Origin: Patescibacteria group bacterium
GTDB lineage: Bacteria > Patescibacteriota > Minisyncoccia > Phycocordibacterales > Phycocordibacteraceae
DNA: 64,000 nucleotides
Direction of reading: 5' to 3'
Assembly: GCA_013815345.1 (NCBI GenBank)
Contig: JACDGK010000002.1
Coordinates: 35,399 to 99,398, forward strand
Shown: positions 1-64,000 of the stretch, one piece after another
Position numbering within the stretch: the stretch's first letter is position 1
How the letters are laid out: each line of letters starts with the position of its first letter
Notes under the pieces: generated by a model
What the model was told of the DNA's origin: nothing
Databases searched by the model: none
What the model saw: the letters and a program-made list of their open reading frames with translations, nothing else
Translations under genes and position numbers: made by a program

Positions 1-231
1 CCAAATACGTTTTCCTGAATTATAACGACGACCTTTCACAGTGCACTCCAAGCGTTAAAGAATTTCTCCAGCATACAAAGGAATCTGCTGCGAAGTTACC
101 TCAATAGGCGACTAGACGAGAGATATATCTTAGTTTCTAAAATATTACACACACATACTTCATAATCAGCTCATCTAAACTTCGCTAAAATGAAAACATT
201 ATTGGCGAGCATTAATAATAGATAGATAAAT

Positions 232-918
232 ATGAGCAAAAGAAAATTGTATGCTGCTGGAGGTGTGCTAGTCGCTCTTTTCGCCTTCGGCGGAATTGCG
301 GCTGCAGCAGGCGTAGGCCCTTCGTTGGCCGACGCTGTGCAGAAACTTATTAGCAGTCCGGAAAGTAAAGTTGCAGTAGTCGATCAACGCACAGGTTGTG
401 GCAGTGCAACTTCCACTGATTGCGCGACGATCAGGACATCACAACCGGCTGAACAGCCTGCTGAGGAGCGCTCCACCGCAACGTCTTATACGGAAGTGGC
501 TTCCACTAAACAGTCAGGAAAGATCGATGATCACCTGACGGTGGACAATACGCTTAAAGATATATCTTTTTGCGGTGATTTGAAATTAAGGACTCGACAA
601 ATTCTCGTTAATGGAATGGATGTCGGCCAACGCATAGCGCAGCTTGCGTCGGATGATCAGATGGGGAAACTTCCTAACGGTGACTCGATTGGTCAGGGTA
701 TGTGCAACAGCATGCCTCATAACATTTCCTACACGAAAGGCATTCTGCAAATGCCCGACGTGACCACGTTCAAATCTGAGGATTCACGGGACACTGGAGA
801 AAACTATAAAGTAGTCGTCGGAACTGAAGCCTTCACTGTAAATCCAGCCACGAACGAAATCTTCAGCATCAGCGCCTATGACGGCAGCACATTAACAGCG
901 GTCGGTAACCTCAAATAA
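232..918 (+). CDS. hypothetical membrane-anchored/secreted protein (N-terminal hydrophobic helix)
   Basis: 228-aa ORF; N-terminus LYAAGGVLVALFAFGGIAAAAG is a TM/signal segment; no recognised catalytic motifs. Confidence 0.45.
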   Translation: MSKRKLYAAGGVLVALFAFGGIAAAAGVGPSLADAVQKLISSPESKVAVVDQRTGCGSATSTDCATIRTSQPAEQPAEERSTATSYTEVASTKQSGKIDDHLTVDNTLKDISFCGDLKLRTRQILVNGMDVGQRIAQLASDDQMGKLPNGDSIGQGMCNSMPHNISYTKGILQMPDVTTFKSEDSRDTGENYKVVVGTEAFTVNPATNEIFSISAYDGSTLTAVGNLK

Positions 919-922
919 GAGT

Positions 923-2074
923 ATGAAAACGAAACATCAAATGCGACAAGTCGCAACTTTCGCTCTCGGACTCTTCTTTTTTGCCTCTCCGCTGTTCGCG
1001 AGCGCTGCAACCACGGCCGTAAAACCAGGGCCGTTTCCAGACGGAATGAGTACTTGGTATGGAAGCGTGTACAACACTTCTTCTCAACATGACGATAAAT
1101 TACAGGTTGGAGGCTGGGGAGATGAATACGATTCTCTCGTCCGCTTCAATCTAAGCGCTCTTCCTGTGACTGCCACACAAGCAGTTGTTTGGCTTTATGC
1201 CTATCCCCGAGGCGACGCATCTACCCCGGTAAACATTGAGTGGTACCGGAACACTACGCAATGGCACACTGGTTCGGTCAGCTGGAGCACAAAACCATCG
1301 GGAAATGATCTCGGGTATACCAATGCGCCAACGACAATTCCTGGCTGGTATGGTGTTGACTTCACCTCACTCTACAATTCATGGAGAAGCGGCTCTTCGC
1401 CTAACTATGGTCTTGCACTCAAGCCTCTTGCTAACAACAATCGCTTCGATATGTTCCGTGGTTCTGGCTATACGGCAGACACGACCCTAAGGCCGGAACT
1501 CGACGTAACATACAACACTTCAGGCACAGATAGCATTCCTCACTTCAAATGGCCTTTGTCATCGGTCGCGTACGCAAGTCGCTCGGTTACGCAAGCATTC
1601 GGAGCATTTCCTTGGGCTGGCGGTACCGAATGTCCTGTTGGCTATCAGAAATACCACAATGGTACGGACTACTCGACAGGCGGAGTCGGCGGAGCGACAG
1701 AATACGCTCCTGAAGACGGCATCGTGAAAGAAGTAACATTCGATAGTTCAGGTTGGGGTTACAACGTAGTGATGGAACACGTAACTCCTGGAGGCGGAAG
1801 CACATACACATCGGTCATCTGGCACATCTCGCCGAATTCTGATGTAACGGCTTCTAACCCTGGAGGCTTCATTCCAAAAGGCGCTCCTCTCGGCACAGTA
1901 GCTAGCCTCACCTACCCGAAAGTCTCGCACTTCCACTTCGGTATAAGAAGAGCTGCATATTCTTATCCGACATCGGGTGCGGGAGCGTTACCTCAGTCAA
2001 CATGCAGTAGCTATCTAGGCTATCCTGCGAGCTTCGTCGATCCTGAAAGCTCAAGCAACGTTATCTTCAACTAA
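923..2074 (+). CDS. secreted M23 (LytM-type) metallopeptidase with N-terminal DNRLRE-like domain
   Basis: Signal peptide (FALGLFFFASPLFASA); C-terminal M23 motifs HxxxD (YHNGTDYS) and HxH (SHFHFGI); N-terminal region ends in NNNRFDMFRG resembling the DNRLRE domain signature. Confidence 0.7.
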   Translation: MKTKHQMRQVATFALGLFFFASPLFASAATTAVKPGPFPDGMSTWYGSVYNTSSQHDDKLQVGGWGDEYDSLVRFNLSALPVTATQAVVWLYAYPRGDASTPVNIEWYRNTTQWHTGSVSWSTKPSGNDLGYTNAPTTIPGWYGVDFTSLYNSWRSGSSPNYGLALKPLANNNRFDMFRGSGYTADTTLRPELDVTYNTSGTDSIPHFKWPLSSVAYASRSVTQAFGAFPWAGGTECPVGYQKYHNGTDYSTGGVGGATEYAPEDGIVKEVTFDSSGWGYNVVMEHVTPGGGSTYTSVIWHISPNSDVTASNPGGFIPKGAPLGTVASLTYPKVSHFHFGIRRAAYSYPTSGAGALPQSTCSSYLGYPASFVDPESSSNVIFN

Positions 2075-2790
2075 ACTTTACCCTTTAAGAAAATATCCAC
2101 ATGCCGAGAGGCGCGTGGGTATTTTTGTATGCAGCCTTTGTTACGATTTGACTTAAGGCTAACAAGGGGGAGCCAGCCCTACCGTTTTATAATTTCTCTT
2201 CAAAACGGCGGGCTGGTTGTGTGCGAACGGGAGGGTGGGTCAAGCATATACAGATTAGCCTGCGCCTTAGCGCAGACCGCAGTGTATTGCGCCCCAGGTC
2301 GCCTTTTGATTACGGAGCAAGGGGCTTCAGTGTGAATACTTTGTTGCCCCTTGTGGAGTTTTCAAAAGGCGAACGCAAACCCAAGAACTTCCTTTCCTCT
2401 TTTTGCCTTTCGGCGGAGGGGTCGGGGGAGGAGCCGTGCAAAGAAATGGAAGGAAGTTTTTGGTTTGCCTGCGCGAGTCCGCGAGCGCGGCTGGGGCGTG
2501 TTCCAGTGCAATCGGAGTGTATGAAAGAATCTCAAGCCACCACGCACGCGGAGCGTGCGCATCAGTCGCTTCGCGACTGGAAATAGGTTCTAGCGGCGCG
2601 GTATACTCTCACCAATGCAATCCGCCCAAAGGCGGCTTTTGCATTGGTAACCCTAAGTAAAGCGCGGGGCGCTTTACGGCAGGAGTCGAAGACCTTGTGA
2701 GTATGAGATCAAGCATTCCTATGCGAAGGAATCATCCACAAGGTGTACTGTTCCTGTAAGGAAAGGCTCCCGTAGGGTCACAAATTTAAA
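2075..2790. other. unassigned GC-rich, hairpin-dense noncoding region between convergent genes (possible structured ncRNA)
   Basis: About 700 bp without credible ORF (only R/S-rich low-complexity translations); multiple strong hairpins (2184-2218 CCAGCCC...GGGCTGG; 2614-2650 CAATGCAATCCGCC...GGCGG..TGCATTG; 2660-2680 GTAAAGCGCGGGGCGCTTTAC); RNase P P4/CR-II and tmRNA T-arm/tag motifs looked for and not found. Confidence 0.3.
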
Positions 2791-2791
2791 G

Positions 2792-3316
2792 CTAATGTTT
2801 ACCCCTACCACGCCGCGTAGCAACTTTATTTTTAAACCATTCTTTTTGTCCGAGTAAATCAAGTACCGGAAAAACAAACGTCAAAACTATATCTGTCAGT
2901 GCTTCTTTCGGACGGGGGATACCCCAGCCGACGCAGTGGCGGAAACCTTTCCCTCGACAGAGCCATTGTGCACGAGGGTAATGCAGAAACGTAGAAATAA
3001 TTATCAATTCTGCGTCTTGCTCTTTTGCAAGTGATGAAGCAATTTCAATTTGCTCGCTTGTTTCTTTTGCTTGAGAAATATAGAGTACATCCTCACTCGG
3101 TATGCTCAGATCTTCAAGTGCCCATTGGTACCATTCTATTTCCGACAGCTCTCCAGCTGCCTGAAAAGAGCTGAGGATGAGTATCTTGGAGGGCTCATAC
3201 TTTTTTAATAAACTAAGGCATGTGTTAAGAGAACCGTACCAATCTTGCATCTGCGGTGGACCGATACGACCTCGAGGCCAAGGACTTTTCGTCAGCGGGA
3301 GAAGAATGTACGGCAT
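2792..3316 (-). CDS. hypothetical protein, possibly DUF218/YdcF-SanA-like
   Basis: 174-aa ORF with good coding character; family assignment is by weak recollection of fold-family length/pattern only. Confidence 0.4.
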   Translation of the reverse strand: MPYILLPLTKSPWPRGRIGPPQMQDWYGSLNTCLSLLKKYEPSKILILSSFQAAGELSEIEWYQWALEDLSIPSEDVLYISQAKETSEQIEIASSLAKEQDAELIIISTFLHYPRAQWLCRGKGFRHCVGWGIPRPKEALTDIVLTFVFPVLDLLGQKEWFKNKVATRRGRGKH

Positions 3317-3384
3317 TTAGGATAACGTTTATTGAGCACCAACTACTTGCATTTTACAATGAGAATGAAAATGCCAGGGTACAT

Positions 3385-4425
3385 TCAAGAATATATCGCA
3401 ACACCTGCTGCTTTGAAGAATACCTCTTCGGGCGTGAGTCCGCCATGACGTTTGCGCGGACGCGTGTTGATAAGGTGTTCAGCGCGGGCAAGCGCCTCGG
3501 TTGAGACCAATCGAAAGTCTGTCTTCTTTGGGAAGAACCGTCTGAGCAGTCCATTGGCGTTCTCGTTTGAGCCTCGCTCAAACGAGGAATATGGGTGGGC
3601 AAAATATACGAACACCCCAAGGGTTTCCTCAACCTCTTTCCACCGTATGTTCTCAGTACCGCGATCGCGGGTCAGAGTCTTGCGCACCTTTTGCGGAAGT
3701 ACGCTGAGCTTTTCAATGAGTGCGATGTCGCACTCAGCGGCAGTGCCGTCGTGTGTCTTTGCGAAGAACGTGACATCACTTTTGCGTTCAGTGGCACTCT
3801 TCACGCGTGCAGAAGACTGCCGCGACACGAGCGTGTCGTCTTTCCAGTCGCCAATACGAGAGCGGGACTCGACAACCCTCGGACGATCTTCGATTGAGGG
3901 GAGCGAAGCATGGCGAGCCAGTTTCCTGGCCTTGCGCATACCTTGTTTGGCGCGTACGACATGACGTCGTGCGAGCGTGCTGCGCAGGTCAGTTTCTCCA
4001 GGCAACACCGTCCCTCGTCCTTTTCGATGTACTCTGCGATATACCTCTTGGTATATCGCCTCAGTTGAGATGCGCATTGAAGAATCATTCGGATATTCGA
4101 TCAGCAGTCGCAGATGTACCTGCTCGGGAGACCAGCCGATTACGAGCTTCTCCTCGATGTACGCCCTGAGCGCTGGCGTGCGGCGCGTCTTCGCGGTGTT
4201 TCCACGCTTGTCGATGCGTTCACGTGCCTTTTCGTGTGCGCGCTCGGCTCGATATCGCCCCATGCCTTTGCGCGGTTTGCCATCAAGCTCGCGGGATATT
4301 GAGCCTTTGTTGCGACCCAATTCTTTCGCAATATCCGTCATTGACGTGCTGTCTGTGCACCACCTGACCTCAATCACGCTGCGTCCCCGCAGCGTGAAGG
4401 GGCTTCGCCCTTTGGTTTTTGCCAT
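3385..4425 (-). CDS. IS30 family DDE transposase
   Basis: 346 aa; N-terminal HTH (SMTDIAKELGRNKGSISREL); central IEDRP..VESRSRIGDWKDDTLV and DDE catalytic region typical of IS30 transposases; basic C-terminus. Confidence 0.85.
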   Translation of the reverse strand: MAKTKGRSPFTLRGRSVIEVRWCTDSTSMTDIAKELGRNKGSISRELDGKPRKGMGRYRAERAHEKARERIDKRGNTAKTRRTPALRAYIEEKLVIGWSPEQVHLRLLIEYPNDSSMRISTEAIYQEVYRRVHRKGRGTVLPGETDLRSTLARRHVVRAKQGMRKARKLARHASLPSIEDRPRVVESRSRIGDWKDDTLVSRQSSARVKSATERKSDVTFFAKTHDGTAAECDIALIEKLSVLPQKVRKTLTRDRGTENIRWKEVEETLGVFVYFAHPYSSFERGSNENANGLLRRFFPKKTDFRLVSTEALARAEHLINTRPRKRHGGLTPEEVFFKAAGVAIYS

Positions 4426-4472
4426 ATCTGATTAGCTTAAATGTCTAATCAGGTGTTGCAATTAATTCTGGA
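3385..4472 (-). mobile_element. IS30-family insertion sequence (single transposase ORF flanked by about 21-bp imperfect inverted repeats)
   Basis: IRs: 3387-3407 (aagaatatatcgcaacacctg) versus reverse complement of 4450-4470 (caggtgttgcaattaattctg), core 10/11 identical; encloses the transposase. Confidence 0.7.
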
Positions 4473-4568
4473 ACTGAGGCAGAACAAACTTGACTTATAT
4501 TCAATAAAGTGGTATATATTTACCTAGTCGTAACTGAACGACAGGTACAAAAATTTGAAGGAGTAAAC

Positions 4569-4805
4569 ATGTACCTTTCCGCCCATGAGCTCAATCCGAG
4601 CTCCACTGTTTCGCCCTGCTCCTTGAAGGCACCTCCCGGCAAATTCCGAGTCATCGCCACCGACCGGATCGATATCTGGGTGGCGCTTGACACGGATGAC
4701 CCTGTGCTGGCTCTCGATTACGTCTCGAAAAAGAGGCAGAACGCTCCGTATATGCGGGCATACGACGAGGGTGGTAATCGCCTGAGTCCCATCTGCGAGC
4801 TCTGA
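4569..4805 (+). CDS. small hypothetical protein (78 aa)
   Basis: ATG at 4569 preceded by AAGGAG RBS (4557-4562); followed by terminator hairpin. Confidence 0.4.
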   Translation: MYLSAHELNPSSTVSPCSLKAPPGKFRVIATDRIDIWVALDTDDPVLALDYVSKKRQNAPYMRAYDEGGNRLSPICEL

Positions 4806-4834
4806 TCCCTTTTCTCACGCCCTCAAAGAACAAC

Positions 4835-4861
4835 CCCAGACAATTTGGTCTGGGGTTTTGC
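4835..4861. terminator. bidirectional Rho-independent terminator
   Basis: ccccagac-aattt-ggtctgggg followed by TTTT; lies between convergent ORFs. Confidence 0.5.
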
Positions 4862-4923
4862 TATATAGTACTGTGGAGAAATAAAAAACCGACCTAGTCG
4901 TGGGCCGGTCTTGTTCTGAATCG

Positions 4924-5241
4924 TTACACATGTGTCTTTAGAAGAGATCTTGCTGCTGCGCGGCGAGTTTCGTCCGCTCTACCGCAACAAGTTTCAGATG
5001 TCTTTTTCGAGCGCGTGCCTTGTGCCTTCAGACCCAACTTCGCACGTACGGCCTTTTCAATATCGGTGACCTCAGGTAGCTCACGAGCCGACACGTTCTG
5101 ATAGTTAGTAATTCGAAACGTATTGATCTCGGTGGTCAGTTGAGCAAAATTCAACTTGTAGGAAATGTGGGCTTGACCCGCACTCGCATGTTTTCGGGCA
5201 AGATAGCGATTGAAGTCGTCTGCAACTTTTTCAGGAGTCAC
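4924..5241 (-). CDS. hypothetical protein
   Basis: 105-aa ORF, 9 nt downstream of preceding ORF (two-gene module); C-terminal third is low complexity. Confidence 0.35.
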   Translation of the reverse strand: MTPEKVADDFNRYLARKHASAGQAHISYKLNFAQLTTEINTFRITNYQNVSARELPEVTDIEKAVRAKLGLKAQGTRSKKTSETCCGRADETRRAAARSLLKTHV

Positions 5242-5250
5242 TCGATCCTC

Positions 5251-5508
5251 CTACTCGTGAATGTCGATAGGGAAGAACGTGCCGTCGCGCCATTCCATGT
5301 CGTCGCTTCGGGGAAGTTCAGCGAGATGCCTCCTTAAGACTTCATCGGTAGCTTTTACTTCCCGACGTTTAGCTGCGGTGGCGAAACCGCCTTTTTTGCC
5401 TGCTGCTTTCAGGTAGGAAATATTACCCTCGATTTTAGCCTGTTTGATTGGTTCGGGAGTTGCTCCCATCTCTTTTCCTCCTGCTTGATTGTGAGGGAAC
5501 TTTTCCAT
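5251..5508 (-). CDS. hypothetical protein
   Basis: 85-aa ORF, operonic with 4924..5241. Confidence 0.35.
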   Translation of the reverse strand: MEKFPHNQAGGKEMGATPEPIKQAKIEGNISYLKAAGKKGGFATAAKRREVKATDEVLRRHLAELPRSDDMEWRDGTFFPIDIHE

Positions 5509-5530
5509 AAATGATTATGCCACAATAAGC

Positions 5531-5986
5531 CTATACTAACAATGAATCCACGATTTTTTTCACCTCCGTACCATCTGCCTGACCCTTCAGATCTTTCATT
5601 ACGACGCCGATAAACTTTCCGGCTTCAGTTTTGGTGGTGACCCCCGTCTCCGCCATTTTTGCCCGGACTATTTTTTCAATCTCTTCTGGGCCCATTTGGG
5701 CAGGGAGATATGACTCGATGATTTCTAGCTCTTCTTTTTCAGGGATGGCGAGCTCTGGCCGGCCTCCTTTAGTGAATTGCTCGATGGAATCCTTGCGCTG
5801 ATTGGCGGCACGCTTGAGTACTGCAAGGGATTCTTCATCCGTGAGGAGCTCGTTTGGCTTACGTTTCTTACTGATGACTTCGTTGGTCATAAGCGTCGAG
5901 AGGGAGCGAAGGGTACGGAGGCGTGTCTCTTCGTGTGCTTTAAGCGCTTCAGGAATGCCTGCCTTAATGGATTCATGGATGGTCAT
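5531..5986 (-). CDS. yqeY: GatB/YqeY domain protein
   Basis: MTIHESIKAGIPEALKAHEETRL...GKFIGVVMKDLKGQADG matches YqeY family; start set at internal Met (5986) because the longer ORF overlaps rmuC upstream. Confidence 0.8.
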   Translation of the reverse strand: MTIHESIKAGIPEALKAHEETRLRTLRSLSTLMTNEVISKKRKPNELLTDEESLAVLKRAANQRKDSIEQFTKGGRPELAIPEKEELEIIESYLPAQMGPEEIEKIVRAKMAETGVTTKTEAGKFIGVVMKDLKGQADGTEVKKIVDSLLV

Positions 5987-6032
5987 ATAGAGGATTTTAT
6001 CATATGACGCTACTCGCGTTATAATAAGGCAA

Positions 6033-7109
6033 ATGAGCGGCATTTTTCTCATGGGTGCTATCATCCTTCTTTTGCTCATCGGGCAAGGGGTCATGCTTCG
6101 GCTTGTACTTAAAGGTCGCACAAAGATTGCCGAAGAAGAGCCGAAGCAAGACAGTGCGAGCTTCATGCTCCTTCAGAATCAAATGGAGAAGCTGGAACGT
6201 ACGCTCGATTCTCGCATGAATGAATCCTCGAAGCAGATGAACGACACGATGCGTGGACAGTTCGGTGATTCTGCACGTCTCATTAAGGAGATCACCACTG
6301 AGCTAACGTCAGTAAAAGAAATAGGCCGGCAAACGCAGACGTACGCGGAACAGCTCCAGTCATTACAGGATCTCCTCAAGAATCCCAAGCAGCGGGGCAT
6401 ACTCGGGGAATATTATCTCGAGACCGTTCTAAAGAACGTCATGTCGCCCCAGGATTATCACATTCAACATGCATTTAAGAATGGCGAGATTGTGGATGCG
6501 GTTATTGTCATTAATAAAAAACTGGTACCGGTGGACTCTAAGTTCTCCCTCGATAACTACAATCGCTTTGTCAGCGCGCACGTAGGAAGTCCGGAACGTG
6601 TGGCAGCAGAAAAAGCATTCGTTGCTGATCTTAAACTGCGTATTGCTGAGACGGCGAAATACATTCGCCCTGAAGAGGGAACCATGGATTTTGCTTTTAT
6701 GTTTATTCCGTCAGAAGGGATTTATTATGACTTACTTACGAACCAAGTCGGCGTCGCGGAGGAAGAAAATCTCATTCAGCGCGCAGCAGGGAAGTACAAA
6801 GTTATCATCGTTTCACCGACCTCATTTCTTGCATATCTTCAGACGGTTATGCAAGGTCTTAAAGCTATGGAAATCGAGCAGCGCGCAGGGGAAATTCAAA
6901 AGCACGTGGGAGAACTTGGCAAGCACATCGGTAGCTATGAGGATTACTACAAGAAACTTGGGAATGCTCTTGGCACTACCGTTTCGCATTACAACAGCGG
7001 GTACAAGGAGCTTGGAAAGATTGAGAAAGATGTATATCGCATAACAGAGTCAAAAATAGGCATCGAAGCCGAGCTTCTTGAAAAACCCGGTGCACTCGAG
7101 CTGGAATAA
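6033..7109 (+). CDS. rmuC: DNA recombination protein RmuC
   Basis: N-terminal TM helix, coiled coil, conserved GEYYLETVLKN and C-terminal RmuC nuclease-like region. Confidence 0.85.
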   Translation: MSGIFLMGAIILLLLIGQGVMLRLVLKGRTKIAEEEPKQDSASFMLLQNQMEKLERTLDSRMNESSKQMNDTMRGQFGDSARLIKEITTELTSVKEIGRQTQTYAEQLQSLQDLLKNPKQRGILGEYYLETVLKNVMSPQDYHIQHAFKNGEIVDAVIVINKKLVPVDSKFSLDNYNRFVSAHVGSPERVAAEKAFVADLKLRIAETAKYIRPEEGTMDFAFMFIPSEGIYYDLLTNQVGVAEEENLIQRAAGKYKVIIVSPTSFLAYLQTVMQGLKAMEIEQRAGEIQKHVGELGKHIGSYEDYYKKLGNALGTTVSHYNSGYKELGKIEKDVYRITESKIGIEAELLEKPGALELE

Positions 7110-7156
7110 CGACGCGACCTTGCAATTTGTTAAAAAACCTTTAGGATAGGCTCTAT

Positions 7157-7486
7157 ATGGAATACGCTGTTATCAAAACGGGAGGGAAGCAGTATGTCGT
7201 CAAGTCAGGCGACCTCGTGACTATCGAGAAGTTCATGGCTCCTGACGGCAATGACGTTAAAAAAGGTGATGCCGTAATCTTTACTGAGGTTCTCCTGAAA
7301 GACGACGGTGCAAAGGCTACGATCGGCTCTCCGATGGTAAAAGGTGCTACGGTCACGGGCACTGTTTCAATGGTGGGACGCGCAAAAAAGATTGACGTGG
7401 TTAAATACAAAGCAAAAAGCCGTTACCTCAAGCGTCGCGGACACCGACAGCCTTTTGTAAAAGTGAAGATCGACGCGATCTCGTAA
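7157..7486 (+). CDS. rplU: 50S ribosomal protein L21
   Basis: MEYAVIKTGGKQYVVKSGD... canonical L21 N-terminus. Confidence 0.9.
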   Translation: MEYAVIKTGGKQYVVKSGDLVTIEKFMAPDGNDVKKGDAVIFTEVLLKDDGAKATIGSPMVKGATVTGTVSMVGRAKKIDVVKYKAKSRYLKRRGHRQPFVKVKIDAIS

Positions 7487-7488
7487 AG

Positions 7489-7522
7489 AAAAGCTCCGCC
7501 TATGGCGGAGCTTTTCTTTTTT
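7489..7522 (+). terminator. Rho-independent terminator after rplU
   Basis: aaagctccgcc-tat-ggcggagcttt followed by TCTTTTTT. Confidence 0.6.
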
Positions 7523-7534
7523 ACCGATAGGTGG

Positions 7535-8137
7535 TTATGCCTCTTTGCGATTGATAAGAGCGCCTGAAAGCGTTTCAGCATCGGCGTATTCAAGCTCAGA
7601 ACCAGTTGCGAGCCCACGGCCGAGGGTGGAAAGGGTGACATGCTCTCGAAGTGGTTCGAGAATCTCGCGTACGCGATCTGCCGTGTGTTCTCCCTCACTG
7701 GTCGCCGAAAGTGCAAGCACGATTTCTTTGAGACCGTTTTTTATACGTCGATCGACTCGCTCAATGAGTTCTCTCTCACGAATCTGACCTTTGCCGGAAA
7801 GCGTGAGTACTCCACCAAGAATGAAGTATCGTCCTCGATACGCATTGGCGCGCTCGACGGCCGCAAGATCCTGATCTTTCTCTACAACCATTAAAAGGGA
7901 ATCGTCGCGAGAAGAATCGTTGCAGAAATTGCATAGCGTATTCGTGCCGCTCCAATAGCGAAGACATTCGGGACATTGCCGCACATCTGCCCCGAGCTGT
8001 TCTATGAGTTTAGAAAGTTTTGCCCGATCGCTTTGGGATACCGTGAGAAGATGATACACAAAGCGCTTCGCTTGCCGCGGGCCTATACCCGGAAAACGTT
8101 CAAACGCATGCGCAAGATCCTCTACGCGATCAGCCAT
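7535..8137 (-). CDS. recR: recombination protein RecR
   Basis: C4 zinc finger CPECLRYW...CNFC, Toprim region; 200 aa. Confidence 0.9.
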   Translation of the reverse strand: MADRVEDLAHAFERFPGIGPRQAKRFVYHLLTVSQSDRAKLSKLIEQLGADVRQCPECLRYWSGTNTLCNFCNDSSRDDSLLMVVEKDQDLAAVERANAYRGRYFILGGVLTLSGKGQIRERELIERVDRRIKNGLKEIVLALSATSEGEHTADRVREILEPLREHVTLSTLGRGLATGSELEYADAETLSGALINRKEA

Positions 8138-8139
8138 AA

Positions 8140-9498
8140 TTAAAATTCGTCAGCAAGCCCGCCGTAGCCGCTTTTATCAACCGACATGAAGGTCGCACGT
8201 TTTTCATCGAAGTAGAGCTCAGCGCGACCCGTAGGTCCGTTGCGATGTTTTTCGATAAGTATCTCGGCAATGTTTTGGCGGTCGCTGTCGGGGTTCCGTT
8301 TATCCTCGCGATGGATAAACATCACGACATCCGCATCTTGCTCGATCGATCCTGAGTCACGCAAGTCAGAAAGGCGAGGTTTACCGCCGCGCTGCTCAAC
8401 CGCGCGGGAAAGTTGCGAAAGGGCAAGAACCGGAACATTCAGCTCACGCGCAAGGGATTTCAGCGAACGAGAGATCTCCGTAACCTGTTGCACCATGGAG
8501 TCTGAATTTCGCGTATTGGTCGGCGCCATGAGCTGGAGATAGTCTACGACGATAAGACCAATTCCATGCTCCCGTTTTAGCCGGCGTGCCACCGCGCGCA
8601 TTGCAAGAATGTTATTTCCGGGTTTGTCATCAATATAGATAGGTGCCTTCGAGAGTATTTCAAGGGCGTCACGAATCTTTCCAAAGTCTTCTTCCGCGTG
8701 CACCGCTCCCGTACGAAGCTTCCAAGAATTTACAAATGACTCTGCCGAGAGCATGCGATCGACAATCTGTTCCGCACTCATTTCAAGTGAAAAAATGCCG
8801 ACCGGTACATTGTGCTTCACCGCCGCATGTCGAGCGATATCAAGGCCGAGTGAGGTCTTTCCAACAGAAGGACGTGCCGCAATAATAACAAGATCGGATG
8901 GATGAAGACCTGAAAGCAGGCTATCAAGTTCGGGAAAACCGGTTGGTACGCCGCGCACCGTACCTTCGTTTTTCGACATAGACTCGATGCGTTCCCAGGC
9001 GTCTTCAAGCTTATCTTTTATAGAAATGAATTTATGGGAAGCAGACGCATTCCCAATGGCATAAATAGTTTTTTCTGCGCTATCAAGGACTTCCACACTG
9101 TCTCTTCCGTCGTCATAGGCTGACTCGCTTATTTCATAGGCGGCGTCGATGAGTGATCGCATCACATGTTTACGAGAAACTAGATCGGCATAGTGTGGAA
9201 AATTTCCGGGTGAAGGCGCGCTTCCCGAAAGCTCAGCGATGTACGCACGTCCGCCGATACGTTCCAAAAGACCTTTATCGGAAAGTTTTTCTGAAAGCGA
9301 AAGAAGATCTATTGGTTCGCTTTTTTCCGAAAGCTCACGCATGCACTCGAAAATAAGGCGATGCTTTTCGGCGTAAAAAGAGTCAGGTCGTACGCTGTCA
9401 GCGACATCATGAATAGCATCTGGTTTAAGAAGCAGGGCACCGAGTAGTCCACGTTCGGACTCAAGACTTTGAGGAGGTATGCGGACTTTATCGGCCAT
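8140..9498 (-). CDS. dnaB: replicative DNA helicase DnaB
   Basis: Walker A ARPSVGKTSLGL, DnaB C-terminal RecA-like domain motifs; 452 aa, no intein. Confidence 0.9.
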   Translation of the reverse strand: MADKVRIPPQSLESERGLLGALLLKPDAIHDVADSVRPDSFYAEKHRLIFECMRELSEKSEPIDLLSLSEKLSDKGLLERIGGRAYIAELSGSAPSPGNFPHYADLVSRKHVMRSLIDAAYEISESAYDDGRDSVEVLDSAEKTIYAIGNASASHKFISIKDKLEDAWERIESMSKNEGTVRGVPTGFPELDSLLSGLHPSDLVIIAARPSVGKTSLGLDIARHAAVKHNVPVGIFSLEMSAEQIVDRMLSAESFVNSWKLRTGAVHAEEDFGKIRDALEILSKAPIYIDDKPGNNILAMRAVARRLKREHGIGLIVVDYLQLMAPTNTRNSDSMVQQVTEISRSLKSLARELNVPVLALSQLSRAVEQRGGKPRLSDLRDSGSIEQDADVVMFIHREDKRNPDSDRQNIAEILIEKHRNGPTGRAELYFDEKRATFMSVDKSGYGGLADEF

Positions 9499-9510
9499 CT
9501 ACCGATTGTA

Positions 9511-11007
9511 TCATTTTGGCACGATCGTGAGCAGAGGCCCTTCAGGTCGGTCTTCCACATGATATCCCCGGTTGCGTAATTTCTCTCGTAGGGTGTCAGC
9601 TTTTTCAAATTCCCCTGCCACGCGTGCCTTTTCACGATCTTTCACTAGAGACTGGATAGCATCGGGAAGTTCAGAAGAGGTAAACAGGCGAGCAGCTTCC
9701 GGGATGTGGAGCAGGGAAAGACCGAGTATAGGCTCTGCTGCTTCAATAACGGCGCGCTTTTCCTTTGCCGTGATATCTTCGTCTCGTAAGATTTCCCAGA
9801 GATAGGCGAGAGCCTGGGGAGTGCCGAGATCGTCATGGAGGAGGGTGATAATACGCTCCTGGGCTTCGGTCGGAACGCTCATGCCTTTTGACGCAAGCAA
9901 AATAGTAGCGGAGAGTCGCCACAAACGCGTGAGCGCCTCGGCGCTCGCCTCAAGAGCCTCCCACGAGAAGGAAAGGGGAGAACGATAATGCGCTTGAAGA
10001 AGAAAATATCGAAACGCAAGCGGATGAATACCGCGTACAGAAAAATCAGAAACGTACAAACCATTTTTTAATGATTTAGAAATCTTCACTCCTTCGATAG
10101 TGAGAAAAGCACCATGCATCCAATATCTTACGAATGGCTTCCCAAGCACACTTTCTGACTGGGCGATCTCATTATTGTGATGAATAGGAATATGATCAAT
10201 GCCGCCGGTATGAACATCAATCTCGTTGCCCAAGATCGCTCGGATCATCGCGGAGCATTCGAGGTGCCAGCCGGGAAATCCACGACCCCAGAGCGACGGC
10301 CATTCTTGCAGTCGTCTCTCATTAAGTGAAGAGAACTTCCATAACGCAAAGTCTGCAGGATGACGCTTGTCTTTATTTTCCGCAATGCGTCTGCCCGCCG
10401 CGATAGTTATGCGGTCCTCCAGCGTAGTGGCATCCCCGGTCTTGAGCTCGGCTTCGCTTATGCCGCCGAGTTTTCCATACTCGGGGAAGCGGCTTGTATC
10501 GAAATAAATACCATCATGGGTGCGGTAGGTAAAACCTTTTTTCTCCAATTCTTGAACCATCTTTATTTGTTCAGCAATATATTCAGTTGCTCGTGGAAAA
10601 AGTATAGGCGTCGTATCTATGTTTAAAAGCCCGAGATCATCGATAAACTGCTTGGTGTATCGACCGGTCAACGCCTCTACACTCAGGCCTTCGGCTTTCG
10701 CTCCCATCTCGATCTTATCTTGTCCTTCATCTGCATCACCCACTAAATGTCCTACATCGGTAATGTTTATAACTTGTCGTACGTGACATCCTGCGGCTCG
10801 AAGTGTCCGCGCAATGAGATCGGCAAAAACATATGCGCGCATATTACCAATATGGATTCGGCTATATACCGTGGGACCGCACGTATATATTGTCGCTATT
10901 CCCGGCTTCTGAGAATGGAAAGCTTCTTTTTTCTTAGTGAGAGTATTGGTAAAGAAAATAGGAGTCTGGGCTATTGCAGAAGGTTTCTTTGAACTAAAGG
11001 GCCACAT
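9511..11007 (-). CDS. cysS: cysteinyl-tRNA synthetase
   Basis: HIGN (HIGH-type) motif, KISKS (KMSKS), Cys-RS zinc ligand region; start trimmed to internal Met at 11007 to avoid overlap with corA-like gene. Confidence 0.9.
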   Translation of the reverse strand: MWPFSSKKPSAIAQTPIFFTNTLTKKKEAFHSQKPGIATIYTCGPTVYSRIHIGNMRAYVFADLIARTLRAAGCHVRQVINITDVGHLVGDADEGQDKIEMGAKAEGLSVEALTGRYTKQFIDDLGLLNIDTTPILFPRATEYIAEQIKMVQELEKKGFTYRTHDGIYFDTSRFPEYGKLGGISEAELKTGDATTLEDRITIAAGRRIAENKDKRHPADFALWKFSSLNERRLQEWPSLWGRGFPGWHLECSAMIRAILGNEIDVHTGGIDHIPIHHNNEIAQSESVLGKPFVRYWMHGAFLTIEGVKISKSLKNGLYVSDFSVRGIHPLAFRYFLLQAHYRSPLSFSWEALEASAEALTRLWRLSATILLASKGMSVPTEAQERIITLLHDDLGTPQALAYLWEILRDEDITAKEKRAVIEAAEPILGLSLLHIPEAARLFTSSELPDAIQSLVKDREKARVAGEFEKADTLREKLRNRGYHVEDRPEGPLLTIVPK

Positions 11008-11014
11008 GGTCCTA

Positions 11015-11932
11015 TTATAGCCATCCTTTGCGCTTCGTATAGACGACCAGAAATGTCGTAACGATCGCGATGGTTGCCAGAACGACCCAAAATAAATCTG
11101 GATCATTTGTAGCGGGGAGACCAGGTATGCCCAAACGGAAAAGTTCCACTATCAAGGTCGGCGGAAGAATGATGAAGGTAATCACGGTGAGGGTTTTCAT
11201 CACTTCGTTTTGTGAAGCTGAAAGGAGTGAGTCGTTCGTTTCTCGGAGTTCGCCTGCCACTTCGCGGAATGAATTCACGAGTGCATACACATGTGCCCGT
11301 TCTGCTTCTATGCGGTCGGCGCGGTCCTCAAATTTCTTTCCGAAAAGATTCGGATTTAAAAGTTCTTTGAGGAATGAGCAGAGTGCCTCTTCGTGACGGG
11401 TGAGTGTCGTATCGAAACGCAGTAAGATGCGATTCGCCTCTGAAATGGTACGCATTGTTTCGCGCTCCTTTCCGCCAAAAATATCCCGCTCGATGCGTTC
11501 GAGGCGAGTCCCAATCGTTTCTACTTCTTCGCGAAGCGCTCCGTACATGCGTCGCATGATGCGTTCGAGAAGTGCGTCACCGGAATGCATGACTCCTGGC
11601 AGTCCGAGAAGCTCTTCTGCCTCAAATACTTTATGCAGGTTGTGAATGGAATTAATAGCTTCATAACGGGAGGTAATAAGGAACTGCTTGCCCACAATAA
11701 AATCGATTTCCTGACTGCGAGCGCCTCCCGTGGCTTCGGTGGTAGGGAAGTGCAATATCAGATACGAGTATTTTAAAGATGAAATAACCAAAGGGTAGGG
11801 CGTCGCGTGAGCAATTTCTTCCTCGATGCGAGCATCAATACTAAACTCCTGCATCACCTCTCGTAGTTCTTGTCGTGTTGGTGATTCTAAGTCAACCCAA
11901 ACGATTTTGCCGCGCGAATGACGAGTAACCAT
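11015..11932 (-). CDS. CorA-family divalent cation transporter homologue lacking the GMN signature
   Basis: CorA cytoplasmic domain plus two C-terminal TM helices; TM1 aligns gap-free to CorA but YGMNF is replaced by FRLGI (GIPGLP follows). Confidence 0.75.
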   Translation of the reverse strand: MVTRHSRGKIVWVDLESPTRQELREVMQEFSIDARIEEEIAHATPYPLVISSLKYSYLILHFPTTEATGGARSQEIDFIVGKQFLITSRYEAINSIHNLHKVFEAEELLGLPGVMHSGDALLERIMRRMYGALREEVETIGTRLERIERDIFGGKERETMRTISEANRILLRFDTTLTRHEEALCSFLKELLNPNLFGKKFEDRADRIEAERAHVYALVNSFREVAGELRETNDSLLSASQNEVMKTLTVITFIILPPTLIVELFRLGIPGLPATNDPDLFWVVLATIAIVTTFLVVYTKRKGWL

Positions 11933-12028
11933 TTCTCTAGTATAGCGGTCAGATATTCTTTAATGCAGTGCTCTCCCCACATAGTATTTTTCTCCAAGTA
12001 CGGTTCAAATGATATACTCAAAGGACTC

Positions 12029-13330
12029 ATGGAGCTTCAAGAATGGGAACAAGACGCGACGAACGCAACACCTGGAAAGGTGTTGCGTTCGTCGCGTTCA
12101 AGTTTCTTTAAAATTATCCGGCTGGCGATAGCGTTTGCGGTAGTTCTCGCTGTCGGGTTCAGTGGAGGATTTTTGGTAGGGAGCCATAAAGGCACAAATG
12201 CTTTTTCGACGATTCCACTGCTCGGCGACAATCTCGATGCAACTCCGGACCCTGCCATAAACCTCACTGATTTCTGGAAGGTCTACAATGCCCTAAATGC
12301 GCAATATGTGGTCACCCACGCCTCCTCGACGCTTCCAACGTCCGAGGAGAAGCTGTGGGGCGCCATTCAGGGGCTCACGAACGCCTATGGCGACCCGTAT
12401 ACGGTCTTTTTTCCACCCTCGGAAGCTAAAGCCTTTGCAGACAATATCGCGGGAAGTTTTAGCGGCGTCGGCATGGAAATTGGCGAAAACAAGGACAATA
12501 TATTGACCGTGATCGCGCCCCTAAAAGGAACACCCGCTGACAAGGCAGGTATTCTCTCCGGTGACGAAATAATAGGAATTAATGGCAAGTCAACCCAAGG
12601 ACTGGTACCGGATGAAGCAATAAAACTCATTCGTGGACCAAAAGGCACGGTGGTTACCTTCACCATACTTCGGGGTGATAAGCAGATGGAGATCAAGGTC
12701 ACTCGAGATACGATTCAAGTGCCCGAAATCGAATATGGCCTCAATAAAACAAATGGCGTGTATACGATTGCGCTGTATGAGTTTACTCAAAACTCAGCGG
12801 AACTTTTCAATACCGCATTTACTGCGTTTAAGGCATCCGGATCGAAAGATTTGATTGTTGATTTGCGAGGCGACCCAGGAGGCTATCTAGATGCAGCCGT
12901 TAATATTGCAAGTCACTTTCTTTCAAAAGGTTCGGTAATCGTGACCGAAGATTATAAAGGAAAACAGCAAAATATCGTGCACACAAGTACCGGTACGAAT
13001 GATCTTCCTGTAGGCACCCACGTCGTGGTGCTTATCGATCAAGGTTCTGCCTCAGCTTCCGAAATTCTTTCCGGTGCTCTCCAAGACCATCACGCGGCGA
13101 CTCTCATAGGAGCCCGTTCCTTCGGCAAGGGATCCGTGCAGCAGCTCATAGATGTCGACGGAGCATCTCTGAAGGTAACGGTGGCCGCATGGCTTACCCC
13201 AAACGGACACTCGATTACGGGTATAGGCATCACTCCTGACATCCTCGCCACCACGACCGCTGAGAATATTGCTGCAAAAAAAGACGTCCAGCTAGATCGG
13301 GCAGTACAATTCTTCCTGACAGGAAAGTAA
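12029..13330 (+). CDS. ctpA: C-terminal processing peptidase (S41 family, Ctp/Prc-like) with PDZ domain
   Basis: PDZ region (GMEIGENKDNILTVIAPLKGTPADKAGIL.GDEII), catalytic DLRGDPGG and LIDQGSASASE motifs; start chosen at MELQ (12029), N-terminal TM anchor. Confidence 0.8.
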   Translation: MELQEWEQDATNATPGKVLRSSRSSFFKIIRLAIAFAVVLAVGFSGGFLVGSHKGTNAFSTIPLLGDNLDATPDPAINLTDFWKVYNALNAQYVVTHASSTLPTSEEKLWGAIQGLTNAYGDPYTVFFPPSEAKAFADNIAGSFSGVGMEIGENKDNILTVIAPLKGTPADKAGILSGDEIIGINGKSTQGLVPDEAIKLIRGPKGTVVTFTILRGDKQMEIKVTRDTIQVPEIEYGLNKTNGVYTIALYEFTQNSAELFNTAFTAFKASGSKDLIVDLRGDPGGYLDAAVNIASHFLSKGSVIVTEDYKGKQQNIVHTSTGTNDLPVGTHVVVLIDQGSASASEILSGALQDHHAATLIGARSFGKGSVQQLIDVDGASLKVTVAAWLTPNGHSITGIGITPDILATTTAENIAAKKDVQLDRAVQFFLTGK

Positions 13331-13366
13331 AAAGATACTGAAGAGAAAGCGAAGAAAGACTAACAC

Positions 13367-13403
13367 AGCAAAAGACCGGCACGAAGTGCCGGTCTTTTGC
13401 TGT
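13367..13403. terminator. bidirectional Rho-independent terminator
   Basis: gcaaaagaccggcac-gaa-gtgccggtcttttgc between convergent genes. Confidence 0.55.
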
Positions 13404-13425
13404 GAATACGTAATCGAGTGATCGA

Positions 13426-14475
13426 TTAGTTACCGTATCGATTTGGCTTAACTGCAAGATTGCCGTTCGTCACTGGCTCTGCTACTCCTGTAACAGTGCC
13501 TGAAGCACAAGAAGCACGTGCGACTGAAGCAGTCACAAGGCTACTTTGGAAGGTTTGAGTGCTTGAGGAAGTCACTGCTTTAGCGAGCGTCCAAAGACCA
13601 GCACCAAATCCCGTCGTTTGGGTGTTTCGGTACGCGAATACTGCACTTTGTGTACCTCGAGCGCCCGTAAAGTTAGCACATTCAATGGGTCCTGACGTCT
13701 TACCTGCAGCAGTGAAGTTTCTTGCTGAACCGATGACGGCACCGTTTTGAGAAGTGTCATCAAAGAGATAGAAAGAAAAAACAGAACCTGCACCGTAGCT
13801 AAAGAGTCCGTTAGCGATTGCTACGCTAGCAAGGTCATCGGTCGGAATATATTCAGCGTAGAATGAATACGCACGTGTCGGAGGAGCAGCGTTAGTTGTA
13901 ACGGTCTGTCCTGCAACAGGAGCTGCACTATTCTCCACTATGATCGGAGCCGTAGAGGTGCTGTTAATCGTGTACGGCACAGTTTCCTCATGGGGGAAGA
14001 ACATAGCAATTTGTGATCCCGCTGGTACACCTACCAAATGAGGAAGTGCGTACCCATTGACACCTGTGTGAGCAGGAAACACTTCCGGACTTGAGTACAG
14101 AATACTACCACTCCGATCAACTACCACGAAGAAAAGGGAATTCGTATTAACGGCGTAATAGACGAATTTCTTAAGTGCTGCTGCCTGTGTAGCAGGATGA
14201 TTGGTGTCTTCAATAAAGAGATTTGTCCCTGCATCTACAAGCGTGCTTGCACTTGCGTCGTTTCCAACGCGATCCCCAAGCACGTAACGTTCACAGTCGC
14301 CGATGTTGATGAAAGGAGGATTTGTGTATGCCTTCCATCCTGGCATAGTCCGACAATTGCTAAGTTCTGTTGGTGGGGTGAGCGGGGCATTTGCCGATAC
14401 GAGGGCAGGAGTACCGAGACCAAGACCCAATCCAAGCAGAAGGAATGAGAGCACTATATAAGAAACTTTTTTCAT
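13426..14475 (-). CDS. secreted hypothetical protein
   Basis: Signal peptide MKKVSYIVLSFLLLGLGLGLG; 349 aa, T/S/A-rich; no recognised motif. Confidence 0.5.
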   Translation of the reverse strand: MKKVSYIVLSFLLLGLGLGLGTPALVSANAPLTPPTELSNCRTMPGWKAYTNPPFINIGDCERYVLGDRVGNDASASTLVDAGTNLFIEDTNHPATQAAALKKFVYYAVNTNSLFFVVVDRSGSILYSSPEVFPAHTGVNGYALPHLVGVPAGSQIAMFFPHEETVPYTINSTSTAPIIVENSAAPVAGQTVTTNAAPPTRAYSFYAEYIPTDDLASVAIANGLFSYGAGSVFSFYLFDDTSQNGAVIGSARNFTAAGKTSGPIECANFTGARGTQSAVFAYRNTQTTGFGAGLWTLAKAVTSSSTQTFQSSLVTASVARASCASGTVTGVAEPVTNGNLAVKPNRYGN

Positions 14476-14717
14476 AATATTATCTAACTTTTACTACTAT
14501 TGGCTAACGAATAAATAGACCCATAGAACATAAGCATACACGACCTCACTTGCATAGCAAGATATGAGGCATTTTTGCCGCTGGCCGGACTATAACATGT
14601 AAGAAAGGAAAATGTCAATATCTGAGAAGATATTATTATAGGCCGTGAAAGATCGAAATTATAGCGCAAAAACAAACACCTGTAGTATGCTTCTGGTACT
14701 CTTTTCCTACGTGTCCT

Positions 14718-15311
14718 ATGAAATACTTTATCGACTTCGACCGTACCATTTTTGATACTAATTCTTTTAAGAAAACGTTAGAGAGGCGGCCGACAGTGGT
14801 CGAGCTCGTAGCGCAATTCAAAAACGTGTGGAAAGAGTTCTGGAGTTTATCAGAAAGTCATTTACAGCGGCGATTATTTAGAGCAAGTCTCGGGGCATTT
14901 CTTAGTAATGGACGATTTCTATTCGTCCCTGCCGATCTAAAAGAATTTCTCTATCCTGATGCGCTCGCTTTTTTCGAACGGTATGGCGAGGATTGCACAA
15001 TTGTGACGTATGGCATACGTGCGTTCATCACTGCCAAAGTGACGAGCGCACTTACGGACATTTCCATTCATGATGTTGTATATACCGGCAGACGAAAGGG
15101 AAGAACCATACAGCGATTATGTGCGGAAGAAAAGGATCAGTGTACATTTATCGACGATGCGCATTTTCAATTGGCCTCAGTGACGAGAAGATGTCCTAAC
15201 ATTACGGTAATCGAGATGCGTCGTGATTCACAACCCGGCGATGGACGCTGGCCTGTTATTCATTCTTTCGACGAATTAGTTAATTCTTCATATGAAAAAA
15301 GTCATTGCTAG
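14718..15311 (+). CDS. HAD-superfamily hydrolase
   Basis: N-terminal HAD motif I FIDFDRTIFDT (DxDxT); 197 aa. Confidence 0.6.
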   Translation: MKYFIDFDRTIFDTNSFKKTLERRPTVVELVAQFKNVWKEFWSLSESHLQRRLFRASLGAFLSNGRFLFVPADLKEFLYPDALAFFERYGEDCTIVTYGIRAFITAKVTSALTDISIHDVVYTGRRKGRTIQRLCAEEKDQCTFIDDAHFQLASVTRRCPNITVIEMRRDSQPGDGRWPVIHSFDELVNSSYEKSHC

Positions 15312-15328
15312 AATGACTTTTAGTAGTG

Positions 15329-15643
15329 TTATGGCGGTAGGAGGTGAAACACTAGAATGTGGGTAGCTTCGACTCCATACATCTCTTGCAAATCGCACAA
15401 TATATCTGCTTGCGTTTTTCTCGGCCAAAGTTTATCAGCAGGTTCCGCTTTCAGAAGGCGATGAAAGTCGTGGTACGTGCGTATCGCTCGAACCTTCCTT
15501 TCCAGAAAGTCGTTGAAGGAAATGACGTCGTCCATAGAAATTTTTGCCGTAAAAGCCCCATACGGACGAACCTCTAAGGTTTTCTTTCCCTGCTTAATGA
15601 GCTCAAGAACGAAGCTTCTGACGTAGAGAATATGTCTTGCCAT
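15329..15643 (-). CDS. ASCH domain protein (YqfB-like)
   Basis: N-terminal pattern VRSFVLELIKQGKKTLEVRP resembles ASCH/YqfB [22 protein letters not shown]; about 104 aa as for the family. Confidence 0.5.
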   Translation of the reverse strand: MARHILYVRSFVLELIKQGKKTLEVRPYGAFTAKISMDDVISFNDFLERKVRAIRTYHDFHRLLKAEPADKLWPRKTQADILCDLQEMYGVEATHILVFHLLPP

Positions 15644-16037
15644 TTGGACTTCCTGATTCTAGAAAAAATCTATCACAGACGAGCAGCGTTTCCAACATTT
15701 TGAAGCCAAAGAAAAACCGCGCTTATGAGGGCGCGATGTTGTCGTTGTCTAGTGGCAAGAATGCTTACGCAGCCAGAAATACATCCGCTTTTTGCAAGTG
15801 GGACAGGACGATGGATTCATCAGGTGATATGACGTAGCGCTTAACCCCACGAGAAGCATGATGCCACCCACAAGAATGACAAAAGGCGTAACAAAAGAAT
15901 TTTGATGAGAAAACATACTACGCTCTTTCCTGAAAACGTGATCTCTATTATTTTTATCACGAAGCATGGGTTTATTAAAATAGATTTAAAGATAGAGAGT
16001 TGCAGAAGAGGGAAGGGCAGGGTAGGATACTTCAACT

Positions 16038-16463
16038 ATGAAAGTCGTACTCACTAAAGATGTTCGGGACATGGGCCGTATGGGAGCCACCGTTGACGTG
16101 GCTGATGGGCACGCGCTCAATTACCTTATTCCTCGCAAGCTCGCTGTCCTCGCTACACCGCATTCTTTGCAGCAAGCAGAGTTGTATAAAAAGCGCGTGG
16201 ATGATAAAAAAAGCATCGATGCTGAACTCGTGGCAGAACGACTCGCCGCTCTTGCCGAAACGCCGATCACTATCGTGAAAAAAGCGAATGAAAAAGGACA
16301 TCTCTATGACGCCGTGGACGCTGGAGCTATTGCTGCCGTCGCAGAACTTCCTGAAGAAACGATAAAACTTGAAAAACCTATAAAAGAATTGGGAACGTTC
16401 GAGGTGCCGGTTTCTTTTGGAGAGATCTTTGGAAAAGTTAAAATAGTTATTGAGGCCGAATAA
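16038..16463 (+). CDS. rplI: 50S ribosomal protein L9
   Basis: MKVVLTKDVRDMGRMGATVDVADGHALNYLIPRKLA canonical L9 N-domain. Confidence 0.9.
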   Translation: MKVVLTKDVRDMGRMGATVDVADGHALNYLIPRKLAVLATPHSLQQAELYKKRVDDKKSIDAELVAERLAALAETPITIVKKANEKGHLYDAVDAGAIAAVAELPEETIKLEKPIKELGTFEVPVSFGEIFGKVKIVIEAE

Positions 16464-16482
16464 GAAATAGATGAAAAAATAG

Positions 16483-16523
16483 ATGAAAATCGCCGGCCTA
16501 AAGACCGGCGATTTTCATCTTTC
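16483..16523. terminator. bidirectional terminator between rplI and rpmA
   Basis: gatgaaaatcgccggcc-taaa-gaccggcgattttcatc, T-run follows. Confidence 0.5.
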
Positions 16524-16795
16524 TAAACGACGTCAACTACCTTTTTACGGATCACCCGTCCGTCAAAATTAACTTTACGGCGGTCGCGGAAGGACACGAG
16601 TCCGGAAGAAAGGGCGAAAAGCGTGTGATCTTTACCCACGCTTACGTTTTTTCCTGCCTCGATCTTAGTACCGCGCTGGCGCACGATAATCATCCCAGCA
16701 GCAGCTTTCTGCCCATCAGCCAGCTTTATTCCGAGATACTTCGGATTTGAATCGTTAAGGTTTTTTACTGACCCTCCTGCTTTTGTGTGTGCCAT
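16523..16795 (-). CDS. rpmA: 50S ribosomal protein L27
   Basis: [20 protein letters not shown] canonical L27. Confidence 0.9.
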
Positions 16796-16817
16796 ACTGG
16801 TATACTCTTAGGTAGGT

Positions 16818-17243
16818 ATGACTATAGCAGAACCGACAGAACCGAGCAAGGCAGCCTTTTGGCAGCCTTCCGGGATTGGCTTTACCATAGGTGTTCTGGT
16901 TTTAACCGCATCAGCGAGCTTTGGACTCGGCATGCTCGCTGAAAAGGATATGAAAATCAGTGCTTCAAACTCAGTAATCCAAGCAGGATTTCTTGAAAGC
17001 TCCGGTGCAAATTTTTCATCAAATTCGGGAGCAGGAGCGAGCAATCTTTCTACTTCTACAAATGGAGGAGCCCCTATACCTGCCGGCGGACAGGTAGTGG
17101 GCTCAAACAGTACTCGTCAATATTATTTGCCGTGGTGTCCTCAGGTGGCAAGCATTAGCGCAGGAGATGCGGTGACCTTTGATTCGCAGCAAACAGCTGA
17201 AGCCAAAGGATTTACGGCAGGGAAGGGATGTCCTGGTTTGTAA
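16818..17243 (+). CDS. hypothetical membrane-anchored protein with C-terminal Cys pair
   Basis: TM segment FTIGVLVLTASASFGLGML; S/G/N-rich linker; C-terminal YYLPWCP....GKGCPG. Confidence 0.45.
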   Translation: MTIAEPTEPSKAAFWQPSGIGFTIGVLVLTASASFGLGMLAEKDMKISASNSVIQAGFLESSGANFSSNSGAGASNLSTSTNGGAPIPAGGQVVGSNSTRQYYLPWCPQVASISAGDAVTFDSQQTAEAKGFTAGKGCPGL

Positions 17244-17266
17244 GAATATTAGAAGCGAAATCCCTC

Positions 17267-17863
17267 ATGATCGCACTCGATATTGAAGCAAGTAGTCCAA
17301 CTCCTGAAACCGGATCCATTCTCTCGCTCGGCGCTCTTGATACGGATGAGCCAACAAATCAATTTTACGATGAATGTCGCGCATGGAAGGGAGCGCACAT
17401 TAAAGATGAAGCACTGGCGGTTAACGGATTTACAAAAGAAGAAGCTGAAGATCCAAACAAAAAGACCGAAGAAGAACTTTTGACGGCTTTTCTTGCATGG
17501 GCAAATGACCGACCGATAAACCGAACGCTTGTAGGACAGAACCCCTCTTTTGACCGTGATTATTTGAAAGCTGCATGTAAACGAGCAGGAGTCGAATTTC
17601 CCTTTGCGGATCGCACCATCGATATACATTCAATCACCTGGCTGCATATGACGCAGAGGGAAGTGCCGATGCCGCTGCTGAATCACCACTCAAAGCTGAA
17701 TCTCGATGCAGCACTACGGTATTGCGGCATACCGGAAGAACCAAAACCGCATAATGCGCTCACGGGAGCATTTTTGCATGCGGAAGTCTTCTCACGCATA
17801 GCGTATACTAAGAAATTATTACCGGACTTCGATGGCTATAAAATTCCTTGGGAGCATTCCTAG
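17267..17863 (+). CDS. DEDDh-family 3'-5' exonuclease (DnaQ-like)
   Basis: Exo I motif IALDIEAS at N-terminus, later FDRDYL and H..NALTGA motifs; start set at Met 17267 (longer ORF overlaps upstream gene). Confidence 0.7.
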   Translation: MIALDIEASSPTPETGSILSLGALDTDEPTNQFYDECRAWKGAHIKDEALAVNGFTKEEAEDPNKKTEEELLTAFLAWANDRPINRTLVGQNPSFDRDYLKAACKRAGVEFPFADRTIDIHSITWLHMTQREVPMPLLNHHSKLNLDAALRYCGIPEEPKPHNALTGAFLHAEVFSRIAYTKKLLPDFDGYKIPWEHS

Positions 17864-17896
17864 GAGCCGACCTTATCAAGAGAACTGCTCATTACC

Positions 17897-18703
17897 ATGC
17901 CTGACGAACCTATCATCGATTCACCTGCGGGAGACAGTATGCCATCGCCCCATGACGCACGCGGGCAAGTGAGTCGTGAGGAGCGGCATCACGCCATGGG
18001 CCATCTTTTGAAAGGTGCTATCGAAGAAGGGAAGCACCAGGTACCTGCGGAACCAAATCCATTGGTTTCAAGACCAAGCCAACTCGAGTCGTGGCGCGTA
18101 TTCAAGATCATGTCTGAATTTGTAGAAGGCTTTGATCTCTTGCGACGCTATACGTTAGCTGCGACTTTTTTTGGTTCAGCACGTGAATCTTTCGACAGTA
18201 CTATTTATCAAGCGGCCACAGAGCTTGCCAGTCGCCTCGCCAAAGCAGGTTTTGCCATTATTACGGGGGGAAGCAGCGGGGTAATGCAGGCGGCAAATCG
18301 GGGTGCATACGAAGCTGGCGGTGCGTCTGTAGGTTTAAATATTCGATTGGAAGATAATCAAGCTACGAATAAATATGTAACGGATGGCATGACGTTCGAT
18401 CATTTTTTCATACGTAAAGTAATGCTTACCTTTGCGTCGGAAGTTTACATTTATTTTCCGGGAGGATTCGGTACGATGGATGAATTCTTCGAGATCGCAA
18501 CCCTCGTGCAGACTAAGAAAATACGACATGTGCCCATCGTTTTATTCGGGAAGGAATACTGGACTCCTATCGTGACTCTTTTCAAGGAGAAATTTTACGA
18601 AGAGTATCATGCCATTGATGAAGGTGATCTCGAACTCTATCATCTTGTTGATACGATCGACGAAGCATACGACTATATCATTCAAAATGTTCAAAAGAGA
18701 TAG
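17897..18703 (+). CDS. LOG family protein (TIGR00730; cytokinin riboside 5'-monophosphate phosphoribohydrolase-like)
   Basis: WRVFKIMSEFVEGF, FGSARE, ITGGSSGVMQAANRGA, PGGFGTMDEFFE motifs; about 70-aa N-terminal extension, start uncertain. Confidence 0.8.
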   Translation: MPDEPIIDSPAGDSMPSPHDARGQVSREERHHAMGHLLKGAIEEGKHQVPAEPNPLVSRPSQLESWRVFKIMSEFVEGFDLLRRYTLAATFFGSARESFDSTIYQAATELASRLAKAGFAIITGGSSGVMQAANRGAYEAGGASVGLNIRLEDNQATNKYVTDGMTFDHFFIRKVMLTFASEVYIYFPGGFGTMDEFFEIATLVQTKKIRHVPIVLFGKEYWTPIVTLFKEKFYEEYHAIDEGDLELYHLVDTIDEAYDYIIQNVQKR

Positions 18704-18709
18704 TAAAGG

Positions 18710-19200
18710 AGCAGGGAAGCGAGGACGTATACGGGAATCTGAAATACTAAATTGAAATACTAAATTATTGGGTCCCCCATCGACCGATTTCTACTTTTCG
18801 GGGAAGTGCTCCCTTTTTGATAGTTAGGCATAGTAAAAAGCGCAAGTAATTTTGCACCCATTGAAGCCAGCGGAAAGAATTATTTTGGGAGACCCAAACG
18901 GGGAAGAGAAGTGTCAAGGGAGATGGCCTAGGAGTAGCTGAGGGCTTTATTATAAGTACGTCGCACAATGTATCTTTTACGTCTACTATATAATACAGGC
19001 TGCTGGGGAGCTTGCAAACCACTTCCCTTACCAGAGTAAATAAATAGGAAGAATCTACTGGAATTCCCTGCACTATCTCTCTATCATTCCCCGTCTTGCA
19101 TACTACTTATAGATAATCTCGGATACCGAGATGTCCCCTTGACTCAGTAAGTGGGCCATATTTAATCTCGGAAGTGGTCTACGGTAAGTGATCGGGGAAG
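18710..19200. other. noncoding region between convergent genes with short direct repeats
   Basis: No credible ORF; tandem gaaatactaaatt x2 (18739-18764); GGGGAAG(T/A)G recurring at about 18800, 18901 and 19193; hairpin tctcggataccgaga about 19118. Confidence 0.25.
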
Positions 19201-19202
19201 TG

Positions 19203-20114
19203 TCACTTACCTATCTCTACACCTTCTTCTGATTGGGGAACCAGTGAATTAAAGGCCACTGGTACGAAGAGAATTTTCGCTTCCCTGCCTAAAAGTATTG
19301 TTTCTCCGTCCAGAATAGCCGGTATTTCTTTTTCTGAAGAAACCGTAGCTTGTTTTACCTTTATGGAACTCACTCCGGGATCATCACGCCATTCTCCCAG
19401 AACAGCGCGTGAGGCGAGTCGCAGGACTTCTAGGGGGCCTTCAAGGTTAAAGATGACCACTTCAAGCGATCGCTCCTTATCCGCTAACACTGATGAAATA
19501 AGCGGACAGATAATACCAAGTGCCTCAGCGTTCTTTTTTTCGCCTGCATCCAACTCGTATGAAATATCTTTTCCAAAGGATTGCTGAAGCACCGAGACGC
19601 TTTGTTCGATAGCTTCACCCAGCGCTCCTTCTCGGACTGATTCACGAGCTTTGGCCCACAGGGATGGAGTGCCGAGTATTGCCGCAACGAAAAATCTTTT
19701 CTTTTCGATCTGACCGCAGGAAACCGATCTCAGAACGGGAACAGAAAGTATGGAGCGGAGAATGTCTTGCCACGAAACATCTCCATACAGAGCCTTAGGA
19801 AGCATGTTCATTGTCCCTCCTGGGAGAGGAATAAGAATAGGTCCCTTTTCGCTACATATTTCCGCGGCAGTTCGAATAGTGCCATCACCACCCAGAATAA
19901 TAAGAATATCTAGCTCACGATCGGTTGCCTGGGCAAACGCCTCATCCATTTCATTCGCTTCGCCGCACCATATGTGGGGAGTGATTATTCCCGCTTCTCG
20001 TAAAATCGTTTCCATTTCTTCACGCACATTCTCGTCGCAACTACCGCTTGAAGTGTTCAAGATGGCACCGACTTTTTTCAACCGCACATTGAAATTTTGC
20101 GCATCCCTAGTCAT
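19203..20114 (-). CDS. diacylglycerol/lipid kinase catalytic-domain protein (YegS/DgkA-like)
   Basis: DAGK_cat signature ILGGDGT (IILGGDGTIRTAAE); 303 aa. Confidence 0.75.
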   Translation of the reverse strand: MTRDAQNFNVRLKKVGAILNTSSGSCDENVREEMETILREAGIITPHIWCGEANEMDEAFAQATDRELDILIILGGDGTIRTAAEICSEKGPILIPLPGGTMNMLPKALYGDVSWQDILRSILSVPVLRSVSCGQIEKKRFFVAAILGTPSLWAKARESVREGALGEAIEQSVSVLQQSFGKDISYELDAGEKKNAEALGIICPLISSVLADKERSLEVVIFNLEGPLEVLRLASRAVLGEWRDDPGVSSIKVKQATVSSEKEIPAILDGETILLGREAKILFVPVAFNSLVPQSEEGVEIGK

Positions 20115-20186
20115 AGCTGCATAGATTGACGGTTGTAGATAAATTTCTTATCCTTTAATTTAGATTCTAGAGTAGGAAGGGAAAAA

Positions 20187-20459
20187 ATGACAGCCTCTCT
20201 GCAGAACACGCCGTTTGTTCGTCTTCCTAATGGGCTCGCCATAGTTGAAATTCTCTACTATTTGCCGGATAGACCTTTGCTTCTGGGACAGCCATTTACC
20301 TGGCAGACTCTCGATTATTTTCCCGAATTTCCTCGAGTGAGGATGTTCCTTGATTTTTGGGCAGCGAATATCGACGCGCCTATACGGGACATTTTACTCG
20401 CCCACCCCCTGCTGCCCAAGAAAACCGATATTCGGGAACTTCCCAAAGTTCTTCACTAA
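20187..20459 (+). CDS. usg: Usg-like protein
   Basis: AIVEILYYLPDRPLLLGQPFTWQTLDYFPEFPRVRMFLDFW matches Usg family (AEILYRMPDHPSLLQTFIWQDYDLAPEFP..FLDFW); RBS AGGAAGGG upstream. Confidence 0.6.
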   Translation: MTASLQNTPFVRLPNGLAIVEILYYLPDRPLLLGQPFTWQTLDYFPEFPRVRMFLDFWAANIDAPIRDILLAHPLLPKKTDIRELPKVLH

Positions 20460-20500
20460 ACCTCGAGTCAATCACTCTTTTCTGTAGGGTGATTTTTTAT

Positions 20501-21931
20501 TTATACTATTTCTTCTGCCCTCGAGCCTTTTGAATAGAGAGTCAGCGGTACTGATTGCCACGTGTCTATGATCTCAGTTACTACACGCCATTCAGCCATG
20601 ATTTCCTTCGTATTTGTAAAAAGGGTTTGATCGCCCTTGAGGCCATCATACAGAACTCGTTCATACGCATCATGCGACATCTCCATGTTCGTTTCGCGCG
20701 CATAGTTAAAAGAAAGCTCTTGCGGTTCAACGGACGAATGAAAGCCTGGACGTTTAAACCAGAATCTAAAACGTATTCCTTCATTTGGCTGTACGTCGAA
20801 GGTAAGAATATTTTGATGCCCTTCGGAATGTGATATCGCGCAATTGCATTTCGTAGTTCCTTTAAAATAAATGTGCAGAGATACACGAGCTTCGGCAACT
20901 GCTTTTCCGCTCTCAAGCTCGAAGGGAACTCCCTTCCACCGCTCATTATTTACCCCGAGAATGACTCGAAAGAAAGTTTCAGTCTGAGAATCAGGCCCAA
21001 CCTGAGATTCTTGAAGATATCCTTCGTATTGCCCTCGCACTACTCCCCCGCCCCTATCAGTCTTAAAGAGATGTGTTTGTTCAAGAACCGCAGCTCGTGC
21101 CGCACGAATAGTATCGGCACTCATATCCTTCGAAGGCTCCATAGCTAGAAGTGCGAGCATCTGCAGCATATGGTTCTGACCCACGTCTCGAAGCGCGCCT
21201 ATGCCGTCATAAAAACCGCCCCGTGTTCCCACCGTCTTACTTTCATGAAAGATGATGTGCACTCGCTCGATAGCTTTGTTATTCCAGAGCGATTCGAATA
21301 CATTGTTTGAAAATCGAAACGTGAGAATGTTTTGCACGGTTTCCTTCGCAAGATAATGATCGATACGGAATATCTGTGACTCGCCAAAAAGCTCCCCAAG
21401 CATTTCATCAAGTCGCTCAGCTTCCTCAATGTTTTTTCCAAAAGGTTTCTCTACCAGGATTCGTGTCCATCCGGTTGTATCCTGGGAACTTTTGGGAACA
21501 CACGGTATAGCAAGACCTGCTGTAGCGATATTTTGGAGAATGGTAGCGTAGAGCGAGGGCTGTGTTGCAAGATAAAAAAGCTTATTAGTACAGATTCCCT
21601 GTCGTTCATCTTCTTTCAACAATAGTTGGCCTAAATTTGTAAAATCCTCCTCGCTCTCGAGATTTCCCTGTACGTATCTAAAATGTTCCAGAAACTCTTC
21701 TACACTATTATTCTTATTGTTGATCGACAATCTGGGTGGGCTATTTTCAATCGCTTCGCGCGTAAGTACCCGAAACTCTTCATCCGTAAAAGGGCGCCGT
21801 GCGAATCCTATAATTAAAAAATCTTCAGGAAGAAGCCCTTCGCTATACAGGCGATAGAGTGACCGAGCGAGCTTCGTACGATAGAGGTCTCCCGTGACGC
21901 CGAAGATCGTTAAAATAAGGGGTTCTGTCAT
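20501..21931 (-). CDS. zwf: glucose-6-phosphate 1-dehydrogenase
   Basis: N-terminal FGVTGDL dinucleotide motif, RIDHYLAKE active-site motif, NHMLQMLALLAMEP. Confidence 0.9.
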   Translation of the reverse strand: MTEPLILTIFGVTGDLYRTKLARSLYRLYSEGLLPEDFLIIGFARRPFTDEEFRVLTREAIENSPPRLSINNKNNSVEEFLEHFRYVQGNLESEEDFTNLGQLLLKEDERQGICTNKLFYLATQPSLYATILQNIATAGLAIPCVPKSSQDTTGWTRILVEKPFGKNIEEAERLDEMLGELFGESQIFRIDHYLAKETVQNILTFRFSNNVFESLWNNKAIERVHIIFHESKTVGTRGGFYDGIGALRDVGQNHMLQMLALLAMEPSKDMSADTIRAARAAVLEQTHLFKTDRGGGVVRGQYEGYLQESQVGPDSQTETFFRVILGVNNERWKGVPFELESGKAVAEARVSLHIYFKGTTKCNCAISHSEGHQNILTFDVQPNEGIRFRFWFKRPGFHSSVEPQELSFNYARETNMEMSHDAYERVLYDGLKGDQTLFTNTKEIMAEWRVVTEIIDTWQSVPLTLYSKGSRAEEIV

Positions 21932-22057
21932 ACTAGGTTTTTCTCAAGTGTATCATTTGAGAGAAAGAAACTCGTGGAAGCTTGACTTTTTCGATACACT
22001 ATGGTATTTTAAGCATGGAAAAAGCCTTTTGGCGCTAACGATTGGACGGAGGTTACC

Positions 22058-22297
22058 ATGCACGTCACTGCCGATAATACGCCTTTGGTCCGCGCCTTGA
22101 AAAAAGGCATACGGATTCACGAGGGGGTCGATAGCGTCCTCAGCTACTGGCGCGGATTCTGGAACGCTTTCTTCCAGGAACCGATTGACTCCGATTTGGA
22201 CTCTGACTCCGAACGCTCGGGTGAGGAAGTCCGGGATCCCAATTTCGTGGATGACGATAGCGGATTGGAAGAAGTCATCCGAAATCGTTACTCCTAG
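22058..22297 (+). CDS. hypothetical acidic protein
   Basis: 79-aa ORF with possible -35/-10 (cttgact...tatttt about 21990-22020) and downstream terminator. Confidence 0.4.
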   Translation: MHVTADNTPLVRALKKGIRIHEGVDSVLSYWRGFWNAFFQEPIDSDLDSDSERSGEEVRDPNFVDDDSGLEEVIRNRYS

Positions 22298-22318
22298 TGA
22301 TGCGAAATCTACCGCATC

Positions 22319-22355
22319 AAAGCCTCACGCCTAAAAACGTGAGGCCTTTCTTTTA
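22319..22355 (+). terminator. Rho-independent terminator
   Basis: aaagcctcacg-cctaaaaa-cgtgaggccttt followed by CTTTT. Confidence 0.5.
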
Positions 22356-22601
22356 AGCAGTATAGGGGCTTTGAATACCTGTTTCGGTTCCTGCAGTATC
22401 AATCTTTCCAAACTGAGTCTCATACTCTTTAACCTTTTCTGACCAGATCTCGACAATAGATTTCATGAGTTCGGGCGGTAACGCGAAACCGGAGATGTTT
22501 TGACCCGCTCGTAAAGCTATTACAAATTGATGTTTGCCGAAATTAATCTGTGCACCATTACAGAACAGCATTGGCAATGTATCGAAGTCAACGTTTTGCA
22601 T
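22353..22601 (-). CDS. DUF3467-like small protein
   Basis: C-terminal ...LPPELMKSIVEIWSEKVKEYETQFGKI resembles DUF3467 (...LALQDNIAKYEAQFGEI). Confidence 0.4.
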   Translation of the reverse strand: MQNVDFDTLPMLFCNGAQINFGKHQFVIALRAGQNISGFALPPELMKSIVEIWSEKVKEYETQFGKIDTAGTETGIQSPYTA

Positions 22602-22677
22602 AAAGGTGAGATAGTAGTAAAAGTACTGGTTCAGTATATAGGACGAGAATGCATTTCAACAACTCGGCTTTTTGTAA

Positions 22678-24207
22678 CTATGCGAATCCTGGAAAATAGT
22701 CCTTTTTAACATGACGCTTGGGAATCTTTAGTCGTGAGAGAAGATCACTATACGCGGTAACCATAGCTTGTGGGCCGGAAAGGTAAAATAGGCAATCTTG
22801 ATAATCAGGAATCTCCTTAGCAATAAGCTGTTCGCTTATAACTGAGGGAATTCCTTCGACTTTTGAGTCTCCAAGTGGTTGATTCGTAAGTATTGGGAGT
22901 GTTACTAACCCAAGTTCCCTCTCCGCCTGAGTAATAAGAGGCATATAGGCAATGTCGCTCATAGTATTGTTTGAATACAATAATGTAATATCACGCCTAT
23001 CGTTGGTATCGAGAAGGTGCTGAAGCATACTTCGAAATGGAGTAATGCCGATACCTCCGGCAATAAATACCAGCTTCTTTTTTTTATCTGACGGTAGAAC
23101 AAAATCTCCTGCAAGCTGCGAAGCAACGAGAGTCTCGCCCATCTTCATTGAAAGTAGCGTTCTTTTAAAACTGCTCATTGGCTGATAAAACTTTACGCCG
23201 ACACGGAAATCAGAATCGGTTGGTGAAGAAGCAATAGTAAAGTAACGACGAATGCCCCGACTATCAGCGTTAGAATGCGCAAGTGTGTATTCAAGGTATT
23301 GTCCAGGGCTAAACGATAGTTTTCGATTTGAGCTAAATACGAATTCATAGGTGTTTTCAGCAATTTGGAGACGATCTTTAAGCGTAAGAAATAATTTCAC
23401 TTTAGGGCTCACCACATATACGAAAAGGTTTCCTGCAAGAAGTGCTAGCTCAGGCGTAAAGTAAAAAGAGCCGATATGTACTTCCGGTGCAAAAAGAAAT
23501 CCAACTATGATCGCGTAGTAGAAGCGGAGAAAGCGAGTCGATGGTGTGGTGAACGGCTCGGTAAGCATAACGGTTCCCAGAAATACTGCCGGTGTGTATA
23601 GGAGCGATGCTTGAACTATATGAAAAGCACCCGTACCTTCCCCACTGCTCAGTATCAGAATTGTCGCAACAAGTGCCACACCAAACACAATCACCATACC
23701 CACTCGTCGTATTTTATGAGCAATAAGAAATCCTCCTACAGCGACAAAAGGCAGCATCCACAACGTGCCGATCCACCACGTAGCTGATTGGTTGAGGAAA
23801 AGCGCGGTAACGGCTACTCCCAAGGCAGCGGGATTACACAAATGTTTCTGCCCGATAGCAAAGATATATTTTGACGCTATTGACCATGCAGCTGCCCATC
23901 CGGCGAGTGCGAGGAAATTAAAATCGTTAAATGCATGTGGTGGTGCAATAATGAGTACGAGGATAAGGGCAGTAATATAGGTTGATTCTGGATTGCTCGG
24001 TGCATCATAAAAATAAGCAAACGCTCTATTTACTATCCAAGCAATTGCAAAAATAATTACAACGGAATATCCGATATACAAAGGATCGTATGGTACGAGA
24101 TGGAAGAATCCGAGTATGCCGGCAACGAGTATAAGAAAAATAAGCTCGTAGAGTACGAGCCGGTACATGGTTATCTTGTTTAGAATGGCATCAAGCGGCC
24201 GCATCAT
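22678..24207 (-). CDS. polytopic membrane oxidoreductase with C-terminal FNR-like FAD/NAD(P)-binding domain (ferric-reductase/COG4097-like architecture)
   Basis: About 260-aa N-terminal domain with at least 6 TM helices; C-terminal FAD motif RRYFTIASSP (RxY[ST]) and NAD(P) motif FIAGGIGITP; no 2Fe-2S cysteine cluster and no obvious bis-heme His pairs. Confidence 0.7.
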   Translation of the reverse strand: MMRPLDAILNKITMYRLVLYELIFLILVAGILGFFHLVPYDPLYIGYSVVIIFAIAWIVNRAFAYFYDAPSNPESTYITALILVLIIAPPHAFNDFNFLALAGWAAAWSIASKYIFAIGQKHLCNPAALGVAVTALFLNQSATWWIGTLWMLPFVAVGGFLIAHKIRRVGMVIVFGVALVATILILSSGEGTGAFHIVQASLLYTPAVFLGTVMLTEPFTTPSTRFLRFYYAIIVGFLFAPEVHIGSFYFTPELALLAGNLFVYVVSPKVKLFLTLKDRLQIAENTYEFVFSSNRKLSFSPGQYLEYTLAHSNADSRGIRRYFTIASSPTDSDFRVGVKFYQPMSSFKRTLLSMKMGETLVASQLAGDFVLPSDKKKKLVFIAGGIGITPFRSMLQHLLDTNDRRDITLLYSNNTMSDIAYMPLITQAERELGLVTLPILTNQPLGDSKVEGIPSVISEQLIAKEIPDYQDCLFYLSGPQAMVTAYSDLLSRLKIPKRHVKKDYFPGFA

Positions 24208-24962
24208 ACCTTTGTATAGCTTTTCGTATACTTTTCCAAACCAGTGGTCATAGTAGCGATTCCGTTTGCATCGATCGCATATCCTTCAAAATCATCCTGG
24301 TGTTCTAAAAAATAAAGACCTTCCTTTTCCATTGCAAATGCCGCAGTTGCAAAACGATCCGCCTCATATACGTTCGGACCGATAACGGTAAGGCTTACAA
24401 AATCATTCGGAACCTGTGTAGGGAAAAGAGGATTATATACGTGATTCCCGCGAATATAATTTCCTGAAGTAGCAACTCCTTTTTCGTGCGGATAGAGCAC
24501 CTTCACGATCTCCGCATGATTGAAAGGATTGCGTATACCGATACTCCACTCTTCCCCTTCCCCATTTCTGCCACTTGTTTGAATATCACCGGCGATCTCG
24601 AGATAAAAATGAGCATGTCCCCCGTCTCGTAAAAGCTTCGCAGCGTTATTGATTGCCCAACCTTTTACTATGCCGGAAGGATCGAGCTGGCCACCAGGCG
24701 TATGAATATCGAAGTATCCTCCCGTTTCCTCTCGCGTTTGCTCCGCAAGTCTCAGTACCTCACTCATTTCATCGCTATAGGTAACTGACGCAACTACCCC
24801 TTTATTTATTTCTGAAATCTCACTCTCACTTTTGTACGTGCTAAATCGATCATCTATTGAAATAAAATAATTGAAAATTCTATCGATAATAACTTGAGTG
24901 TCTGTGCCATCAACAATCTCAAGTATTACTGGCATGCCCATGATGGAACGGGTGTGATGCAT
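24204..24962 (-). CDS. apbE: FAD:protein FMN transferase (ApbE family)
   Basis: ApbE motifs IMGMPVIL.. (MGT-type N-motif), DPSGIVKGWA, VATSGNYIRG; 252 aa; no signal peptide or lipobox; start overlaps stop of upstream FMN-binding gene. Confidence 0.8.
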   Translation of the reverse strand: MHHTRSIMGMPVILEIVDGTDTQVIIDRIFNYFISIDDRFSTYKSESEISEINKGVVASVTYSDEMSEVLRLAEQTREETGGYFDIHTPGGQLDPSGIVKGWAINNAAKLLRDGGHAHFYLEIAGDIQTSGRNGEGEEWSIGIRNPFNHAEIVKVLYPHEKGVATSGNYIRGNHVYNPLFPTQVPNDFVSLTVIGPNVYEADRFATAAFAMEKEGLYFLEHQDDFEGYAIDANGIATMTTGLEKYTKSYTKV

Positions 24963-24964
24963 GG

Positions 24965-25471
24965 CTATGCTTTTGCACGCGCAAGCGCTACGGCAAGGGA
25001 TTCTTCGAACGCAGTGCTTGAATCCGAAGCTCCCGAAACTCCGTTCACGTGAGCACTTTGTGCTTGTATTGCTTCAGAACGCAAGATTGGCATGGCTTGG
25101 CGATTGATAGAGATGGAAGTTCCTCGATCGTTTGGATATTGTAGGAATGTTACATCCGTTAACTTTCCGCCTGAGATAACCGCACTGACCTGAATGTTGC
25201 CATAGTACGCATCAGCAACACTACCGATATAGGAGCCATCCACATACTGTCCTATCGATTTTTTGGGAACACTAGGGGCGACGGGCTTGACGACAACCGG
25301 AGATCGAGTCGTGCTACTGCTCTCAGGAGAAGTTATTGGAGTTGGGGTTATTGAATTGTTCTGCGTAATGGTCGACGAAGTGTTCGCTGTAGCGGCAGTG
25401 GTCAAGTGTGTATAAAAAAAATACGCTCCAAATCCGAAAAGAAATATGCTTGAAATAAAGGTTTTTTTCAT
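24965..25471 (-). CDS. membrane-anchored FMN-binding domain protein (NqrC/RnfG-type flavinylation target)
   Basis: N-terminal TM/signal; FMN_bind pattern GSYIGSVADAYYGNIQVSAVISGGKLTDV...VNGVSGASDSSTAFEESLAVAL with [ST]GA[ST] flavinylation motif (SGAS). Confidence 0.75.
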   Translation of the reverse strand: MKKTFISSIFLFGFGAYFFYTHLTTAATANTSSTITQNNSITPTPITSPESSSTTRSPVVVKPVAPSVPKKSIGQYVDGSYIGSVADAYYGNIQVSAVISGGKLTDVTFLQYPNDRGTSISINRQAMPILRSEAIQAQSAHVNGVSGASDSSTAFEESLAVALARAKA

Positions 25472-25570
25472 GAAGAATACGCGGTAAACAAAGAAGACTA
25501 CGATTTATAGTTACTACGTCCCGAGATGAGTTATTGTTTCATCTAGCCTGTAAATATTCTGTAAGGTAGA

Positions 25571-25798
25571 TTAGTGCTTCACGATTGCGATAAGAGGTGC
25601 GAGCAGGGCTTGTATGATACTTACGATAAAATTCCACACTGCAAGTACGATTTGCCAGACAAAACCAAAGTTAGCTTGCGTAAGAGGTGCGTGGAAGAGA
25701 CTCTGAATAGAAATGCCAAAGAAAGAAAGAAACAACACAATAATAATCGTCCAGAAAATGATTTTTAGCATACGCGTAGAATGTTTTGATAATATCAC
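25571..25798 (-). CDS. small hypothetical membrane protein (2 TM)
   Basis: 75 aa, two hydrophobic helices; directly upstream of FMN-binding gene on the same strand. Confidence 0.4.
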   Translation of the reverse strand: MILSKHSTRMLKIIFWTIIIVLFLSFFGISIQSLFHAPLTQANFGFVWQIVLAVWNFIVSIIQALLAPLIAIVKH

Positions 25799-25807
25799 TA
25801 TGCAAAA

Positions 25808-27151
25808 CTAAAGGTATGATAACGGATTAAGATAGGCGTTTTTCGGAGACACGGGCATGGTAGCGTTGGCACATGGCGAAGTTGCTCCGCGGAATTGTTT
25901 TAAGGTCAGGATTTGCACACCGGCACTTGCATACACGCCGAAATGAAGGTGGGGTCCGGTCGCGTAGCCGGTCATGCCTGAATAACCAATAACCGTTCCG
26001 TTCGTGACTGCTTGCCCTTGGGTCGCCGAGATCTGTGAAAGATGGGCATACAGCGTATCGAGCCCGTTGGAATGTTTGATCATTACCCATTTTCCGAATG
26101 AAAAGCATCCCGGGACCAAATCCGTGTTCCCTGTTGCGAGTACCGTACCCGAAAGGGCTGCTTGTACCGGTGTGCCGATCGGTACACCGAAATCAACGCC
26201 ATTATGTCCCAAGCCGTTGTATACCGAAGCATTTGCGGTCGCAAATGCCGTATTGCCGAAGTATTGAGTAATACAATTCACATTCCCGAGCGCCCCCTGC
26301 TTACTCACGCAGTTTGCCATTATTGCGTCAGAGAATGGCCACGCGAGAATACCAGAACCCGCGTGAGGAATCTGCGAAGAAGAAACACCTTTCAAGCTGT
26401 TTTCCAATTGCGATAGCTCGCTTTGAAAGGCTGCCTCCTGTGCTTTCTTTTGGGCGATCAATTTTTGATAGCTACTCTCTTGTGAATTTGTTTGGGCAAG
26501 GAGCTGCTGCTTTGTCTTGGTCGTTGCGTCAATTTGTCCTTTTTGTGTCGTAAGGTCAGTGCTCAAACCCGTGAGCTGTCCTTTCGTTGTGGAAACGCTA
26601 GTCTGCTGGTCTGCCAACGCGTGTTCATCGCCCGCAAGCAGATTTGCATTGGTTGCAAGAGCCTCATTCAATTGGGCAATGGTGTTCGTATCTTTCCATG
26701 CCTCAGTAAGCGTTTCAGAAGAAACAACGGCAGCGATGATCGGAAGATTATCCGCAGTGGCGATCTGGCGAAGCGAAGCCGCCAAACTTTGTCGGTCTAG
26801 ATCTATCGCTTGTTGTTTGGTAGTAATCTGAGAGCCGAGTCGTTGAAGCTGAAGGTTCGCAGCAACAATCTGGCTTTGGGTAAGGGAGAGTTGCGCGGCT
26901 GTTTTTTGGCGGGTCAGGTCGAGCGATTTAATACTTGATTGCAGTGTTTGCTTTTGACCCCCCAAGGTAGTGATCTGCGTTTGATAGCCCGCAATTTCTT
27001 GTTGCAGTGCCGTTATCTGTTGGTTATGAGCAGTGATCTGTGCTTGAATATCCGCGCTCGAAGCAGTGTCTCCGAAAGAAGATCCAGGTGAAAGAAATAG
27101 CGCCGCGGCAGCTACCGTACCTATCAGAAACAAAGGAGCTATAAACCTCAT
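25808..27151 (-). CDS. M23 family metallopeptidase with N-terminal coiled-coil (EnvC/murein hydrolase activator-like)
   Basis: Signal peptide; long Q/L/T-rich coiled coil; C-terminal HNGVDF and GMTGYATGPHLHFGV M23 motifs. Confidence 0.8.
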   Translation of the reverse strand: MRFIAPLFLIGTVAAAALFLSPGSSFGDTASSADIQAQITAHNQQITALQQEIAGYQTQITTLGGQKQTLQSSIKSLDLTRQKTAAQLSLTQSQIVAANLQLQRLGSQITTKQQAIDLDRQSLAASLRQIATADNLPIIAAVVSSETLTEAWKDTNTIAQLNEALATNANLLAGDEHALADQQTSVSTTKGQLTGLSTDLTTQKGQIDATTKTKQQLLAQTNSQESSYQKLIAQKKAQEAAFQSELSQLENSLKGVSSSQIPHAGSGILAWPFSDAIMANCVSKQGALGNVNCITQYFGNTAFATANASVYNGLGHNGVDFGVPIGTPVQAALSGTVLATGNTDLVPGCFSFGKWVMIKHSNGLDTLYAHLSQISATQGQAVTNGTVIGYSGMTGYATGPHLHFGVYASAGVQILTLKQFRGATSPCANATMPVSPKNAYLNPLSYL

Positions 27152-28581
27152 CCCCCTAGTATATCAAGTGCGGCCCGAATGCGCAGCTCGCTCCCAGCAG
27201 AACCAAGTATATATATAAGCGAAAAGGGGTCTGGGGAGCGCTCCTGACCCGAAAGCCCGTATCGTAAGGGCCACAGGACAGCTCCTCGACCACCTTTTTC
27301 TTTAGGGTTTTCGTCTGCCACGGACATAATGGCGACTTTTATTTCCTCGATCGTTTTTCCGTCAGATTCCTTGATGAATGGCAGCAGATTGGTGAGAGTT
27401 GTGCGGGTGAAGCCTGCGGCTTCACCCGGTTCTTTCAAAAGGAGCATTTCTTCAGTAAGTACCGGTTGAGTAAAAATACAGGCAAGTTCTCCGGTGAGCA
27501 TTTCTCGGGCTTCGCCAAATGTATGCGCACGTTCTTTGAGTAAGGGCACCGTTTTCGAAAATCGTTCAGGATCGGGAGAAGTGAAATTACCTTGCACAGT
27601 AAACTCTCCACTCGAAAGCTGTCGAAGCCAGTATTGATTTACCGACAATAATTTTTCCTCATTAAAATGAGCGCCGGACTTGTTTACTTTATCAAAATCA
27701 AATGCCTGAATAAGTTCTTCGGAAGTGAAGTATTCTTGCTCGGTGCCGGGATTCCATCCTAACAGCGCAAGAAAATTTACAAATGCCTCGGGGAGATATC
27801 CTTCTGCACGATAGTCCAGAATATCTTTTGCGCCATCCCGTTTGCTCAATTTCTTTTTTCCTTCCTCACTGAGAATGGGTGGCAGTGTGGCGAACGCAGG
27901 AGGCGGCAATTCAAACGCATCGTACAGCGAAAGAAATTTAGGAGTAGAAGAAATGAATTCTTCCCCGCGCGTCACATGGGTAATCTGCATCTCGATGTCA
28001 TCAACGACATGTGCAAAGTTATACGTCGGGTACCCATCACTTTTTATAAGTATGAAGTCATCCAGTGCTTCTTCGCCTGCAGAAAGTTCACCGCGTACGA
28101 GGTCATTCCAGCTATATCGTTTAAGAAATGGTGTGCGAAAACGGAGTGGCTTTGTCCCATCCCATTCTTCACTTTGCTCTGGACGATGTTCTCGAAAAAG
28201 AAATGGCCGCTTCTCCATTTCCGCTTTCTGTCGAAGCTCCTCAAGCTCGTCAGGAGTATAGGGATCGGTATAAGCAAAACCACTCGCAATAAGCTTTTGA
28301 GCGTATGCTTGATAGATCGGGAGCCGAGCCGATTGCACGTAAGGCTCATGAAATCCTCCGATATCAGGCCCTTCATCCCACTGCAGCCCGAGCCAACGAA
28401 GGGATTCCATAATATGGCCGATCGAACCCTCCACCTCCCTTTCTTTGTCAGTGTCTTCGATGCGAAGAATAAAAGATCCGGAATGTTTGCGTGCATACAG
28501 CCACGCGTATAAGGCAGTGCGCACTCCTCCTATATGCATATATCCAGTGGGGCTCGGCGCAAAACGGGTCCGTACGTTCAT
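27148..28581 (-). CDS. gltX: glutamyl-tRNA synthetase
   Basis: PSPTGYMHIGG (HIGH), KLSKR (KMSKS) motifs, 477 aa. Confidence 0.9.
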   Translation of the reverse strand: MNVRTRFAPSPTGYMHIGGVRTALYAWLYARKHSGSFILRIEDTDKEREVEGSIGHIMESLRWLGLQWDEGPDIGGFHEPYVQSARLPIYQAYAQKLIASGFAYTDPYTPDELEELRQKAEMEKRPFLFREHRPEQSEEWDGTKPLRFRTPFLKRYSWNDLVRGELSAGEEALDDFILIKSDGYPTYNFAHVVDDIEMQITHVTRGEEFISSTPKFLSLYDAFELPPPAFATLPPILSEEGKKKLSKRDGAKDILDYRAEGYLPEAFVNFLALLGWNPGTEQEYFTSEELIQAFDFDKVNKSGAHFNEEKLLSVNQYWLRQLSSGEFTVQGNFTSPDPERFSKTVPLLKERAHTFGEAREMLTGELACIFTQPVLTEEMLLLKEPGEAAGFTRTTLTNLLPFIKESDGKTIEEIKVAIMSVADENPKEKGGRGAVLWPLRYGLSGQERSPDPFSLIYILGSAGSELRIRAALDILGG

Positions 28582-28584
28582 ACG

Positions 28585-29748
28585 TTATGCAGCCTCTGGC
28601 TTCTTTTTATCCGTCTCATGGGAAAGACTGATCGCAATGAGTTCTTCCGCAATAATGCGTGCCGCGTCGAGATTTGCGAACGAGCTTCCCTTTTCACCCA
28701 TGTTCTTTGCCAATGCAGGGTCACTGGTGATTCGACGTATTTCTGACACCAGTAAATGCGGCGTCATATTTTCCTCTTCCAAGACAACAGCTGCGCCGGT
28801 GTGGGCATAGGAATACGCGTTTGTGCGCTGGTCGTGACTTATTGATTCGGGTATCGGAATGAGAATAGCTGGCTTTTTCCAAAATGAAATCTCATTGATC
28901 GAACTGCTGCCAGCGCGTGAGACGATAAGATCGGCAGCGCCGGCAGCTTCTCGAAGCGAATCAGCAGCGAGATACGGAAAAACATGGTAACGGGTTTTGT
29001 TTGGATCATTCTGCAAGATCACGGCCGATTCCGTTTCGGTCTCTCTGAAATTGTCTTTACCGGTCTGGTGAATTACATTTACGGATGAAACCAAACTGAT
29101 CAATCCCTCGAGCACGATTCGATTGATACGCATGCTGCCTAGCGAACCGCCAATGATAAGTACGGTGGGAACAGTAGGATCAAGGCCGAGTAGTTGTTTA
29201 GCACCTTCTGCTTCCGGCAGCGAAAGACCTTTACGGATCGGTGTTCCGGTAAGCGCAATCTTTCCGCGCACTTTTTCAGGAAGATAGGTTGCGACACTCT
29301 CGAATGCGACCGCAATGCGATACGCGTATTTAGACGCAAGAATATTTGCACGCCCAGGCTTTGCATCAGATTCATGAATAACAATAGGAATACCAAGAAA
29401 ATGTGCCGCAAGCACCGTTGGAACACTTGCGTAACCTCCTTTAGAAAACACGACATCAGGATACAGTCTAAAAAGTTTGAGCAAACACCAGAATGTACCC
29501 CAGAGCGTGACGAATATATCGGTTATATTTCGCGCTGAAGCGTAGCGCCGCATCTTGCCCGCTGGGCTTCGGAGGTACTCGATATTATTTGCGAAAAGAG
29601 CCTGCTCATCAAAGGCCTGTGGGCCCATGTAGTAGAGACGCGGCTCTACAAGGTCACGTTCTCGCGCGATGCGGTGCACTTCTTCCGCGACCGCAATAAG
29701 TGGATAAAAATGTCCTCCTGAACCTGCACCGGTAAATACTATCTTCAT
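28585..29748 (-). CDS. murG: undecaprenyldiphospho-muramoylpentapeptide beta-N-acetylglucosaminyltransferase MurG
   Basis: N-terminal FTGAGSGGHFYP, C-terminal GGSLGS and glycosyltransferase-28 region. Confidence 0.9.
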   Translation of the reverse strand: MKIVFTGAGSGGHFYPLIAVAEEVHRIARERDLVEPRLYYMGPQAFDEQALFANNIEYLRSPAGKMRRYASARNITDIFVTLWGTFWCLLKLFRLYPDVVFSKGGYASVPTVLAAHFLGIPIVIHESDAKPGRANILASKYAYRIAVAFESVATYLPEKVRGKIALTGTPIRKGLSLPEAEGAKQLLGLDPTVPTVLIIGGSLGSMRINRIVLEGLISLVSSVNVIHQTGKDNFRETETESAVILQNDPNKTRYHVFPYLAADSLREAAGAADLIVSRAGSSSINEISFWKKPAILIPIPESISHDQRTNAYSYAHTGAAVVLEEENMTPHLLVSEIRRITSDPALAKNMGEKGSSFANLDAARIIAEELIAISLSHETDKKKPEAA

Positions 29749-30860
29749 ATTTTAGTCTTGCGTCTCGTTCGATGCGCAGCAATATTTAAAATAATTCCCA
29801 CTGACGCCAGAGCGGCAAGAAGCGCTGTTCCTCCCTGGCTGATAAATGGAAGCGGTAGACCCGTGAGTGGAAGTACGCCAAGCATCGCGCCAATGTTCAG
29901 AAACGCCGAAAACGTGATAAGCAGTGTGAGACCGGTGACGGTCAGTGCTCCGAACGTTGTCGCTGCTTCTCCGGCGATCATAAGTCCCCGCGCTGCAAAC
30001 GCTATAAACACCAGAACGAGGAGTGTTGTACCGAGAAATCCGAATTCTTCTCCGTATACGGCAAAGATTGAATCGCCGTTTGGTTCGGGCAGATAGTTGA
30101 ATTTCTGCACACTTTGTCCGAATCCTCTGCCCACTAACCGGCCTGATCCAATAGCAATAAGCGATTGCTGAATCTGATAGCCGCTACTTAAAGAGGCGCC
30201 GGCGGGATCAATATACGTCTTAATGCGACCTAAAAGATAGGGGCGCATAAGTACTAGAAGAACTAATCCGATAGCCGCGGTCGCAAAGATAATGCCGAAA
30301 TCTCGCCACGGTGCGCCGGCAAGAAAATACAGCGCAACACAGGTGGCACCCATCACCAGTGTTGTCGAGGTGTTCGGCTGCGCAATAAGAATAATTGCAG
30401 GGATACCGACGATAACCCCGAAAGGAATAAGCCCACGCCGGATGTCTTTGATCTTGTTCTTCACTTGTGCAAGGTACGCGGAAAGCATCAGGATGACAGC
30501 TATTTTGAGAAATTCCGCAGGCTGTACCGTCACCGGTCCGAGCTGAATCCACCTGGTAGCGCCGTTGGCGTGATAACCCAAATGCGGAATGAATACTACG
30601 AGAGTAAGAATGATAGCGCTAATATAAAATGGAAAGACGGCCTTCGTGATCCATTGTGGAGGAGCAAAACGTAAGAATGTAAGCGCAATAACTCCCGGAA
30701 TAAGTCCAAGAATGATCTGACTGATAGCGATATGCCACAGCGTTTGGCCTGCGCGCGCAAGAAGTCCTAGAGAGGCAGAAGCGAACACCGCAAGTCCTCC
30801 TACGATAAGAATCGTGACGATGATAGCAAGTACTCGATCTCCAGAAAAGCGGGCAAACAT
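29745..30860 (-). CDS. ftsW: SEDS-family peptidoglycan glycosyltransferase FtsW/RodA
   Basis: 10-TM SEDS protein; conserved ...PEPNGDSIFAVYGEEFGF... region. Confidence 0.85.
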   Translation of the reverse strand: MFARFSGDRVLAIIVTILIVGGLAVFASASLGLLARAGQTLWHIAISQIILGLIPGVIALTFLRFAPPQWITKAVFPFYISAIILTLVVFIPHLGYHANGATRWIQLGPVTVQPAEFLKIAVILMLSAYLAQVKNKIKDIRRGLIPFGVIVGIPAIILIAQPNTSTTLVMGATCVALYFLAGAPWRDFGIIFATAAIGLVLLVLMRPYLLGRIKTYIDPAGASLSSGYQIQQSLIAIGSGRLVGRGFGQSVQKFNYLPEPNGDSIFAVYGEEFGFLGTTLLVLVFIAFAARGLMIAGEAATTFGALTVTGLTLLITFSAFLNIGAMLGVLPLTGLPLPFISQGGTALLAALASVGIILNIAAHRTRRKTKI

Positions 30861-30890
30861 AGTAGTTCTATTTTACACTGCCACGCGACT

Positions 30891-31955
30891 TTATTTCAAA
30901 AGAGCCACTGCTAACCCGAAGATTCCAGCCATAATCGAAACAATCCAGTACCGCATGGTGACCTTATAGGCAGGCCACCCAATCATCTCAAAATGGTGGT
31001 GAATGGGTGCGATACGAAAAAGCTTCTTTTTAAATACTTTCTTCCAGAAGACTTGGAGCATATTGGTAACCACCGTGAGAGTAAGTGGCAGAGCTATGAT
31101 AGGCAACACCGTAACCCCGATCCCCCCCCCAAGTGTATCGGCAGAAAAAGCAGTAATAGCTAAGGCTATCGTCAAGGCCATTGTTCCTGTTTCAGACAGG
31201 TAAAAACGTGCGGGAGGAATATTGAACCAAAGAAAGGCGAATACCCCTCCTGACACAGTTGCTGCAAAACCCGCAAGCGCGATCTGGTTTTGAGAAAAAG
31301 CTATTGCTGCATAAATAATGAAAATGATGGCGAATACTCCACCTGCGAGCCCGTCGATGCCATCGATGACTCCGCTTGCGTACAACGCAAGCGTAACAAC
31401 TATAAAAAATAAAATGAAAAACGGACCGAGGTGAAGTATGCCCCCGAATGGAATGCCGATTGTGGAGACGCCGAGCTTCGCGTAAAACCACCACCCTGCA
31501 AACGCTGCAAATATCGCAACGATAAAAAGTCGCCAGCGCAGGCGCATGCCGCCGTTGCTTCTCGTCACTTCCAGAAAGTCATCGACTAATCCCGTAAGAC
31601 CTCCAACCAGAAGAGCGGTCAACGGAAGCCATGTTTGGCCGCGATTGATAAAATTAAGAAGTTCGAATGGCCCATCGAAAAGGAAGCCAAGCAGAGCGAG
31701 GCCGAAGGTTGTTATGGCCACACTGCTCCACACCAAGATCCCGCCCATGCGCGGCGTCGAGACCTCACGTTCCTTATGAAGTGCATCAAAAAGAGGCGTA
31801 CCGTGAGTGTCCCCAAGACCTTTCCCTTTTCCGCTTTTCTTTTTCCACGCTTTATATTTGTAAAGATAATACGAAAGGAGTGGTGCGAGCAGAAGCCCTA
31901 CGGAAAAAGAAATGATGAACGGCGTCAGTACACGTGCGGCATCGAGGACATGCAT
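30891..31955 (-). CDS. mraY: phospho-N-acetylmuramoyl-pentapeptide transferase MraY
   Basis: TPRMGGILVW, DDFLEVT, HHHFEM-like motifs; start set at Met 31955 to abut upstream gene. Confidence 0.9.
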   Translation of the reverse strand: MHVLDAARVLTPFIISFSVGLLLAPLLSYYLYKYKAWKKKSGKGKGLGDTHGTPLFDALHKEREVSTPRMGGILVWSSVAITTFGLALLGFLFDGPFELLNFINRGQTWLPLTALLVGGLTGLVDDFLEVTRSNGGMRLRWRLFIVAIFAAFAGWWFYAKLGVSTIGIPFGGILHLGPFFILFFIVVTLALYASGVIDGIDGLAGGVFAIIFIIYAAIAFSQNQIALAGFAATVSGGVFAFLWFNIPPARFYLSETGTMALTIALAITAFSADTLGGGIGVTVLPIIALPLTLTVVTNMLQVFWKKVFKKKLFRIAPIHHHFEMIGWPAYKVTMRYWIVSIMAGIFGLAVALLK

Positions 31956-31959
31956 ATCA

Positions 31960-32958
31960 TTATGACGGTACGGTTCCCCCGAAGTGCGCAAGGGTGGCCT
32001 TCATCAATTGTCCCACGTCGGTAAAACGTCCCGTTTCGGTCGATCCCAACACGACGATAGCGACCGGGTGCCCTATTCCCGCGTCATACACCACTACTAA
32101 ATTCCCGCCGGCAAGATCGGTGTACCCGGTTTTTGAAAGCAAAAGATTAGGGAGATGCGTAACGTCAATATTAGTGTTTGCAAAGGAGTGCCGTATGCCT
32201 TCAAGGGATCGAATAGATACTGAAGGCTGCGTCGTCGCTTGGGCGATCTGTGGAGCTTTTTTAATAAGTGCACCCGCCAATACCGCAACGTCATGCGCTG
32301 ATCCATATCCTCCTGAGACTTCAGTATCTTTGTCCAAACCCGTGCTGTTATTTGCGTGGGTTTGGGTTAATCCAGCAGCAGCAGCAGCGCTAGCTAGCAG
32401 AGAGCTCGTATCCTTATTTTTTTGGATACCGGCTGCTTCGACGATTGCTTCAGCGCCGTCGTTTGATGACGCTGCGAGGGTGAGACGCGCAAGGTCTTCG
32501 AAATTAAATGTTTCTCCGGCGGTAAATCCATTATCCGCCGCGTCTCCATTTTGCGCGAGCGCCAGCGGTGTCATCACGACAGGGCTAGAAGGTTGCAGCA
32601 CGTTCGATGCCGCGTATAAGGTGAGAAGCTTGGTGATGGAAGCGAGTGGCAGTGGTGTGGTGGCATTTTGTGCGTATAACGTCTTACCAGTAGTGAGATC
32701 GTATACTACGGCAGCCTTACCGATGAGTGAGAGATTCACATAGGCGTTTTTTGTAGAAAAAGGTGTCGAGGAAGCATCTCCAATATTCGGGGGTCGTATT
32801 ATTTGCGCGGAAACAGTATCCGTAAATGAATTGAGTATAAAAAAAGTTCCAATACCAAGAATACCAATAATCGCTACCACTATAATCCCGAGTCGCCAGT
32901 AGAATCGGGATTGTTCTTTCTGTATGCGTCGTGCGAGATTAGGAGTCTTCATTTTCAC
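31960..32958 (-). CDS. serine-type D-Ala-D-Ala carboxypeptidase (S11, DacA-like)
   Basis: SITKLLT (SxxK), SSND (SxN), KTGYT (KTG) motifs; N-terminal TM anchor. Confidence 0.8.
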   Translation of the reverse strand: MKMKTPNLARRIQKEQSRFYWRLGIIVVAIIGILGIGTFFILNSFTDTVSAQIIRPPNIGDASSTPFSTKNAYVNLSLIGKAAVVYDLTTGKTLYAQNATTPLPLASITKLLTLYAASNVLQPSSPVVMTPLALAQNGDAADNGFTAGETFNFEDLARLTLAASSNDGAEAIVEAAGIQKNKDTSSLLASAAAAAGLTQTHANNSTGLDKDTEVSGGYGSAHDVAVLAGALIKKAPQIAQATTQPSVSIRSLEGIRHSFANTNIDVTHLPNLLLSKTGYTDLAGGNLVVVYDAGIGHPVAIVVLGSTETGRFTDVGQLMKATLAHFGGTVPS

Positions 32959-33517
32959 TTTCCGTGCTCTCGCTGTCTACACTCACGGCAACCTTGCTGG
33001 CAAGCTCTTTGGTAAGTTCCTCATACTGCGGTAATTCATCGGCACTGCGCACCCCCAGGTGCGCGAGTGCTTCGATAGTTGCGGTATAGCGTATGCGTCG
33101 GCGATCCTGCGCGTCTTCGCTGCGCAGTACCAGACCTCGCAGTGAAAGAGAACGAAGCGCCGTTGCGGAATTTACGCCGCGTACCCAATCAATTTCGCTG
33201 CGCGTCGCGCCTTTTTTATATAAAATGATGGAAAGCGTCTCAAGGCCAGCCTTTCCAAGATCGCGGGAAAGTTCACTCTCCCGAAATTTTTGAATGAGTG
33301 GAGAAGCTTCTAGCGCCGTGCGGAGTTCCAGCTCCTCTCCTGCTATCACAAGTGCAAGTCCAGAATCTTCAAGCATGGTATGAAGTCCCGCAATAGCTTG
33401 CTCCAATTCTTCAGTAGAAATGCCCATCAAGACGACAAGCCGTTTTTTAGAAAGCGCCTCCCCTGCAGCAAATAGTAGGGCTTGCAGGGCAGCCAAATGA
33501 GAAAACGTCATGCACAA
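32939..33517 (-). CDS. scpB: segregation and condensation protein B
   Basis: Tandem winged-helix ScpB pattern (LQALLFAAGEALS..., SRSEIDWVRGVNSATALRSL); acidic C-tail. Confidence 0.8.
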   Translation of the reverse strand: MCMTFSHLAALQALLFAAGEALSKKRLVVLMGISTEELEQAIAGLHTMLEDSGLALVIAGEELELRTALEASPLIQKFRESELSRDLGKAGLETLSIILYKKGATRSEIDWVRGVNSATALRSLSLRGLVLRSEDAQDRRRIRYTATIEALAHLGVRSADELPQYEELTKELASKVAVSVDSESTESENEDS

Positions 33518-33575
33518 ATAGTAGCACTTTATCCACTAAAATAAAGCTTTATTGCCCGCTCGTCGGCATTTCGCC

Positions 33576-33692
33576 CTACATTCCACTCTCTAGTTGTGGC
33601 TGATGAGTGATTTCCTCAACGAGTCCCCAAAACGCGACTACGCCGATCAGAATGCCTGCGCCCACCAGCATCCATTCAAGAGTCGCGTTCAT
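33576..33692 (-). CDS. candidate 38-aa single-TM peptide (MNATLEWMLVGAGILIGVVAFWGLVEEITHQPQLESGM)
   Basis: Below the 60-aa ORF track cutoff; found by hand in the 360-bp scpB-scpA gap; speculative. Confidence 0.2.
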   Translation of the reverse strand: MNATLEWMLVGAGILIGVVAFWGLVEEITHQPQLESGM

Positions 33693-33878
33693 AGCGCCAA
33701 AGAGGTTTGCCCCCCAGCGAAAGCAGTATAAGTCCAAGCCCCAGAATACTATTCAAAGCATGTTGCCACATAGGTAGTTAGGAGATAGCTCTAATAAAAT
33801 CGACCTACTTCCACTTTCTAAGGATATACACACTCCTCATGAAGAGCGGGTGAAATTTATGACATTATGATTTTTATT

Positions 33879-34619
33879 TTATCCGTAATGCGGGACGCCA
33901 GCTGAGGCATTGGTGATTTTAATATCGGAAAAGACGCCGGGCTGGGCTGCCTCCACAATGCCTTGCTTTACGAGCTCGAGAAGCGCAAGAAATGAAACGA
34001 TCACCTCTATTTTCTCGGCGTTTGTGCCTGAAAATTCTCTGAATGAGAGCGTGAGCGCGCTCTGCACGCGCGAGCTCAGACGATCCATCATCTCTTCAAT
34101 CGTCACCATGGGACGCACGCGAGCCTCGGGAAGTTTCTCTTCTTTCTCATGGCTAAGAAGCGCTTCGCGTAGTGCTTTTTCTAAGGAATCCAATGAAAGA
34201 TCTCGGCTGGGTGCAAACACCGGTTCTGATTCCCTATCGCCGGCGGATACGAGTACGTGAGAACCAAAAAGGTGCCCCAGTTGTTGGGCTGCGTCTCGAG
34301 TTTTTTCATAGAGACGCAACCGATCTTTGAGCTCTTCGACATCTCCCTCTTCTTCGGTCGATAGGTCGAGATCTGGAATGAGCGACCTGGATTTTATTAA
34401 AAGCAACGTAGCGGCAACACCGATAAAATTCGCCGCCGCTTCCATAGGAAATGCTGCTTGGCTACGCACGTGCTGGATGTAATCATCCGTCACCTGCGAA
34501 AGCGAAAGTTCGTTGACGAGCAACTTTCGTTTCTCGATAAGCTCCAGCACCAGTTCAAAGGGACCTTCGTAGCTCGAGGTCCGTACGGTAAATTCTTTGG
34601 GTGTAATTACGCCTTCCAT
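33879..34619 (-). CDS. scpA: segregation and condensation protein A
   Basis: EGPFELVLELIEKRKLLVNELSLSQVTDDY canonical ScpA N-terminus. Confidence 0.8.
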   Translation of the reverse strand: MEGVITPKEFTVRTSSYEGPFELVLELIEKRKLLVNELSLSQVTDDYIQHVRSQAAFPMEAAANFIGVAATLLLIKSRSLIPDLDLSTEEEGDVEELKDRLRLYEKTRDAAQQLGHLFGSHVLVSAGDRESEPVFAPSRDLSLDSLEKALREALLSHEKEEKLPEARVRPMVTIEEMMDRLSSRVQSALTLSFREFSGTNAEKIEVIVSFLALLELVKQGIVEAAQPGVFSDIKITNASAGVPHYG

Positions 34620-36037
34620 GATTCGATAAAGGAGAGCAAGAGTCGAACCGGTGCACCTGCTGCACCCTTTGCGAGTTCGTCACCGGGCGCCGCGGTCATT
34701 CGCGGCGCGATGTCGAGATGCGCCCACGGGCACTCAAGTTCTTTTGCGAACTGCCAGAGAAACATGCCACCTTCTATTGCCCCACCGTATTTTCCTCCTG
34801 GTTGGATGCTTGAATTAGTAACATCAGCAAATGTTCCCTGCACGAGTGGCTCGTACTCGTCCCACATCGGTAGTCTCCAGAGATAGTCGCCACTCGTCTC
34901 CCCAAGCTCTGAAAGTTGCGCGGCAAGTTTGTCATCCCGCGTGAGGAGCCCAGATGCATACAGACCGAGCGCTCCTATTGCAGCTCCCGTGAGCGTTGCC
35001 ACATCGATCACCACACTCGGCTTAAAACGTTTCGCGTAGGTGATCGCATCAGCAAGAATGAGTCGCCCTTCTGCGTCAGTGTTTAACACCTCGATGGTCT
35101 TTCCCGAAAGTGATTTCAATACATCCCCCGGACGGGTTGCGTCGTTGCCGGGCATGTTTTCCGCAGATGGAATAAGTCCGATGACGTTTTTTTTCATGCC
35201 GAGTTTTGCTGCAAGTGCTACGGCATGAATGACTGCTGCAGCGCCCGACATATCCATATGCATTTCATAGATATGTGCGGATGGCTTCAGATTCAATCCC
35301 CCGCTGTCGAAGGTAATTCCTTTACCGGCCAGCACGATAGGCTTCGAGGTTTCGCCTCCCTTGTACTCCATGATCGTAAAAGTGGACTCCTCTGAGGACC
35401 CATATCCAACCCCCAAAAGCGCCCCCATACCGAGTTTTTCCATCTCAGCCTCGCCGAGAGTACGCACCGTGACCGATTTAATGCCCTTTACAGCGTCTTT
35501 TGCCGCCTGAGCCAGCATTCGTGGGCTCATGTCCCCTCCCGGGGTATTGGCGAGCTCGCGGCAGGCATTCACCTCCTGACCAATAACCTGCCCTCGTTTT
35601 GCCGCGTCCTCCAAGGATTTCATCGACTTCCCACAGATCAGTATTTCCTCTACCATATTCCAACCCCCTTTCGGCTTAGTTTTAAAAGTGTTGAATTCAA
35701 AATTTGCCATCTCAAAGTTTTGCGCCGCAATCGAGGAGAGTTCTTCCGGAGAGATACCCTTCAGACCCTTCAAGATCTGCGGCGTTCGATCAAACTGCAG
35801 TGCGATTTTCTTTATGTTGTTCTGCTTTGCAATCTGCACTATCGAACGACAAAGGAGCACGAATTTTCGTCGGGTGATCTCACCACCCTTTTCGTTTACC
35901 TTCCCAACTCCGATCTCAATGGTGTCCGTCTTTCCTTCACGCACGATCCTTCGCATGCCTTTGTCTTCTTCAACCAACCGTACGTGGGTGTATCCTGCTG
36001 CTGTTTCTTCAACCTGTGTACGTGAAAAAGAGATGTT
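34607..36037 (-). CDS. pepA: leucyl aminopeptidase (M17)
   Basis: NTDAEGRL signature, VGKGITFDSGG, M17 catalytic domain; start trimmed to internal Met. Confidence 0.85.
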   Translation of the reverse strand, partial: NISFSRTQVEETAAGYTHVRLVEEDKGMRRIVREGKTDTIEIGVGKVNEKGGEITRRKFVLLCRSIVQIAKQNNIKKIALQFDRTPQILKGLKGISPEELSSIAAQNFEMANFEFNTFKTKPKGGWNMVEEILICGKSMKSLEDAAKRGQVIGQEVNACRELANTPGGDMSPRMLAQAAKDAVKGIKSVTVRTLGEAEMEKLGMGALLGVGYGSSEESTFTIMEYKGGETSKPIVLAGKGITFDSGGLNLKPSAHIYEMHMDMSGAAAVIHAVALAAKLGMKKNVIGLIPSAENMPGNDATRPGDVLKSLSGKTIEVLNTDAEGRLILADAITYAKRFKPSVVIDVATLTGAAIGALGLYASGLLTRDDKLAAQLSELGETSGDYLWRLPMWDEYEPLVQGTFADVTNSSIQPGGKYGGAIEGGMFLWQFAKELECPWAHLDIAPRMTAAPGDELAKGAAGAPVRLLLSFIESWKA

Positions 36038-36044
36038 CATAGGA

Positions 36045-37448
36045 TTACTTTTCATTTTTCTTATCAATACTAATACCAAGTTCTTTCAGTTGTTTTTCTG
36101 CGAGAGGTTTCGGCGCGTTCATCACGGCGGTCTGTCCGCCGCGAGTCATGGGGAATGCTTGGACTTCTCGGAGGTATGTCTCACCGGTGAGATTCATTAA
36201 GTTACGCTCAACCCCAAGTGCTATACCACCATGCGGCGGTGTTCCATATTTAAACGCCTGCAGCATATGACCAATACTTGCTTCCGTTTCTTCAGAAGAA
36301 TATCCCATCACTTTATAGGTTGCTTCGAGTATCTCCGGACGATGTGCACGTATGCTGCCGCCGCCAGACTCATAGCCGTTACAGATCAAATCATACTGAG
36401 TCGTGAGAATGTCGCCGATATCCTCACCGGTCATTAGCTTTTCAACATGCTCTGGAATAGGCATCGAAAACGGATTGTGTGTGAAGGTCCACTTCTCTTC
36501 CTCGGTTTTCTCAAAGAATGGGAAATCAATGACCCATGCGTACGCTAGAATGCCCTTCTCCTTTTCTTCCTCGGTGCGAAGATCAAACTTGTCGGCACCA
36601 TATTTTTCCATTGATTCTTTGTACGAAATACGCGGGAACGGCTTATCTTTAATTGTAAAGCCCATTGCTTCGACTGTTTCGGTGATCATGTGCTCAACCA
36701 TGGCCATAACGTCATCGCGTTCGACGAATGACATCTCAATATCGATCTGCGTGTGCTCAAACCCGCGATCAGCACGAAGGTCTTCATCGCGTATAGCGCG
36801 AGCTGTTTGGAAGTATCGTTCAAAGCCAGCGGTCATCAGTAGCTGCTTATATTGTTGGGGAGACTGTGGAAGCGCATAAAATTTTCCCGGATTAAGTCTC
36901 GAAGGCACCACGAAGTCACGAGAACCTTCAGGGGTTGATTCGGTGAGAAGCGGCGTCTCTATTTCGGTAAAACTCTTATTAAAAAGAAACTCGCGGCATC
37001 GCTGTACAAACTCACTGCGCATTCGAATATTTTTCTGCATGCGTGCTGAGCGTAAGTCAATGTATCGATATCTTAATCGTGCGTTCTCATCAATGCCGCT
37101 CGTGTCTGATCCAATTTCAAATGGGATGGTATCGGAAGAAGAAAGTACGGTCAGGGCTTTTATTTCAAGCTCAATGTTCCCATTGATTCGATCAGCCTGC
37201 ACATTTTTTTCCGGGCGTTTATTTATTATGCCTTCCATCCGTACGACAAATTCAGATCGCACTTCCTTTGCTATTGCCATGAGCTCTTCGTTGCCCGGAA
37301 GCACAACACCTTGAACGTAGCCGGTACGATCTCGCACGTCAAAAAAGACAAGCTTGCCTTGATCGCGACGCACATCCACCCATCCTGAAATGGAGACGGT
37401 TTTGCCGATATGCTGGCGTAGCTCACCTATAAGGATACGGTCAGTCAT
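36045..37448 (-). CDS. aspS: aspartyl-tRNA synthetase, short (467 aa) form without GAD insertion
   Basis: N-terminal OB anticodon-binding domain, class II motifs (FRDEDLRADR..., GGGSIR..., GIALGVER). Confidence 0.9.
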   Translation of the reverse strand: MTDRILIGELRQHIGKTVSISGWVDVRRDQGKLVFFDVRDRTGYVQGVVLPGNEELMAIAKEVRSEFVVRMEGIINKRPEKNVQADRINGNIELEIKALTVLSSSDTIPFEIGSDTSGIDENARLRYRYIDLRSARMQKNIRMRSEFVQRCREFLFNKSFTEIETPLLTESTPEGSRDFVVPSRLNPGKFYALPQSPQQYKQLLMTAGFERYFQTARAIRDEDLRADRGFEHTQIDIEMSFVERDDVMAMVEHMITETVEAMGFTIKDKPFPRISYKESMEKYGADKFDLRTEEEKEKGILAYAWVIDFPFFEKTEEEKWTFTHNPFSMPIPEHVEKLMTGEDIGDILTTQYDLICNGYESGGGSIRAHRPEILEATYKVMGYSSEETEASIGHMLQAFKYGTPPHGGIALGVERNLMNLTGETYLREVQAFPMTRGGQTAVMNAPKPLAEKQLKELGISIDKKNEK

Positions 37449-37509
37449 AGTCTTAAAATACCACGAGGAATTGGACTTGTAATGGCTATGTCGGAGTCGA
37501 TTCTATTTC

Positions 37510-38469
37510 CTATGCAACCCCTACTGCCCGTCTGACTCGTTCCATTTTTTTCTCACTCACTTCACGCGCTTTTTGTTTACCGTCTTCGAGTGCTCGCACT
37601 ACTGCACCTGGATCATTTTTAAGTGCCTCATATTTTTCTCGTAGCGGGGCGATGAATGTATCCAAGTCTTCAATAAGTGCTTCTTTTAGAGCCTTATATT
37701 TTCCTCGATGTTCTTCATAGAACGACGCTAGTTCCGACTCGCTCTTTAGAAGCTTATGGATCGCGTATACGTTTTGAGGTCGCTCTCCGGACGAATCAGT
37801 GACGATACCCATCACCTTTTCTGTGATGACGTCGCGGGAAGCGAAAAGAGGAATAGTGTTGCCATAGCTCTTGCTCATTTTTTGACCATCCGTGCCAGGT
37901 ACAATAGCAACCTCGGGCATGATGTGCGGTTCAGGAAGCATAAAAGTCTCTCCAAAAGTACGATTAAATTTTTCAGCAGTATCGCGAGCGTATTCAATGT
38001 GTTGCTTTTGATCCTGACCAACCGGCACAATAGTTGTGTCATATAAAAGGATGTCTGCAGCCATCAGCATTGGATAGTTAAACGTTCCCACGCTTACCTC
38101 TTGGTTCTTAGTCTCTCCGTCTTTGAACGCATGTGCTCTGCTGAGATACGGCATGGTGGTGATCGTGTCGAATATCCACGTAAGCTCCGTGTGCGCCGGA
38201 ACGTCTGATTGTTTGAAAAGAACTACTTGAGTAGGGTCGAGTCCCACGGCGATATAGGCCATCGTAAGTTCTTGAGTAAGACGATGCATCTCGGCAGCGT
38301 CTTGAATGAAATTCAATGCATGGTAATCCGCAACCATGATATAGCACTGATAGTTTCCAGATTTAAACAAGTCAACCTGTTGACGCATCGCGCCAAAATA
38401 GTTTCCGATGTGAAGTTCACCCGTTGGCTTAATGCCAGAAAGAAGTACTGGCTTCACGGTGCTCATGCA
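37510..38469 (-). CDS. trpS: tryptophanyl-tRNA synthetase
   Basis: GELHIGNY (HIGH), KMSKS present verbatim, 320 aa. Confidence 0.9.
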   Translation of the reverse strand, partial: CMSTVKPVLLSGIKPTGELHIGNYFGAMRQQVDLFKSGNYQCYIMVADYHALNFIQDAAEMHRLTQELTMAYIAVGLDPTQVVLFKQSDVPAHTELTWIFDTITTMPYLSRAHAFKDGETKNQEVSVGTFNYPMLMAADILLYDTTIVPVGQDQKQHIEYARDTAEKFNRTFGETFMLPEPHIMPEVAIVPGTDGQKMSKSYGNTIPLFASRDVITEKVMGIVTDSSGERPQNVYAIHKLLKSESELASFYEEHRGKYKALKEALIEDLDTFIAPLREKYEALKNDPGAVVRALEDGKQKAREVSEKKMERVRRAVGVA

Positions 38470-38649
38470 GTGTAGTCGGATATTCTTTCCATATCTTAAG
38501 AATATCATGCGTTTTGAGGCTTGTGCAGCTGTCTATTCTGCTCCTAATTTGGCAGCATCACTATGTCGCGTTTAACTTCGAAGTGTAAACGGCATGGATC
38601 ATGGGGAACTCTTGAAGCTCCTAGACAATGCGCTCACGAAGCCAATACA

Positions 38650-38677
38650 TTGACAAATAGTCGTTGTCTTGTAATAT
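38650..38677 (+). promoter_or_regulatory. sigma70-like promoter (TTGACA-16-TAATAT)
   Basis: ttgaca at 38650-38655, 16-nt spacer, taatat at 38672-38677; no protein gene downstream on this strand. Confidence 0.35.
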
Positions 38678-38684
38678 GATGAAG

Positions 38685-38849
38685 TACCGTCCCTCATGGC
38701 TATACAATAGCGAAACTGGGACGCAGCACTATAACAAGGACAAGTGGGATGTTCATTCCAGAAGACGACGATTCTCAATTCTGAGAGGATAAGTGCCCAA
38801 TACAAAGCACCAACTGCGGTCGAGTTAATGCACTCGCCGCAGTTTTTAT
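38685..38849 (+). ncRNA. candidate small RNA (about 165 nt) bounded by promoter and intrinsic terminator
   Basis: Near-consensus promoter upstream, terminator hairpin ctgcggtcgag/ctcgccgcag + TTTTTAT at 38814-38849; no ORF above 11 codons within. Confidence 0.3.
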
Positions 38850-38962
38850 ATCTCAGTAAGCTCCATAAATCAGGATGTTCAAACCTAGTTACGCACTAAA
38901 AAAAGCTAGCAATAACAACGGCTTTTCGTTCTTACGTTTTAAAAACTATCGAAAAATGCACA

Positions 38963-39048
38963 TGGTGCGCCGGGAAGGATTCGAACCTTCGTAGGCCGAA
39001 GCCGACAGGTTTACAGCCTGTTGTAATTGACCACTCTACCACCGACGC
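38963..39048 (-). tRNA. tRNA-Tyr (anticodon GUA), CCA encoded, long variable arm
   Basis: Hand-folded: acceptor GCGUCGG/CCGGCGC, D-stem GUAG/UUAC, anticodon stem ACAGG/CCUGU with loop CUGUAAA, variable arm CGGCUUCGGCCUAC, T-arm GAAGG-UUCGAAU-CCUUC, ACCA 3' end. Confidence 0.85.
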
Positions 39049-39075
39049 AATACTGGAACTATAGCGGGATTAGTC

Positions 39076-40347
39076 TTATTTTTCAATCGTAAGAAGTGCT
39101 ACCTGCTTGCCCCGTCGAAGGAGGACGAGATTGTCTGAAAAATGAGCAGAAATAAGCATGGTCTCCGGACTTTCAATAGTTTCGCCATTCAGAGAAACTC
39201 CCTTACTTTCGATAAGTCTTCGTGCATCTGATTTTGAGGTGGATAGGTTGCTGGCGATTAACGCATCAATAATAGAAAATCCTTGCTGCAGCTGACTGGA
39301 AGAAAGAGTAATCGAAGGGGCTTCTTTAACAAGCATCAGGCGTTCGCTGCTCGAGAGTTCAGAAAGCGACTTCCCACTAAAAAGTGCATCGGATACGGCG
39401 GCGGCGTTCGCCGCCGCCTCTTTCCCGTGCACGCTTTCGGTCACGAGCTGCGCAAGCATTCTCTGAGCGCCTCGCCTGCCGGGGTTACGGCTATGCAGCT
39501 CTACGAGCGCATTAATCTCCGCAAGGGGCATGAAAGTATAAAACTTTAAGAATTTGTCTACGCTTTCATCCGGTTGATTCAACCAAAACTGATAAAACGC
39601 AAACGGCGAAGTCTTCTGAGGGTCAAGCCATATCGCATTCCCTTCTGATTTGCCAAACTTCTTTCCATTTGCATCTGTGATGAGCGGACAGGTAAAAGCG
39701 AACGCTTCCCTTCCTGCTTTCTTTCTAATAAGTTCTACGCCTGAAAGAATGTTGGTCCATTGATCTGAACCGCCGATCTGCAGATCGCAGCCGTATTTCT
39801 CATTTAGCACAAGATAGTCGTATCCCTGGAGAAGCGCATAGGCAAACTCTGTGTAGGAAATGCTCTCATCTGGAGTTTCGAGACGACGAGCAATAATGTC
39901 ACGTTTGATAAGTTCATTGATGGTGAAATGCTTGCCGATATCCCGAAGAAAATCCACCAGTTTTACTTTGAGAAGCCAGTCGGCATTATCGACAAGGGTC
40001 ACTCGACTGCCGATAATATTCTGCATCTGTGCACGGATCGCTTTCTTGTTCTTTTCAATGATCTTTATATCTTGTAATTGACGCTCACCCTTTTCGCGAG
40101 GGTCGCCGATCATGCCGGTTCCCCCACCAGCCAAAAGGATGATTTTATGACCAGCGTCTGCAAGCCGTTTCATAAGAAGAACCACTACCAGATTTCCTGC
40201 TTGCATGGAATCAGCAGAAGGGTCCACACCGAGATATACCGTTCTCTTTTTGGAGAATATTATTTCGGGGTCAGCGGAGTGGTGCTCTATGAGTCCTCGC
40301 TCTTTTAATTCCTGTACAAAATCCATATAGGAACGAGTATACGACAT
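39076..40347 (-). CDS. tyrS: tyrosyl-tRNA synthetase
   Basis: HIGH-region (GVDPSADSMQAGNL), KFGKS (KMSKS), C-terminal S4 domain. Confidence 0.9.
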   Translation of the reverse strand: MSYTRSYMDFVQELKERGLIEHHSADPEIIFSKKRTVYLGVDPSADSMQAGNLVVVLLMKRLADAGHKIILLAGGGTGMIGDPREKGERQLQDIKIIEKNKKAIRAQMQNIIGSRVTLVDNADWLLKVKLVDFLRDIGKHFTINELIKRDIIARRLETPDESISYTEFAYALLQGYDYLVLNEKYGCDLQIGGSDQWTNILSGVELIRKKAGREAFAFTCPLITDANGKKFGKSEGNAIWLDPQKTSPFAFYQFWLNQPDESVDKFLKFYTFMPLAEINALVELHSRNPGRRGAQRMLAQLVTESVHGKEAAANAAAVSDALFSGKSLSELSSSERLMLVKEAPSITLSSSQLQQGFSIIDALIASNLSTSKSDARRLIESKGVSLNGETIESPETMLISAHFSDNLVLLRRGKQVALLTIEK

Positions 40348-40373
40348 TATTTCCCTCCAGCAGAACGCCAGTC

Positions 40374-41981
40374 CTACACCGCTGGCTGCATAAGAGGTAT
40401 TTCAGCAATAAAGCTTGAACCCTTTCCGGCGCCTTCTGATTCGGCTCGTATGGTTCCGTGATGCGCTTCTACGGTGCTTTTTGCGATATAGAGACCGTAT
40501 CCCGTACTGTGGACGTTTATCTTGGACGATTCCTTTCCTTGACCTCCCTCGGTGAAAAGACGTGCTTTATCTTCAGAAGTAATGCCAATACCTGTATCGG
40601 TGACTGAGAAAATAATTTTATCTACCGTCTTTGTAAGCGAAACGGCAATTGAGCCACTTGGCGTGTAATTTATTGAATTCTCAATAAGATTTTGAAATAC
40701 GTGATCCTCCAGCTTTTCTTTATCGCCAACGAGCATAAAAGATTCAGTGCTCTCTGCAGACGGAAAGTGTAGAGCAAGTCCTTTGGCTTCTGCTGAAGGC
40801 TTCAACTTTTCCACGATTTCGCTCACCACCACCCTACAGTCAAATGGCGCCATCTGGAAGCTCACGAGTCCTTTCTTGAGATTTGATGCTTGAAGAAGAT
40901 CCATAACCATACGGGAATCTTTGCGGCTTTGGGGGAGAAGTTGGGTCACGAGCTGTTTTGCAGGTTCAGGAAGTACGCCATAGTCTCCATCCACAAATCC
41001 AGAAAAGGCACCCATATACCGTGCCAAGAAGCCTTTGACTTCGTGGCTGATGAAGTGGATAAGACCTTCTTGTCGTTCATTTGTCTGCTCAAGCTCCTCG
41101 GCGAGTTTTTCAATTTTTTCGCGTTGTTCGACTTCTCGTACCATGGTACGGAGTAGCCAGACACCGGAAAGAAGAACCAATGCCAATTCGCCAACACGGT
41201 ACAGAATGAGAAGCAGGTTGTTCGAAAACAAAATGTCAAAAAATGTTGCGGTAGCAAGAAAGAAGGTTAAAAGTCCAAAAACAGCAACTTGAATATTAAA
41301 TAGACGATAATGCAGTATTGAGTACGCTGTTCCGACAATAAAAGGCAGTAGGAATAATCCACCAAGAGATACCAGTGTTGGAATATTTAAAAAGGCAGGG
41401 AAAATAAAATCAAAGGTTATTAAAAAAACAAAAGTCAATATAACTCCTGCAAGTACTGGCTCCATCCTCTTTCTATCAAGACCCATTGATTTGAAAAAAG
41501 TCCTTACTAATTTCCAAAGACCAATACTCACATATATAATTACCGTTATACCAAAAAGCGCGATCCCTGGTCCAGTCTTTGTTTCAACCGTTGGTAGTAC
41601 CTGCGTTATAGATTGGTATATGAAAGGCGTGAGGGTCAATAAAGAGATACCGCTTGTCCAGACGAGGAGAATAATGAATAGAAGATGCGGCATAACAGCC
41701 TTTCTGCTGGGAAATTGATACGCAAGCAAGAGGAATGAAAACGCATGCCATATGGCGAAGAAGAGCACGATTCGTATAAACCAAATGATAGAGAAGCCGG
41801 TACCCGCTCGTATGCTTGCAAAATTAGCTACACTCCAACAAATACTCGCAATAGTAAAGAAAAGATATGCGCGGGCCGTTGCGCTTTTCGGTTCAGAGAA
41901 ATATATAGAGCAGCCGAGCGTTCCTGCACCCGCGACTGCAATGCCTACCCACAACAAATCTAAATTTAATATCGATTCCAT
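40374..41981 (-). CDS. multi-pass membrane sensor histidine kinase (no cognate response regulator adjacent)
   Basis: At least 8 TM helices N-terminally, coiled-coil, H-box ISHEVKGF, HATPase G-boxes (DTGIGI, GYGLYIAKS). Confidence 0.8.
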   Translation of the reverse strand: MESILNLDLLWVGIAVAGAGTLGCSIYFSEPKSATARAYLFFTIASICWSVANFASIRAGTGFSIIWFIRIVLFFAIWHAFSFLLLAYQFPSRKAVMPHLLFIILLVWTSGISLLTLTPFIYQSITQVLPTVETKTGPGIALFGITVIIYVSIGLWKLVRTFFKSMGLDRKRMEPVLAGVILTFVFLITFDFIFPAFLNIPTLVSLGGLFLLPFIVGTAYSILHYRLFNIQVAVFGLLTFFLATATFFDILFSNNLLLILYRVGELALVLLSGVWLLRTMVREVEQREKIEKLAEELEQTNERQEGLIHFISHEVKGFLARYMGAFSGFVDGDYGVLPEPAKQLVTQLLPQSRKDSRMVMDLLQASNLKKGLVSFQMAPFDCRVVVSEIVEKLKPSAEAKGLALHFPSAESTESFMLVGDKEKLEDHVFQNLIENSINYTPSGSIAVSLTKTVDKIIFSVTDTGIGITSEDKARLFTEGGQGKESSKINVHSTGYGLYIAKSTVEAHHGTIRAESEGAGKGSSFIAEIPLMQPAV

Positions 41982-41982
41982 T

Positions 41983-43050
41983 TTAAGGTGAAATTTTTAC
42001 CAAATGATCCGAAAAAGCAAACTGATAGCGTCCTGAGGGCAACGGTCGTTTAAGAATAATGGCTTTTGCGGCATAGCAAAGTATGGCACCTCGCAAAAAC
42101 GAAGATTCAGCAAGTTGTGGAATGCCCACGAGAGTCTTTCCAAAAGCTTCGAACGATTCTAGGAGTCTCGTGTCAAGATATTCCACTCCCATAAAATCAC
42201 GAGCCAAAGCAACTTTTTCATGAGGAAGCAGGTGCATGCTGCTGGGCGACGCAATCGTTTCATACACGTGTGGCTTCATAAGATTGTTAAGAATAGGAAG
42301 TTCTGCATCTTCATCAAAACGCTCTACATCAAGCAACACACCTTCTGCATTGCCGGTAACCATGATTACAGGAATGCGATTCGATCGAGCTTCTTTCCGC
42401 AGAGCAATCTTAAGAGGCAGCGCATCCATTTCCTCCACTATGAGATCGACTTTTGGGTTTTGCAAAAAAAGTGAAAGGTTGTCGGGAGTCAGTCCCGCTT
42501 CATACAACTCTAGTTTGTAGTAAGGATCAATCTCGAGGATTTGTCGCGCGGTAAGAGTCGATTTATTAATGCCAAGGTCACACAAACCAGCCCTAAAACG
42601 ATTGAGGTTGGTGAGCGAGAGCGGATCAAAATCAGCGAGCTTCATGTCGGTCGAGCCTCCCTCCAGCGCTATGCACACCGCACCGGGATTTCCCACATTT
42701 AATCCAGCAAACGCAATGTTCGCTTTTCCGAACTGTTCCTGCTCACTCGTGGTAAGCAATTCACGATTACGATTGGTGCGCAATTCACGATATGCTTCAG
42801 GTCCTACTATCCGTACGATAGTGTTTCGCCAGGGATACTCGACAAAGAACTCCCCAGGCTTGTCGACAAGCTCTGTGGGAGTTTTTCCCACAGATCGCGG
42901 ATCGCGAATTTGTGCTAGTTCTGAAAGTTGTTCGTCATAGGTATCAATAACGCGAGCTCCTTCTTTTTTTTGGAAATTTGCGATTTCAATACTGTCCTCT
43001 GGATCGTGTGGATTCAAGAGACGAATGAGCTGCGATACAGGTTGTGGCAT
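41983..43050 (-). CDS. ThiF/MoeB/E1-like adenylyltransferase-family protein with about 100-aa N- and C-terminal extensions
   Basis: Rossmann Gly-loop FAGLNVGNPGAV, DFD...LTNLNRF (cf. ThiF D-x-D...SNLNRQ), ...VIMVTGN; no CxxC zinc motif, no rhodanese domain. Confidence 0.7.
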   Translation of the reverse strand: MPQPVSQLIRLLNPHDPEDSIEIANFQKKEGARVIDTYDEQLSELAQIRDPRSVGKTPTELVDKPGEFFVEYPWRNTIVRIVGPEAYRELRTNRNRELLTTSEQEQFGKANIAFAGLNVGNPGAVCIALEGGSTDMKLADFDPLSLTNLNRFRAGLCDLGINKSTLTARQILEIDPYYKLELYEAGLTPDNLSLFLQNPKVDLIVEEMDALPLKIALRKEARSNRIPVIMVTGNAEGVLLDVERFDEDAELPILNNLMKPHVYETIASPSSMHLLPHEKVALARDFMGVEYLDTRLLESFEAFGKTLVGIPQLAESSFLRGAILCYAAKAIILKRPLPSGRYQFAFSDHLVKISP

Positions 43051-43077
43051 AGGATCATTCTACGACATCGGATCGAA

Positions 43078-44118
43078 TTACGAGCGGCGAAGTTTGTCTT
43101 TAAGAGGGATACGGGGAGTCATCCAGTCAACTTCCCCATCAATTTTTCCTGCCGCAAAGAGAAATTGGAGCGGCGACTGAAGAGTAAAAGCCACAGTTGC
43201 CGCCGCGCGTGTATCTTCATATTCTACTGAGGCGACAAAAACTGAGTAGTCAAAACCTTGAGCACACAGGGTAAGGGCCGCATGCGATGCCTGAAAACCC
43301 ACTCCCAGCCAGCCAATAAAGGACTCTTCTGCCCCAAACCCAACGACTGCTTTTGAGCTGGCTATAGCGCCAAAATTAAGTTTTGAAAGCACTGGGCCCA
43401 TATTAAGGAAGCGGATCATCGTAGGTAGGATCCATGATAAGATCACTGGCTGATTTAACGAGTACCCCGGTAAACCGGTCCTCTTGCGAGAACCGGTTGG
43501 AGTAATCCAATAAGACATTTCATTCCTAAACATTGGTAAGGCATAGACGCGCAATATATTTTTTGCCGTCTGCTCAGCGACAATTTTAATTTTTTCTTTC
43601 TCGATGAGTGTGGCTACTTCAGGAGGTCGTAAATCATGAGGGGTCAACGAGGAAGGTTGTCGGAGTTGGATAAGTAAGTCTTCAGGAATCTCCACGTTTG
43701 GATTAAAAAGACCCCGTCGGTTTCGACGCGTAAAAATGGCTCGGATCAAAGATTCATAGGTTTCATCAATAGTGCCGGTCGATAGTTCAAATGTTATATC
43801 AGCAATATGATCGCCCGTTGCATCGATAGTAAAATGCGTCGACATTCCAAAAAACGCCGTGATGCTTGAAATGTGGTGGAGAAGAAATCCGATGCTTACA
43901 TATGAATATCGTCCGACAGAATCTGAGTAGGGCAACAAAATGGAGGTATCTCTATACACAGAGAGTCTTTCTTTGTGTATCTTAAAAAGCCACGGTTGAC
44001 TGTTATGAGTGGAGGGCGCTCTCGTTGCTGCATTCAAAACATACGTCATTTGTTCCTCAAGTACACCAGAAAAGGGAAAGTTGTCTTTAAAGGCCGCGAG
44101 CGTGATGGGGACAGACAT
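43078..44118 (-). CDS. nitroreductase-superfamily protein, tandem-domain (SagB-type dehydrogenase-like)
   Basis: RAPSTHNSQPW nitroreductase FMN-binding signature near N-terminus; 346 aa, consistent with two nitroreductase-fold halves. Confidence 0.65.
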   Translation of the reverse strand: MSVPITLAAFKDNFPFSGVLEEQMTYVLNAATRAPSTHNSQPWLFKIHKERLSVYRDTSILLPYSDSVGRYSYVSIGFLLHHISSITAFFGMSTHFTIDATGDHIADITFELSTGTIDETYESLIRAIFTRRNRRGLFNPNVEIPEDLLIQLRQPSSLTPHDLRPPEVATLIEKEKIKIVAEQTAKNILRVYALPMFRNEMSYWITPTGSRKRTGLPGYSLNQPVILSWILPTMIRFLNMGPVLSKLNFGAIASSKAVVGFGAEESFIGWLGVGFQASHAALTLCAQGFDYSVFVASVEYEDTRAAATVAFTLQSPLQFLFAAGKIDGEVDWMTPRIPLKDKLRRS

Positions 44119-44140
44119 GCCTCAAATCCTACCATGCACG

Positions 44141-45694
44141 CTACGCTGCGGGACGAATGACCCACGGTTGTTTTATTCCGGGCTTAAAGTACAGAGGGTC
44201 TTCATACTGCCAAAATACGAGACGGGGCTCGGCTCGCTTTCCCATAAAATCTGAGAGTTCATGGAATTCTGAGTTTTTCTCGCGAAGATTTTTAAGAATT
44301 TCGCTTTGGAGTTCTGAGACGAAAATCTTTCCCGCCTCCTTTTGAGGTTTTAATTCAATATTGATTTCAAGATATTGATCCTCGTTATGGTCATATTTCG
44401 TGGTTAAAGTGAGCTTTCCGGTGAGCGTAGTATGGAATCGTCTATCAAGTAAGACTTCTTTGATTGTTTCAGGATAAATCTGCAAGCCATAGAGCGTCGT
44501 TGCTAGATCAATGCGTTCATAGACATACACAAAGGGTAGTTCAAGCACTTGCTTTGAAATACCAGCAGTTCGGGCTTCTTTCATAATGTCGATCTTGTGG
44601 GTCTTACAGCGATCTACCATCTCTCTGAATGTGTACACGCCTCCATGATCCCCTATCGAGTAACGAGCAAGCGGTATAGAGCTATCACCGGTCACGAGTA
44701 TCTCCCCATTAGGTGCCTCAAATGAAACAGAATCGGGAATGTATTGAGCAAGCGTCGGTGTTTTTGTGGTTCCTCTGAAAAGATCCGTAAAAAGTTTCTC
44801 GTTATTCGTGGCGAGACGACGAATAAGAATGGAGAGCGGGGTCTCAAAAGCCATAGTGCCAATATCAGCGCTTCCATAAATGTTAATGGCATCCGTAAGA
44901 ATGTTTTTTATCCCCACCTTTTCAGCAACGTGATCGCGAAACCGTTCAGTAAAAGCTTCTGCAGCAAAAAGAAGCATCACCCGGTGCTTTTCGAATGAAA
45001 TGCCTTCCTCGATCGCCTCATCAATAACGTCCTTGAGAAAAGGCGGATACCCGGCCAAAATTATCTGATCATACTGCGGCGCAAGATCGCGCAAGGTCTT
45101 TAAGATTTCGCTCTTATTGATACCCGGTGTAAGTATGGAAATCGGGTATCCTCGACGACTCATGAGTTCAAATGCCTGATAGGTGATAAGTCCTCCTATC
45201 CATACTCCCATGCCAAAACACACGATAACCAGAGTCGAGGAATTTAGTTTAAGCGAACTTGTTCGATAAATAAGTTCATGTATCAATGAAGAGCGTTCAT
45301 CAACCTCATGTGATCGTGCAAAGTAGGTTGGCTTTCCTGTGGATCCTGAAGTGGAAGTAAGAATGTGGGGCGAAAGTAGAGAACCGCGCCAAAAAAGTTC
45401 ATTAAAATCTGACGGATGAAGATAATTTTTCTTCGAAATTGAAGGGACGGTGGAGAAGTCTTCGAGTGTACTAATATTCTTTCGTTTTATTCCCTGAGAC
45501 CGAAGGAATTTCTTGTAGGCCGGAACCTTTTCAGCCATACGTTCAAAAAGTCGAACGACGTGCTCTTGATTGATACGGGTCCATTCTGCACTGGTATGGC
45601 TTCGAAGGCGCTTAAAGAAAGCGCCTGCGCTCGGTGTTTCTATAGCGTTTGAGAATTTCTTCCGTATCGTCATTGTTACCGTCTTACTGTCCAT
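44141..45694 (-). CDS. ANL-superfamily adenylate-forming enzyme, PaaK/coenzyme F390 synthetase/CapK-like
   Basis: P-loop TSTSGSTGKPTYFARS (SSGTTGKP-type), A-domain core motifs, 517 aa. Confidence 0.7.
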   Translation of the reverse strand: MDSKTVTMTIRKKFSNAIETPSAGAFFKRLRSHTSAEWTRINQEHVVRLFERMAEKVPAYKKFLRSQGIKRKNISTLEDFSTVPSISKKNYLHPSDFNELFWRGSLLSPHILTSTSGSTGKPTYFARSHEVDERSSLIHELIYRTSSLKLNSSTLVIVCFGMGVWIGGLITYQAFELMSRRGYPISILTPGINKSEILKTLRDLAPQYDQIILAGYPPFLKDVIDEAIEEGISFEKHRVMLLFAAEAFTERFRDHVAEKVGIKNILTDAINIYGSADIGTMAFETPLSILIRRLATNNEKLFTDLFRGTTKTPTLAQYIPDSVSFEAPNGEILVTGDSSIPLARYSIGDHGGVYTFREMVDRCKTHKIDIMKEARTAGISKQVLELPFVYVYERIDLATTLYGLQIYPETIKEVLLDRRFHTTLTGKLTLTTKYDHNEDQYLEINIELKPQKEAGKIFVSELQSEILKNLREKNSEFHELSDFMGKRAEPRLVFWQYEDPLYFKPGIKQPWVIRPAA

Positions 45695-45718
45695 GGAATT
45701 TATTATAACACACGTAAT

Positions 45719-46741
45719 CTATTTTGGAAATAGGGTGGAGAATATATCCAAAACGAAGGGCATATCCTTCGGAGAAGGAACTCCCATGCGGAGAGTTGAA
45801 TGTAATAATTCCTTTGCTTCTGTAAATTTACTCATAGACTCTCCTATTGCTACTCTAACACCCTTCGCTCGTAATTCGTCCGCCAGAGTGTGCGCATTGG
45901 GTACTCGGATAAGAATGAAATTTGTTTCAGAGCTATATATCCTAATGCCGGAAAGACGCGAAAGCGCACTGCTAAAGTAATCCCGTTCTTGTATAACCAT
46001 TTGACGACGTACGCGAATTGATTCTGTTCGCCGCATTCCCTCCTCCGCTGCAAACATACTCATATGCGCAATGGGCCAAGGCAACATACGCTGCTCCATT
46101 TTTCTGATTATTTCGGGCGCGGCGATACAGTAGCCAACTCGAGCACCCGAAAGACCAAAACCTTTTGAGAGGGTGCGAATGATCACGAGATGAGGTGTTT
46201 GAAGTAAGAAAGGCAAAAGCGTCTTACCAGAAAATTCAAAATACGCTTCATCAGATACCAGCAGTACGTCACTTTCTTGAGCAGTGGTAACTATTCTTTC
46301 TATCGTCTCTTCAGGAATACTACAACCCAGAGGATTATTAGGTTGGCATAAAAAAAGCGCTTTTGCGGTGTCTCGCCGGAGGGCAGTAAGGGTATCAGCA
46401 AGAGGGAACACAAATGCGCCGTCGGTTTCGGTGTAATATACGGGATGTGTTACTCCTCCTACTCGATCCAGTATGGATTCGTATCCATAAAAGGTTGGTA
46501 CCGGAAGTACGGCTTCCCTTCCGTGGTTCACATAGAGCTCCGCAAGTGTTTGAATGGCAGCATCTGAGCCGGGAGTAAGGCAGAGTTGTTCGGGGATAAC
46601 CCCGCTATATTCGGCAATTTGTTTTTTGAGTTCATTGTAATTGGGATACGTTGAAAATTCGTTCTGTGTGTAGGTTTGGAATGCTTTACGAAGCTCCTCA
46701 TCCAGTAGCCAGTAACTCTCATTTTTATCCAACGGAATCAT
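45719..46741 (-). CDS. class I/II PLP-dependent aminotransferase, HisC-like (histidinol-phosphate aminotransferase/CobD family)
   Basis: N-terminal LDKNES (cf. LD.NENP), PLP-lysine motif TLSKGFGLSGARVGY. Confidence 0.75.
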   Translation of the reverse strand: MIPLDKNESYWLLDEELRKAFQTYTQNEFSTYPNYNELKKQIAEYSGVIPEQLCLTPGSDAAIQTLAELYVNHGREAVLPVPTFYGYESILDRVGGVTHPVYYTETDGAFVFPLADTLTALRRDTAKALFLCQPNNPLGCSIPEETIERIVTTAQESDVLLVSDEAYFEFSGKTLLPFLLQTPHLVIIRTLSKGFGLSGARVGYCIAAPEIIRKMEQRMLPWPIAHMSMFAAEEGMRRTESIRVRRQMVIQERDYFSSALSRLSGIRIYSSETNFILIRVPNAHTLADELRAKGVRVAIGESMSKFTEAKELLHSTLRMGVPSPKDMPFVLDIFSTLFPK

Positions 46742-46802
46742 AAAAAGTAAGTATATCGCGGAACGTGGTTCTGAATTTTAAAATTCAGTCTTAAATTGTA
46801 AC

Positions 46803-47180
46803 TTATCGTTCGAGCAAGAAGAGAACAATGAGAGGCGCGATGAACCACCAGAAGAAGAACGTTGTGGGATCGAAAATAGTGTTAACGATTGGGGGAAATG
46901 CATAGATGCGGGTGATGGCGAAGCTGTGGTATCCGAGTGCGAGGAGAAAACCAATAAGGAGTACTACTTGCAGGATCATCGCAGGAAGACGGGAACGTCC
47001 AGAGCGCGTCACGACACGCTTTACGATGAAATAGGAAACAATCACGAATACTGCGTAGATCACGATCGACAGTATTGTCCGCATCAAAGGCGTACCACCG
47101 ATGGAGAGAACATTTTCGGAATAGGGAAAGATGCTATACACCGCGTAGCCGAGATACAACGAAATGGTAAAAGCATTCAT
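46803..47180 (-). CDS. hypothetical 4-TM membrane protein
   Basis: 125 aa, four hydrophobic helices; first gene of the minus-strand operon. Confidence 0.5.
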   Translation of the reverse strand: MNAFTISLYLGYAVYSIFPYSENVLSIGGTPLMRTILSIVIYAVFVIVSYFIVKRVVTRSGRSRLPAMILQVVLLIGFLLALGYHSFAITRIYAFPPIVNTIFDPTTFFFWWFIAPLIVLFLLER

Positions 47181-47205
47181 CTCTTTAGCATAAACCTAAT
47201 GAAGA

Positions 47206-47313
47206 CTTTGTAATAGAGAATAGGAGTGCATAATTTTATCGCACGCATAATTCTCTGCTGAAAATTTGCTCCACTCGCGCCGACGCGCTGCGTGAGGCGC
47301 TAAAATTATGCAC
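47206..47313. repeat. 108-nt element with 23-bp perfect terminal inverted repeats (gagaataggagtgcataatttta / taaaattatgcactcctattctc)
   Basis: Arms 47206-47228 and 47291-47313 exactly reverse-complementary; 62-nt GC-rich spacer with sub-hairpins; lies between dnaJ stop and the membrane gene start. Confidence 0.6.
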
Positions 47314-47337
47314 TCCTATTCTCCCCCCACGTATCGT

Positions 47338-48432
47338 TTACAGACCTTCTGACTTAAGGTCTTCAATCGCCTTCTTTGCTTTGCCTGAGAGTTTGCGGGG
47401 GAGCGTTGCCGAAAGCTTGATGTAAAGATCGCCGCTGCCACCTTCTGCGTACGCGACCCCTTTATTCCGTATTCGCAAGGTTTCTTCTGTATGACTCATC
47501 ACGGGTATTTTCACTTCGAGGGTTTTATCATCGATGGTGGTAATGGTCACCGTGGTACCAAGAAGTGCGTCCGTGAGTTTTACCGGAAAGTTCATAATAA
47601 GATTTGCACCTTCTTTACGAAATACGGAATGTGGCTTTACATGAACTTTTACATATAGATCACCAGATGCAGCGCTTTTCACCGCTTCTCCAAGACCTGT
47701 CATGCGGATCATTTCCCCATTGTCGATGCCTGCCGGGACAGTAATTTTTATCTCTTCTTCTTTGCGTATTACGCCTCGACCATTGCAATTCGTACATTTT
47801 TCTTTCGGTACTTTGCCGGAACCTTCACATGTAGGACAGGAGCGGACACTCGTGAATTCGCCCAGTACGGAGTCTCGAGTCTCATGAATACGTCCGGCGC
47901 CGTTACAGGTCTTACAGGTTTCAAGCTCAGTGTTAGGTTTTGCACCTGATCCATGACAGACATCACACTGCCCTACTTTCGTAATAAGTACTGAACGTTT
48001 TGCGCCGAGAATTGATTCTTTAAATGAGACTTCAATGTCGAGAGAGATGTCACGGCCTCGTTTCGTGCGACCTCGTCCATTCCCGCCAAAGATATCTCCC
48101 ATTCCTCCGAAGAGATCTGAAAGATCGAACTCAACTCCGCCATTTCCGAATCCTTGGAAATTGCTGAAATCAAAGCCCCCCATGTTGCCGCTGGCGCCTC
48201 CTGCTGCGGGACCCGCACCACCTGCAAACGTTTGGCCATAGGAATCATATTCACGTCGTTTCTTCTCATCTGCTAGGATACTGTATGCCTCGGTTATTTC
48301 TTTAAATTTTGCTTCATCACCATGTGCTTTGTCGGGATGATACTTTTGAGCAAGTTTTCGAAATGCTTTTTTTACATCGTCGCCGCTTGCTTTCTTGTCG
48401 AGACCTAGGATTTCATAATAGTTCTTAGCCAT
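47338..48432 (-). CDS. dnaJ: chaperone DnaJ
   Basis: J-domain with HPD (KYHPDK), G/F region, four CxxCxGxG zinc-finger repeats. Confidence 0.9.
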
Positions 48433-48532
48433 ACGCATTTAATCTATTTGACCACTATACACCTCAATGTTTTTTCAGTAAAACACCCGCTTTAGCGGGT
48501 GTTTTACTGAAAATGTTCGAGTGTCACCTATC

Positions 48533-49042
48533 TTAACAGTGGTACTGATATTGATACTGGTAACCACCATAAGGGTAACTTTGTGACTGATATTGGTACT
48601 GATTGTAAAGTGGTTGCTGATACCCACATCCCGTATTCATTGGCTGCTGATAATAATTGTACGAGTTGTTGTACCAATTATTATTGTACGAAGTGTTGTA
48701 ATTGTTGTTTTGATACTGCCAGGAATTACCGTATCCAGGATAACTATTGTAGTTATTATAACTATTGTTATATGAAGGATATTGGTTCCATTCTTTTAGA
48801 ATACAGTTTGGATCATAGCGACCATTGCAGACGGATCTACCCTGATATCCGCCGTAGTAGGAGTTGTTGTAATTGCTATACCCATTCATATAGCTATTAC
48901 CATACCCGTTGTTGTAGTTATTATAATTTGGATAATACGAAGCAAACGCAGGCGTAGCAAGCAACAGACCCCCCAAGGCTAGGGCACCAGCGGCTACTTG
49001 AGCGAGACGGATTTTTGTAGTCATACGCGTAGACATTAGCAA
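48533..49042 (-). CDS. secreted Tyr/Asn/Gln-rich low-complexity protein
   Basis: Signal peptide ...ALALGGLLLATPAFA; mature region almost entirely Y/N/Q/S/G with 4 Cys; sits between dnaK and dnaJ on the same strand. Confidence 0.5.
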   Translation of the reverse strand: MLMSTRMTTKIRLAQVAAGALALGGLLLATPAFASYYPNYNNYNNGYGNSYMNGYSNYNNSYYGGYQGRSVCNGRYDPNCILKEWNQYPSYNNSYNNYNSYPGYGNSWQYQNNNYNTSYNNNWYNNSYNYYQQPMNTGCGYQQPLYNQYQYQSQSYPYGGYQYQYQYHC

Positions 49043-49087
49043 TAATAAGCTGAACGTATCATGAAGATCGTAACTCGTAAATACCCC

Positions 49088-51022
49088 TTACTCGGAAGGT
49101 TTTTCTGTGAATTCAGCGTCGGTAGCACCAGCTTCTGGAGGGGTACCACCTGGCTGATCGGTTGCCGAAGCATTCTCTTCAGGCGATGTCCCTTCCTTTG
49201 CTGTGTTCTCCGCAACCTTCTCTGCTTGCATCATCGCCTCACCAATCTTTGAAAGTGAGGTGCCAAGGGCTTCACTCGCATTTTTAATGGCTTCCATGTC
49301 GTCACCTTCACGTGCGGTTTTGAGGGTTGCAATCTTTTCATTTACTTCGGTGACGATTGCAGCGTCAACCTTGTCACCGTTATCTTTGACTGCTTTTTCT
49401 GCGGTGTAGACCATTTGTTCAGCAAGATTTTTTGCTTCAACTATTTCTTTTCGCTTCGCATCTTCTCCAGCGTGCGTTTCGGCATCCTGGCGCATCTTCT
49501 CAATATCGGCGGTCGAAAGGCCAGTTGAACCTTCGATACGTATTGACTGTTCCTTGCCCGTTGTTTTTTCCTTTGCTTTCACTGTGAGAATACCGTTGGT
49601 GTCGAGATCAAAGGTGACTTCTACCTGCGGAAGGCCGCGCGGAGCAGGCGGTATGCCGTCAAGCATGAATTTGCCCAACGACTTGTTGTCGGTAGCCATA
49701 GCTCGCTCTCCTTGGACTACGTGGATTTCTACGCTGGTCTGGTTGTCAGCAAAGGTTGAGAATGTTTGTGAACGAGAAGTCGGGATGGCAGTGTTGCGCT
49801 CTACCAACTTAGTCGCAACTCCTCCTGCGGTCTCGATCGAGAGAGAAAGCGGGATGACATCGACAAGAAGAATATCTTTCACGTCCCCCTGAAGAATACC
49901 TGCTTGAATGGCCGCACCAATGGCCACCACTTCATCTGGGTTTACAGTAAGATTGGGTTCTTTTCCAAAGATTTTTTTTACTTCTTCCTGGATTTTAGGC
50001 ATGCGGGTCTGACCTCCTACCATGACGATTTCGTTGATATCAGAAGCTTTGAGACCTGCCGCTTCAAGTGCACGTTTCGTGATGTCTACCGAACGATTAA
50101 TGTATTCATCTGCAAGAGATTCAAGGGTCGAACGACTGAGTTTTATGAGGAAGTGTTTAGGGCCATCGGCATCAGAGGTGATAAACGGAATATTTACTTC
50201 TGTTTCAGCGGCGGTCGAAAGCTCATGCTTTGCTTTCTCTGCAGCTTCGTCAAGACGTTGAAGGGCAAGAGGGTCCTTTGTAACATCAATACCGCTTTCC
50301 TTCTTAAACTCATCCGCCAGATAGCGAACGATCTTTTGATCGATGTCGCGACCGCCCATATGTGCGTCACCGTCGGTTGACTTCACCTCAACCACGTCAT
50401 CACCTACTTCAAGTATCGATACGTCGAAGGTACCGCCGCCGAAGTCATAGACAGCAATTTTTTCATCTTTCTTTTTGTTAAAGCCATACGCGAGTGCGGC
50501 GGCTGTCGGTTCATTAATGATGCGTTTTACATCAAGGCCAGCGACCTGCCCCGCTGCCTTCGTCGCGTTTCGTTGTGCATCGTCAAAATACGCAGGCACG
50601 GTAATGACTGCCTCAGTAATTTTCTCACCAAGCTTTGCTTCGGCATCTGCCTTAAGCTTGCCAAGAATCATGGCTGAGACTTCCTCTGGTCGGTAGTCTT
50701 TCTCTCCCAAATGAACGAGTGCACCACCGTCAGGACCAGCTTTTATCTCGTACGGGACGACTTTTTGATCGCTCTGCACAGCCTCATCATCAAAACGATG
50801 ACCCATGAAGCGCTTGATGCCGTAAATGGTGTTCTTTGGATTCGTGACGGCTTGTCGTTTTGCAAGTGTTCCAACGAGTCGTTCGCCATTCTTTGCAATA
50901 GCCACGACTGAAGGTGTGGTGCGTGCACCTTCTGAGTTTTCAAGCACACGCGGCTCACCTCCTTCCATGATAGCCATGGCGGAGTTCGTGGTCCCCAGAT
51001 CGATACCTAGAATTTTTGCCAT
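49088..51022 (-). CDS. dnaK: chaperone DnaK (Hsp70)
   Basis: [18 protein letters not shown], full Hsp70 architecture, 644 aa. Confidence 0.95.
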
Positions 51023-51113
51023 AGTTTTTTAAAATTAACTTGTAACACCGCTTTATATCTTATTTTACACCTTTTAGTTTTTGAGTTCAAATCGGCGCGT
51101 TCACCCTTTACCA

Positions 51114-51668
51114 CTATCCTTCATCAAAATGTGACACCCGTACTTTCGCCGGTCGCAACACCATGTCACCAATTTTCCAGCCAGTCTCGAGCACTGCGGT
51201 TATATGGTCATCATTCTCTTTGGATTCTGCATTATCTTGCCCTAAGGCTTCATGAAGCAAGGGATCAAATTGTTCGTCAATCGCCCCGAACTGGGTAAGG
51301 CCTAGCGACTGTGCGGCTCCCTCAAGTTGCTTAACAATACCTTCAAATCCTTCAGGAAGCACTCCGCTCATCTGCGCTCGCTCGAGAGAATCAATGGCAG
51401 GAAGAAATGCTTTAGCGGCAACAATGGTGCCGAGTAGAATTGCCGCTTTTTTTTCCTCCTCGAATCGTTTAAGCGCATTCACATAGTCAGCTTTAGCACG
51501 TTGCCAGCCGTCAAGGTTTTCGAGCTTTTCTTTTTTCACTACCTCGAGCTCCTTGCGAAGTTTCGTGACTTTTGTATCTGCACGATCCTCAAGGGCAGCG
51601 ATATCTTCCTCGCTTTCGCCAGTAGATTCTTCGCTATCGTGTTCTATGACTACCTCATCGTCATCCAT
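51114..51668 (-). CDS. grpE: nucleotide exchange factor GrpE
   Basis: Acidic N-terminus, coiled coil, C-terminal GrpE beta-domain; directly upstream of dnaK. Confidence 0.85.
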   Translation of the reverse strand: MDDDEVVIEHDSEESTGESEEDIAALEDRADTKVTKLRKELEVVKKEKLENLDGWQRAKADYVNALKRFEEEKKAAILLGTIVAAKAFLPAIDSLERAQMSGVLPEGFEGIVKQLEGAAQSLGLTQFGAIDEQFDPLLHEALGQDNAESKENDDHITAVLETGWKIGDMVLRPAKVRVSHFDEG

Positions 51669-51704
51669 ACATTGAATATACAGGAAAAAATTGTTCTCTC
51701 AACA

Positions 51705-52592
51705 TTACACTTTCACACTCACTTTTTCTTTGCACTCTATCGAGCAAAATGTCTTTCCATTAGGTTCGAAACAATCAACACAAACGAGAAAATGGAGGTG
51801 ACAGAAGTTGTTGGCGCAGTTTATGTACTGTTCGGTGGTAGCGTTGCAGAGGTGACAAACGCCGATGATTTCTCGATCGCCGCCGAAATCCATCGTGAGT
51901 CGCTGATCGAAGGTATAGAGTGTACCGAGAAAATCTTCTCCTGGATACTTTTCCATATAGCTATGTATGCCGTCTTGAAGCTGATACACGTCAGTAAAAC
52001 CACTACTCATAAGATAAGCCGACATTTTCTCGCAGCGGACTCCCCCAGTGCATACGGTCACGACTTTCTTATCCTTAAGTGATTCAAGCTTCGGAAGTGT
52101 CTGAGGAAGATCACGAGAGTTTTCAAGGCCAGGATTGATAGAGTCTTTAAAATGCCCGGATGCGAATTCATAGTCATTGCGCATGTCTACTACTACAAAA
52201 TCCTTTTCATTCGCATACCAAGAACGAAGCTCTTTGGGTGAGAGATGCGGTGCTGTCTGAATACGAGGATCAACTTTTTCTTGAGGAAAATGTGTTCCTA
52301 CTATTTCGTCTCGTACTTTCACTGACAATTTTGGAAATGTGTTGCCTTGTCCCGCGCTCCGTTTGATACTCATGTTCGATAATCGGCCATCTTGTATAAG
52401 CTCTTGGACAAACGCTTCGGTATCCTTCACTATCCCTTCAAAGGTGGCATTGATGCCTTCTTCCGCAATAATCGCCCGACCTAAAAGTGAATGTTTTTTG
52501 GCAAGCTCACGAATCCAGCCCGCAAGTTTCTGCGGATTTTCAATGGTCACATATTTATAGAAAAGTAGTACTTCGTAGGACGAATGGCTCAT
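51705..52592 (-). CDS. trhO: rhodanese-domain protein, UPF0176/TrhO (tRNA uridine(34) hydroxylase) family
   Basis: N-terminal VLLFYKYV hallmark, rhodanese active-site Cys loop CTGGVRCEK, C-terminal Cys-rich tail. Confidence 0.8.
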   Translation of the reverse strand: MSHSSYEVLLFYKYVTIENPQKLAGWIRELAKKHSLLGRAIIAEEGINATFEGIVKDTEAFVQELIQDGRLSNMSIKRSAGQGNTFPKLSVKVRDEIVGTHFPQEKVDPRIQTAPHLSPKELRSWYANEKDFVVVDMRNDYEFASGHFKDSINPGLENSRDLPQTLPKLESLKDKKVVTVCTGGVRCEKMSAYLMSSGFTDVYQLQDGIHSYMEKYPGEDFLGTLYTFDQRLTMDFGGDREIIGVCHLCNATTEQYINCANNFCHLHFLVCVDCFEPNGKTFCSIECKEKVSVKV

Positions 52593-52630
52593 TGAGACAA
52601 TTGTACCAAAATCACTTCATTTAGGTAAAG

Positions 52631-52692
52631 AAACACGCCAGAAGAAAATCGCAGCGAAAGCACTCAGGCTGCGATTTTCTTCTGGCGTGTTT
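52631..52692 (-). terminator. 25-bp perfect-stem hairpin downstream of the large secreted-protein gene (probable terminator)
   Basis: aaacacgccagaagaaaatcgcagc-gaaagcactcag-gctgcgattttcttctggcgtgttt; lies between convergently ended genes. Confidence 0.5.
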
Positions 52693-52702
52693 CTTGTGCT
52701 AC

Positions 52703-54427
52703 TTAATTTACTTGGAAACTACGCGTATTGCTTGCCTGACCATTTGGCCCTGTTACATAGATCAAGTAGGCTCGGGGGGTAACTTCTACGACAGGTTGTG
52801 TACACGAAAATGTTGAGGTCCAGAGATCGCAACCTGATACAGCGCGAGGGATCGTGTAGTAGATCACCGTGCCATTATTATAGGATTGCAGATTTCGCAT
52901 GCCACCGATTCCAAAATGAACCGTATTTCCATAGGTTGCGAAACCGCTTCCCTGGATGGCAATCGTTGTCCCTACGCTTCCCTGCTGGGGCGAAAGATAC
53001 GAGATGTTTGAAGATCCGCCACCATTGTTTGAGCCTGATACAACAACCGTGAGGTTGTAGCTCGTATAAGAACCCGAGTTCCCTCTCGCAGTGAATTGAA
53101 TAGTGTAGGTACCTGAGTTCTGGTACGTGTGGCTGAGTGATACCGAACCATTGTTGGAAATAAATGCTTGCTGGCTTGTGCTATTTCCGCTTTGATCCTG
53201 CCAGTTGGCGGTTACGGTAACTTGCTCGTTTACGGTATCAGTAAGGTATACAACATAGGTATTCGTAGTGCCCGTCGTAACATTTGTCGGACCGTTTACG
53301 CTCGTAATCGATACGGTACCGTTCTGGTTACCATTGTTCGTTAAGACAAACTGAACGGTATTACTCGTAGCACCATAACTATTCGTTATCGAGACAGGAT
53401 AGCTTGTCGAATAAGAATTCGTATTAGTCAGATTGTAGGGAACGGTAAACGTGAGCGAAGTGCCATTCGAAGAATAAACATTCGAAATCACACTGTTACC
53501 GAAGCGCACGGTGTTTCCATTAGAAGAGAATCCTGAGCCGTATGCCGTAACCATTGTTGCTCCATTTACGAAGTTTGAAGTGAGGGAGTTAAGGATTATT
53601 GTCTGCTGGTTGGGGTAGCAGAGATTCGAGCCATTGTAGTTGTAACCGTTGTACTGATAGTTGCAGCCGCACTGATTCGTGTTGCCATAGGTGGTACCGT
53701 ACAAAGGACAATTAAACCAAGAATTTGTGAGATTGAATTGCAACGCGTTCGTCGTACCGCGAGAATTTGATACCGAGATAGGATAGTTGCCCGTCGAGAG
53801 CGAAGGTACGATAAACGTAAGCGAGGTTCCATTGCTTGAAATACTGTTTATTGCAGTAGAACCAAAGTGCACGACGTTATTCCAGGAATCAAATCCGGTT
53901 CCATAGAGCGTGACCGACATTCCGGCTGATCCGCTTGTTGCCGAAAGAGAGCTGAGCGAAAGATACGAATAAGTATTGCCGCCATTATACGGAGGATACG
54001 TTGGATAGGCCGGAGGAATAACCGGTGGAATGACTGGATAGGTATTTCCGCCGCCACAACTTACCTGCTGCACTGCTGCACGGGTGAGAGGACCGACAAC
54101 GCTGGTTGGAGGGATTCCGTGTGATGCTTGGAATTGGGCTACGGCTCCTGCGGTGATGGTGCCGAAATAGCCGGTAACAAGGGTGCTCGGAAGATACCCA
54201 CTTCGAGCGAGAAAGCTTTGAAGCTGAGAAACCTGGCCCCCACTAAGAAAATCAGAGGTTCCTATTGTAAGAGGCGCTGTGAGAGTGAGGCATGAGCCGC
54301 TCGTATAGCCTGTTGTCGGATAGGCTGGATTGCCGTAGACCTGTGCGTGAGCCGCTGGAGCAAACGGAAGACTGCCCACAAGGAGGGCCGAAGCGAAGAA
54401 AACAGCAAAAAATGAGGTCTTTTTCAT
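52703..54427 (-). CDS. secreted cell-surface protein with N-terminal peptidoglycan-binding (PG_binding_1-like) domain and repeated Ig/TIG-like beta domains
   Basis: Signal peptide; LQSFLARSGYLP...GYFGTITAGAVAQFQASHGI PG-binding pattern; at least 4 repeats containing GTSLTF/GATS..VQF. Confidence 0.6.
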   Translation of the reverse strand: MKKTSFFAVFFASALLVGSLPFAPAAHAQVYGNPAYPTTGYTSGSCLTLTAPLTIGTSDFLSGGQVSQLQSFLARSGYLPSTLVTGYFGTITAGAVAQFQASHGIPPTSVVGPLTRAAVQQVSCGGGNTYPVIPPVIPPAYPTYPPYNGGNTYSYLSLSSLSATSGSAGMSVTLYGTGFDSWNNVVHFGSTAINSISSNGTSLTFIVPSLSTGNYPISVSNSRGTTNALQFNLTNSWFNCPLYGTTYGNTNQCGCNYQYNGYNYNGSNLCYPNQQTIILNSLTSNFVNGATMVTAYGSGFSSNGNTVRFGNSVISNVYSSNGTSLTFTVPYNLTNTNSYSTSYPVSITNSYGATSNTVQFVLTNNGNQNGTVSITSVNGPTNVTTGTTNTYVVYLTDTVNEQVTVTANWQDQSGNSTSQQAFISNNGSVSLSHTYQNSGTYTIQFTARGNSGSYTSYNLTVVVSGSNNGGGSSNISYLSPQQGSVGTTIAIQGSGFATYGNTVHFGIGGMRNLQSYNNGTVIYYTIPRAVSGCDLWTSTFSCTQPVVEVTPRAYLIYVTGPNGQASNTRSFQVN

Positions 54428-54576
54428 ATACTAATTATGGATGAATATAAATGGGTTATACCACTATTATTTATTTAATGCAAGCCCTCCTCGCGATACC
54501 CTAAATGGACCTTGATTCTTGCTTCTGCGAATAAAACTGCTAAAACGCATGTACTACAGCTAGACATTCTCATTCA

Positions 54577-54810
54577 ATGAAGTACCCTTTCCCTATGACA
54601 ACTGAACAAGAAAACAATTCATCGCACGCGTGCCGTAAATATGGTTTTTATGGATCTTTCGTTGGAGGCGTATGGTTGATTGTGGTGGGAGCAATCTTTC
54701 TTTTGAATAATTTTGGTTATTTTGAAGGAAACGCCTGGGGAAAGCTCTGGCCACTCTTTATTATTGTTCCTGGCCTGTTCATGATATTCCGTTCTCGCAG
54801 TAGTAAGTAA
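54577..54810 (+). CDS. small hypothetical membrane protein (2 TM)
   Basis: 77 aa; two hydrophobic segments. Confidence 0.4.
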   Translation: MKYPFPMTTEQENNSSHACRKYGFYGSFVGGVWLIVVGAIFLLNNFGYFEGNAWGKLWPLFIIVPGLFMIFRSRSSK

Positions 54811-54817
54811 AAACGCT

Positions 54818-55222
54818 TTAACGTTTTGACCACTGCGGAGCTTTACGCGCCTTAAGAAGACCTGGTTTCTTACGTTCTTTAGCACGAGGATCGCGTTTAA
54901 GCAGCCCTGCTTTTTTGAGGGAGGGACGAAGCGATGCTTCCCCTTTCAGTAGTGCGCGGGAAATAGCATGGCGAACGGCCTCGGCCTGAGAAGATATTCC
55001 ACCACCCTGCACACGTGCAATAACCTCATAGGTTCCCGTTACGTCGTCTAGTCGAAATGCGTCACCCGTGATAGACGTGCGCTCTTTTGTTTTAAAATAT
55101 TCATCTGCGGGCATGCCATTGACGGTAATAGACATCTTGCTCGCTGGCGTGAGCTTGATGCGAGCGCTCGCCGTTTTGCGGCGTCCGACAGCGGTAGTAT
55201 AGGGTTGGGTGGTTTCAGGCAT
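54818..55222 (-). CDS. rpsI: 30S ribosomal protein S9
   Basis: GRRKTASARIKL..., C-terminal ...KR. Confidence 0.9.
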   Translation of the reverse strand: MPETTQPYTTAVGRRKTASARIKLTPASKMSITVNGMPADEYFKTKERTSITGDAFRLDDVTGTYEVIARVQGGGISSQAEAVRHAISRALLKGEASLRPSLKKAGLLKRDPRAKERKKPGLLKARKAPQWSKR

Positions 55223-55239
55223 AGCAATAAATTAAAGCA

Positions 55240-55641
55240 CTACACAGTGATAGTAAGGCGCTTCATGCGGTCGTTGCGCAGCTTGTTACGAGGCAACATC
55301 CCGTCGACGGCTTTTCGCAACGCTTCTTCGATGCCTTTCTTGTCGATGAGGAGAGCCATCGTCGTTTCCCGAAGACCACCAGGATAGCCAGTGTAGCGAA
55401 CATATGTCTTACCCGCTACGCGTTTTTCTGGAAGAGAAAGCTTTGACGCATTCGTGATTGTAACTTCCACTGGAAGCACGAGATTTTGAACGTAGTGTGC
55501 CGATTTCTTTCCGAGAAGTGCAGAAGCAGCTTCACTCGCAACACGGCCAAGCGTACGACCCTGAGCGTCCACGGTGTAGTGAATTGTCTCAACGCCTTGA
55601 AGTGTTCGCTGCTTGGATACTTTTTGAGAAATGGTGCTCAT
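55240..55641 (-). CDS. rplM: 50S ribosomal protein L13
   Basis: YTVDAQGRTLGRVASEAASALLGK... canonical L13; start at MSTIS. Confidence 0.9.
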   Translation of the reverse strand: MSTISQKVSKQRTLQGVETIHYTVDAQGRTLGRVASEAASALLGKKSAHYVQNLVLPVEVTITNASKLSLPEKRVAGKTYVRYTGYPGGLRETTMALLIDKKGIEEALRKAVDGMLPRNKLRNDRMKRLTITV

Positions 55642-55651
55642 GGTACTGGAA

Positions 55652-56005
55652 CTAAACGAACGCAATATACGCGGTATCGCGCCCGGTAGTCGCGTTTGGC
55701 GCGCGCTTTATAATACGCACATACCCGCCCGGACGAGTTGCATAGCGAGGTGAAATAGTCGCAAAGACTTTTTTAACCGCCTCATCATCGTTGCCGAGCC
55801 GTGAAGACACGAGGCGACGATTTGCAACGCTGTCGACGCGACCATGCGATACCAATTTCTCGATGAATGGTCGAAGTTCTTTTGCTTTCGCTTCAGTCGT
55901 CGAAATACGCTCATGAATGATAAGGGAACGGGCAAGAGACCGAAGCAACGCACTGCGCTGGTTCTTCGGCCTATTAAACGATCGTCCTTTGTGCTGATGT
56001 CGCAT
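55652..56005 (-). CDS. rplQ: 50S ribosomal protein L17
   Basis: MRHQHKGRSFNRP... canonical L17. Confidence 0.9.
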   Translation of the reverse strand: MRHQHKGRSFNRPKNQRSALLRSLARSLIIHERISTTEAKAKELRPFIEKLVSHGRVDSVANRRLVSSRLGNDDEAVKKVFATISPRYATRPGGYVRIIKRAPNATTGRDTAYIAFV

Positions 56006-56047
56006 AGATGTTGATTTACCTTACCCGTTTAGAGAGAATGAGTCAAT

Positions 56048-57031
56048 CTATGCGTCTTTGAGAGAAAGGTCGAGTGACTCGAGAGCCTCGCTGATCTCGC
56101 TGATCGCCTTGTCTCCGACGCCATCAAGCTCCTTGAGAGAAGCTGCCGATTTGCGGGTAAGCCCTCCGACTGAGCGAATACCCGCGTCCGAGAGTGCGCT
56201 GGTAATACGAGCAGAAAGATTTAAGTCTTCGATTTTGAGCTTTGACGGATCTTTGTCATCTTTACGGCTTGTGGTCGATTCTTCAGCATCGGTCCTATCT
56301 GCCATGTCTGAGGCAAGTGACTGATGGGTCGCTTCAACTTCCTCCTGAAAGCCGACGATTGCCTTGAGCTGGTGAATCATAATCTCGATAGAACGTTCAA
56401 GAGCTTCACGAGGAGTGATGGTGCCATTGGTTTCAATAACCATGCGCAAGCGATTAAAATCGGTACGATCTCCGACGCGCATGTCTTCTACTTCATAATT
56501 TGCACGACGAATTGGTGTAAAGGCAGCATCGAGTGCGATAACGCCGATGTCCACTTTTTCTTTCGTTAGAACTTCGCGTGGCACATAGCCAAGCCCGCGT
56601 TCAATGGTTGCTTCAAGTTCAAGACCAACCTTTCCAGAAATATCAGCTATATGCTGACTCGGATTTGCAATGGTCACCTGCGACGGAAGTTGGAAATCTG
56701 CTGCAGTAACTTCTTTCGCTCCACCTTTGACAGAGAGACGAATAGTCTGTGCTTCGTCACCATGAAGCGTAAAGTGCACACGCTTGAGGTTCAGAAGAAT
56801 TTCCATAACCGTTTCGCGGATACCTTCGATAGTAGCGAATTCGTGCGAAACATCTTCAATTTTTACCGAAGTAATAGCAGCACCCGGAAGTGATGAGAAC
56901 ACAATACGACGAAGGCTGTTGCCAAGCGTCTGACCGTACCCTGGGTACAGTGAATCTATTTCATAAATGCCGAGCATGCCTTCTTCAGACACGACTCGAG
57001 GCTTCGACGGGAGGGTGATGTGGTATTCCAT
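56048..57031 (-). CDS. rpoA: DNA-directed RNA polymerase subunit alpha
   Basis: GQTLGNSLRRIVFSSLPG N-domain, C-terminal alpha-CTD. Confidence 0.9.
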   Translation of the reverse strand: MEYHITLPSKPRVVSEEGMLGIYEIDSLYPGYGQTLGNSLRRIVFSSLPGAAITSVKIEDVSHEFATIEGIRETVMEILLNLKRVHFTLHGDEAQTIRLSVKGGAKEVTAADFQLPSQVTIANPSQHIADISGKVGLELEATIERGLGYVPREVLTKEKVDIGVIALDAAFTPIRRANYEVEDMRVGDRTDFNRLRMVIETNGTITPREALERSIEIMIHQLKAIVGFQEEVEATHQSLASDMADRTDAEESTTSRKDDKDPSKLKIEDLNLSARITSALSDAGIRSVGGLTRKSAASLKELDGVGDKAISEISEALESLDLSLKDA

Positions 57032-57105
57032 AACGCAATCAATTTTTACCAACTAATAATATAAATAAAACTTCGCTAACGTGAGCCCTTTTCTGTTTCT
57101 CCTCG

Positions 57106-57714
57106 CTAACGCGAGTAGAAGGAAATAACCGACACAAGATCGCCTGCCGGATCGGCAGCTTCTCGTGTCGGCATCTCTTCTACGCCACCTTTCATTCCTT
57201 TCGGATCAAAGGTGAGCCACGAACCGAGCTTTTGCTCACCAAAACGTTCTTTGAAGTTTTCGAAGAGCACGCGCGACTTGCTGCCATCGCGAACCGCAAT
57301 AACGTCACCCTTGCGGATGCGTCGTGATGGAATCGTTGTCTTAACGCCGTTAACCGTAAGATGGCCATGAGAAACCATTTGACGAGCAGCTCGACGAGTC
57401 TTTGTAAGAGCAAGACGATAGACGACATTATCGAGACGTAGTTCGAGAAGACGATGAAGTACTTCTGCAGGATTCTCGCCGTGCGTTGCTACCGCTTCCT
57501 CAACACTATTACGAAACTGTCGTTCAGAAATCCCATACGTGAAGCGTACTTTTTGTTTTTCCAAAAGCTGCTTGCCATACTCCGTTGCGCCGCGTGAACG
57601 TTTCTTCGTTTTTGCGGCACGCTCTTGGGCGATAGCAAATTTCTGCGTCTGTGTTTTTTCAAACACAGAAGCTCCGAGACGTTTTGCAATTTTATATTTT
57701 GGTCCGACTTTCAT
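57106..57714 (-). CDS. rpsD: 30S ribosomal protein S4
   Basis: Canonical S4 N-terminus and S4 RNA-binding domain. Confidence 0.9.
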   Translation of the reverse strand: MKVGPKYKIAKRLGASVFEKTQTQKFAIAQERAAKTKKRSRGATEYGKQLLEKQKVRFTYGISERQFRNSVEEAVATHGENPAEVLHRLLELRLDNVVYRLALTKTRRAARQMVSHGHLTVNGVKTTIPSRRIRKGDVIAVRDGSKSRVLFENFKERFGEQKLGSWLTFDPKGMKGGVEEMPTREAADPAGDLVSVISFYSR

Positions 57715-57735
57715 AATAAGTTAAAAGAAAAAAGA

Positions 57736-58170
57736 TTATACGCGGCGAGCTTTCGGTGGACGAGGGCCGTTATGCGGCACCGGTGTGGCGTCCTTGATAG
57801 CTCGAATCTGAATGCCTTTGCCGGCGAACGCACGAAGCGCGCTCTCGCGTCCCGCCCCAACGCCCCGAATGATGACGCTTGCCTCTTTAAGACCAATGAA
57901 AACTGCCTTTTCCCCAAGAAGCTCGCCCACTTTTGCGGCAGCGTAGGGAGTGGATTTACGAGCACCAGAGAAACCTAGCGCACCGGAAGAAGAAGACATG
58001 ATAGCATTTCCCTTTTCGTCGGTAAGAACGGCTTTCGTATTGTTAAAGGTTGCTTCCACATGGAGAATACCGCGTTCAAGACGCTTTTTAACGGCCTTAG
58101 AAAGGGCGCGCTCTTTGCGTCCTTGATCGAGGCCTTTGCCTGACTTCTTGATAATGCGTTTCTTTCCCAT
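57736..58170 (-). CDS. rpsK: 30S ribosomal protein S11
   Basis: HVEATFNNTKAVLTDEKGNAI canonical S11. Confidence 0.9.
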   Translation of the reverse strand: MGKKRIIKKSGKGLDQGRKERALSKAVKKRLERGILHVEATFNNTKAVLTDEKGNAIMSSSSGALGFSGARKSTPYAAAKVGELLGEKAVFIGLKEASVIIRGVGAGRESALRAFAGKGIQIRAIKDATPVPHNGPRPPKARRV

Positions 58171-58203
58171 AGTGCGGTGATTAGAATGTGATTGAAATAA
58201 GAG

Positions 58204-58584
58204 CTATGTCTTCTCGAGCGTGCGGCGTCCAGAACCCATAGTCTTGCGCGTATTGCCACGAACAGTACGTGAATTGGTTTTGGTACGCTGGCGACGGACT
58301 GGGAGACGACGCTCGTGACGCACACCGCGCTCAGCACGAATGTCCTTCAGTCGCTTTACGTTCTGACCGATCTCGCGGCGCAGCTCGCCTTCGATAGTAA
58401 AACCTTCAGCAAGAACACGAATGGATTGCTCCTCTTCGGGAGAAAGATCACTCCCCTTTTTATCAAGAGGAATCTTTGCTTCTTTTAAAATAGTTCGTGC
58501 ACGGGTAGGGCCAATACCGAAAATAAGCGGCAGTGAATACGCTAGTTGCTTGTTATCTGGAATGGTGACGCCGGCGATACGCAT
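58204..58584 (-). CDS. rpsM: 30S ribosomal protein S13
   Basis: MRIAGVTIPDNKQL... canonical S13. Confidence 0.9.
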   Translation of the reverse strand: MRIAGVTIPDNKQLAYSLPLIFGIGPTRARTILKEAKIPLDKKGSDLSPEEEQSIRVLAEGFTIEGELRREIGQNVKRLKDIRAERGVRHERRLPVRRQRTKTNSRTVRGNTRKTMGSGRRTLEKT

Positions 58585-58609
58585 AATCTGTTGTACGGTA
58601 AATTATCTT

Positions 58610-58726
58610 TTAACCCTGACGAGCTTTGCGACGAGGGTTACGCTTGTTGATACGATACAGCCGTCCGCGACGACGGACGAGGATATCTCCTGGTTGCTGT
58701 TTCTTTATCGATGCCCGTACCTTCAT
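58610..58726 (-). CDS. rpmJ: 50S ribosomal protein L36, cysteine-less (non-zinc) variant
   Basis: Hand-translated 38-aa [41 protein letters not shown] (below ORF-track cutoff); canonical position between infA and rpsM; conserved MKVRAS..K and ..KARQG ends; Zn-ligand Cys/His absent. Confidence 0.7.
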
Positions 58727-58759
58727 ATCAAATGAATAAAATAGAAAATAAAACGACTT

Positions 58760-58978
58760 TTAGCTCAGTCGTCGCACGATGCGTGCGCGGCCCCCATAGG
58801 GGTCCGTGACGAGCTCTACTTGGTCGCCTACCAGTACGCGAATGCGATGGAGTCGCATCTTCCCCGCGAGGTAGGCAAGTAATAGCTCACCGGTCGGCAT
58901 TCGAACTCTGAACAACGAATTGGGAAGCACCTCTTCTACGGTGCCAGTCGGTGTTTCTTCAGGTTTTTCGTCCGCCAT
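58760..58978 (-). CDS. infA: translation initiation factor IF-1
   Basis: GTVEEVLPNSLFRVRMPTGELLLAYLAGKMR S1-like domain; start at MADEK. Confidence 0.85.
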   Translation of the reverse strand: MADEKPEETPTGTVEEVLPNSLFRVRMPTGELLLAYLAGKMRLHRIRVLVGDQVELVTDPYGGRARIVRRLS

Positions 58979-59034
58979 GTGATGCCTAGATATCCTACCA
59001 AGTAAGCCGTATACCGTCAACGTTTCTCGAAATC

Positions 59035-60333
59035 CTAACTGCCTGCGGGAGGAGTCGTCACGGTGACTTTGATATGAGAAGGATCAACCGGGAATTTACT
59101 AGTCCAAAACGGCCGTAGAGTAAGCAATGCGCTATTTACTTCCGGAAAGCCAGCCAGGATAGCTTGGGCAGAATCTCTCGTCTTTCCTGCAACTGCTCCT
59201 GCTATTTTCGACGTGTCTACTTTCCAAATAATAGTAGCTGTACCGTTAAGGTTGAAGGAGTAGGTTTGCGCATTTGTCGGATCAGTTGAGCTCGCTGGTG
59301 CCAAGATAAGTTTTGCAACAGAACCAAGTGAGACAGGCTCCCCGCTATAGGTACCCGCTATTTTATACGCTATAGCTTTGGCTAATGCATCCCCGGGGAA
59401 AACCACTGCAGTCAGCGTTCCCTGTTCGCCTACTGCAACCGTACTGGTTGTCGAAGCGGTGTCCGGCAATGCTTGAAAGGATGTCAGCGTGCTTCCGGGA
59501 AGTAACACATATCCTGCAGGAACTCGCGCATTCAGATCAGTTTGGAGACTTTTAGCTAATGCGGTTTGCAGAATTGCATGTTGAGTGTCATCGGTGCTTT
59601 GACTCACGGCCGCCCGTGTTCCAGAGAATCCTCCCACCATTGCAGTATTTGAGGTTGCAGTGACTTCATCGAATTGCGCAGATCCTTTGAGGCCAGGGAC
59701 AGTAAATGTCGTGGGAGCGACATTGTACGACTCACCAGCCTGATCAGCATATACGGCAATGGTAAGTTTACCTGGGCCCGTAGCAGTGGCCGCTGGCACG
59801 GTGATAGGTGCATGGATATGGAAAATCAAGCCAGTTGGAGTTGCAAATCGTGTACTGTTGATCAATGTCTGGGGTTTTGTTTGAGCATTTGAAACAGTAA
59901 TAGTTCCTTGTGCTGAATCCTTTGCCGTTAACGTACTTTCGGCTGGCACTGAGGCACTAACAGTCTTGGTGATGCTTTCAACAGTGAACGGTAAGTCGCC
60001 GCTTCCTGCCGTTGCCGTGAAAGGACCATTTATATCAGCTGTATGTGATTCGGGGGTGATAGCAACCTTTGCATCGCCAAAGAGATACAGTGCTCCTGCT
60101 GAAAGCGCGATGACAATAAGAGCAATAAGAGCTGTGCCATAAGGGAAACTTCGACCCGTTCTAATACGCACTCGAGGTGGCGGTTCAGGAGTGGGCGGAG
60201 TGTTCATGAAAGGAGGATTTGGATTTGATGGTGGAATGACGGGAGGAAGTGTGTTGTCCTGTGTATTCATTGCTTCTGCATCCATCATGCGGCGGCGAGA
60301 AGGCGGAATTATATCGTTAATAGTTCTAGGCAT
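59035..60333 (-). CDS. hypothetical single-pass membrane protein with Pro-rich cytoplasmic N-terminus and large T/A/S-rich ectodomain
   Basis: 432 aa; TM segment YGTALIALIVIALSAGALYLF; occupies the slot upstream of infA where secY-adk-map normally lie. Confidence 0.5.
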   Translation of the reverse strand: MPRTINDIIPPSRRRMMDAEAMNTQDNTLPPVIPPSNPNPPFMNTPPTPEPPPRVRIRTGRSFPYGTALIALIVIALSAGALYLFGDAKVAITPESHTADINGPFTATAGSGDLPFTVESITKTVSASVPAESTLTAKDSAQGTITVSNAQTKPQTLINSTRFATPTGLIFHIHAPITVPAATATGPGKLTIAVYADQAGESYNVAPTTFTVPGLKGSAQFDEVTATSNTAMVGGFSGTRAAVSQSTDDTQHAILQTALAKSLQTDLNARVPAGYVLLPGSTLTSFQALPDTASTTSTVAVGEQGTLTAVVFPGDALAKAIAYKIAGTYSGEPVSLGSVAKLILAPASSTDPTNAQTYSFNLNGTATIIWKVDTSKIAGAVAGKTRDSAQAILAGFPEVNSALLTLRPFWTSKFPVDPSHIKVTVTTPPAGS

Positions 60334-60434
60334 ATCGAGTGGTAAGCGAAATCATATGTGCTCAAGTATACCCAGTGGTATGTATTTGGAAAGGAGTAGG
60401 TGGGTATACCTGGCGGAATTGATTTTGAGGAAAA

Positions 60435-61568
60435 CTAATTTCTATTAGAGAAAAGAGCAAGCAAAAATAACGAGAGATCGCTTTCTGCTTCACCGCGTGT
60501 TTTCACATACGCAGCAAAATGAGATGGTATCGAGGGCACGATAGTTAACGGCTCATCGGTAAGCCAAAGAGTACGAAGTGCAGGTTCATCAATAAGATTT
60601 TTCAAGTAGTTCCGCGACTCATCATCAGCCAGAAGAAACAGCGTGCGAGGAAGCGCGTGATGGCTAGCGAACTCCTGGAGAGTGGCAGAGAGCGCCGAAA
60701 GCCATTCTTTTTGCGCCTCTTCAACCTGAGCATCAAAACGAGCGTTCGATGGTTCGGCATCTACAATCAAATTTACGGATGGCGAAGAATTCTCCGGTAC
60801 TTGTGCAGCTTTACGCGCTCTACGCGTCAGTTCATTAATACCTTGGGGCATTGAGGTAACACTTACGAGGAGACCCTGTTTTATAAAAGCGATATCGGTG
60901 GTTTCTCCAGAAACATTCAATACGAGGAAGTTTTTTTCGTGCGGATAAACATCACGGAACACTGCATAGGCGACTGGAGCGAATGCCGTCAGCGTAAGAG
61001 CATGAGTGTGATACGTTTTTCGAATCGTTTTCTCGACTGATTCTGCTACGGTCTTTTCAAGCAAAGAAGAAAGGATGATAAGTTCTGCTCGCTTTACCTT
61101 TTTCCCAAAAGGGTTTGCCATTTCATAGCCGTTTAAAAGCGTAGCGATCACCGCTTCGCCCGACTGGGTAAAGCCGTCGAGTGTTGGCTGATTCTTTCGA
61201 GTCGTTTCGGTAAGAAGCGCGCGAGTAAAGACAAAAGGCTGCAGCGCGGTGATACTTTCGGTACGGACTGATGTCGCCTGCCAGGGCGCGCCGACACTCG
61301 TGAGGATACGAGTAATATGTCCATTCCCTGTTTCCTTTCGCAAGATCGGAGAGCCTATTTTGACTAACTGCTCGGTGAGTTCGACGAGCGTACGCTTCAT
61401 TGCTTCTGCAATTTCTTCGCTATCCCGCAATGCAACAGGTAAGCGCAGGGTGTAATAGAGCGTAGGTGGTGCTCCGCTTTCCAAATGTGCAAGTCCTCCC
61501 GCTATCGAGGAAGAGCTGATATCGATAAGCGCAACGGAGGATCGTTCTTTTTTTGAAAAGAAACTCAT
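60435..61568 (-). CDS. hypothetical protein, possibly actin-like (ASKHA) ATPase fold (FtsA/PilM-like N-terminus)
   Basis: After start at Met 61568: SSVALIDISSSSIAGGL resembles phosphate-1 loop of actin-fold ATPases; weak. Confidence 0.35.
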   Translation of the reverse strand: MSFFSKKERSSVALIDISSSSIAGGLAHLESGAPPTLYYTLRLPVALRDSEEIAEAMKRTLVELTEQLVKIGSPILRKETGNGHITRILTSVGAPWQATSVRTESITALQPFVFTRALLTETTRKNQPTLDGFTQSGEAVIATLLNGYEMANPFGKKVKRAELIILSSLLEKTVAESVEKTIRKTYHTHALTLTAFAPVAYAVFRDVYPHEKNFLVLNVSGETTDIAFIKQGLLVSVTSMPQGINELTRRARKAAQVPENSSPSVNLIVDAEPSNARFDAQVEEAQKEWLSALSATLQEFASHHALPRTLFLLADDESRNYLKNLIDEPALRTLWLTDEPLTIVPSIPSHFAAYVKTRGEAESDLSLFLLALFSNRN

Positions 61569-61599
61569 GCGTTTAGTATAGCAAGAACAAAAGTGATCC

Positions 61600-63513
61600 T
61601 TACTCGAGAACTGCTTTGATACGACGAATGCCAGCAGCGACGGACTCTTCCTTACTAATTTTAAAGCGTTTTGCATCAGTCGCGAGTTCGCTGGTATTAC
61701 TCACGTGTGGTCCACCGCAGAATTCCAAAGAAAATGATTCACTAAATTTTGGATCTTCTTGCGTTGCATTTTTTGGGCCCATGGAGTACACCGTTACCTG
61801 ATCACCGTACTTTACACCAAACTCATGTTCAGCGCCGAGTTTTTCTGCTTCGATTTTTGACATGCTCGTTGCGAAAACAGGAAGAGCCTCTACAATCTTT
61901 TCATTTACGAGTTGTTCTACCTGTGCGAGCTCCTCAGAGGTAAGTTTTCGGTCGAATGAAAAGTCCAACCGAACACGGTCTTGAGTAATGTTACTTCCCC
62001 GTTGATGCACTATGTCACCCAGTATCTGTCGCAATGCAGCGAGTAGTAGATGATGCGACGTATGATAACGAACGGTAATTTCGGAATGATCAGCAAGGCC
62101 GCCCTTAAAGCGTCCTTCGGACGCAGTACGGGACTTTGTTTGGTGTTCTTCCATTTCTTTTGCAAAAGCCTGATGATCAACTGATAGGTTTCGCTCTTTT
62201 GCCAATTCCTCGGTTATTTCAATCGGAAAACCGTAGCTTGTAAAAAGAATAAATGCATCGTGTCCTGAAATCGGGCCCCGCTTCGAAAGCTTTTCAAATT
62301 CACGTATACCTTGAGAAAGCGTCTTACGAAATTTCTGTTCTTCAGTAGTAAGTATCGAATCTATTTGAACTCTTTTCTGCTCGAGATCATGGTAGGTATC
62401 TTTATAGGCATCGATAACCTTATTTCCCAGATTAGCCAGTGTATTAGAATCGACACCAAGTTTGTCGAGGTGCCGTATCGCGCGACGAATAAGCCGTCGA
62501 AGAATGTAGCCTGCGTCTGTATTTGACGGTAAGACATCGTCAGCAATGATAAATGTTGCCGCACGAATGTGGTCTGCAACAATACGAAAAGATTGCTGAT
62601 CTTCATTGTCGCTATATTTTTTCTCCGTAAGCAATTCGATCTCCAGGATGGTTGTCTGCAGCGTATCGGCAAGAAACACATCATCAGATCCGAGTGTGGT
62701 CACCGTAAGGCGCTCGAGACCGCCACCGAAATCCACATTTCGTTGAGCGAGCTGTTCAAAGGAGCCATTCTCTTTCTTCCGATACTCCATGAAAACCGAG
62801 TTACAAATTTCAACAAATCGTCCGCAATCACAATTCGGATGACACTCAAGTCCAAAATCAGGATTGTGTGGTGTTCCAAAGTCATAAAAGACTTCTGAAT
62901 CCGGGCCTCCCGGCTCTCCGGCAGGCATGGCAGAAGGCACGCCAGAACGACTCCACCAATTTTTGCCAGCATCATAAGCGAAAATGCGACCTCCTTGCAT
63001 GCCGACTTGGTAACCGCGCTCTTCCGAACCGATCAGTACATCATGGGCTTCAATACCCTTCTCGCCAAAAAGATTTTTCCAAATAGCAATTGCTTCAGTA
63101 TCTTTGGAAATAGCGAGTTCTTCGTCGCCTGCAAAAACCGTCACATACAATTTACGGGGATCGAGTCCAAGACCTTCTTCTTTGCTCGTGAGGAATTCAA
63201 ACAACCACGGCAATTGTTCTTTTTTAAAATAATCACCGAGCGACCAATTTCCAAGCATTTCAAAAAAAGTAAGATGACGATTGTCCCCGATGTCATCAAT
63301 GTCACCCGTTCGTACGGATTTCTGTGAATTTACCAATCGGTTGCCTTCCAAATGTACTTGACCGAGCAGGTAGGGCACGAGTGGCTGCATACCTGAAGAG
63401 GTAAAAAGCGTCGTCGAGTCATTTTCCGGTACAACCGGTGCCGATGGCAGCAAAACATGTCCGCGCTTTTTGAAGAACTCTAAATAGGTACGGCGTACTT
63501 CTGCAACAGTCAT
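61600..63513 (-). CDS. alaS: alanyl-tRNA synthetase (catalytic, tRNA-recognition and editing domains; no C-Ala domain)
   Basis: N-terminal VRRTYLEFFKKRGH..., class II motifs, editing-domain HxxxH (TSHHLLLAALRQ); about 637 aa versus about 870 typical. Confidence 0.85.
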   Translation of the reverse strand: MTVAEVRRTYLEFFKKRGHVLLPSAPVVPENDSTTLFTSSGMQPLVPYLLGQVHLEGNRLVNSQKSVRTGDIDDIGDNRHLTFFEMLGNWSLGDYFKKEQLPWLFEFLTSKEEGLGLDPRKLYVTVFAGDEELAISKDTEAIAIWKNLFGEKGIEAHDVLIGSEERGYQVGMQGGRIFAYDAGKNWWSRSGVPSAMPAGEPGGPDSEVFYDFGTPHNPDFGLECHPNCDCGRFVEICNSVFMEYRKKENGSFEQLAQRNVDFGGGLERLTVTTLGSDDVFLADTLQTTILEIELLTEKKYSDNEDQQSFRIVADHIRAATFIIADDVLPSNTDAGYILRRLIRRAIRHLDKLGVDSNTLANLGNKVIDAYKDTYHDLEQKRVQIDSILTTEEQKFRKTLSQGIREFEKLSKRGPISGHDAFILFTSYGFPIEITEELAKERNLSVDHQAFAKEMEEHQTKSRTASEGRFKGGLADHSEITVRYHTSHHLLLAALRQILGDIVHQRGSNITQDRVRLDFSFDRKLTSEELAQVEQLVNEKIVEALPVFATSMSKIEAEKLGAEHEFGVKYGDQVTVYSMGPKNATQEDPKFSESFSLEFCGGPHVSNTSELATDAKRFKISKEESVAAGIRRIKAVLE

Positions 63514-63541
63514 AGGCAAAAGAATATCACAATCGCCCACA

Positions 63542-64000
63542 TCACTTTGTGAACGTACCGGCTACAGCAAGAGACAACCTATCAAGATTAATCATGGGGG
63601 CTGCAGCACGAATGTCTTTTACGACAAGCGCGCGAATAAGACGTGGGTACTCGTCAAGATACGAGAGAGGTTTTCCTTCCCTGCCGATTTTGTGCAACAG
63701 AGAGGCTAATCCTCCAGTAGTTGAAAGTCCAATGACATACGAGCCCGTTCTCTCCTCCTTTTTTTGAGTCAAGGCATTTTCTGTTAGGCCAGCAGAAAGA
63801 AAGTTTTTTACTTCTTTGCGGATCGTTTGAACACCCCTTTCGTACAGATCAGGCGAAAATGTTGCCCAGATACGGAATGAGCCTTCAAGATCTTTTCCGA
63901 AATCGCTCAAATAACTTTGTATCCCGTAGGTCAAACCGTCTCGTTCACGAACGGTCTGCATAAGATGTGCTGCGAAGCTTCCTCCGAGCATGTGAGTTAG
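63542..64000 (-). CDS. M16-family (insulinase-like) peptidase, C-terminal part; gene continues past window end
   Basis: C-terminal inactive-domain pattern of M16 peptidases; N-terminus lies beyond 64000. Confidence 0.6.
   Translation of the reverse strand, partial: LTHMLGGSFAAHLMQTVRERDGLTYGIQSYLSDFGKDLEGSFRIWATFSPDLYERGVQTIRKEVKNFLSAGLTENALTQKKEERTGSYVIGLSTTGGLASLLHKIGREGKPLSYLDEYPRLIRALVVKDIRAAAPMINLDRLSLAVAGTFTK

Follow-up and report, generated by a model that had tools for sequence, protein, structure and literature searches.

The closest described relative of the locus analysed here is the "NQR/RNF-like system", which was defined by bioinformatics (Méheust et al. 2021, eLife; PMC8238504) and was also modelled by Huang et al. 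(2024; PMC10979944). Actinobacteria and the candidate phyla radiation (CPR) account for most reports of it (PMC8238504; PMC10979944), and it is regarded in the literature as a system of its own with two subunits (PMC10979944). These clusters encode an NqrB/RnfD-like domain and an NqrF-like NAD-binding domain on one chain, together with an FMN_bind subunit of the NqrC/RnfG type that carries a flavinylation motif, and they include a gene for ApbE. The flavinylated threonine of NqrB/RnfD is lost, while the NqrC/RnfG-like site is retained (PMC10979944). A transmembrane conduit model for this type of cluster is already in print (PMC8238504; PMC10979944). No biochemical characterisation of any member was found in the literature searched, and searches for later work on the system, or on ApbE in CPR, returned only these two papers.

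The locus lies in a 64-kb stretch of DNA from a Patescibacteria bacterium, hereafter the window. Three tightly coupled genes occupy positions 25471-22678 of the minus strand and encode an FMN_bind protein, an ApbE protein and a membrane/FNR fusion protein of 509 aa (24207-22678, minus strand). The stop codon of the FMN_bind gene is separated from the ApbE ATG by 2 nt, and the ApbE stop and the start of the fusion protein share 4 nt (ATGA), in line with the translational coupling proposed in the preliminary description. The coordinates given there for all four minus-strand ORFs, a small upstream ORF included, were confirmed. The features are:

25571..25798, minus strand: small ORF with two hydrophobic (TM) segments, 75 aa (called as 66 aa), no Pfam match
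24965..25471, minus strand: NqrC/RnfG-like FMN_bind subunit, 168 aa (PF04205, E=1.1e-5)
25025..25045, minus strand: flavinylation motif N-G-V-S-G-A-S, residues 143-149 of the FMN_bind subunit, of the [DN]xx[ST]GA[ST] type
24204..24962, minus strand: compact, leaderless ApbE-family FAD:protein FMN transferase, 252 aa (PF02424, E=5.9e-38)
23398..24207, minus strand: NqrB/RnfD-like membrane domain of the fusion protein, residues 1-270, about 10 helices, without the flavinylation loop (Foldseek, profiles)
22678..23397, minus strand: cytoplasmic NqrF/FNR-like FAD- and NAD(P)H-binding domain of the fusion protein, residues 271-509 plus stop (PF00175)
22353..22601, minus strand: downstream DUF3467-like ORF, 82 aa (PF11950, E=2.3e-5, just under the cut-off)
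22322..22345, no strand: GC-rich, terminator-like hairpin between convergent genes, 8 pairs of which 6 are GC

The C-terminal half of the fusion protein was assigned readily. Pfam placed NAD_binding_1 (PF00175) at residues 381-487 (E=3.2e-13); weaker matches to FAD_binding_6 (PF00970) and NAD_binding_6 (PF08030) were obtained, and all three lie within residues 275-487. The best sequence matches in the PDB were the FAD domains of NqrF (E=3e-17), and structural searches with Foldseek retrieved FNR, flavohaemoglobin and NqrF folds. The motifs RRYFTIASSP (RRYFT) and GGIGITP, on which an FNR-like domain fused to transmembrane helices had been proposed from the start, are invariant in the family, as is a C-terminal D-x-F-P-G-F. 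Only residues ~350-507 match NqrF (248-408), so that the 2Fe-2S domain of NqrF is absent.

The membrane half had been described as an unclassified domain of 6-8 helices; about 10 were found, and the domain could be identified. Pfam scans gave no match to PF03116 at E<=10, either on this fusion protein or on the isolated membrane domain, and homology was therefore established through homologues, profiles and structure. Full-length profile and model searches of the PDB were dominated by matches of the FNR domain, and a domain-only alignment and model were used. Queried against the PDB, the AF2 model (pLDDT 82.6) had only RnfD or NqrB among its 15 best matches, with a Foldseek probability of 1.00 and TMq of 0.55-0.68. 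With hmmsearch, the family profile of the membrane domain matched RnfD (8ahx_D) at E=6.6e-4, and a local hhalign comparison with E. coli RsxD gave E=4.6e-6. A forced global hhalign alignment to RsxD could not be relied on in its N-terminal half; the local alignment was used instead, together with a manual match of the motif GQxxFNPA followed by WW. The NPAA-to-WW spacing is 15 aa in 76 of 79 family members. In addition, many homologues at 52-69% identity do bear PF03116. These profiles and homologues and the modelled fold identify the membrane domain as an NqrB/RnfD homologue, and the triad is therefore the NQR/RNF-like system of Méheust et al. 2021. As in that definition, the NqrB/RnfD-like domain and PF00175 share one chain, and ApbE and FMN_bind genes are adjacent; the strict PF03116 criterion of 2021, on the other hand, misses this copy. 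The triad is a further member of the published system, CPR being one of its two main reported host groups, and nothing essential differs.

A NOX/FRE-type or siderophore-interacting ferric reductase that lies beside ApbE and FMN_bind by chance was also considered. The weak NAD_binding_6 (ferric reductase) match (E=1.3e-4) and the presence of Streptococcus pneumoniae NOX among the structural matches of the FNR domain speak for it. Pfam scans, however, found no Ferric_reduct domain (PF01794) in the fusion protein, bis-haem His pairs of the NOX type are lacking, as had been noted earlier, and the membrane fold is that of RnfD/NqrB. The preliminary Pfam/COG expectations thus held for PF04205 and PF02424 and failed for COG4097, the domain being NqrB/RnfD rather than FRE-type. 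Moreover, synteny with ApbE and FMN_bind extends over at least four phyla. Because of the E-values and this synteny, a chance origin of the cluster is excluded. An unrelated ferric reductase is hardly credible.

The same genes could be a fragment of a canonical Rnf (RnfABCDGE) or Na+-NQR (NqrABCDEF) complex, with the other subunits encoded elsewhere in the genome. Homologues of RnfD/NqrB, RnfG/NqrC and NqrF are indeed all represented, and the triad shares with these complexes the RnfD/NqrB fold, the RnfG/NqrC-type covalent-FMN subunit, the NqrF-type FAD/NADH domain and ApbE-dependent maturation. In contrast to them it comprises only two subunits, with no RnfA/E (NqrD/E), RnfB or RnfC/NqrA and no Fe-S domains. 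Throughout the family, one chain of ~500 aa contains both the D-like and the F-like part, and neither the window nor the surroundings of any of 80 related loci encode A, B, C or E subunits. The RnfD flavinylation loop is also deleted: the RsxD loop with T187 is missing, the motif [DN]xx[ST]GA[ST] is absent from the membrane domain of 79/79 members, and the domain, about 80 aa shorter than RnfD, is predicted to be non-flavinylated. Together with the separate status that the literature gives to the two-subunit system (PMC10979944), this makes a dispersed canonical complex very improbable. A relic flavinylation site at QSAT (residues 140-143) was examined and rejected as a conserved one; position 143 is variable, with S/T in only 56/79 members, and there is no canonical motif.

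Topology analysis placed both termini of the membrane domain inside, with a K+R count of 8.4 on the predicted inner loops against 1.1 on the outer loops. Five invariant polar or charged residues (K113, H122, N125, E217 and N260) lie within the membrane. RnfD/NqrB, whose fold the domain has, is the Nqr/Rnf subunit to which a part in ion translocation has been ascribed. This fold and these residues would suit a retained cation path, with electron flow between the inner and outer flavins coupled to Na+/H+ movement. Such coupling would be compatible with, and additional to, electron transfer by the module. It is quite unlikely, given the shortened domain and the absence of NqrD/E or RnfA/E partners from the 64-kb window.

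The FMN_bind protein scored 26.5 bits against PF04205 (gathering cut-off 22). It consists of an N-terminal signal anchor, a Ser/Thr/Pro-rich linker and a C-terminal FMN-binding domain, and its gene lies directly upstream of ApbE in ~50 related loci. The NGVSGAS motif aligns with F-D-Q-F-T-G-A-T of E. coli RsxG and occurs in 55 of 56 syntenic homologues, ~25 aa before the C-terminus, with Ser149 as the predicted FMN acceptor. The protein thus corresponds to the NqrC/RnfG-type subunit with SGAS motif and membrane anchor that had been recognised initially, and the motif holds after alignment. The N-terminus is MKK followed by a hydrophobic segment, a pattern (MKK..LS.FVI..F..Y...Q) that is conserved across phyla. 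Positive charge precedes the anchor, and an acidic or Ser/Thr/Pro-rich linker follows it. From this anchor and charge distribution an N-in/C-out orientation is predicted, which would place the FMN-binding domain outside the cell, as presumed in the preliminary description.

The ApbE protein is a flavin transferase, as first described. It starts with MHHTRSIMGMPV and has no hydrophobic segment and no N-terminal Sec or lipoprotein signal; no alternative upstream start is possible within the ORF. A mis-called start, or fusion of ApbE to FMN_bind by a frameshift, was rejected: an in-frame stop precedes the ORF, which opens at the first start codon beyond it; spacing and frame differ among loci; and in independent gene calls the length is ~248 aa. 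Two parts of E. coli ApbE/Ftp have no counterpart in the cluster ApbE, namely the lipoprotein leader and an internal stretch of ~51 aa, whereas MG(M/T), DPSG..KG, GGD/AGD, TSG.Y, His174 and EAD202...T206 are retained; His174, Asp202, Thr206 and the DPSG..KG, GGD and TSG motifs are invariant between the cluster ApbE and the E. coli enzyme. The best 120 homologues all measure 238-286 aa, the compact form being ~248 aa. In ~60 clusters examined, no linked ApbE has a signal peptide, lipobox or TM segment, and the leaderless compact form was seen in every lineage examined, including diderm Alphaproteobacteria. The missing leader, already remarked on for this protein, is conserved across the whole system and not specific to this genome. 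No discussion of a leaderless, internally shortened ApbE was found in PMC8238504 or PMC10979944.

The odd feature of the module is thus a flavin-attaching enzyme without an export signal whose target domain is predicted to be outside the cell. In the flavin-based extracellular electron transfer (EET) of Listeria (Ndh2, EetA/B, PplA, FmnB, DmkA/B), which likewise links a cytoplasmic NADH donor to extracellular acceptors and uses a surface FMN_bind protein flavinylated by ApbE, the pathway runs through a quinone pool and unrelated membrane proteins; the triad has no quinone step. The Listeria ApbE, FmnB, is a secreted lipoprotein that receives its FAD through an ECF exporter (PMC9973259), unlike the leaderless ApbE of the triad. 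In Salmonella, periplasmic ApbE cannot be replaced by a cytosolic one (review PMC12052999). Cytoplasmic ApbE enzymes with cytoplasmic targets do exist; the second ApbE of Klebsiella pneumoniae is cytoplasmic and serves a soluble fumarate reductase (PMC12052999). It shares with the triad enzyme the lack of a signal peptide; such enzymes modify cytoplasmic targets, whereas the only motif-bearing target in the triad is predicted to be extracytoplasmic.

These observations bear on a different placement, in which the FMN_bind domain is on the cytoplasmic side and is flavinylated there, its covalent FMN relays electrons from the FNR domain to the RnfD-like domain, and the latter alone passes them outward or to a membrane acceptor. 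The compact, leaderless ApbE of every cluster examined agrees with it, as do the inability of such an enzyme to reach the periplasm of diderm Alphaproteobacteria and the known cytoplasmic ApbE/target pairs (PMC12052999). Against it stand the conserved MKK and hydrophobic anchor with their N-in/C-out charge pattern, the signal-peptide-like N-terminal sequences of spirochaete homologues, and a published AlphaFold-multimer model in which the domain sits against the RnfD-like protein at its outer flavin pocket (PMC10979944). A cytoplasmic FMN-binding domain is accordingly regarded as unlikely. The broader proposition, that the system has a cut-down cytoplasmic ApbE of its own and that the FMN_bind subunit is either flavinylated inside the cell and exported with its flavin attached or works at the inner face, is possible though doubtful. 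If true, either case would overturn the view of ApbE flavinylation of envelope proteins as an extracytosolic event, and signal-peptide-filtered surveys would greatly under-count flavinylation in CPR.

Taken as a whole, the triad is probably a three-gene, flavin-based transmembrane electron-transfer module of the NQR/RNF-like kind, a 'half-Rnf'. For its function we infer from sequence what has been hypothesised in print, namely that NAD(P)H drives the passage of electrons to an FMN outside the cytosol. The minimal conduit suggested in the preliminary description, which would link NAD(P)H in the cytoplasm with a flavoprotein outside it, agrees with the domain evidence and with the published model. 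In this scheme the FAD of the FNR domain would be reduced by NAD(P)H, and one or two flavins bound non-covalently in the RnfD-like domain would take the electrons across the membrane, at putative sites that correspond to those for riboflavin and FMN in NqrB/RnfD. The next carrier would be the covalent FMN on the outer subunit, from which the electrons would go on to an extracytoplasmic acceptor. Flow in the triad is predicted to be one-way and outward, in contrast to the semicircular route of Rnf and Na+-NQR. Because ApbE is leaderless, attachment of FMN might take place in the cytoplasm, which can supply the FAD, and either precede or accompany export of the small C-terminal domain; of all the steps this one is the least certain.

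Patescibacteria (CPR) are without respiratory chains, and in such a bacterium the module could also be an outlet for NAD(P)H. No Rnf, Nqr, quinone or cytochrome genes besides the triad occur within the 64-kb window. The presence of the module in such an organism had been thought unusual. It proved to be widespread in Patescibacteria, with more than 7,700 homologues and at least 442 species-representative genomes. The gene order FMN_bind-ApbE-RnfD/FNR is kept in ~50 of 80 loci, from Patescibacteria, Chloroflexota, Alphaproteobacteria and Spirochaetota, which disagrees with a reductase unrelated to ApbE clusters. The 2021 survey, with its strict PF03116 criterion, listed 127 genomes (PMC8238504). 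Copies like the present one were probably under-counted there, because that criterion missed them. The NQR/RNF-like system is common in CPR, and once copies that escape the Pfam-based definition are included, much commoner than the published count implies. How CPR bacteria dispose of reductant and handle surface oxidants or metals could plausibly be explained by a widespread conduit of two subunits that relies on flavins only and leads from NAD(P)H out of the cell; such an explanation was already put forward in 2021.

No conserved acceptor gene was found next to the module, and the neighbours in the window (a peptidoglycan hydrolase, GltX and G6PD) are uninformative in this respect. In relatives, the recurring neighbours are NRAMP, VIT1, P-type ATPases, MsrA/B, AhpC/thioredoxin-like proteins (peroxiredoxins) and ECF sigma or two-component regulators. 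They narrow the candidate roles, and give a weak hint of metal reduction in the service of uptake, or of envelope redox or oxidative-stress defence. Cultivable carriers include Mesorhizobium, Ktedonobacter/Dictyobacter and Agreia.

The small 2-TM ORF described upstream does exist. Its assignment to the module was not upheld: it is separated from the triad by 99 nt, has no counterpart beside the triad in the 80 related loci or in 67-68% identical relatives, and is probably not part of the module. The DUF3467-like ORF is possibly co-transcribed with the triad. It is not a conserved partner, being found in only one other of the 80 loci, 3 kb away. As functional partners, the 2-TM ORF and the DUF3467, G6PD, NAD-kinase-like and M23 genes were all rejected, because they are not conserved. 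A promoter scan of the locus performed no better than on shuffled sequence. The hairpin at 22322..22345 is likely the end of the transcription unit.

The preliminary description of the genes proved accurate. The region holds four minus-strand ORFs, listed here with the hairpin at which the transcription unit probably ends:

25798-25571, minus strand, small ORF with two hydrophobic segments (75 aa)
25471-24965, minus strand, FMN_bind protein (168 aa; PF04205, E = 1.1e-5, above the Pfam cut-off)
24962-24204, minus strand, ApbE (252 aa; PF02424, E = 5.9e-38, Pfam)
24207-22678, minus strand, RnfD/FNR fusion protein (509 aa; NAD_binding_1, E = 3.2e-13, Pfam, in the C-terminal 240 residues)
22322-22345, GC-rich hairpin, after a DUF3467-like ORF

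The FMN_bind stop lies 2 nt from the ApbE start and an ATGA overlap joins the ApbE stop with the fusion-protein start; between the small ORF and the FMN_bind gene lie 99 nt. Weaker FAD_binding_6 and NAD_binding_6 matches (Pfam) were also obtained in the C-terminal 240 residues of the fusion protein, and NCBIfam returned FNR-family similarities, NqrF included, all of them sub-threshold. The window otherwise holds typical CPR housekeeping genes (ribosomal proteins, tRNA synthetases, MurG/FtsW/MraY cell-wall genes, DnaK/DnaJ, G6PD, M23 peptidases) and, as had been stated, no respiratory genes were found within its 64 kb. Just downstream of the module (19203-21931 and 20187-20459) lie genes for G6PD, a Usg-like small protein and a DAGK_cat/NAD-kinase-like protein. 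These could possibly serve as a local NADPH supply for the module; their adjacency to it is not kept in other loci.

The membrane domain of the fusion protein had been left unplaced, with 6-8 TM helices. When searched alone, residues 1-278 gave no Pfam match, although the threshold was relaxed to E ≤ 10. PF03116 (NQR2_RnfD_RnfE) is present in many homologues at 52-69% identity, and some sources label homologues RnfD or NqrB. When a profile of 21 membrane domains of the family was searched against the PDB, the sole match was Azotobacter vinelandii RnfD (8ahx_D, E = 6.6e-4, residues 154-260); against E. coli RsxD, hhalign gave E = 4.6e-6 and a probability of 86.5%. The AlphaFold2 model (pLDDT 82.6, pTM 0.81) contains about 10 helices, and its best 15 Foldseek PDB matches are RnfD/NqrB chains from four organisms (probability 1.00, TMq 0.55-0.68), followed by urea transporters with far weaker E-values. 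By profile, hhalign and structure, the domain is NqrB/RnfD-like. Across the family, Lys+Arg residues number 8.4 on the loops predicted to face inward and 1.1 on those predicted to face outward, which assigns both termini and the FNR domain to the cytoplasmic side. Relative to RsxD, the domain is some 80 aa shorter and has no counterpart of the periplasmic loop with the flavinylated Thr (DGISQAT in RsxD). Of 79 family members, 76 have a spacing of 15 residues between the conserved NPAA and WW motifs, and none of the 79 carries the canonical [DN]xx[ST]GA[ST] motif.

In the FMN_bind protein, a hydrophobic N-terminus that opens with MKK is followed by a linker rich in Ser, Thr and Pro and then by a C-terminal domain with N-G-V-S-G-A-S (143-149) at its end. 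The flavinylation motif claimed for this protein was upheld: it aligns with that of E. coli RsxG and, as D-x-[IV]-[ST]-G-A-[ST], is found in 55/56 syntenic homologues, about 25 residues from the C-terminus. The anchor pattern MKK..LS.FVI..F..Y...Q is kept from CPR to Chloroflexota and Mesorhizobium, which suggests a helix that is retained and packs onto a partner, and not a signal that is cleaved off.

Méheust et al. 2021 (PMC8238504) defined "NQR/RNF-like systems" within flavinylation clusters by a protein joining an NqrB/RnfD-homologous membrane domain to an NqrF-like NAD-binding domain. All structural elements of the system as published are matched by the window locus, and no experimental study of later date turned up in full-text searches; the locus is thus a further member of a described, uncharacterised system. 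Copies like this one were probably under-counted in 2021, since the window copy falls outside the PF03116 criterion. Huang et al. 2024 (PMC10979944) built a model of the complex from Ktedonobacter racemifer. They reported a lack of conservation at the flavinylation site of the RnfD-like subunit, and suggested that the NqrC-like subunit extends its covalent FMN into the flavin pocket of the RnfD-like one. The domains, topology, motif and synteny of the module, together with the published system, agree with its earlier reading as an electron conduit. The path we infer would run from NAD(P)H to the FAD of the cytoplasmic FNR domain, across the membrane by non-covalent flavin(s) of the RnfD-like domain, to the FMN bound covalently to Ser149 in the outer subunit and on to an external acceptor. 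It would correspond to the RnfG-RnfD-RnfC limb of Rnf run in reverse, with the FNR domain standing for RnfC, and would also regenerate NAD(P)+ for the CPR cell.

Typical ApbE enzymes are secreted lipoproteins. The window ApbE shares MG(M/T), DPSG..KG, GGD, TSG.Y, His174 and EAD202...T206 with E. coli ApbE/Ftp, and lacks its 34-aa lipoprotein leader and an internal segment of about 51 aa. The reported absence of a leader was confirmed, as a trait of the whole system and not of this genome alone: every cluster-linked ApbE examined, from monoderm and diderm lineages, opens directly with the first beta-strand (MKxTRxxMGMP...), and no hydrophobic leader precedes it. The closest 120 ApbE homologues measure 238-286 aa; a random check of two placed both again beside RnfD/FNR and FMN_bind genes. 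No mention of a leaderless ApbE for this system was found in the published accounts consulted; the 2021 survey used a signal-peptide filter and called flavinylation in CPR "strikingly underrepresented" (PMC8238504). Cytoplasmic ApbEs with cytoplasmic targets exist, and in Salmonella the periplasmic ApbE is not replaceable by a cytosolic one (PMC12052999). We tentatively favour attachment of FMN on the cytoplasmic side, where there is FAD to draw on, ahead of export or in the course of it. Action of the FMN_bind domain at the inner membrane face would also suit a leaderless ApbE, but the polarity of the anchor argues against it; alternatively, ApbE might be exported via an unrecognised route. 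The main interest of the locus lies in this localisation puzzle and in the identity of the external acceptor.

The module had been thought unusual for such an organism, yet it is common in CPR. The fusion protein has >7,700 homologues, its best matches being named almost entirely from Parcubacteria/Paceibacteria-type CPR lineages; a scan of species-representative genomes gave at least 442 loci, and the membrane-domain profile recovered 589 clusters (50% identity) at E ≤ 1e-30 among 1.84 billion representatives. The order FMN_bind-ApbE-RnfD/FNR occurs in about 50 of the best 80 of the at least 442 loci, in many Patescibacteria classes, Chloroflexota (Dictyobacter, Ktedonospora), Alphaproteobacteria (Mesorhizobium, Kaistia) and Spirochaetota. 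A second, more distant subgroup (Saccharibacteria, Actinomycetota and others) has an ApbE of about 290 aa, starting FEAIGTxW and leaderless as well, and a different FMN-binding partner of about 175 aa just upstream of RnfD/FNR (loci L041, L044, L052, L053, L057, L059, L067, L073, L076). In L044 (417-941) this partner carries a flavinylation-like motif, DDVITGAS, earlier in the chain. Seven loci (L031, L041, L045, L052, L056, L059, L078) come from MAGs labelled "uncultured Gammaproteobacteria", and the compact module is also seen in those with enough flanking sequence; these bin labels may be unreliable.

The small 2-TM ORF, previously counted with the module, was not a kept neighbour in the best 80 loci or in relatives of 67-68% identity, nor were DUF3467, G6PD and M23 genes; the small ORF is probably no component of the module. 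Histidine kinase/response regulator pairs recur in 16-19 loci, HlyD-ABC-ABC exporters adjoin the module in about 10, and NRAMP, VIT1, P-type ATPases, MsrA/B and peroxiredoxin/thioredoxin-like genes occur in a few loci each. The closest relatives (67-68% identity) and a soil MAG have genes for an ECF sigma factor and for a protein of about 240 aa directly upstream of FMN_bind:

L084, 3348-4648, ECF sigma factor and ~240-aa protein
L086, 3396-4693, the same pair
L089, 728-3446, the same pair, preceded by NRAMP

The ~240-aa protein has no Pfam family and is possibly an anti-sigma factor; the window copy of the module lacks both genes. On account of the context genes, reducing Fe/Mn for its import, or aiding redox repair in the envelope, is weakly favoured as the role of the module.

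Elsewhere in the window, two secreted M23 peptidases are encoded (923-2074, plus strand; 25808-27151, minus strand). One carries a CBM96 carbohydrate-binding module, and the other a Gln/Thr/Ala-rich N-terminal region of about 300 aa that, judged by eye, looks like a coiled coil. A co-oriented run at 40374-46741 (minus strand) encodes a 7TM-receptor histidine kinase (HisKA_7TM and HATPase_c), a ThiF-family protein, a nitroreductase-like protein (TM1586_NiRdase), a class I/II aminotransferase and a 517-aa protein for which Pfam gave nothing; the ThiF and nitroreductase-like pair resembles peptide or cofactor-modification clusters. HTH_38, the kind of helix-turn-helix domain usual in IS30-type transposases, is the sole match of a 346-aa protein at 3385-4425 (minus strand), which is flanked by short unassigned ORFs and may be a mobile-element remnant.

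Follow-up and report, generated by a model that had tools for sequence, protein, structure and literature searches.

Six co-directional genes in a 64,000-nt (64-kb) stretch of Patescibacteria DNA, referred to here as the window, are best read as an operon that makes, at the expense of ATP, either an oxazolone or a dehydro-amino acid, a product deduced from the enzymes, with a sensor histidine kinase tied to that route. The evidence tilts slightly in favour of a variant, found in Patescibacteria, of the pathway by which OxzAB, TyzACB and TrzAS make oxazolones (azlactones). In the searchable literature, no description of an oxazolone variant containing an adenylate-forming (ANL) enzyme was found.

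Herein, we propose a four-step scheme for this operon. First, the aminotransferase would convert a hydrophobic or aromatic amino acid to the matching 2-oxo acid, or the reverse; in relatives, this step might fall to an ELFV amino-acid dehydrogenase or to a class IV aminotransferase. Second, the PaaK-fold ANL enzyme would adenylate a carboxylic acid, which could be the 2-oxo acid of the first step, an aryl acid or a short-chain acid, and couple it directly to the amine of an amino acid. The N-acyl amino acid would thus arise without acyl-CoA, the ANL enzyme taking the role that an N-acyl amino acid synthase has in the known systems. Third, the ThiF-like enzyme would adenylate the free carboxylate, and the amide oxygen would close the oxazol-5-one ring. 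Fourth, the flavin oxidase would desaturate the C-alpha/C-beta bond. The 7TM kinase, whose gene is translationally coupled, would most plausibly respond to the product, which would be hydrophobic, or to a related cue soluble in the membrane, and signal via a stand-alone receiver protein encoded outside the window.

Gene content and conservation

The six minus-strand open reading frames at positions 40374-47180 were confirmed where the first-pass annotation had placed them. Its compact co-directional operon stands in gene set, strand and coordinates; the gaps along the gene string are 61, 24, 22, 27 and 1 nt (thus 1-61 rather than 2-60 nt), followed by 26 nt to tyrS. The features are as follows.

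47181..47337, no strand: sole sizeable intergenic region upstream of the gene string, 157 nt
46803..47180, minus strand: small polytopic membrane protein, 125 aa, three to four hydrophobic segments
45719..46741, minus strand: class I/II PLP aminotransferase, HisC-like, 340 aa (PF00155, 2e-46)
44141..45694, minus strand: divergent PaaK-fold adenylate-forming (ANL) enzyme, 517 aa
43078..44118, minus strand: tandem-nitroreductase flavin-dependent oxidase of the Acg/TyzC/TrzS-C-half type, 346 aa (PF14512/PF00881)
41983..43050, minus strand: ThiF-like adenylating cyclase, 355 aa (PF00899, 2e-11)
40374..41981, minus strand: sensor histidine kinase with a 7TM membrane-embedded input domain, 535 aa

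Each frame has hundreds of homologues at 45-80% identity, and the six are therefore real genes rather than chance frames. Profile searches upheld the families assigned earlier (PF00155, PF00899, PF14512/PF00881, and HisKA_7TM with HATPase_c), with no Pfam hit for the ANL enzyme and no significant one for the membrane protein, and the TSTSGSTGKP motif of the former and APSTHNSQPW of the nitroreductase were found again. The flanks were also as described, with grpE-dnaK-dnaJ upstream and tyrS, tRNA-Tyr, trpS and aspS downstream. The 157-nt region might possibly hold the promoter of the string; promoter and terminator scans gave no enrichment over shuffles, and neither its DNA nor its short ORFs are conserved in related loci. 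In those loci, membrane-protein homologues (families 33 and 47) lie upstream of the cluster nearly always where dnaJ is also upstream, so that this protein may belong to the dnaJ synteny block and its membership of the module is uncertain.

The ANL gene is present in 321 species-representative genomes, and its family comprises 506 clusters (50% identity) at E<1e-30. Loci were compared for the best 80 of the ANL matches, all from Patescibacteria, and the 48 with enough flank were counted. The kinase was observed in 47 of these and the ThiF/nitroreductase pair in 44, which bears out the conservation of the gene set across related genomes; the ANL, ThiF, nitroreductase and kinase genes are collinear in nearly all loci, and the context holds down to 31-32% ANL identity. 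Natural fusions were also found (dehydrogenase-ANL, ANL-ThiF, ThiF-ANL and dehydrogenase-ANL-ThiF), the triple fusion in two independent assemblies, which confirms that these enzymes form one pathway. Together, the conserved gene set and the fusions support the earlier proposal that the genes make up a single biosynthetic unit, with a modified amino acid as its object. Some loci carry, between the enzymes and the kinase, either a gene for an alpha/beta hydrolase or one that weakly matches SAM methyltransferases; these putative tailoring genes parallel the methyltransferases of stieleriacine clusters (PMC12479983). In some operons two ThiF/oxidase pairs flank one ANL gene, which a simple linear scheme leaves unexplained, and some loci encode extra proteins made of the 7TM domain alone.

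The sensor kinase

The kinase contains HisKA_7TM (2e-8) and HATPase_c (6e-22) domains; residues 4-280 are hydrophobic, the input domain being wholly membrane-embedded, and beyond them come a coiled-coil linker and His313 in HEVK. The kinase gene starts 1 nt past the ThiF stop, and full-length orthologues occur in distant loci at 34% identity. The absence of a response regulator was correctly noted earlier, none being detectable anywhere in the 64-kb window. The kinase, called an orphan earlier, is not an incidental neighbour but the most constant partner of the enzymes, and its inclusion in the same functional unit is the best reading. Autoinducer synthase-receptor pairs such as CqsA/CqsS, Agr and ComQXP likewise place a biosynthetic gene beside a polytopic histidine kinase. 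As in CqsA/CqsS, AgrBDCA and ComQXPA, genes that would make a small molecule, hydrophobic or modified, here adjoin a polytopic kinase without an extracytoplasmic sensor domain, whereas the response regulator is usually not adjacent and, if present, is a stand-alone receiver domain; such a receiver protein adjoins the module in some relatives.

It is possible, if rather doubtful, that the metabolite is made as proposed while the kinase responds to a membrane cue from outside or from a host, or to membrane stress, and controls or merely accompanies the operon. A response regulator, absent from the window, lies within 11 kb in only 11 of the 48 loci, the literature searched names no established ligand for HisKA_7TM domains, and the proteins consisting only of the 7TM domain would also fit such a role. 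However, the kinase gene closes the string almost without exception across very different genomic contexts, at -4 to +38 nt from the preceding gene in 53 of 63 measured cases, and this layout resembles that of the autoinducer pairs. A kinase sensing the product or a related cue thus remains the preferred reading.

The ThiF-like protein and the flavin oxidase

TrzAS of Mycobacterium tuberculosis, M. smegmatis and Rhodococcus yields N-acyl tryptazolones, TrzS (Rv1355c) being a ThiF-flavin oxidase fusion and TrzA an acyl-CoA:tryptophan N-acyltransferase (PMC12856293). ATP-dependent cyclisation and O2-dependent desaturation of N-acyl amino acids have been established experimentally for TrzS, TyzB/TyzC and OxzB (PMC12856293, PMC10404671, PMC12596934). 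Judged from its sequence, the ThiF-like protein is a full-length homologue of the N-terminal half of TrzS. It scores 281 bits (2e-83) against NF005901, the Rv1355c family, with residues 9-350 on model positions 13-339, and shares 33-38% identity over 90-100% coverage with actinobacterial 'Rv1355c family' proteins in tblastn. The alignment with TrzS is collinear, N- and C-terminal extensions included, and the ATP and adenylation motifs are invariant (D140, D142, N148, N150, R151, E206, E207, D209, E243, R244, D246, P311 and Q312). The AF2 model (pLDDT 94) is closest in fold to AclA, ThiF, PaaA, MoeB and TcdA, over about 265-275 alignment columns each. CxxC pairs are absent, in agreement with the lack of a Cys4 zinc site reported earlier, and the gene is not a canonical MoeB/ThiF, having no conserved ThiS/MoaD partner and only 15-47 bits on the MoeB/ThiF models.

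The oxidase matches the Acg family NF047509 (7e-35, 121 bits, cut-off 199) and, with only 42 bits (4e-11), the Rv1355c model in its C-terminal half; its closest solved structure is Acg (2ymv, 9e-9). It shares APSxxNSQPW and an RxxxR motif with the TrzS-type half, and its gene always adjoins, or is fused with, the ThiF gene in related loci. Like the C-half of TrzS, it is an adjacent tandem nitroreductase of the Acg-like oxidase class, and a fused version also occurs in Patescibacteria (locus L077, one 731-aa protein). Unlike TrzS, the window enzyme is encoded by two genes, that for the oxidase preceding that for ThiF. The oxidase is of a divergent kind that lacks two insertions, whereas the other kind, found in relatives, reaches 186 bits on the Rv1355c model; this divergence counts against the scheme. 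The NCBIfam equivalog cut-offs were not reached by the pair. On sequence grounds, the two proteins are nonetheless a split homologue of TrzS, of the enzyme type of OxzB and TyzB/TyzC, and the oxidase is proposed to be a C-alpha/C-beta desaturase. The earlier statement that no characterised pathway combines these enzyme classes must therefore be narrowed: a ThiF protein with a nitroreductase-family oxidase is a characterised oxazolone synthetase (PMC10404671, PMC12856293).

It seems unlikely that the ThiF-like enzyme and the oxidase close and desaturate a ring other than oxazolone, for example a diketopiperazine or morpholinedione from an ANL-made dipeptide or N-(2-oxoacyl) amino acid, or that the azlactone serves solely as an acyl-transfer intermediate from which a dehydro-amino-acid amide or ester is formed. 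The dehydrogenase-ANL fusions point to direct use of a 2-oxo acid, or of the amino acid derived from it, by the ANL enzyme; the hydrolase or methyltransferase genes after the enzymes and the operon with two ThiF/oxidase pairs would also fit. Stieleriacine-type clusters give dehydrotyrosines with no oxazolone observed (PMC12479983), and diketopiperazines of the albonoursin pathway are also desaturated by nitroreductase-family oxidases (cited in 10.1101/2020.06.11.147165). However, oxazolones are what the only members of this ThiF clade with an established function make (PMC12856293, PMC10404671), and the sequences give no sign of a different nucleophile.

The first-pass annotation had likened the pair to half of a thiazole/oxazole (TOMM) machine with a SagB-type dehydrogenase, and the E1-like protein to the peptide-adenylating MccB. 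A ribosomal peptide system, with a precursor bound by the E1-like protein and the ANL enzyme substituting for YcaO, is very improbable. E1-like proteins and flavin dehydrogenases do co-occur in TOMM clusters, and PaaA and MccB are among the structural matches of the ThiF-like model, but these matches span about 270 alignment columns, the query having 355 residues, and the extensions, suspected of a peptide-clamp fold, are common to the small-molecule enzyme TrzS. The nitroreductase search gave Acg and Rv1355c families and no SagB-type hit; the window cluster and the gene maps of related loci showed neither YcaO, as stated before, nor a precursor ORF; and the cluster leaves a small ORF no room, no conserved one being found in or beside it, which agrees with the lack of a precursor peptide already remarked on. 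The thiazole/oxazole peptide machine was accordingly rejected.

The ANL enzyme and the strength of the scheme

Rather than standing in YcaO's place, the ANL enzyme most plausibly stands in for the N-acyltransferase of the oxazolone pathway. It scores 54 bits on the PaaK model TIGR02155 (cut-off 646) and 22 bits on F390 synthetase. Its AF2 model (pLDDT 74) resembles PaaK1/2, BT_0428, 2-hydroxyisobutyryl-CoA ligase and ClxA (Foldseek E 1e-12 to 1e-19) at only 15-18% identity. Among the invariant positions are the SGSTG core of TSGSTGKP, R/Y/I/G/D in RYSIGD and, within PGIKQ, K508. The enzyme thus shares the fold and the conserved motif and C-terminal lysine positions of PaaK-clade enzymes, and an active adenylating member of that clade is the best reading of the predicted fold and motifs. 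It is about 80 residues longer than PaaK, falls far below the PaaK and F390-synthetase cut-offs and never occurs in a paa operon. We propose that it acts as an amide-bond-forming ligase giving an N-acyl amino acid, an activity assumed only because the operon lacks the acyl-CoA N-acyltransferase that the known systems have. PaaK-clade enzymes are mostly CoA ligases, which counts against this assignment, but ClxA, a clade member, binds 3-amino-4-hydroxybenzoate and its adenylate (9s45), and an N-acyl amino acid lipid is made by a GH3-like ANL enzyme (PMC12493201).

The aminotransferase scores 217 bits on TIGR01141 hisC, below the cut-off of 276.55, and the PLP-lysine context LSKGFGLSGARVGY is visible in its sequence; it may interconvert a hydrophobic or aromatic amino acid and 2-oxo acid, in a direction read from the scheme. 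Directly upstream of ANL, the same aminotransferase is found in 14 of the 48 loci, an ELFV amino-acid dehydrogenase in 11, and a class IV branched-chain aminotransferase in L001 and L069. That three non-homologous enzymes share this slot supports an amino-acid/2-oxo-acid step, whereas about half of the loci, with neither aminotransferase nor dehydrogenase adjoining ANL, count against it. A catabolic or energy-conserving amino-acid route, in which the PaaK-like ligase gains ATP or scavenges while ThiF/oxidase serves sulfur transfer or a cofactor, is hardly credible: ELFV dehydrogenases are often catabolic and arylacetate-CoA ligases belong to the PaaK clade, but the cluster has no conserved 2-oxoacid:ferredoxin oxidoreductase or ThiS/MoaD-like gene, the ThiF-like protein strongly prefers the Rv1355c model to MoeB/ThiF, and the ANL-ThiF fusion puts both on one substrate stream.

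Compared with TrzAS, the operon thus has a PaaK-fold ANL enzyme in place of a TrzA-type acyltransferase, and it further includes a 7TM histidine kinase and either an aminotransferase or a dehydrogenase. The other known oxazolone-type systems likewise combine a separate or fused ThiF cyclase and nitroreductase-family desaturase with an enzyme making N-acyl amino acids in one operon, and some of their clusters hold tailoring methyltransferases; unlike in the operon here, their synthase is GNAT- or AHL-synthase-like and draws on acyl-CoA or acyl-ACP, and they have no ANL enzyme, transaminase/dehydrogenase or dedicated sensor kinase. Many Patescibacteria are thought to be anaerobes whereas the known oxidases of TrzS type use O2, which counts against the scheme. 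What was observed directly is the homology of ThiF and oxidase to TrzS, the conservation of catalytic motifs and of the gene set, and the fusions; substrates, amide formation by ANL, transaminase direction, product and kinase ligand are inferred. The association of a kinase with a putative oxazolone-type operon hints at a chemical signalling system in the little-understood, tiny-genome Patescibacteria.

The operon and its split oxazolone-synthetase homologue

The six minus-strand open reading frames of the operon were recovered at exactly the coordinates of the first-pass annotation, and its family-level calls were upheld by Pfam and NCBIfam scans.

46803-47180, minus strand: small membrane protein, 125 aa
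45719-46741, minus strand: aminotransferase, 340 aa
44141-45694, minus strand: ANL enzyme (adenylate-forming, PaaK fold), 517 aa
43078-44118, minus strand: tandem nitroreductase, 346 aa
41983-43050, minus strand: ThiF-like protein, 355 aa
40374-41981, minus strand: histidine kinase, 535 aa

The intergenic gaps, from the membrane protein gene to the kinase gene, are 61, 24, 22, 27 and 1 nt, with the 27 nt lying between the nitroreductase and ThiF genes, and hundreds of homologues of the operon proteins (45-80% identity) were obtained in protein searches. The window derives from a Patescibacteria genome of the Paceibacteria/Parcubacteria type, and ANL and ThiF-like proteins identical to those encoded here are recorded at NCBI under Patescibacteria. 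The upstream flank is the housekeeping set grpE-dnaK-dnaJ, and the downstream flank comprises tyrS, tRNA-Tyr, trpS, aspS, pepA, scpAB, a DD-carboxypeptidase gene, mraY and ftsW. The tRNA-Tyr was the sole match in an Rfam scan, and promoter and terminator scans revealed no excess over a shuffled background. Between dnaK and dnaJ, a 169-aa open reading frame (48533-49042, minus strand), for which Pfam gives no match, encodes a hydrophobic N-terminal segment followed by extreme Asn/Tyr/Gln/Gly-rich low complexity.

Judged by homology, the ThiF-like protein and the nitroreductase are a split oxazolone-synthetase homologue rather than the "C" and "B" halves of TOMM (thiazole/oxazole) peptide machinery. 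The ThiF-like protein matches the NCBIfam model NF005901, "Rv1355c family protein", with 281 bits (2e-83; residues 9-350 on model positions 13-339 of 722), compared with 15-47 bits for every ThiF, MoeB or TcdA model in the NCBIfam scan, and a canonical ThiF, MoeB or TcdA identity was rejected on these scores. The nitroreductase, a divergent copy without two insertions, matches the Acg family model NF047509 (7e-35) and the C-terminal half of the Rv1355c model (4e-11). The curated 476-bit cut-off of the Rv1355c family is not reached, the 281 bits of the ThiF-like protein and the 42 bits of the nitroreductase falling on separate proteins. A translated search of plasmids with the ThiF-like protein returned nothing but actinobacterial proteins of the "Rv1355c family" or the ThiF family (33-38% identity, 81-100% coverage; 90-100% coverage for the Rv1355c family), and in the alignment with one of them, from locus L085, both terminal extensions and the Rossmann core between them are collinear. 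Invariant ThiF residues are D140, D142, N148, N150, R151, E206, E207, D209, E243, R244, D246, P311 and Q312; the ATP-binding and adenylation residues of oxazolone synthetases are kept, and one conserved aspartate is, from its motif position, the probable counterpart of D217 in TrzS (Rv1355c, a ThiF-flavin oxidase fusion). The adjacent gene encodes an Acg-like monomeric tandem flavin oxidase of the nitroreductase superfamily. The nearest solved relative of the ThiF-like protein by sequence is TcdA, an oxazolone-forming cyclodehydratase, and the nearest structural match of its AF2 model (pLDDT 94) is AclA (9egb), on which nothing turned up in the searchable literature. The nearest solved relative of the nitroreductase is Acg (2ymv, 9e-9), as is also the case for the oxidase domain of TrzS according to its authors (PMC12856293). 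The chemistry of the characterized homologues is known: TrzS converts N-acyl tryptophan to N-acyl tryptazolone through ATP-dependent cyclisation and subsequent O2-dependent desaturation (PMC12856293), and equivalent reactions on N-acyl tyrosine or phenylalanine are catalyzed by TyzB/TyzC (PMC10404671) and OxzB (PMC12596934; 10.1101/2020.06.11.147165). Oxazolones are prone to hydrolysis (PMC12856293). In TrzS, substitutions in the ThiF part and in the RxxxR motif of the oxidase are reported to block cyclisation and desaturation, respectively.

The first-pass annotation had instead compared the operon with peptide-modifying systems. With regard to MccB-type peptide-adenylating enzymes, a Foldseek search with the whole ThiF model aligned 3h9g and 5ff5 (MccB, PaaA) over approximately 270 alignment columns for a query of 355 residues; in the sequence alignment, the N-terminal extension is shared with TrzS, a small-molecule enzyme. 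The TOMM analogy failed and this reading, or any RiPP reading, was rejected: the nitroreductase matched only the Acg family, Rv1355c family, PRK14851 and BluB models (NCBIfam, E<=0.01) and no SagB-type dehydrogenase; no YcaO cyclodehydratase was detected among the six operon proteins (Pfam, NCBIfam) or the conserved neighbours of related loci; and no precursor peptide gene was found, the operon gaps being 1-61 nt and the short open reading frames in the 157-nt upstream gap and at the membrane protein-aminotransferase junction not being conserved. A cobamide role, with a CobD-like aminotransferase and a BluB-like nitroreductase, was rejected on the marginal BluB match (0.0086) and on the Leu/Phe/Trp-type dehydrogenase or IlvE-type aminotransferase that fills the aminotransferase slot in relatives. 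Anti-phage defence was rejected, PADLOC yielding only generic E1 and ATPase domain matches.

The ANL enzyme and the amino-acid step

The ANL enzyme has no match in Pfam. Its score on the PaaK model TIGR02155 is 53.7 bits vs a cut-off of 646.3, and no paa genes lie near it in the window or in related loci; phenylacetate-CoA ligase was therefore rejected, the fold alone being shared. Coenzyme F390 synthetase was likewise rejected (TIGR03335, 22.2 bits vs a cut-off of 458.7). The AF2 model (pLDDT 74) has the fold of the PaaK clade, with PaaK1/2, BT_0428, 2-hydroxyisobutyryl-CoA ligase and ClxA at 15-18% identity, and the family alignment has invariant positions in the adenylation motifs TSGSTGKP and RYSIGD as well as an invariant C-terminal lysine. 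With each species represented by a single genome, relatives were detected in 321 genomes, the best 80 of which are all Patescibacteria from many candidate lineages; among 1.84 billion representatives searched exhaustively, 506 clusters were obtained at E<1e-30.

The known oxazolone clusters have been reported from Pseudomonadota, Actinomycetota and Planctomycetota, and in these an N-acyl amino acid synthase (NAS) is joined by a ThiF enzyme, a nitroreductase and, in some, a methyltransferase (PMC12479983, PMC12856293), whereas the window module has an ANL enzyme in the place of the synthase and a linked kinase. No NAS-type acyltransferase is annotated in the window cluster (Pfam, NCBIfam) or among the gene families conserved beside related modules, namely ANL, ThiF/nitroreductase, kinase, aminotransferase, dehydrogenase, methyltransferase-like and receiver genes; the remaining recurrent neighbours that were scanned fall into housekeeping genes and sporadic insertions (S9 peptidase, TrmB-type regulator, ApbE). 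The gene beside the Rv1355c homologue of a Mycolicibacterium plasmid is not similar to TrzA, the acyltransferase partner of TrzS. In the module, an ATP-dependent ligase appears to stand in for the acyl-CoA-dependent step, and a GH3-like ANL enzyme has been reported to make an N-acyl amino acid lipid (PMC12493201). No account of a version from Patescibacteria, an ANL enzyme replacing the synthase or a linked kinase was found in full-text literature searches.

The aminotransferase scores 216.8 bits on the HisC model TIGR01141 vs a cut-off of 276.55, and no his genes are present among the annotated flanking genes of the window; a HisC identity was rejected on these results and on the occupants of the same slot in relatives. 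Directly upstream of the ANL gene lies a class I/II aminotransferase of the window kind in 14 of the 48 loci compared and an ELFV-family amino-acid dehydrogenase in 11, the best model for the latter being the tryptophan dehydrogenase ScyB (327 bits, under cut-off). Class IV aminotransferases hold this position in two loci, L001 and L069, the L069 enzyme scoring above the IlvE cut-off. Since three non-homologous enzymes occupy one slot, we argue that the pathway probably has a genuine step in which a hydrophobic or aromatic amino acid and the corresponding 2-oxo acid are interconverted.

Conservation, arrangements and fusions of the module

When the six window proteins were mapped onto related loci, the ANL, ThiF, nitroreductase and kinase genes were collinear almost everywhere. 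The first-pass annotation had read the operon as a single system, and its neighbourhood is indeed conserved in related genomes: among the 48 loci counted, each with at least 3 kb upstream and at least 6 kb downstream, the 7TM kinase is present in 47 and the ThiF/nitroreductase pair or its fusion in 44. Because the genomic context outside the module varies between lineages, the module itself is conserved as a unit, and the neighbours are unchanged even for ANL representatives at 31-32% identity. Two arrangements were observed, type A as in the window (ANL, nitroreductase, ThiF, kinase) and type B (ANL, ThiF, nitroreductase, kinase), the type B nitroreductase being far nearer to the oxidase half of TrzS (186 bits). 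The ANL family also includes fusions, namely dehydrogenase-ANL (847 aa), ANL-ThiF (863 aa), ThiF-ANL (880 aa) and dehydrogenase-ANL-ThiF (1242 aa). The triple fusion was found in two independent assemblies, where it lies between a nitroreductase gene and the genes for an alpha/beta hydrolase and the 7TM kinase, and would be a convenient single-polypeptide target for biochemistry.

Several variants were also observed. The gene content between enzymes and kinase differs among loci (L088 9732-10607; L090 3767-4648; L005 13714-14652), with an alpha/beta hydrolase of approximately 291 aa in fusion-bearing loci and a protein of approximately 310 aa with weak SAM-methyltransferase matches in 11 others. 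On the metagenome contigs L093 (273-8915) and L094, a single operon encodes a dehydrogenase, nitroreductase(A), ThiF(A), ANL, ThiF(B), nitroreductase(B) and a 7TM kinase, and a simple linear pathway does not explain two ThiF/oxidase pairs around a single ANL enzyme. The metagenome-assembled genome REEB413 (L005 and L009) carries two paralogous modules, the first of type B with a methyltransferase-like gene ahead of the kinase, and the second of type A with an insert of approximately 6 kb between ANL and nitroreductase in which an S9 peptidase and TrmB-type regulators are encoded. In several loci (L012, L013, L018, L020, L066, L083), the aminotransferase or ANL gene is closely preceded by a gene for an ApbE-family flavin transferase, which may be local synteny only. 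On Streptomyces/Kitasatospora plasmids, a 622-aa protein with a related C-terminal ThiF domain and a weak N-terminal GNAT match (L086, 5128-8042) and a similar ThiF-family protein (L087, 5137-8021) are each followed immediately by a ketoacyl-ACP synthase III gene, and this may be another variant of ThiF-type cluster.

The 7TM kinase and a proposed signalling role

The kinase has both a catalytic ATPase domain (HATPase_c, 6e-22) and a phosphoacceptor histidine, His313 in the motif HEVK, downstream of a coiled coil, and HisKA was detected in its orthologues. Approximately seven membrane helices with short loops lead through the coiled coil to His313 with no extracytoplasmic domain, an architecture that suits a membrane-soluble ligand, and orthology extends over the full length, including the membrane domain (34% identity). 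A protein search with the 7TM part alone gave just two hits, a low number that probably reflects the flooding of the index by hydrophobic words. The start of the kinase gene lies -4 to +38 nt from the preceding gene in 53 of the 63 kinase genes that have a module gene as upstream neighbour. Owing to this near-obligate, tightly spaced position at the operon end, the kinase is part of the system, and we propose that it may sense the product. No response regulator is encoded in the 64-kb window; of the 48 related loci, 11, or about a quarter, have a stand-alone receiver no more than 11 kb away, and such receivers are encoded at L042, L063 and L090, for example. On the Yanofskybacteria-type contig L001 (14891-17038), a stand-alone receiver and a fusion of a receiver with T2SSE, a pilus/secretion ATPase, lie approximately 2.7 kb downstream of the module, a possible kinase output in this one lineage. 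At another locus, L091 (1273-3292), two short proteins (221 and 225 aa) consisting of the HisKA_7TM membrane domain alone are encoded just upstream of an ANL-ThiF pair.

Beyond the demonstrated homology, conserved motifs, gene set and fusions, we infer the following pathway chemistry for the module. First, the aminotransferase or dehydrogenase would supply a 2-oxo acid or amino acid. Second, the ANL enzyme would adenylate a carboxylic acid and join it to an amino acid as an amide, a role proposed because no acyltransferase is present to use a CoA thioester. Third, the ThiF enzyme would adenylate the carboxylate and close the oxazolone ring, and the oxidase would desaturate the C-alpha/C-beta bond. 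The accessory methyltransferase-like or hydrolase genes of some lineages might tailor or open the reactive ring. The known oxidases of this type use O2, and many Patescibacteria are likely anaerobes.

Herein, we tentatively propose, as a rather unlikely reading, that the module might be a self-contained chemical signalling unit, in which scavenged amino acids would be turned by the enzymes into a membrane-soluble signal, an oxazolone or a dehydro-amino acid, with the co-transcribed 7TM kinase as the receptor. The discovery of oxazolone synthetases dates only from 2021-2025, and Patescibacteria have small genomes with few biosynthetic pathways. The physiological role of oxazolones is described as an open question by the authors of the TrzS study (PMC12856293). 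Independently of the signalling reading, the ANL subfamily would be a new candidate CoA-independent amide-forming ligase. If the signalling reading is true, it would imply quorum-sensing-like or symbiont-host signalling in candidate-phyla-radiation bacteria and would give bacterial oxazolones a physiological role; a kinase that senses the product would provide a directly testable model for oxazolone function and the first candidate small-molecule signalling system of the phylum.

Follow-up and report, generated by a model that had tools for sequence, protein, structure and literature searches.

Additional elements have been described inside the Hsp70 gene clusters of bacteria. The dnaK locus of Thermus thermophilus contains dafA as an extra element. 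In Escherichia coli and Salmonella, the tpke11 sRNA lies in the dnaK-dnaJ spacer, and both the spacing and the content of this interval vary among bacteria, allowing separate regulation (PMC12077118). The locus described here, which lies in a 64-kb stretch of DNA (the window), likewise carries an additional element inside its Hsp70 gene cluster. However, tpke11 and dafA act on the chaperone system itself, as an RNA or as a cytoplasmic assembly factor, whereas the additional gene at this locus has a putative promoter and terminator of its own and encodes a Tyr-rich protein that is predicted to be exported.

The co-directional grpE-dnaK-dnaJ order of this locus is shared with the hrcA-grpE-dnaK-dnaJ operon of the Bacillus HrcA/CIRCE type. 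In contrast to that operon, the locus has a promoter-like box for each gene, a terminator before dnaJ and neither of the two regulatory elements, whose absence had been pointed out in the first-pass annotation. No CIRCE sequence (TTAGCACTC-N9-GAGTGCTAA) was detected at up to 3 mismatches in the whole 64 kb. As a positive control, perfect sites were recovered upstream of grpE in distant Patescibacteria (L042-L044, L048 and L053), where, unlike in the window, the element is kept intact. An HrcA domain was not found by Pfam among the larger window ORFs (232-44118, 46803-54427 and 59035-61676). CIRCE was missing from all of the roughly 45 loci of the family, those lacking the Tyr-rich gene included. 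Since CIRCE is absent also where the Tyr-rich gene is absent, these two observations are independent.

On the minus strand, the order of the cluster is a trhO-like gene of the UPF0176/rhodanese type (51705-52592; Pfam UPF0176_N, Rhodanese and Rhodanese_C), grpE (51114-51668; Pfam GrpE, E = 2.7e-28), dnaK (Hsp70; 49088-51022; Pfam HSP70, E = 1.3e-245), an ORF of 167 aa, a terminator hairpin with a 19-bp stem, and dnaJ (47338-48438; Pfam DnaJ, DnaJ_CXXCXGXG and DnaJ_C), the identities of the flanking genes being supported by Pfam. Translation of dnaJ probably begins at its second ATG (48432), which would give a protein starting with MAKNYY, as in relatives. Downstream of dnaJ on the same strand lies a gene for a 125-aa membrane protein without a Pfam family (46803-47180), which gave tblastn matches in nearly all loci L004-L040 and is kept 3' of dnaJ throughout the family of loci. 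The trhO-like neighbor was present upstream of grpE in every clade member with enough contig. As had been noted before, it abuts grpE in the window, with a spacer of only 36 nt; this spacer contains a promoter-like TTGAGA-16-TATATT.

The ORF between dnaK and dnaJ spans 48533-49042 when counted from a TTG codon, but the conserved start M-[ST]-T-R favors the ATG at 49036 and thus a product of 167 aa (48533-49036, minus strand, stop codon included); it is annotated as a gene in public assemblies. By inspection, residues 1-32 (48941-49036, minus strand) have the characteristics of a Sec (type I) signal peptide, with basic residues R4, K8 and R10, a 17-residue hydrophobic core, A-x-A at positions -3/-1 (AFA|S) and a predicted cleavage site at TPAFA|SY; there is no lipobox and no Cys at +1. 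The predicted mature part of 135 aa is composed of 25.9 % Y, 23.0 % N, 11.1 % Q, 9.6 % S and 9.6 % G, which together make up 79 %, and it contains 5 charged residues (about 4 %) and almost no aliphatic residues. Four Cys are located at precursor positions 70, 78, 137 and 167. These results bear out the original description of an exported low-complexity protein of this composition encoded between dnaK and dnaJ. The Y/N/Q share of the ORF (48.5 %) is by far the highest in the window, the next real gene reaching 22 %. Since the GC3 of the ORF (0.44) equals that of its neighbors (0.43), its low G+C is due to the amino-acid content and is no sign of foreign DNA. A search with TRF revealed no long DNA tandem repeat or repeat unit in the ORF. 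On the opposite strand, a 124-aa shadow ORF is open at 48583-48957.

The AlphaFold2 model of the protein had a mean pLDDT of 45.6 and contained helices only in the signal peptide (residues 12-22) and at residues 78-85. The best-modelled part, with a pLDDT of about 62, was a Cys loop followed by the short helix (C70-NGRYDPN-C78-ILKE; 48791-48829, minus strand), whose degenerate DNA pattern has a single match in the window. The Tyr/Asn/Gln-rich tail that follows (48536-48790, minus strand), which includes C137 and the C-terminal C167, is predicted to be disordered from its composition and from pLDDT values below 50 across residues 86-167.

A plain phmmer search with the protein returned nothing. 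This null result is an artefact of the composition filter, as the protein itself is present in the database that was searched. A profile built from the non-repetitive N-terminus of the ORF, searched against 1.84 billion representatives, identified about 30 relatives (cluster representatives) with intact frames and the same architecture, and recovered proteins of this one type only, with no second family-like architecture. All of these relatives carry a signal peptide, a C-x7-C loop of the form VCxGR[FY]DPxC[IL]xKE and a Tyr-rich tail; the C-x7-C loop itself was found in 28/33 members, and V69, C70, R73, D75, C78, K81 and E82 were invariant in a 9-sequence alignment. The [AS]PA[FHM]A| cleavage motif is conserved in the family, as are the Cys loop and the Tyr content (median, 27 %). 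The Asn and Gln contents vary from 6 to 24 % and from 2 to 14 %, respectively. Each member thus appears to be built from three parts: a signal peptide that is cleaved off; a C-x7-C loop, probably closed by a disulfide, with an I/L-x-K-E helix; and a disordered, nearly uncharged tail of 80-120 residues in which about one residue in four is an evenly spaced Tyr. No relative of the protein was found in Pfam, NCBIfam or the PDB. The sequences assign it to an undescribed family that is confined to one clade of Paceibacteria (Patescibacteria/CPR), which are tiny soil bacteria.

Between L056 and L058, the most closely related pair, the dN/dS of the Tyr-rich gene was 0.15, compared with 0.010-0.030 for the neighboring genes at the same dS, and its non-synonymous rate was about 10 times that of the neighbors. 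The shadow ORF and the empty phmmer result might be taken to suggest that the reading frame is a spurious product of an AT-rich low-complexity spacer. This reading has virtually no probability: conservation of the frame, signal peptide and Cys loop extends over about 30 sequences, the dN/dS indicates purifying selection, and GC3 is the same as in the neighbors. The conservation data refute it, and coding support, the lack of which would have undermined the first-pass annotation, was found in about 30 relatives. The ORF is a genuine gene that is fast-evolving and under purifying selection.

Three groups of described proteins are similar to the Tyr-rich protein. The first consists of FUS-type or prion-like "sticker-and-spacer" domains, which are [G/S]Y[G/S]-rich and Q/N-rich. 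The likeness would be one of working principle only and comprises the 79 % Y/N/Q/S/G, the roughly 4 % of charged residues, the predicted disorder and the even Tyr spacing. The Tyr-rich protein differs in being bacterial and putatively Sec-exported, in having a conserved Cys loop and in showing no sequence homology. As in FUS-like domains, uncharged polar spacers separate evenly spread aromatics (4 % charged, 26 % Tyr). In the window protein, Tyr-Tyr neighbors were depleted, with 3 observed versus 8.8 expected (z = -2.6), and the same trend was seen in 7 of the 10 members tested (z = -2 to -4).

The second group comprises curli CsgA/CsgB and Pseudomonas FapC, which are small, Sec-exported, rich in Q/N/S/G and self-assembling outside the cell, properties that the Tyr-rich protein would share. 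Unlike them, it is dominated by Tyr and has no imperfect repeat architecture. A functional amyloid or prion-like fiber, in which the protein would form extracellular cross-beta fibers as in curli and Q/N richness would be the selected property, would account for the near absence of charged and aliphatic residues and for the enrichment of Y-x-Y alternation in 5/10 members (z = +2 to +4), a pattern that fits beta-strands with a Tyr face. However, Y-x-Y was not enriched in the window protein (z = -1.2). The prion-like composition ascribed to this protein in the first-pass annotation was borne out for the individual protein but not for the family: by the classical Q/N-rich definition of at least 30 Gln+Asn within 80 residues, the window protein qualifies with 32 in its richest stretch, yet only 3/33 members reach 30, Asn falls to 6 % in the relative L006, and Tyr is what persists. 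Further, the window protein and 9 family members had no Pfam match to curlin or Fap repeats at E <= 0.1 and the window protein has no repeat unit, and no partner resembling csgB/E/F/G or fapA-F was found by Pfam in the larger window ORFs that were scanned for HrcA. Evenly spaced aromatics are described for phase-separating low-complexity domains rather than for amyloid cores. An amyloid function is therefore quite unlikely.

The third group consists of Tyr-rich structural proteins, for which the spore-coat proteins CotC, CotU and CotG of Bacillus subtilis, the Y-x-Y isodityrosine motifs of plant extensins, and resilin served as the comparison set. A Tyr content of 20-30 % in a small structural-type protein and the enrichment of Y-x-Y in several family members are points of likeness. 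Lys and Asp abound in CotC and CotU, whereas the Tyr-rich protein is nearly uncharged, has a predicted signal peptide for export and shows no homology to them, with no Pfam, NCBIfam or PDB match of any kind that would indicate a relationship; neither an oxidase nor a peroxidase was identified as a partner. The organism belongs to the CPR bacteria, which are not known to form spores.

Within the cluster, promoter-like and terminator-like elements separate the genes. The box before grpE (51675-51702, minus strand), detected by consensus scan, would be of the leaderless type, ending 6 nt before the ATG, and its position is kept in relatives as TTTTGAC-17-CATAGT/TATATT. A sequence scan placed a promoter-like TTGAAC-17-TAAAAT before dnaK (51062-51090, minus strand), with a GGTGTAAAAT box that is conserved across the clade. 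Between the Tyr-rich gene and dnaJ, folding revealed a putative intrinsic terminator (48472-48513, minus strand) with a UAAA loop and flanking U and A runs; its stability of -36.2 kcal/mol (z = -8.5) was equalled by 0/200 shuffles, and matching hairpins lie 3' of the Tyr-rich gene in L004, L005, L006, L059, L062, L063, L066 and L067. Overlapping the 3' arm of this hairpin, a consensus scan detected a dnaJ promoter-like TTTACT-17-TATAGT (48454-48482, minus strand), the -10 box of which (TATAGT/TATACT/TATAAT) is conserved in relatives, 6-20 nt before the ATG. The terminator and the -10 box after the Tyr-rich gene suggest that dnaJ is a separate transcription unit. With this internal hairpin and with promoter-like boxes before grpE, dnaK and dnaJ, the locus does not appear to be a single grpE-dnaK-dnaJ operon.

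In 9/13 family members, the ATG of the Tyr-rich gene is preceded, at a distance of 6-8 nt, by a perfect TTGACA-17-TAnnnn. At the same position as these strong promoters, comparison of the window with 12 relatives revealed a weak, promoter-like TTTACG-17-TACGTT (49053-49081, minus strand), which is degenerate, with 7/12 matches, and does not reach the cut-off used in the consensus scan. The 51-nt spacer between dnaK and the Tyr-rich gene contains no hairpin and no terminator 3' of dnaK in the window, and no terminator was found between these genes in 11/12 family members. Read-through from dnaK is thus possible, and in the window genome, where the gene's own promoter is weak, it may dominate; most of its mRNA may there be a bicistron with dnaK, leaving room for heat-shock co-regulation. 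In L056 and L057, a terminator lies upstream of the Tyr-rich gene's promoter, which suggests in the case of L056 that co-transcription with dnaK is not obligatory.

The first-pass annotation had described the gene as interrupting a chaperone operon and as co-transcribed with Hsp70 and Hsp40. Read-through from dnaK keeps the Hsp70 part of this description plausible, while the terminator and -10 box before dnaJ speak against the Hsp40 part. Co-transcription with the chaperones is further weakened by the promoters of its own that the gene has in most members and by relatives without the gene, in which a terminator and promoter already stand between dnaK and dnaJ.

The position of the gene relative to dnaK is nonetheless constant. 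Examination of the dnaK-dnaJ gap of relatives, a check that had been proposed with the original description, placed the Tyr-rich gene immediately 3' of dnaK in 13/13 readable contexts, with dnaJ downstream in 12, that is, wherever the contig continues; in L056 and L058 an extra AHSA1-like gene lies between the Tyr-rich gene and dnaJ. A coupling of the protein to the chaperones could be read from this constancy. Its aggregation-prone precursor would be a DnaK/DnaJ client that is kept export-competent without SecB, or the product would be a stress-induced extracellular factor, made in either case from one heat-inducible transcript with dnaK. In E. coli, DnaK and DnaJ can hold preproteins in an export-competent state. 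The likely read-through, the weak promoter in the window, the recovery of a single protein type by the profile search and the predicted secretion of several unrelated genes in the same gap of sister lineages are all consistent with such coupling. However, the seven long-contig holders of the gene that could be placed in a neighbor-joining tree of DnaK and DnaJ formed one clade, so that the 13 contexts would amount to roughly one evolutionary event. The gene is kept in every sampled clade member, and its retention beside dnaK in all of them is predicted equally by vertical descent and by a functional link. The consensus promoters of most members, the terminator upstream of the promoter in L056 and L057, the strong terminator that would insulate dnaJ, and the lack of a heat-shock operator in the CIRCE scan of the 64 kb also argue against coupling, which we consider unlikely.

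The other contents of the gap bear on this question as well. In sister lineages, a dozen or more small, unrelated genes occupy the same dnaK-dnaJ gap, which otherwise contains only the terminator and promoter there, so that the location is not special to the Tyr-rich gene. Comparison of these genes with the Tyr-rich family by hhalign gave probabilities of 1-6 %; 9/10 are without a Pfam family, and one encodes a ParE toxin. Elsewhere the gap houses cytoplasmic orphans and a toxin-antitoxin pair, which counts against chaperone coupling, although several of the unrelated gap genes encode predicted secreted proteins, and there may thus be a common cause for the location of such genes after dnaK. 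The gap exceeds 400 nt in 27/37 loci, and genes are frequent in the two remaining spacers of the cluster as well (10/32 and 13/40 loci). In relatives without the gene, the spacer measures 50-90 nt and contains the hairpin, directly 3' of dnaK, and a GGTATAGT box; the Tyr-rich gene sits between the dnaK stop codon and this hairpin.

So exact a location would also be expected of a young or de novo passenger gene of little function, born from the transcribed dnaK 3' region at a neutral site. The low complexity and disorder of the protein, the absence of homologues beyond one clade, the high non-synonymous rate and the orphan ORFs in the gap of many lineages fit such an origin. We nevertheless consider it very unlikely, given the purifying selection, the nearly invariant Cys loop and conserved signal peptide and cleavage site across about 30 diverged members, the maintained consensus promoter and the retention of the gene in every sampled clade member.

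The explanation toward which we lean is an extracellular, self-associating Tyr-rich protein whose association with the chaperones is positional and arises from genome architecture. The composition suggests that it is probably a self-associating surface protein, and what connects it to the chaperones is probably its location and not a shared function. Outside the cell, the Tyr residues would act as multivalent "stickers" through which the protein self-associates or binds polysaccharide or a partner surface, giving rise to a gel, coat or adhesive layer, with the Cys-loop module as a specific docking element. dnaK and dnaJ would be separate transcription units whose terminator/promoter boundary tolerates insertions, and different lineages would have filled this boundary with different orphan genes. 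The Tyr-rich gene would have been inserted a single time, 3' of the dnaK stop codon and ahead of the terminator, acquiring a promoter or bringing its own, with vertical inheritance from then on; read-through from dnaK may contribute to its transcription. Functional dependence on the chaperones is unnecessary to explain the data.

A more far-reaching proposal, to which we give little credence, is that in Paceibacteria the transcribed boundary behind the highly expressed dnaK would be a nursery in which orphan genes, often for secreted proteins, are repeatedly captured or born. The Tyr-rich family, having arisen at this site, would be an extracellular "sticker-and-spacer" protein that forms a phase-separating or Tyr-cross-linked surface gel or adhesive of an episymbiont, and in a cell without SecB its aggregation-prone precursor would be kept export-competent by DnaK made from the same read-through transcript.

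The chaperone genes of the window were arranged on the minus strand in the order grpE (51114-51668), dnaK (49088-51022) and dnaJ (47338-48438), preceded by a trhO-like gene (UPF0176/rhodanese; 51705-52592), all four identified by Pfam, and followed by the gene for a conserved 125-aa membrane protein (46803-47180). Consistent with the first-pass annotation, a co-directional open reading frame (ORF) for a secreted, low-complexity protein was found between dnaK and dnaJ (minus strand, 48533-49042 as called), and the trhO-like gene abutted grpE across a spacer of 36 nt. The start of this tyrosine-rich ORF is most likely the ATG at 49036, which was chosen because relatives share the N-terminus M-[ST]-T-R, and which yields a protein of 167 aa. 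Translation of dnaJ probably begins not at 48438 but at the second ATG, 48432, giving the N-terminus MAKNYY... seen in all relatives. A 124-aa frame open on the plus strand opposite the tyrosine-rich gene (48583-48957) was rejected as a gene; it is a mere shadow, kept open by the fact that Tyr and Asn codons, read in reverse complement, give no stops.

Several features of the surrounding DNA were also recorded. The real gene that ranks second in the window for Y/N/Q content (52703-54427, minus strand) lies two genes before grpE and encodes a 574-aa secreted protein with a peptidoglycan-binding domain, three IPT/TIG domains and short Y/N/G-rich, Cys-containing linkers, such as CGCNYQYNGYNYNGSNLCYPNQ. 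A minus-strand run at 41983-46741 encodes a ThiF-like E1 enzyme, a nitroreductase-like protein of 346 aa, a 517-aa protein without a Pfam family and a class I/II aminotransferase, and may represent a small cluster for modification or biosynthesis. At 38963-40347, tRNA-Tyr(GTA) adjoins a tyrosyl-tRNA synthetase gene, with a tryptophanyl-type synthetase just beyond; this adjacency is probably trivial.

The tyrosine-rich protein has a predicted Sec signal at residues 1-32, with three basic residues (R4, K8, R10), a hydrophobic core 17 residues long and the cleavage site TPAFA/SY, and carries neither a lipobox nor a C-terminal anchor. The mature part of 135 aa contains 25.9% Y, 23.0% N, 11.1% Q, 9.6% S and 9.6% G, together 79%, with five charged residues, and the ORF is by far the most Y/N/Q-rich of the window. 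Its four cysteines lie at positions 70, 78, 137 and 167. Modeling by AlphaFold2 with the family alignment gave a mean pLDDT of 45.6, values below 50 throughout the tail, and helices only in the signal peptide and at residues 78-85, right after the Cys loop; this predicted pattern is consistent with intrinsic disorder broken by a single small structured module. A Pfam match to DUF4179 was dismissed as a membrane-helix look-alike, being sub-threshold (19 bits against a cut-off of 30) and confined to the hydrophobic signal region. Foreign origin, as the low G+C content of the gene might imply, was ruled out: GC3 was 0.44, compared with 0.43 for dnaK, dnaJ and grpE, and the mixed synonymous codon use likewise matched the neighbors. 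Thus, the low G+C is a consequence of amino acid content. The gene contained no real DNA tandem repeat.

A plain phmmer search with the whole protein returned no match, not even the identical entry, although the database holds it. We attribute this result to the composition-bias filter of such HMMER-based searches and do not take it as evidence of absence; a profile restricted to the signal peptide and Cys loop recovered the family. The same filter may systematically hide other low-complexity orphan genes of this sort. In the three closest genomes, unfiltered tblastn detected tyrosine-rich ORFs with signal peptides between dnaK and dnaJ. A profile built on the non-repetitive N-terminus retrieved 8 proteins, and a full-family profile compared with 1.84 billion representatives gave 30 matches, comprising 29 true members and 1 false-positive repeat protein. 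A scan of JGI metagenomes with a four-sequence family alignment, whose pattern was just the signal-peptide end, confirmed nothing. A second JGI scan used a degenerate DNA pattern for the Cys loop that fits the window and two relatives' loci (L005 and L006); it gave 0 matches because the pattern is too strict at the I/L-x position, where many members carry V, T or E. No relative was found in Pfam, NCBIfam or PDB, and no description of the family was found in the literature on tyrosine-rich CPR proteins or secreted prion-like bacterial proteins. Lineage-specific secreted low-complexity proteins are a known kind. The present family is undescribed, and its architecture, a C-x7-C loop joined to an exported tyrosine "sticker" tail, is distinctive.

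In all members the signal peptide ends in [AS]PA[FHM]A, and the short linker that follows often reads D/Y-Y-G-A-x-P. The C-x7-C loop has the consensus V-C-x-[GS]-R-[FY]-D-P-x-C-[IL]-x-K-E, often with N-Y-L next, and the tyrosine-rich tail usually terminates in ...YQYQYSY. About one third of members have a second Cys pair near the C-terminus. Among 33 members, median Tyr content was 27% (range 14-32, the low values being fragments), with 2-10% charged residues, 6-24% Asn and 2-14% Gln. The prion-like Q/N composition described at first pass held for the window protein, the extreme case with 32 Q+N in 80 residues, but not for the family, since only 3 of the 33 reached the classical criterion of at least 30 Q+N in 80 residues; this appearance is thus a local peculiarity. 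As judged from composition, the selected property appears to be tyrosine richness in an uncharged polar background. A curli-like amyloid is improbable, as Q/N content is not conserved across the family, repeats are missing and no partner genes were found among the window ORFs scanned with Pfam. Adjacent tyrosines were avoided in 7 of 10 members (z = -2 to -4), and Y-x-Y was enriched in five, the window protein not being one of them.

Comparison of the closest pair of relatives, L056 and L058, gave a dN/dS of 0.15 for the tyrosine-rich gene, versus 0.010 for dnaJ, 0.024 for dnaK and 0.030 for the membrane protein gene, at equal synonymous divergence. The gene is therefore under purifying selection, yet it evolves about 10 times faster than its neighbors. 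A spurious ORF was excluded, and a neutral young gene is improbable in view of this dN/dS and the invariant motif. That this is a real secreted tyrosine-rich family is almost certain. A signal peptide, a conserved Cys loop and a tyrosine-rich tail predicted to be disordered characterize a selected gene family that is limited to one clade.

The loci of relatives were drawn from a DnaJ scan of one genome per species, which gave 52 loci; all those at 62-80% DnaJ identity were Paceibacteria/Parcubacteria MAGs, which places the source of the window among the CPR bacteria. Homologues did occupy the same gap in relatives. The tyrosine-rich gene lay directly 3' of dnaK in 13 of 13 readable contexts (the window and the loci L004, L005, L006, L056/57, L058, L059-61, L062, L063, L064, L065 and L066), and dnaJ followed in the 12 whose contigs continue, L064 ending after the tyrosine-rich gene. 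The contig of L067 was too short to be counted. The seven holders with long enough contigs formed a single clade in a neighbor-joining tree of DnaK and DnaJ, and the DnaJ of holders off the tree was 76-80% identical to that of the window, where measurable. The simplest reading would be one acquisition followed by vertical descent, in which case the 13 contexts are not independent.

In the wider family of loci, the dnaK-dnaJ spacer measured 1-101 nt in 10 of 37 loci and more than 400 nt in the other 27. Gap genes outside the clade encoded a Cys-rich secreted family (L025:5390-5917, L024:5387-5917, L028:5407-5937 and L032:5307-5912), another secreted family (L017 and L022), a lipoprotein-like ORF (L013), other secreted or membrane ORFs (L019, L020 and L007), small cytoplasmic orphans (L011, L012, L023, L027 and L040) and a ParE-type toxin with a small upstream ORF, the presumed antitoxin (L038:5472-5949). 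The Cys-rich proteins, from a sister lineage, are about 175 aa long with 8 invariant Cys and no Pfam match. A Pfam family was absent from 9 of the 10 gap ORFs scanned. Homology of the tyrosine-rich family to two other secreted gap families, A4 and A5, was rejected, as hhalign probabilities were 1-6% and the signal peptides alone aligned. Two clade members have extra gap genes (L056:5505-5888 and 6485-6910; L058:6503-6928), encoding a 127-aa orphan and, right behind the tyrosine-rich gene, a 141-aa AHSA1/SRPBCC-domain protein; the AHSA1 family is named from the Hsp90 co-chaperone Aha1. Other spacers were also occupied (grpE-dnaK in 10 of 32 loci, dnaJ-membrane-protein in 13 of 40). Porosity is thus a property of the entire cluster and is greatest at the dnaK-dnaJ boundary. 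Variable content of the dnaK-dnaJ spacer has been noted previously (PMC12077118).

Directly 3' of the tyrosine-rich gene, a 19-bp hairpin was predicted (48472-48513; -36.2 kcal/mol, z = -8.5, 0 of 200 shuffles as stable), and its 3' arm is overlapped by a promoter-like site of dnaJ, TTTACT-17-TATAGT (48454-48482). Like hairpins, followed by "ttgtcgTATAGT"-type -10 boxes at a distance of 6-20 nt from the dnaJ ATG, were found in L004, L005, L006, L059, L062, L063, L066 and L067. In relatives whose gap has no gene (L009, L010, L015, L018, L030, L033 and L035), the 50-90 nt between dnaK and dnaJ already held a terminator hairpin and a GGTATAGT box. A hairpin was also present in the dnaK-dnaJ spacer of more distant Patescibacteria. 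These predicted terminators and -10 boxes suggest that dnaK and dnaJ each form a unit of their own in this group, and the tyrosine-rich gene sits between the dnaK stop codon and the apparent ancestral dnaK terminator.

Nine of 13 members had a perfect TTGACA-17-TAnnnn followed after 6-8 nt by the ATG of the tyrosine-rich gene, probably a strong promoter of the leaderless type. Weaker versions occupied the corresponding place in the window (TTTACG-17-TACGTT) and its nearest relative, L059 (TTTACA-16-TAAAGT). No terminator was found between dnaK and the tyrosine-rich gene except in L056/57, so that read-through from dnaK is likely, if not obligatory, in most genomes, including that of the window. 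Such read-through, the weak promoter of the window gene and the strict synteny with dnaK would suit a protein that is a chaperone client or is co-regulated with the chaperones. However, this model is unlikely given the consensus promoters of other members, the insulated case of L056, the terminator before dnaJ and the single-clade distribution. A functional link of Hsp70/Hsp40 to an aggregation-prone secreted protein, the surprising element of the first-pass annotation, found no support beyond possible read-through. The gene has a fixed location directly 3' of dnaK and 5' of dnaJ, with its own promoter-like and terminator-like signals, at a site that holds unrelated genes in sister lineages; its position is probably architectural.

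Promoter-like sequences also preceded grpE (a conserved TTGAGA-16-TATATT at 51675-51702, 6 nt before the ATG) and dnaK (TTGAAC-17-TAAAAT inside a conserved GGTGTAAAAT box). In the window and its relatives (L004-L067), the -10 boxes of grpE, the tyrosine-rich gene and dnaJ lie just 5-20 nt before the ATG without a Shine-Dalgarno sequence, which suggests that many mRNAs of this lineage are leaderless or nearly so. Four clade members carry an inverted repeat, TTAGCGTGC...GCACGC, in the dnaK leader, at most 110 nt before the ATG (at L005:3406, L006:3385, L056:3505 and L058:4012); the window, L004 and L059 lack it. The repeat begins like CIRCE, with different arms and spacing, and could be an mRNA hairpin or operator. 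An Rfam scan of the window matched tRNA only, with no known RNA element in the spacers.

The reported lack of CIRCE and hrcA was confirmed. No CIRCE with up to 3 mismatches occurred in the 64-kb window, and Pfam detected no HrcA domain in the larger ORFs at 232-44118 and 59035-61676 or in the region of the finding, the scan leaving aside the ribosomal-protein genes at 54.8-58.6 kb and the final two ORFs. No HAIR, the HspR operator, was found at the locus. The one HAIR match, with 3 mismatches, was rejected, as it was far from the locus and below chance expectation. The same CIRCE pattern detected perfect elements in Komeilibacteria, Falkowbacteria and other distant Patescibacteria (L042:1951-1977, L043:1888-1914, L044:2105-2131, L048:1926-1952 and L053:4931-4957), and one with a single mismatch (L051:1617-1643). 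In L042-L044, L048 and L051 the element precedes the grpE ORF by no more than about 100 nt; in L053, where no grpE was detected, it is found about 1 kb upstream of dnaJ. Since the pattern works in these distant loci and matched 0 of about 45 in the Paceibacteria family of the window, the loss of CIRCE at the locus is real and family-wide. This loss is independent of the tyrosine-rich insert and agrees with an operon that has come apart into genes with promoters of their own. A literature search on HrcA in Patescibacteria found nothing relevant.

CPR bacteria live attached to other cells, and their surface proteome is mostly unannotated. In the mechanism that we propose, the tyrosine-rich protein would be exported and cleaved, and a disulfide between C70 and C78 would staple the loop, which together with the helix behind it may act as a specific docking element. 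The tail would self-associate or adhere by multivalent tyrosine contacts, forming a gel, coat or glue on the surface of the attached-living cell. Its genomic position would be a permissive boundary between two transcription units, requiring no functional tie to the chaperones. A specific mechanism of extracellular self-association is put forward tentatively, as a possibility somewhat short of even.

A compact and readily recognized family, encoded by a fast-evolving gene, is now defined by its signal peptide, C-x7-C loop and tail of about 27% Tyr. In this lineage, the textbook operon grpE-dnaK-dnaJ is split into separately promoted genes that have lost CIRCE, and its internal boundaries are landing sites for orphan genes; thus, even a striking neighbor of a chaperone gene should not be taken for a functional partner without transcript data. 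If an extracellular tyrosine-based gel, coat or glue is indeed formed, the protein would represent, in exported bacterial form, what low-complexity "sticker" domains are in eukaryotes, and would be a candidate attachment factor.
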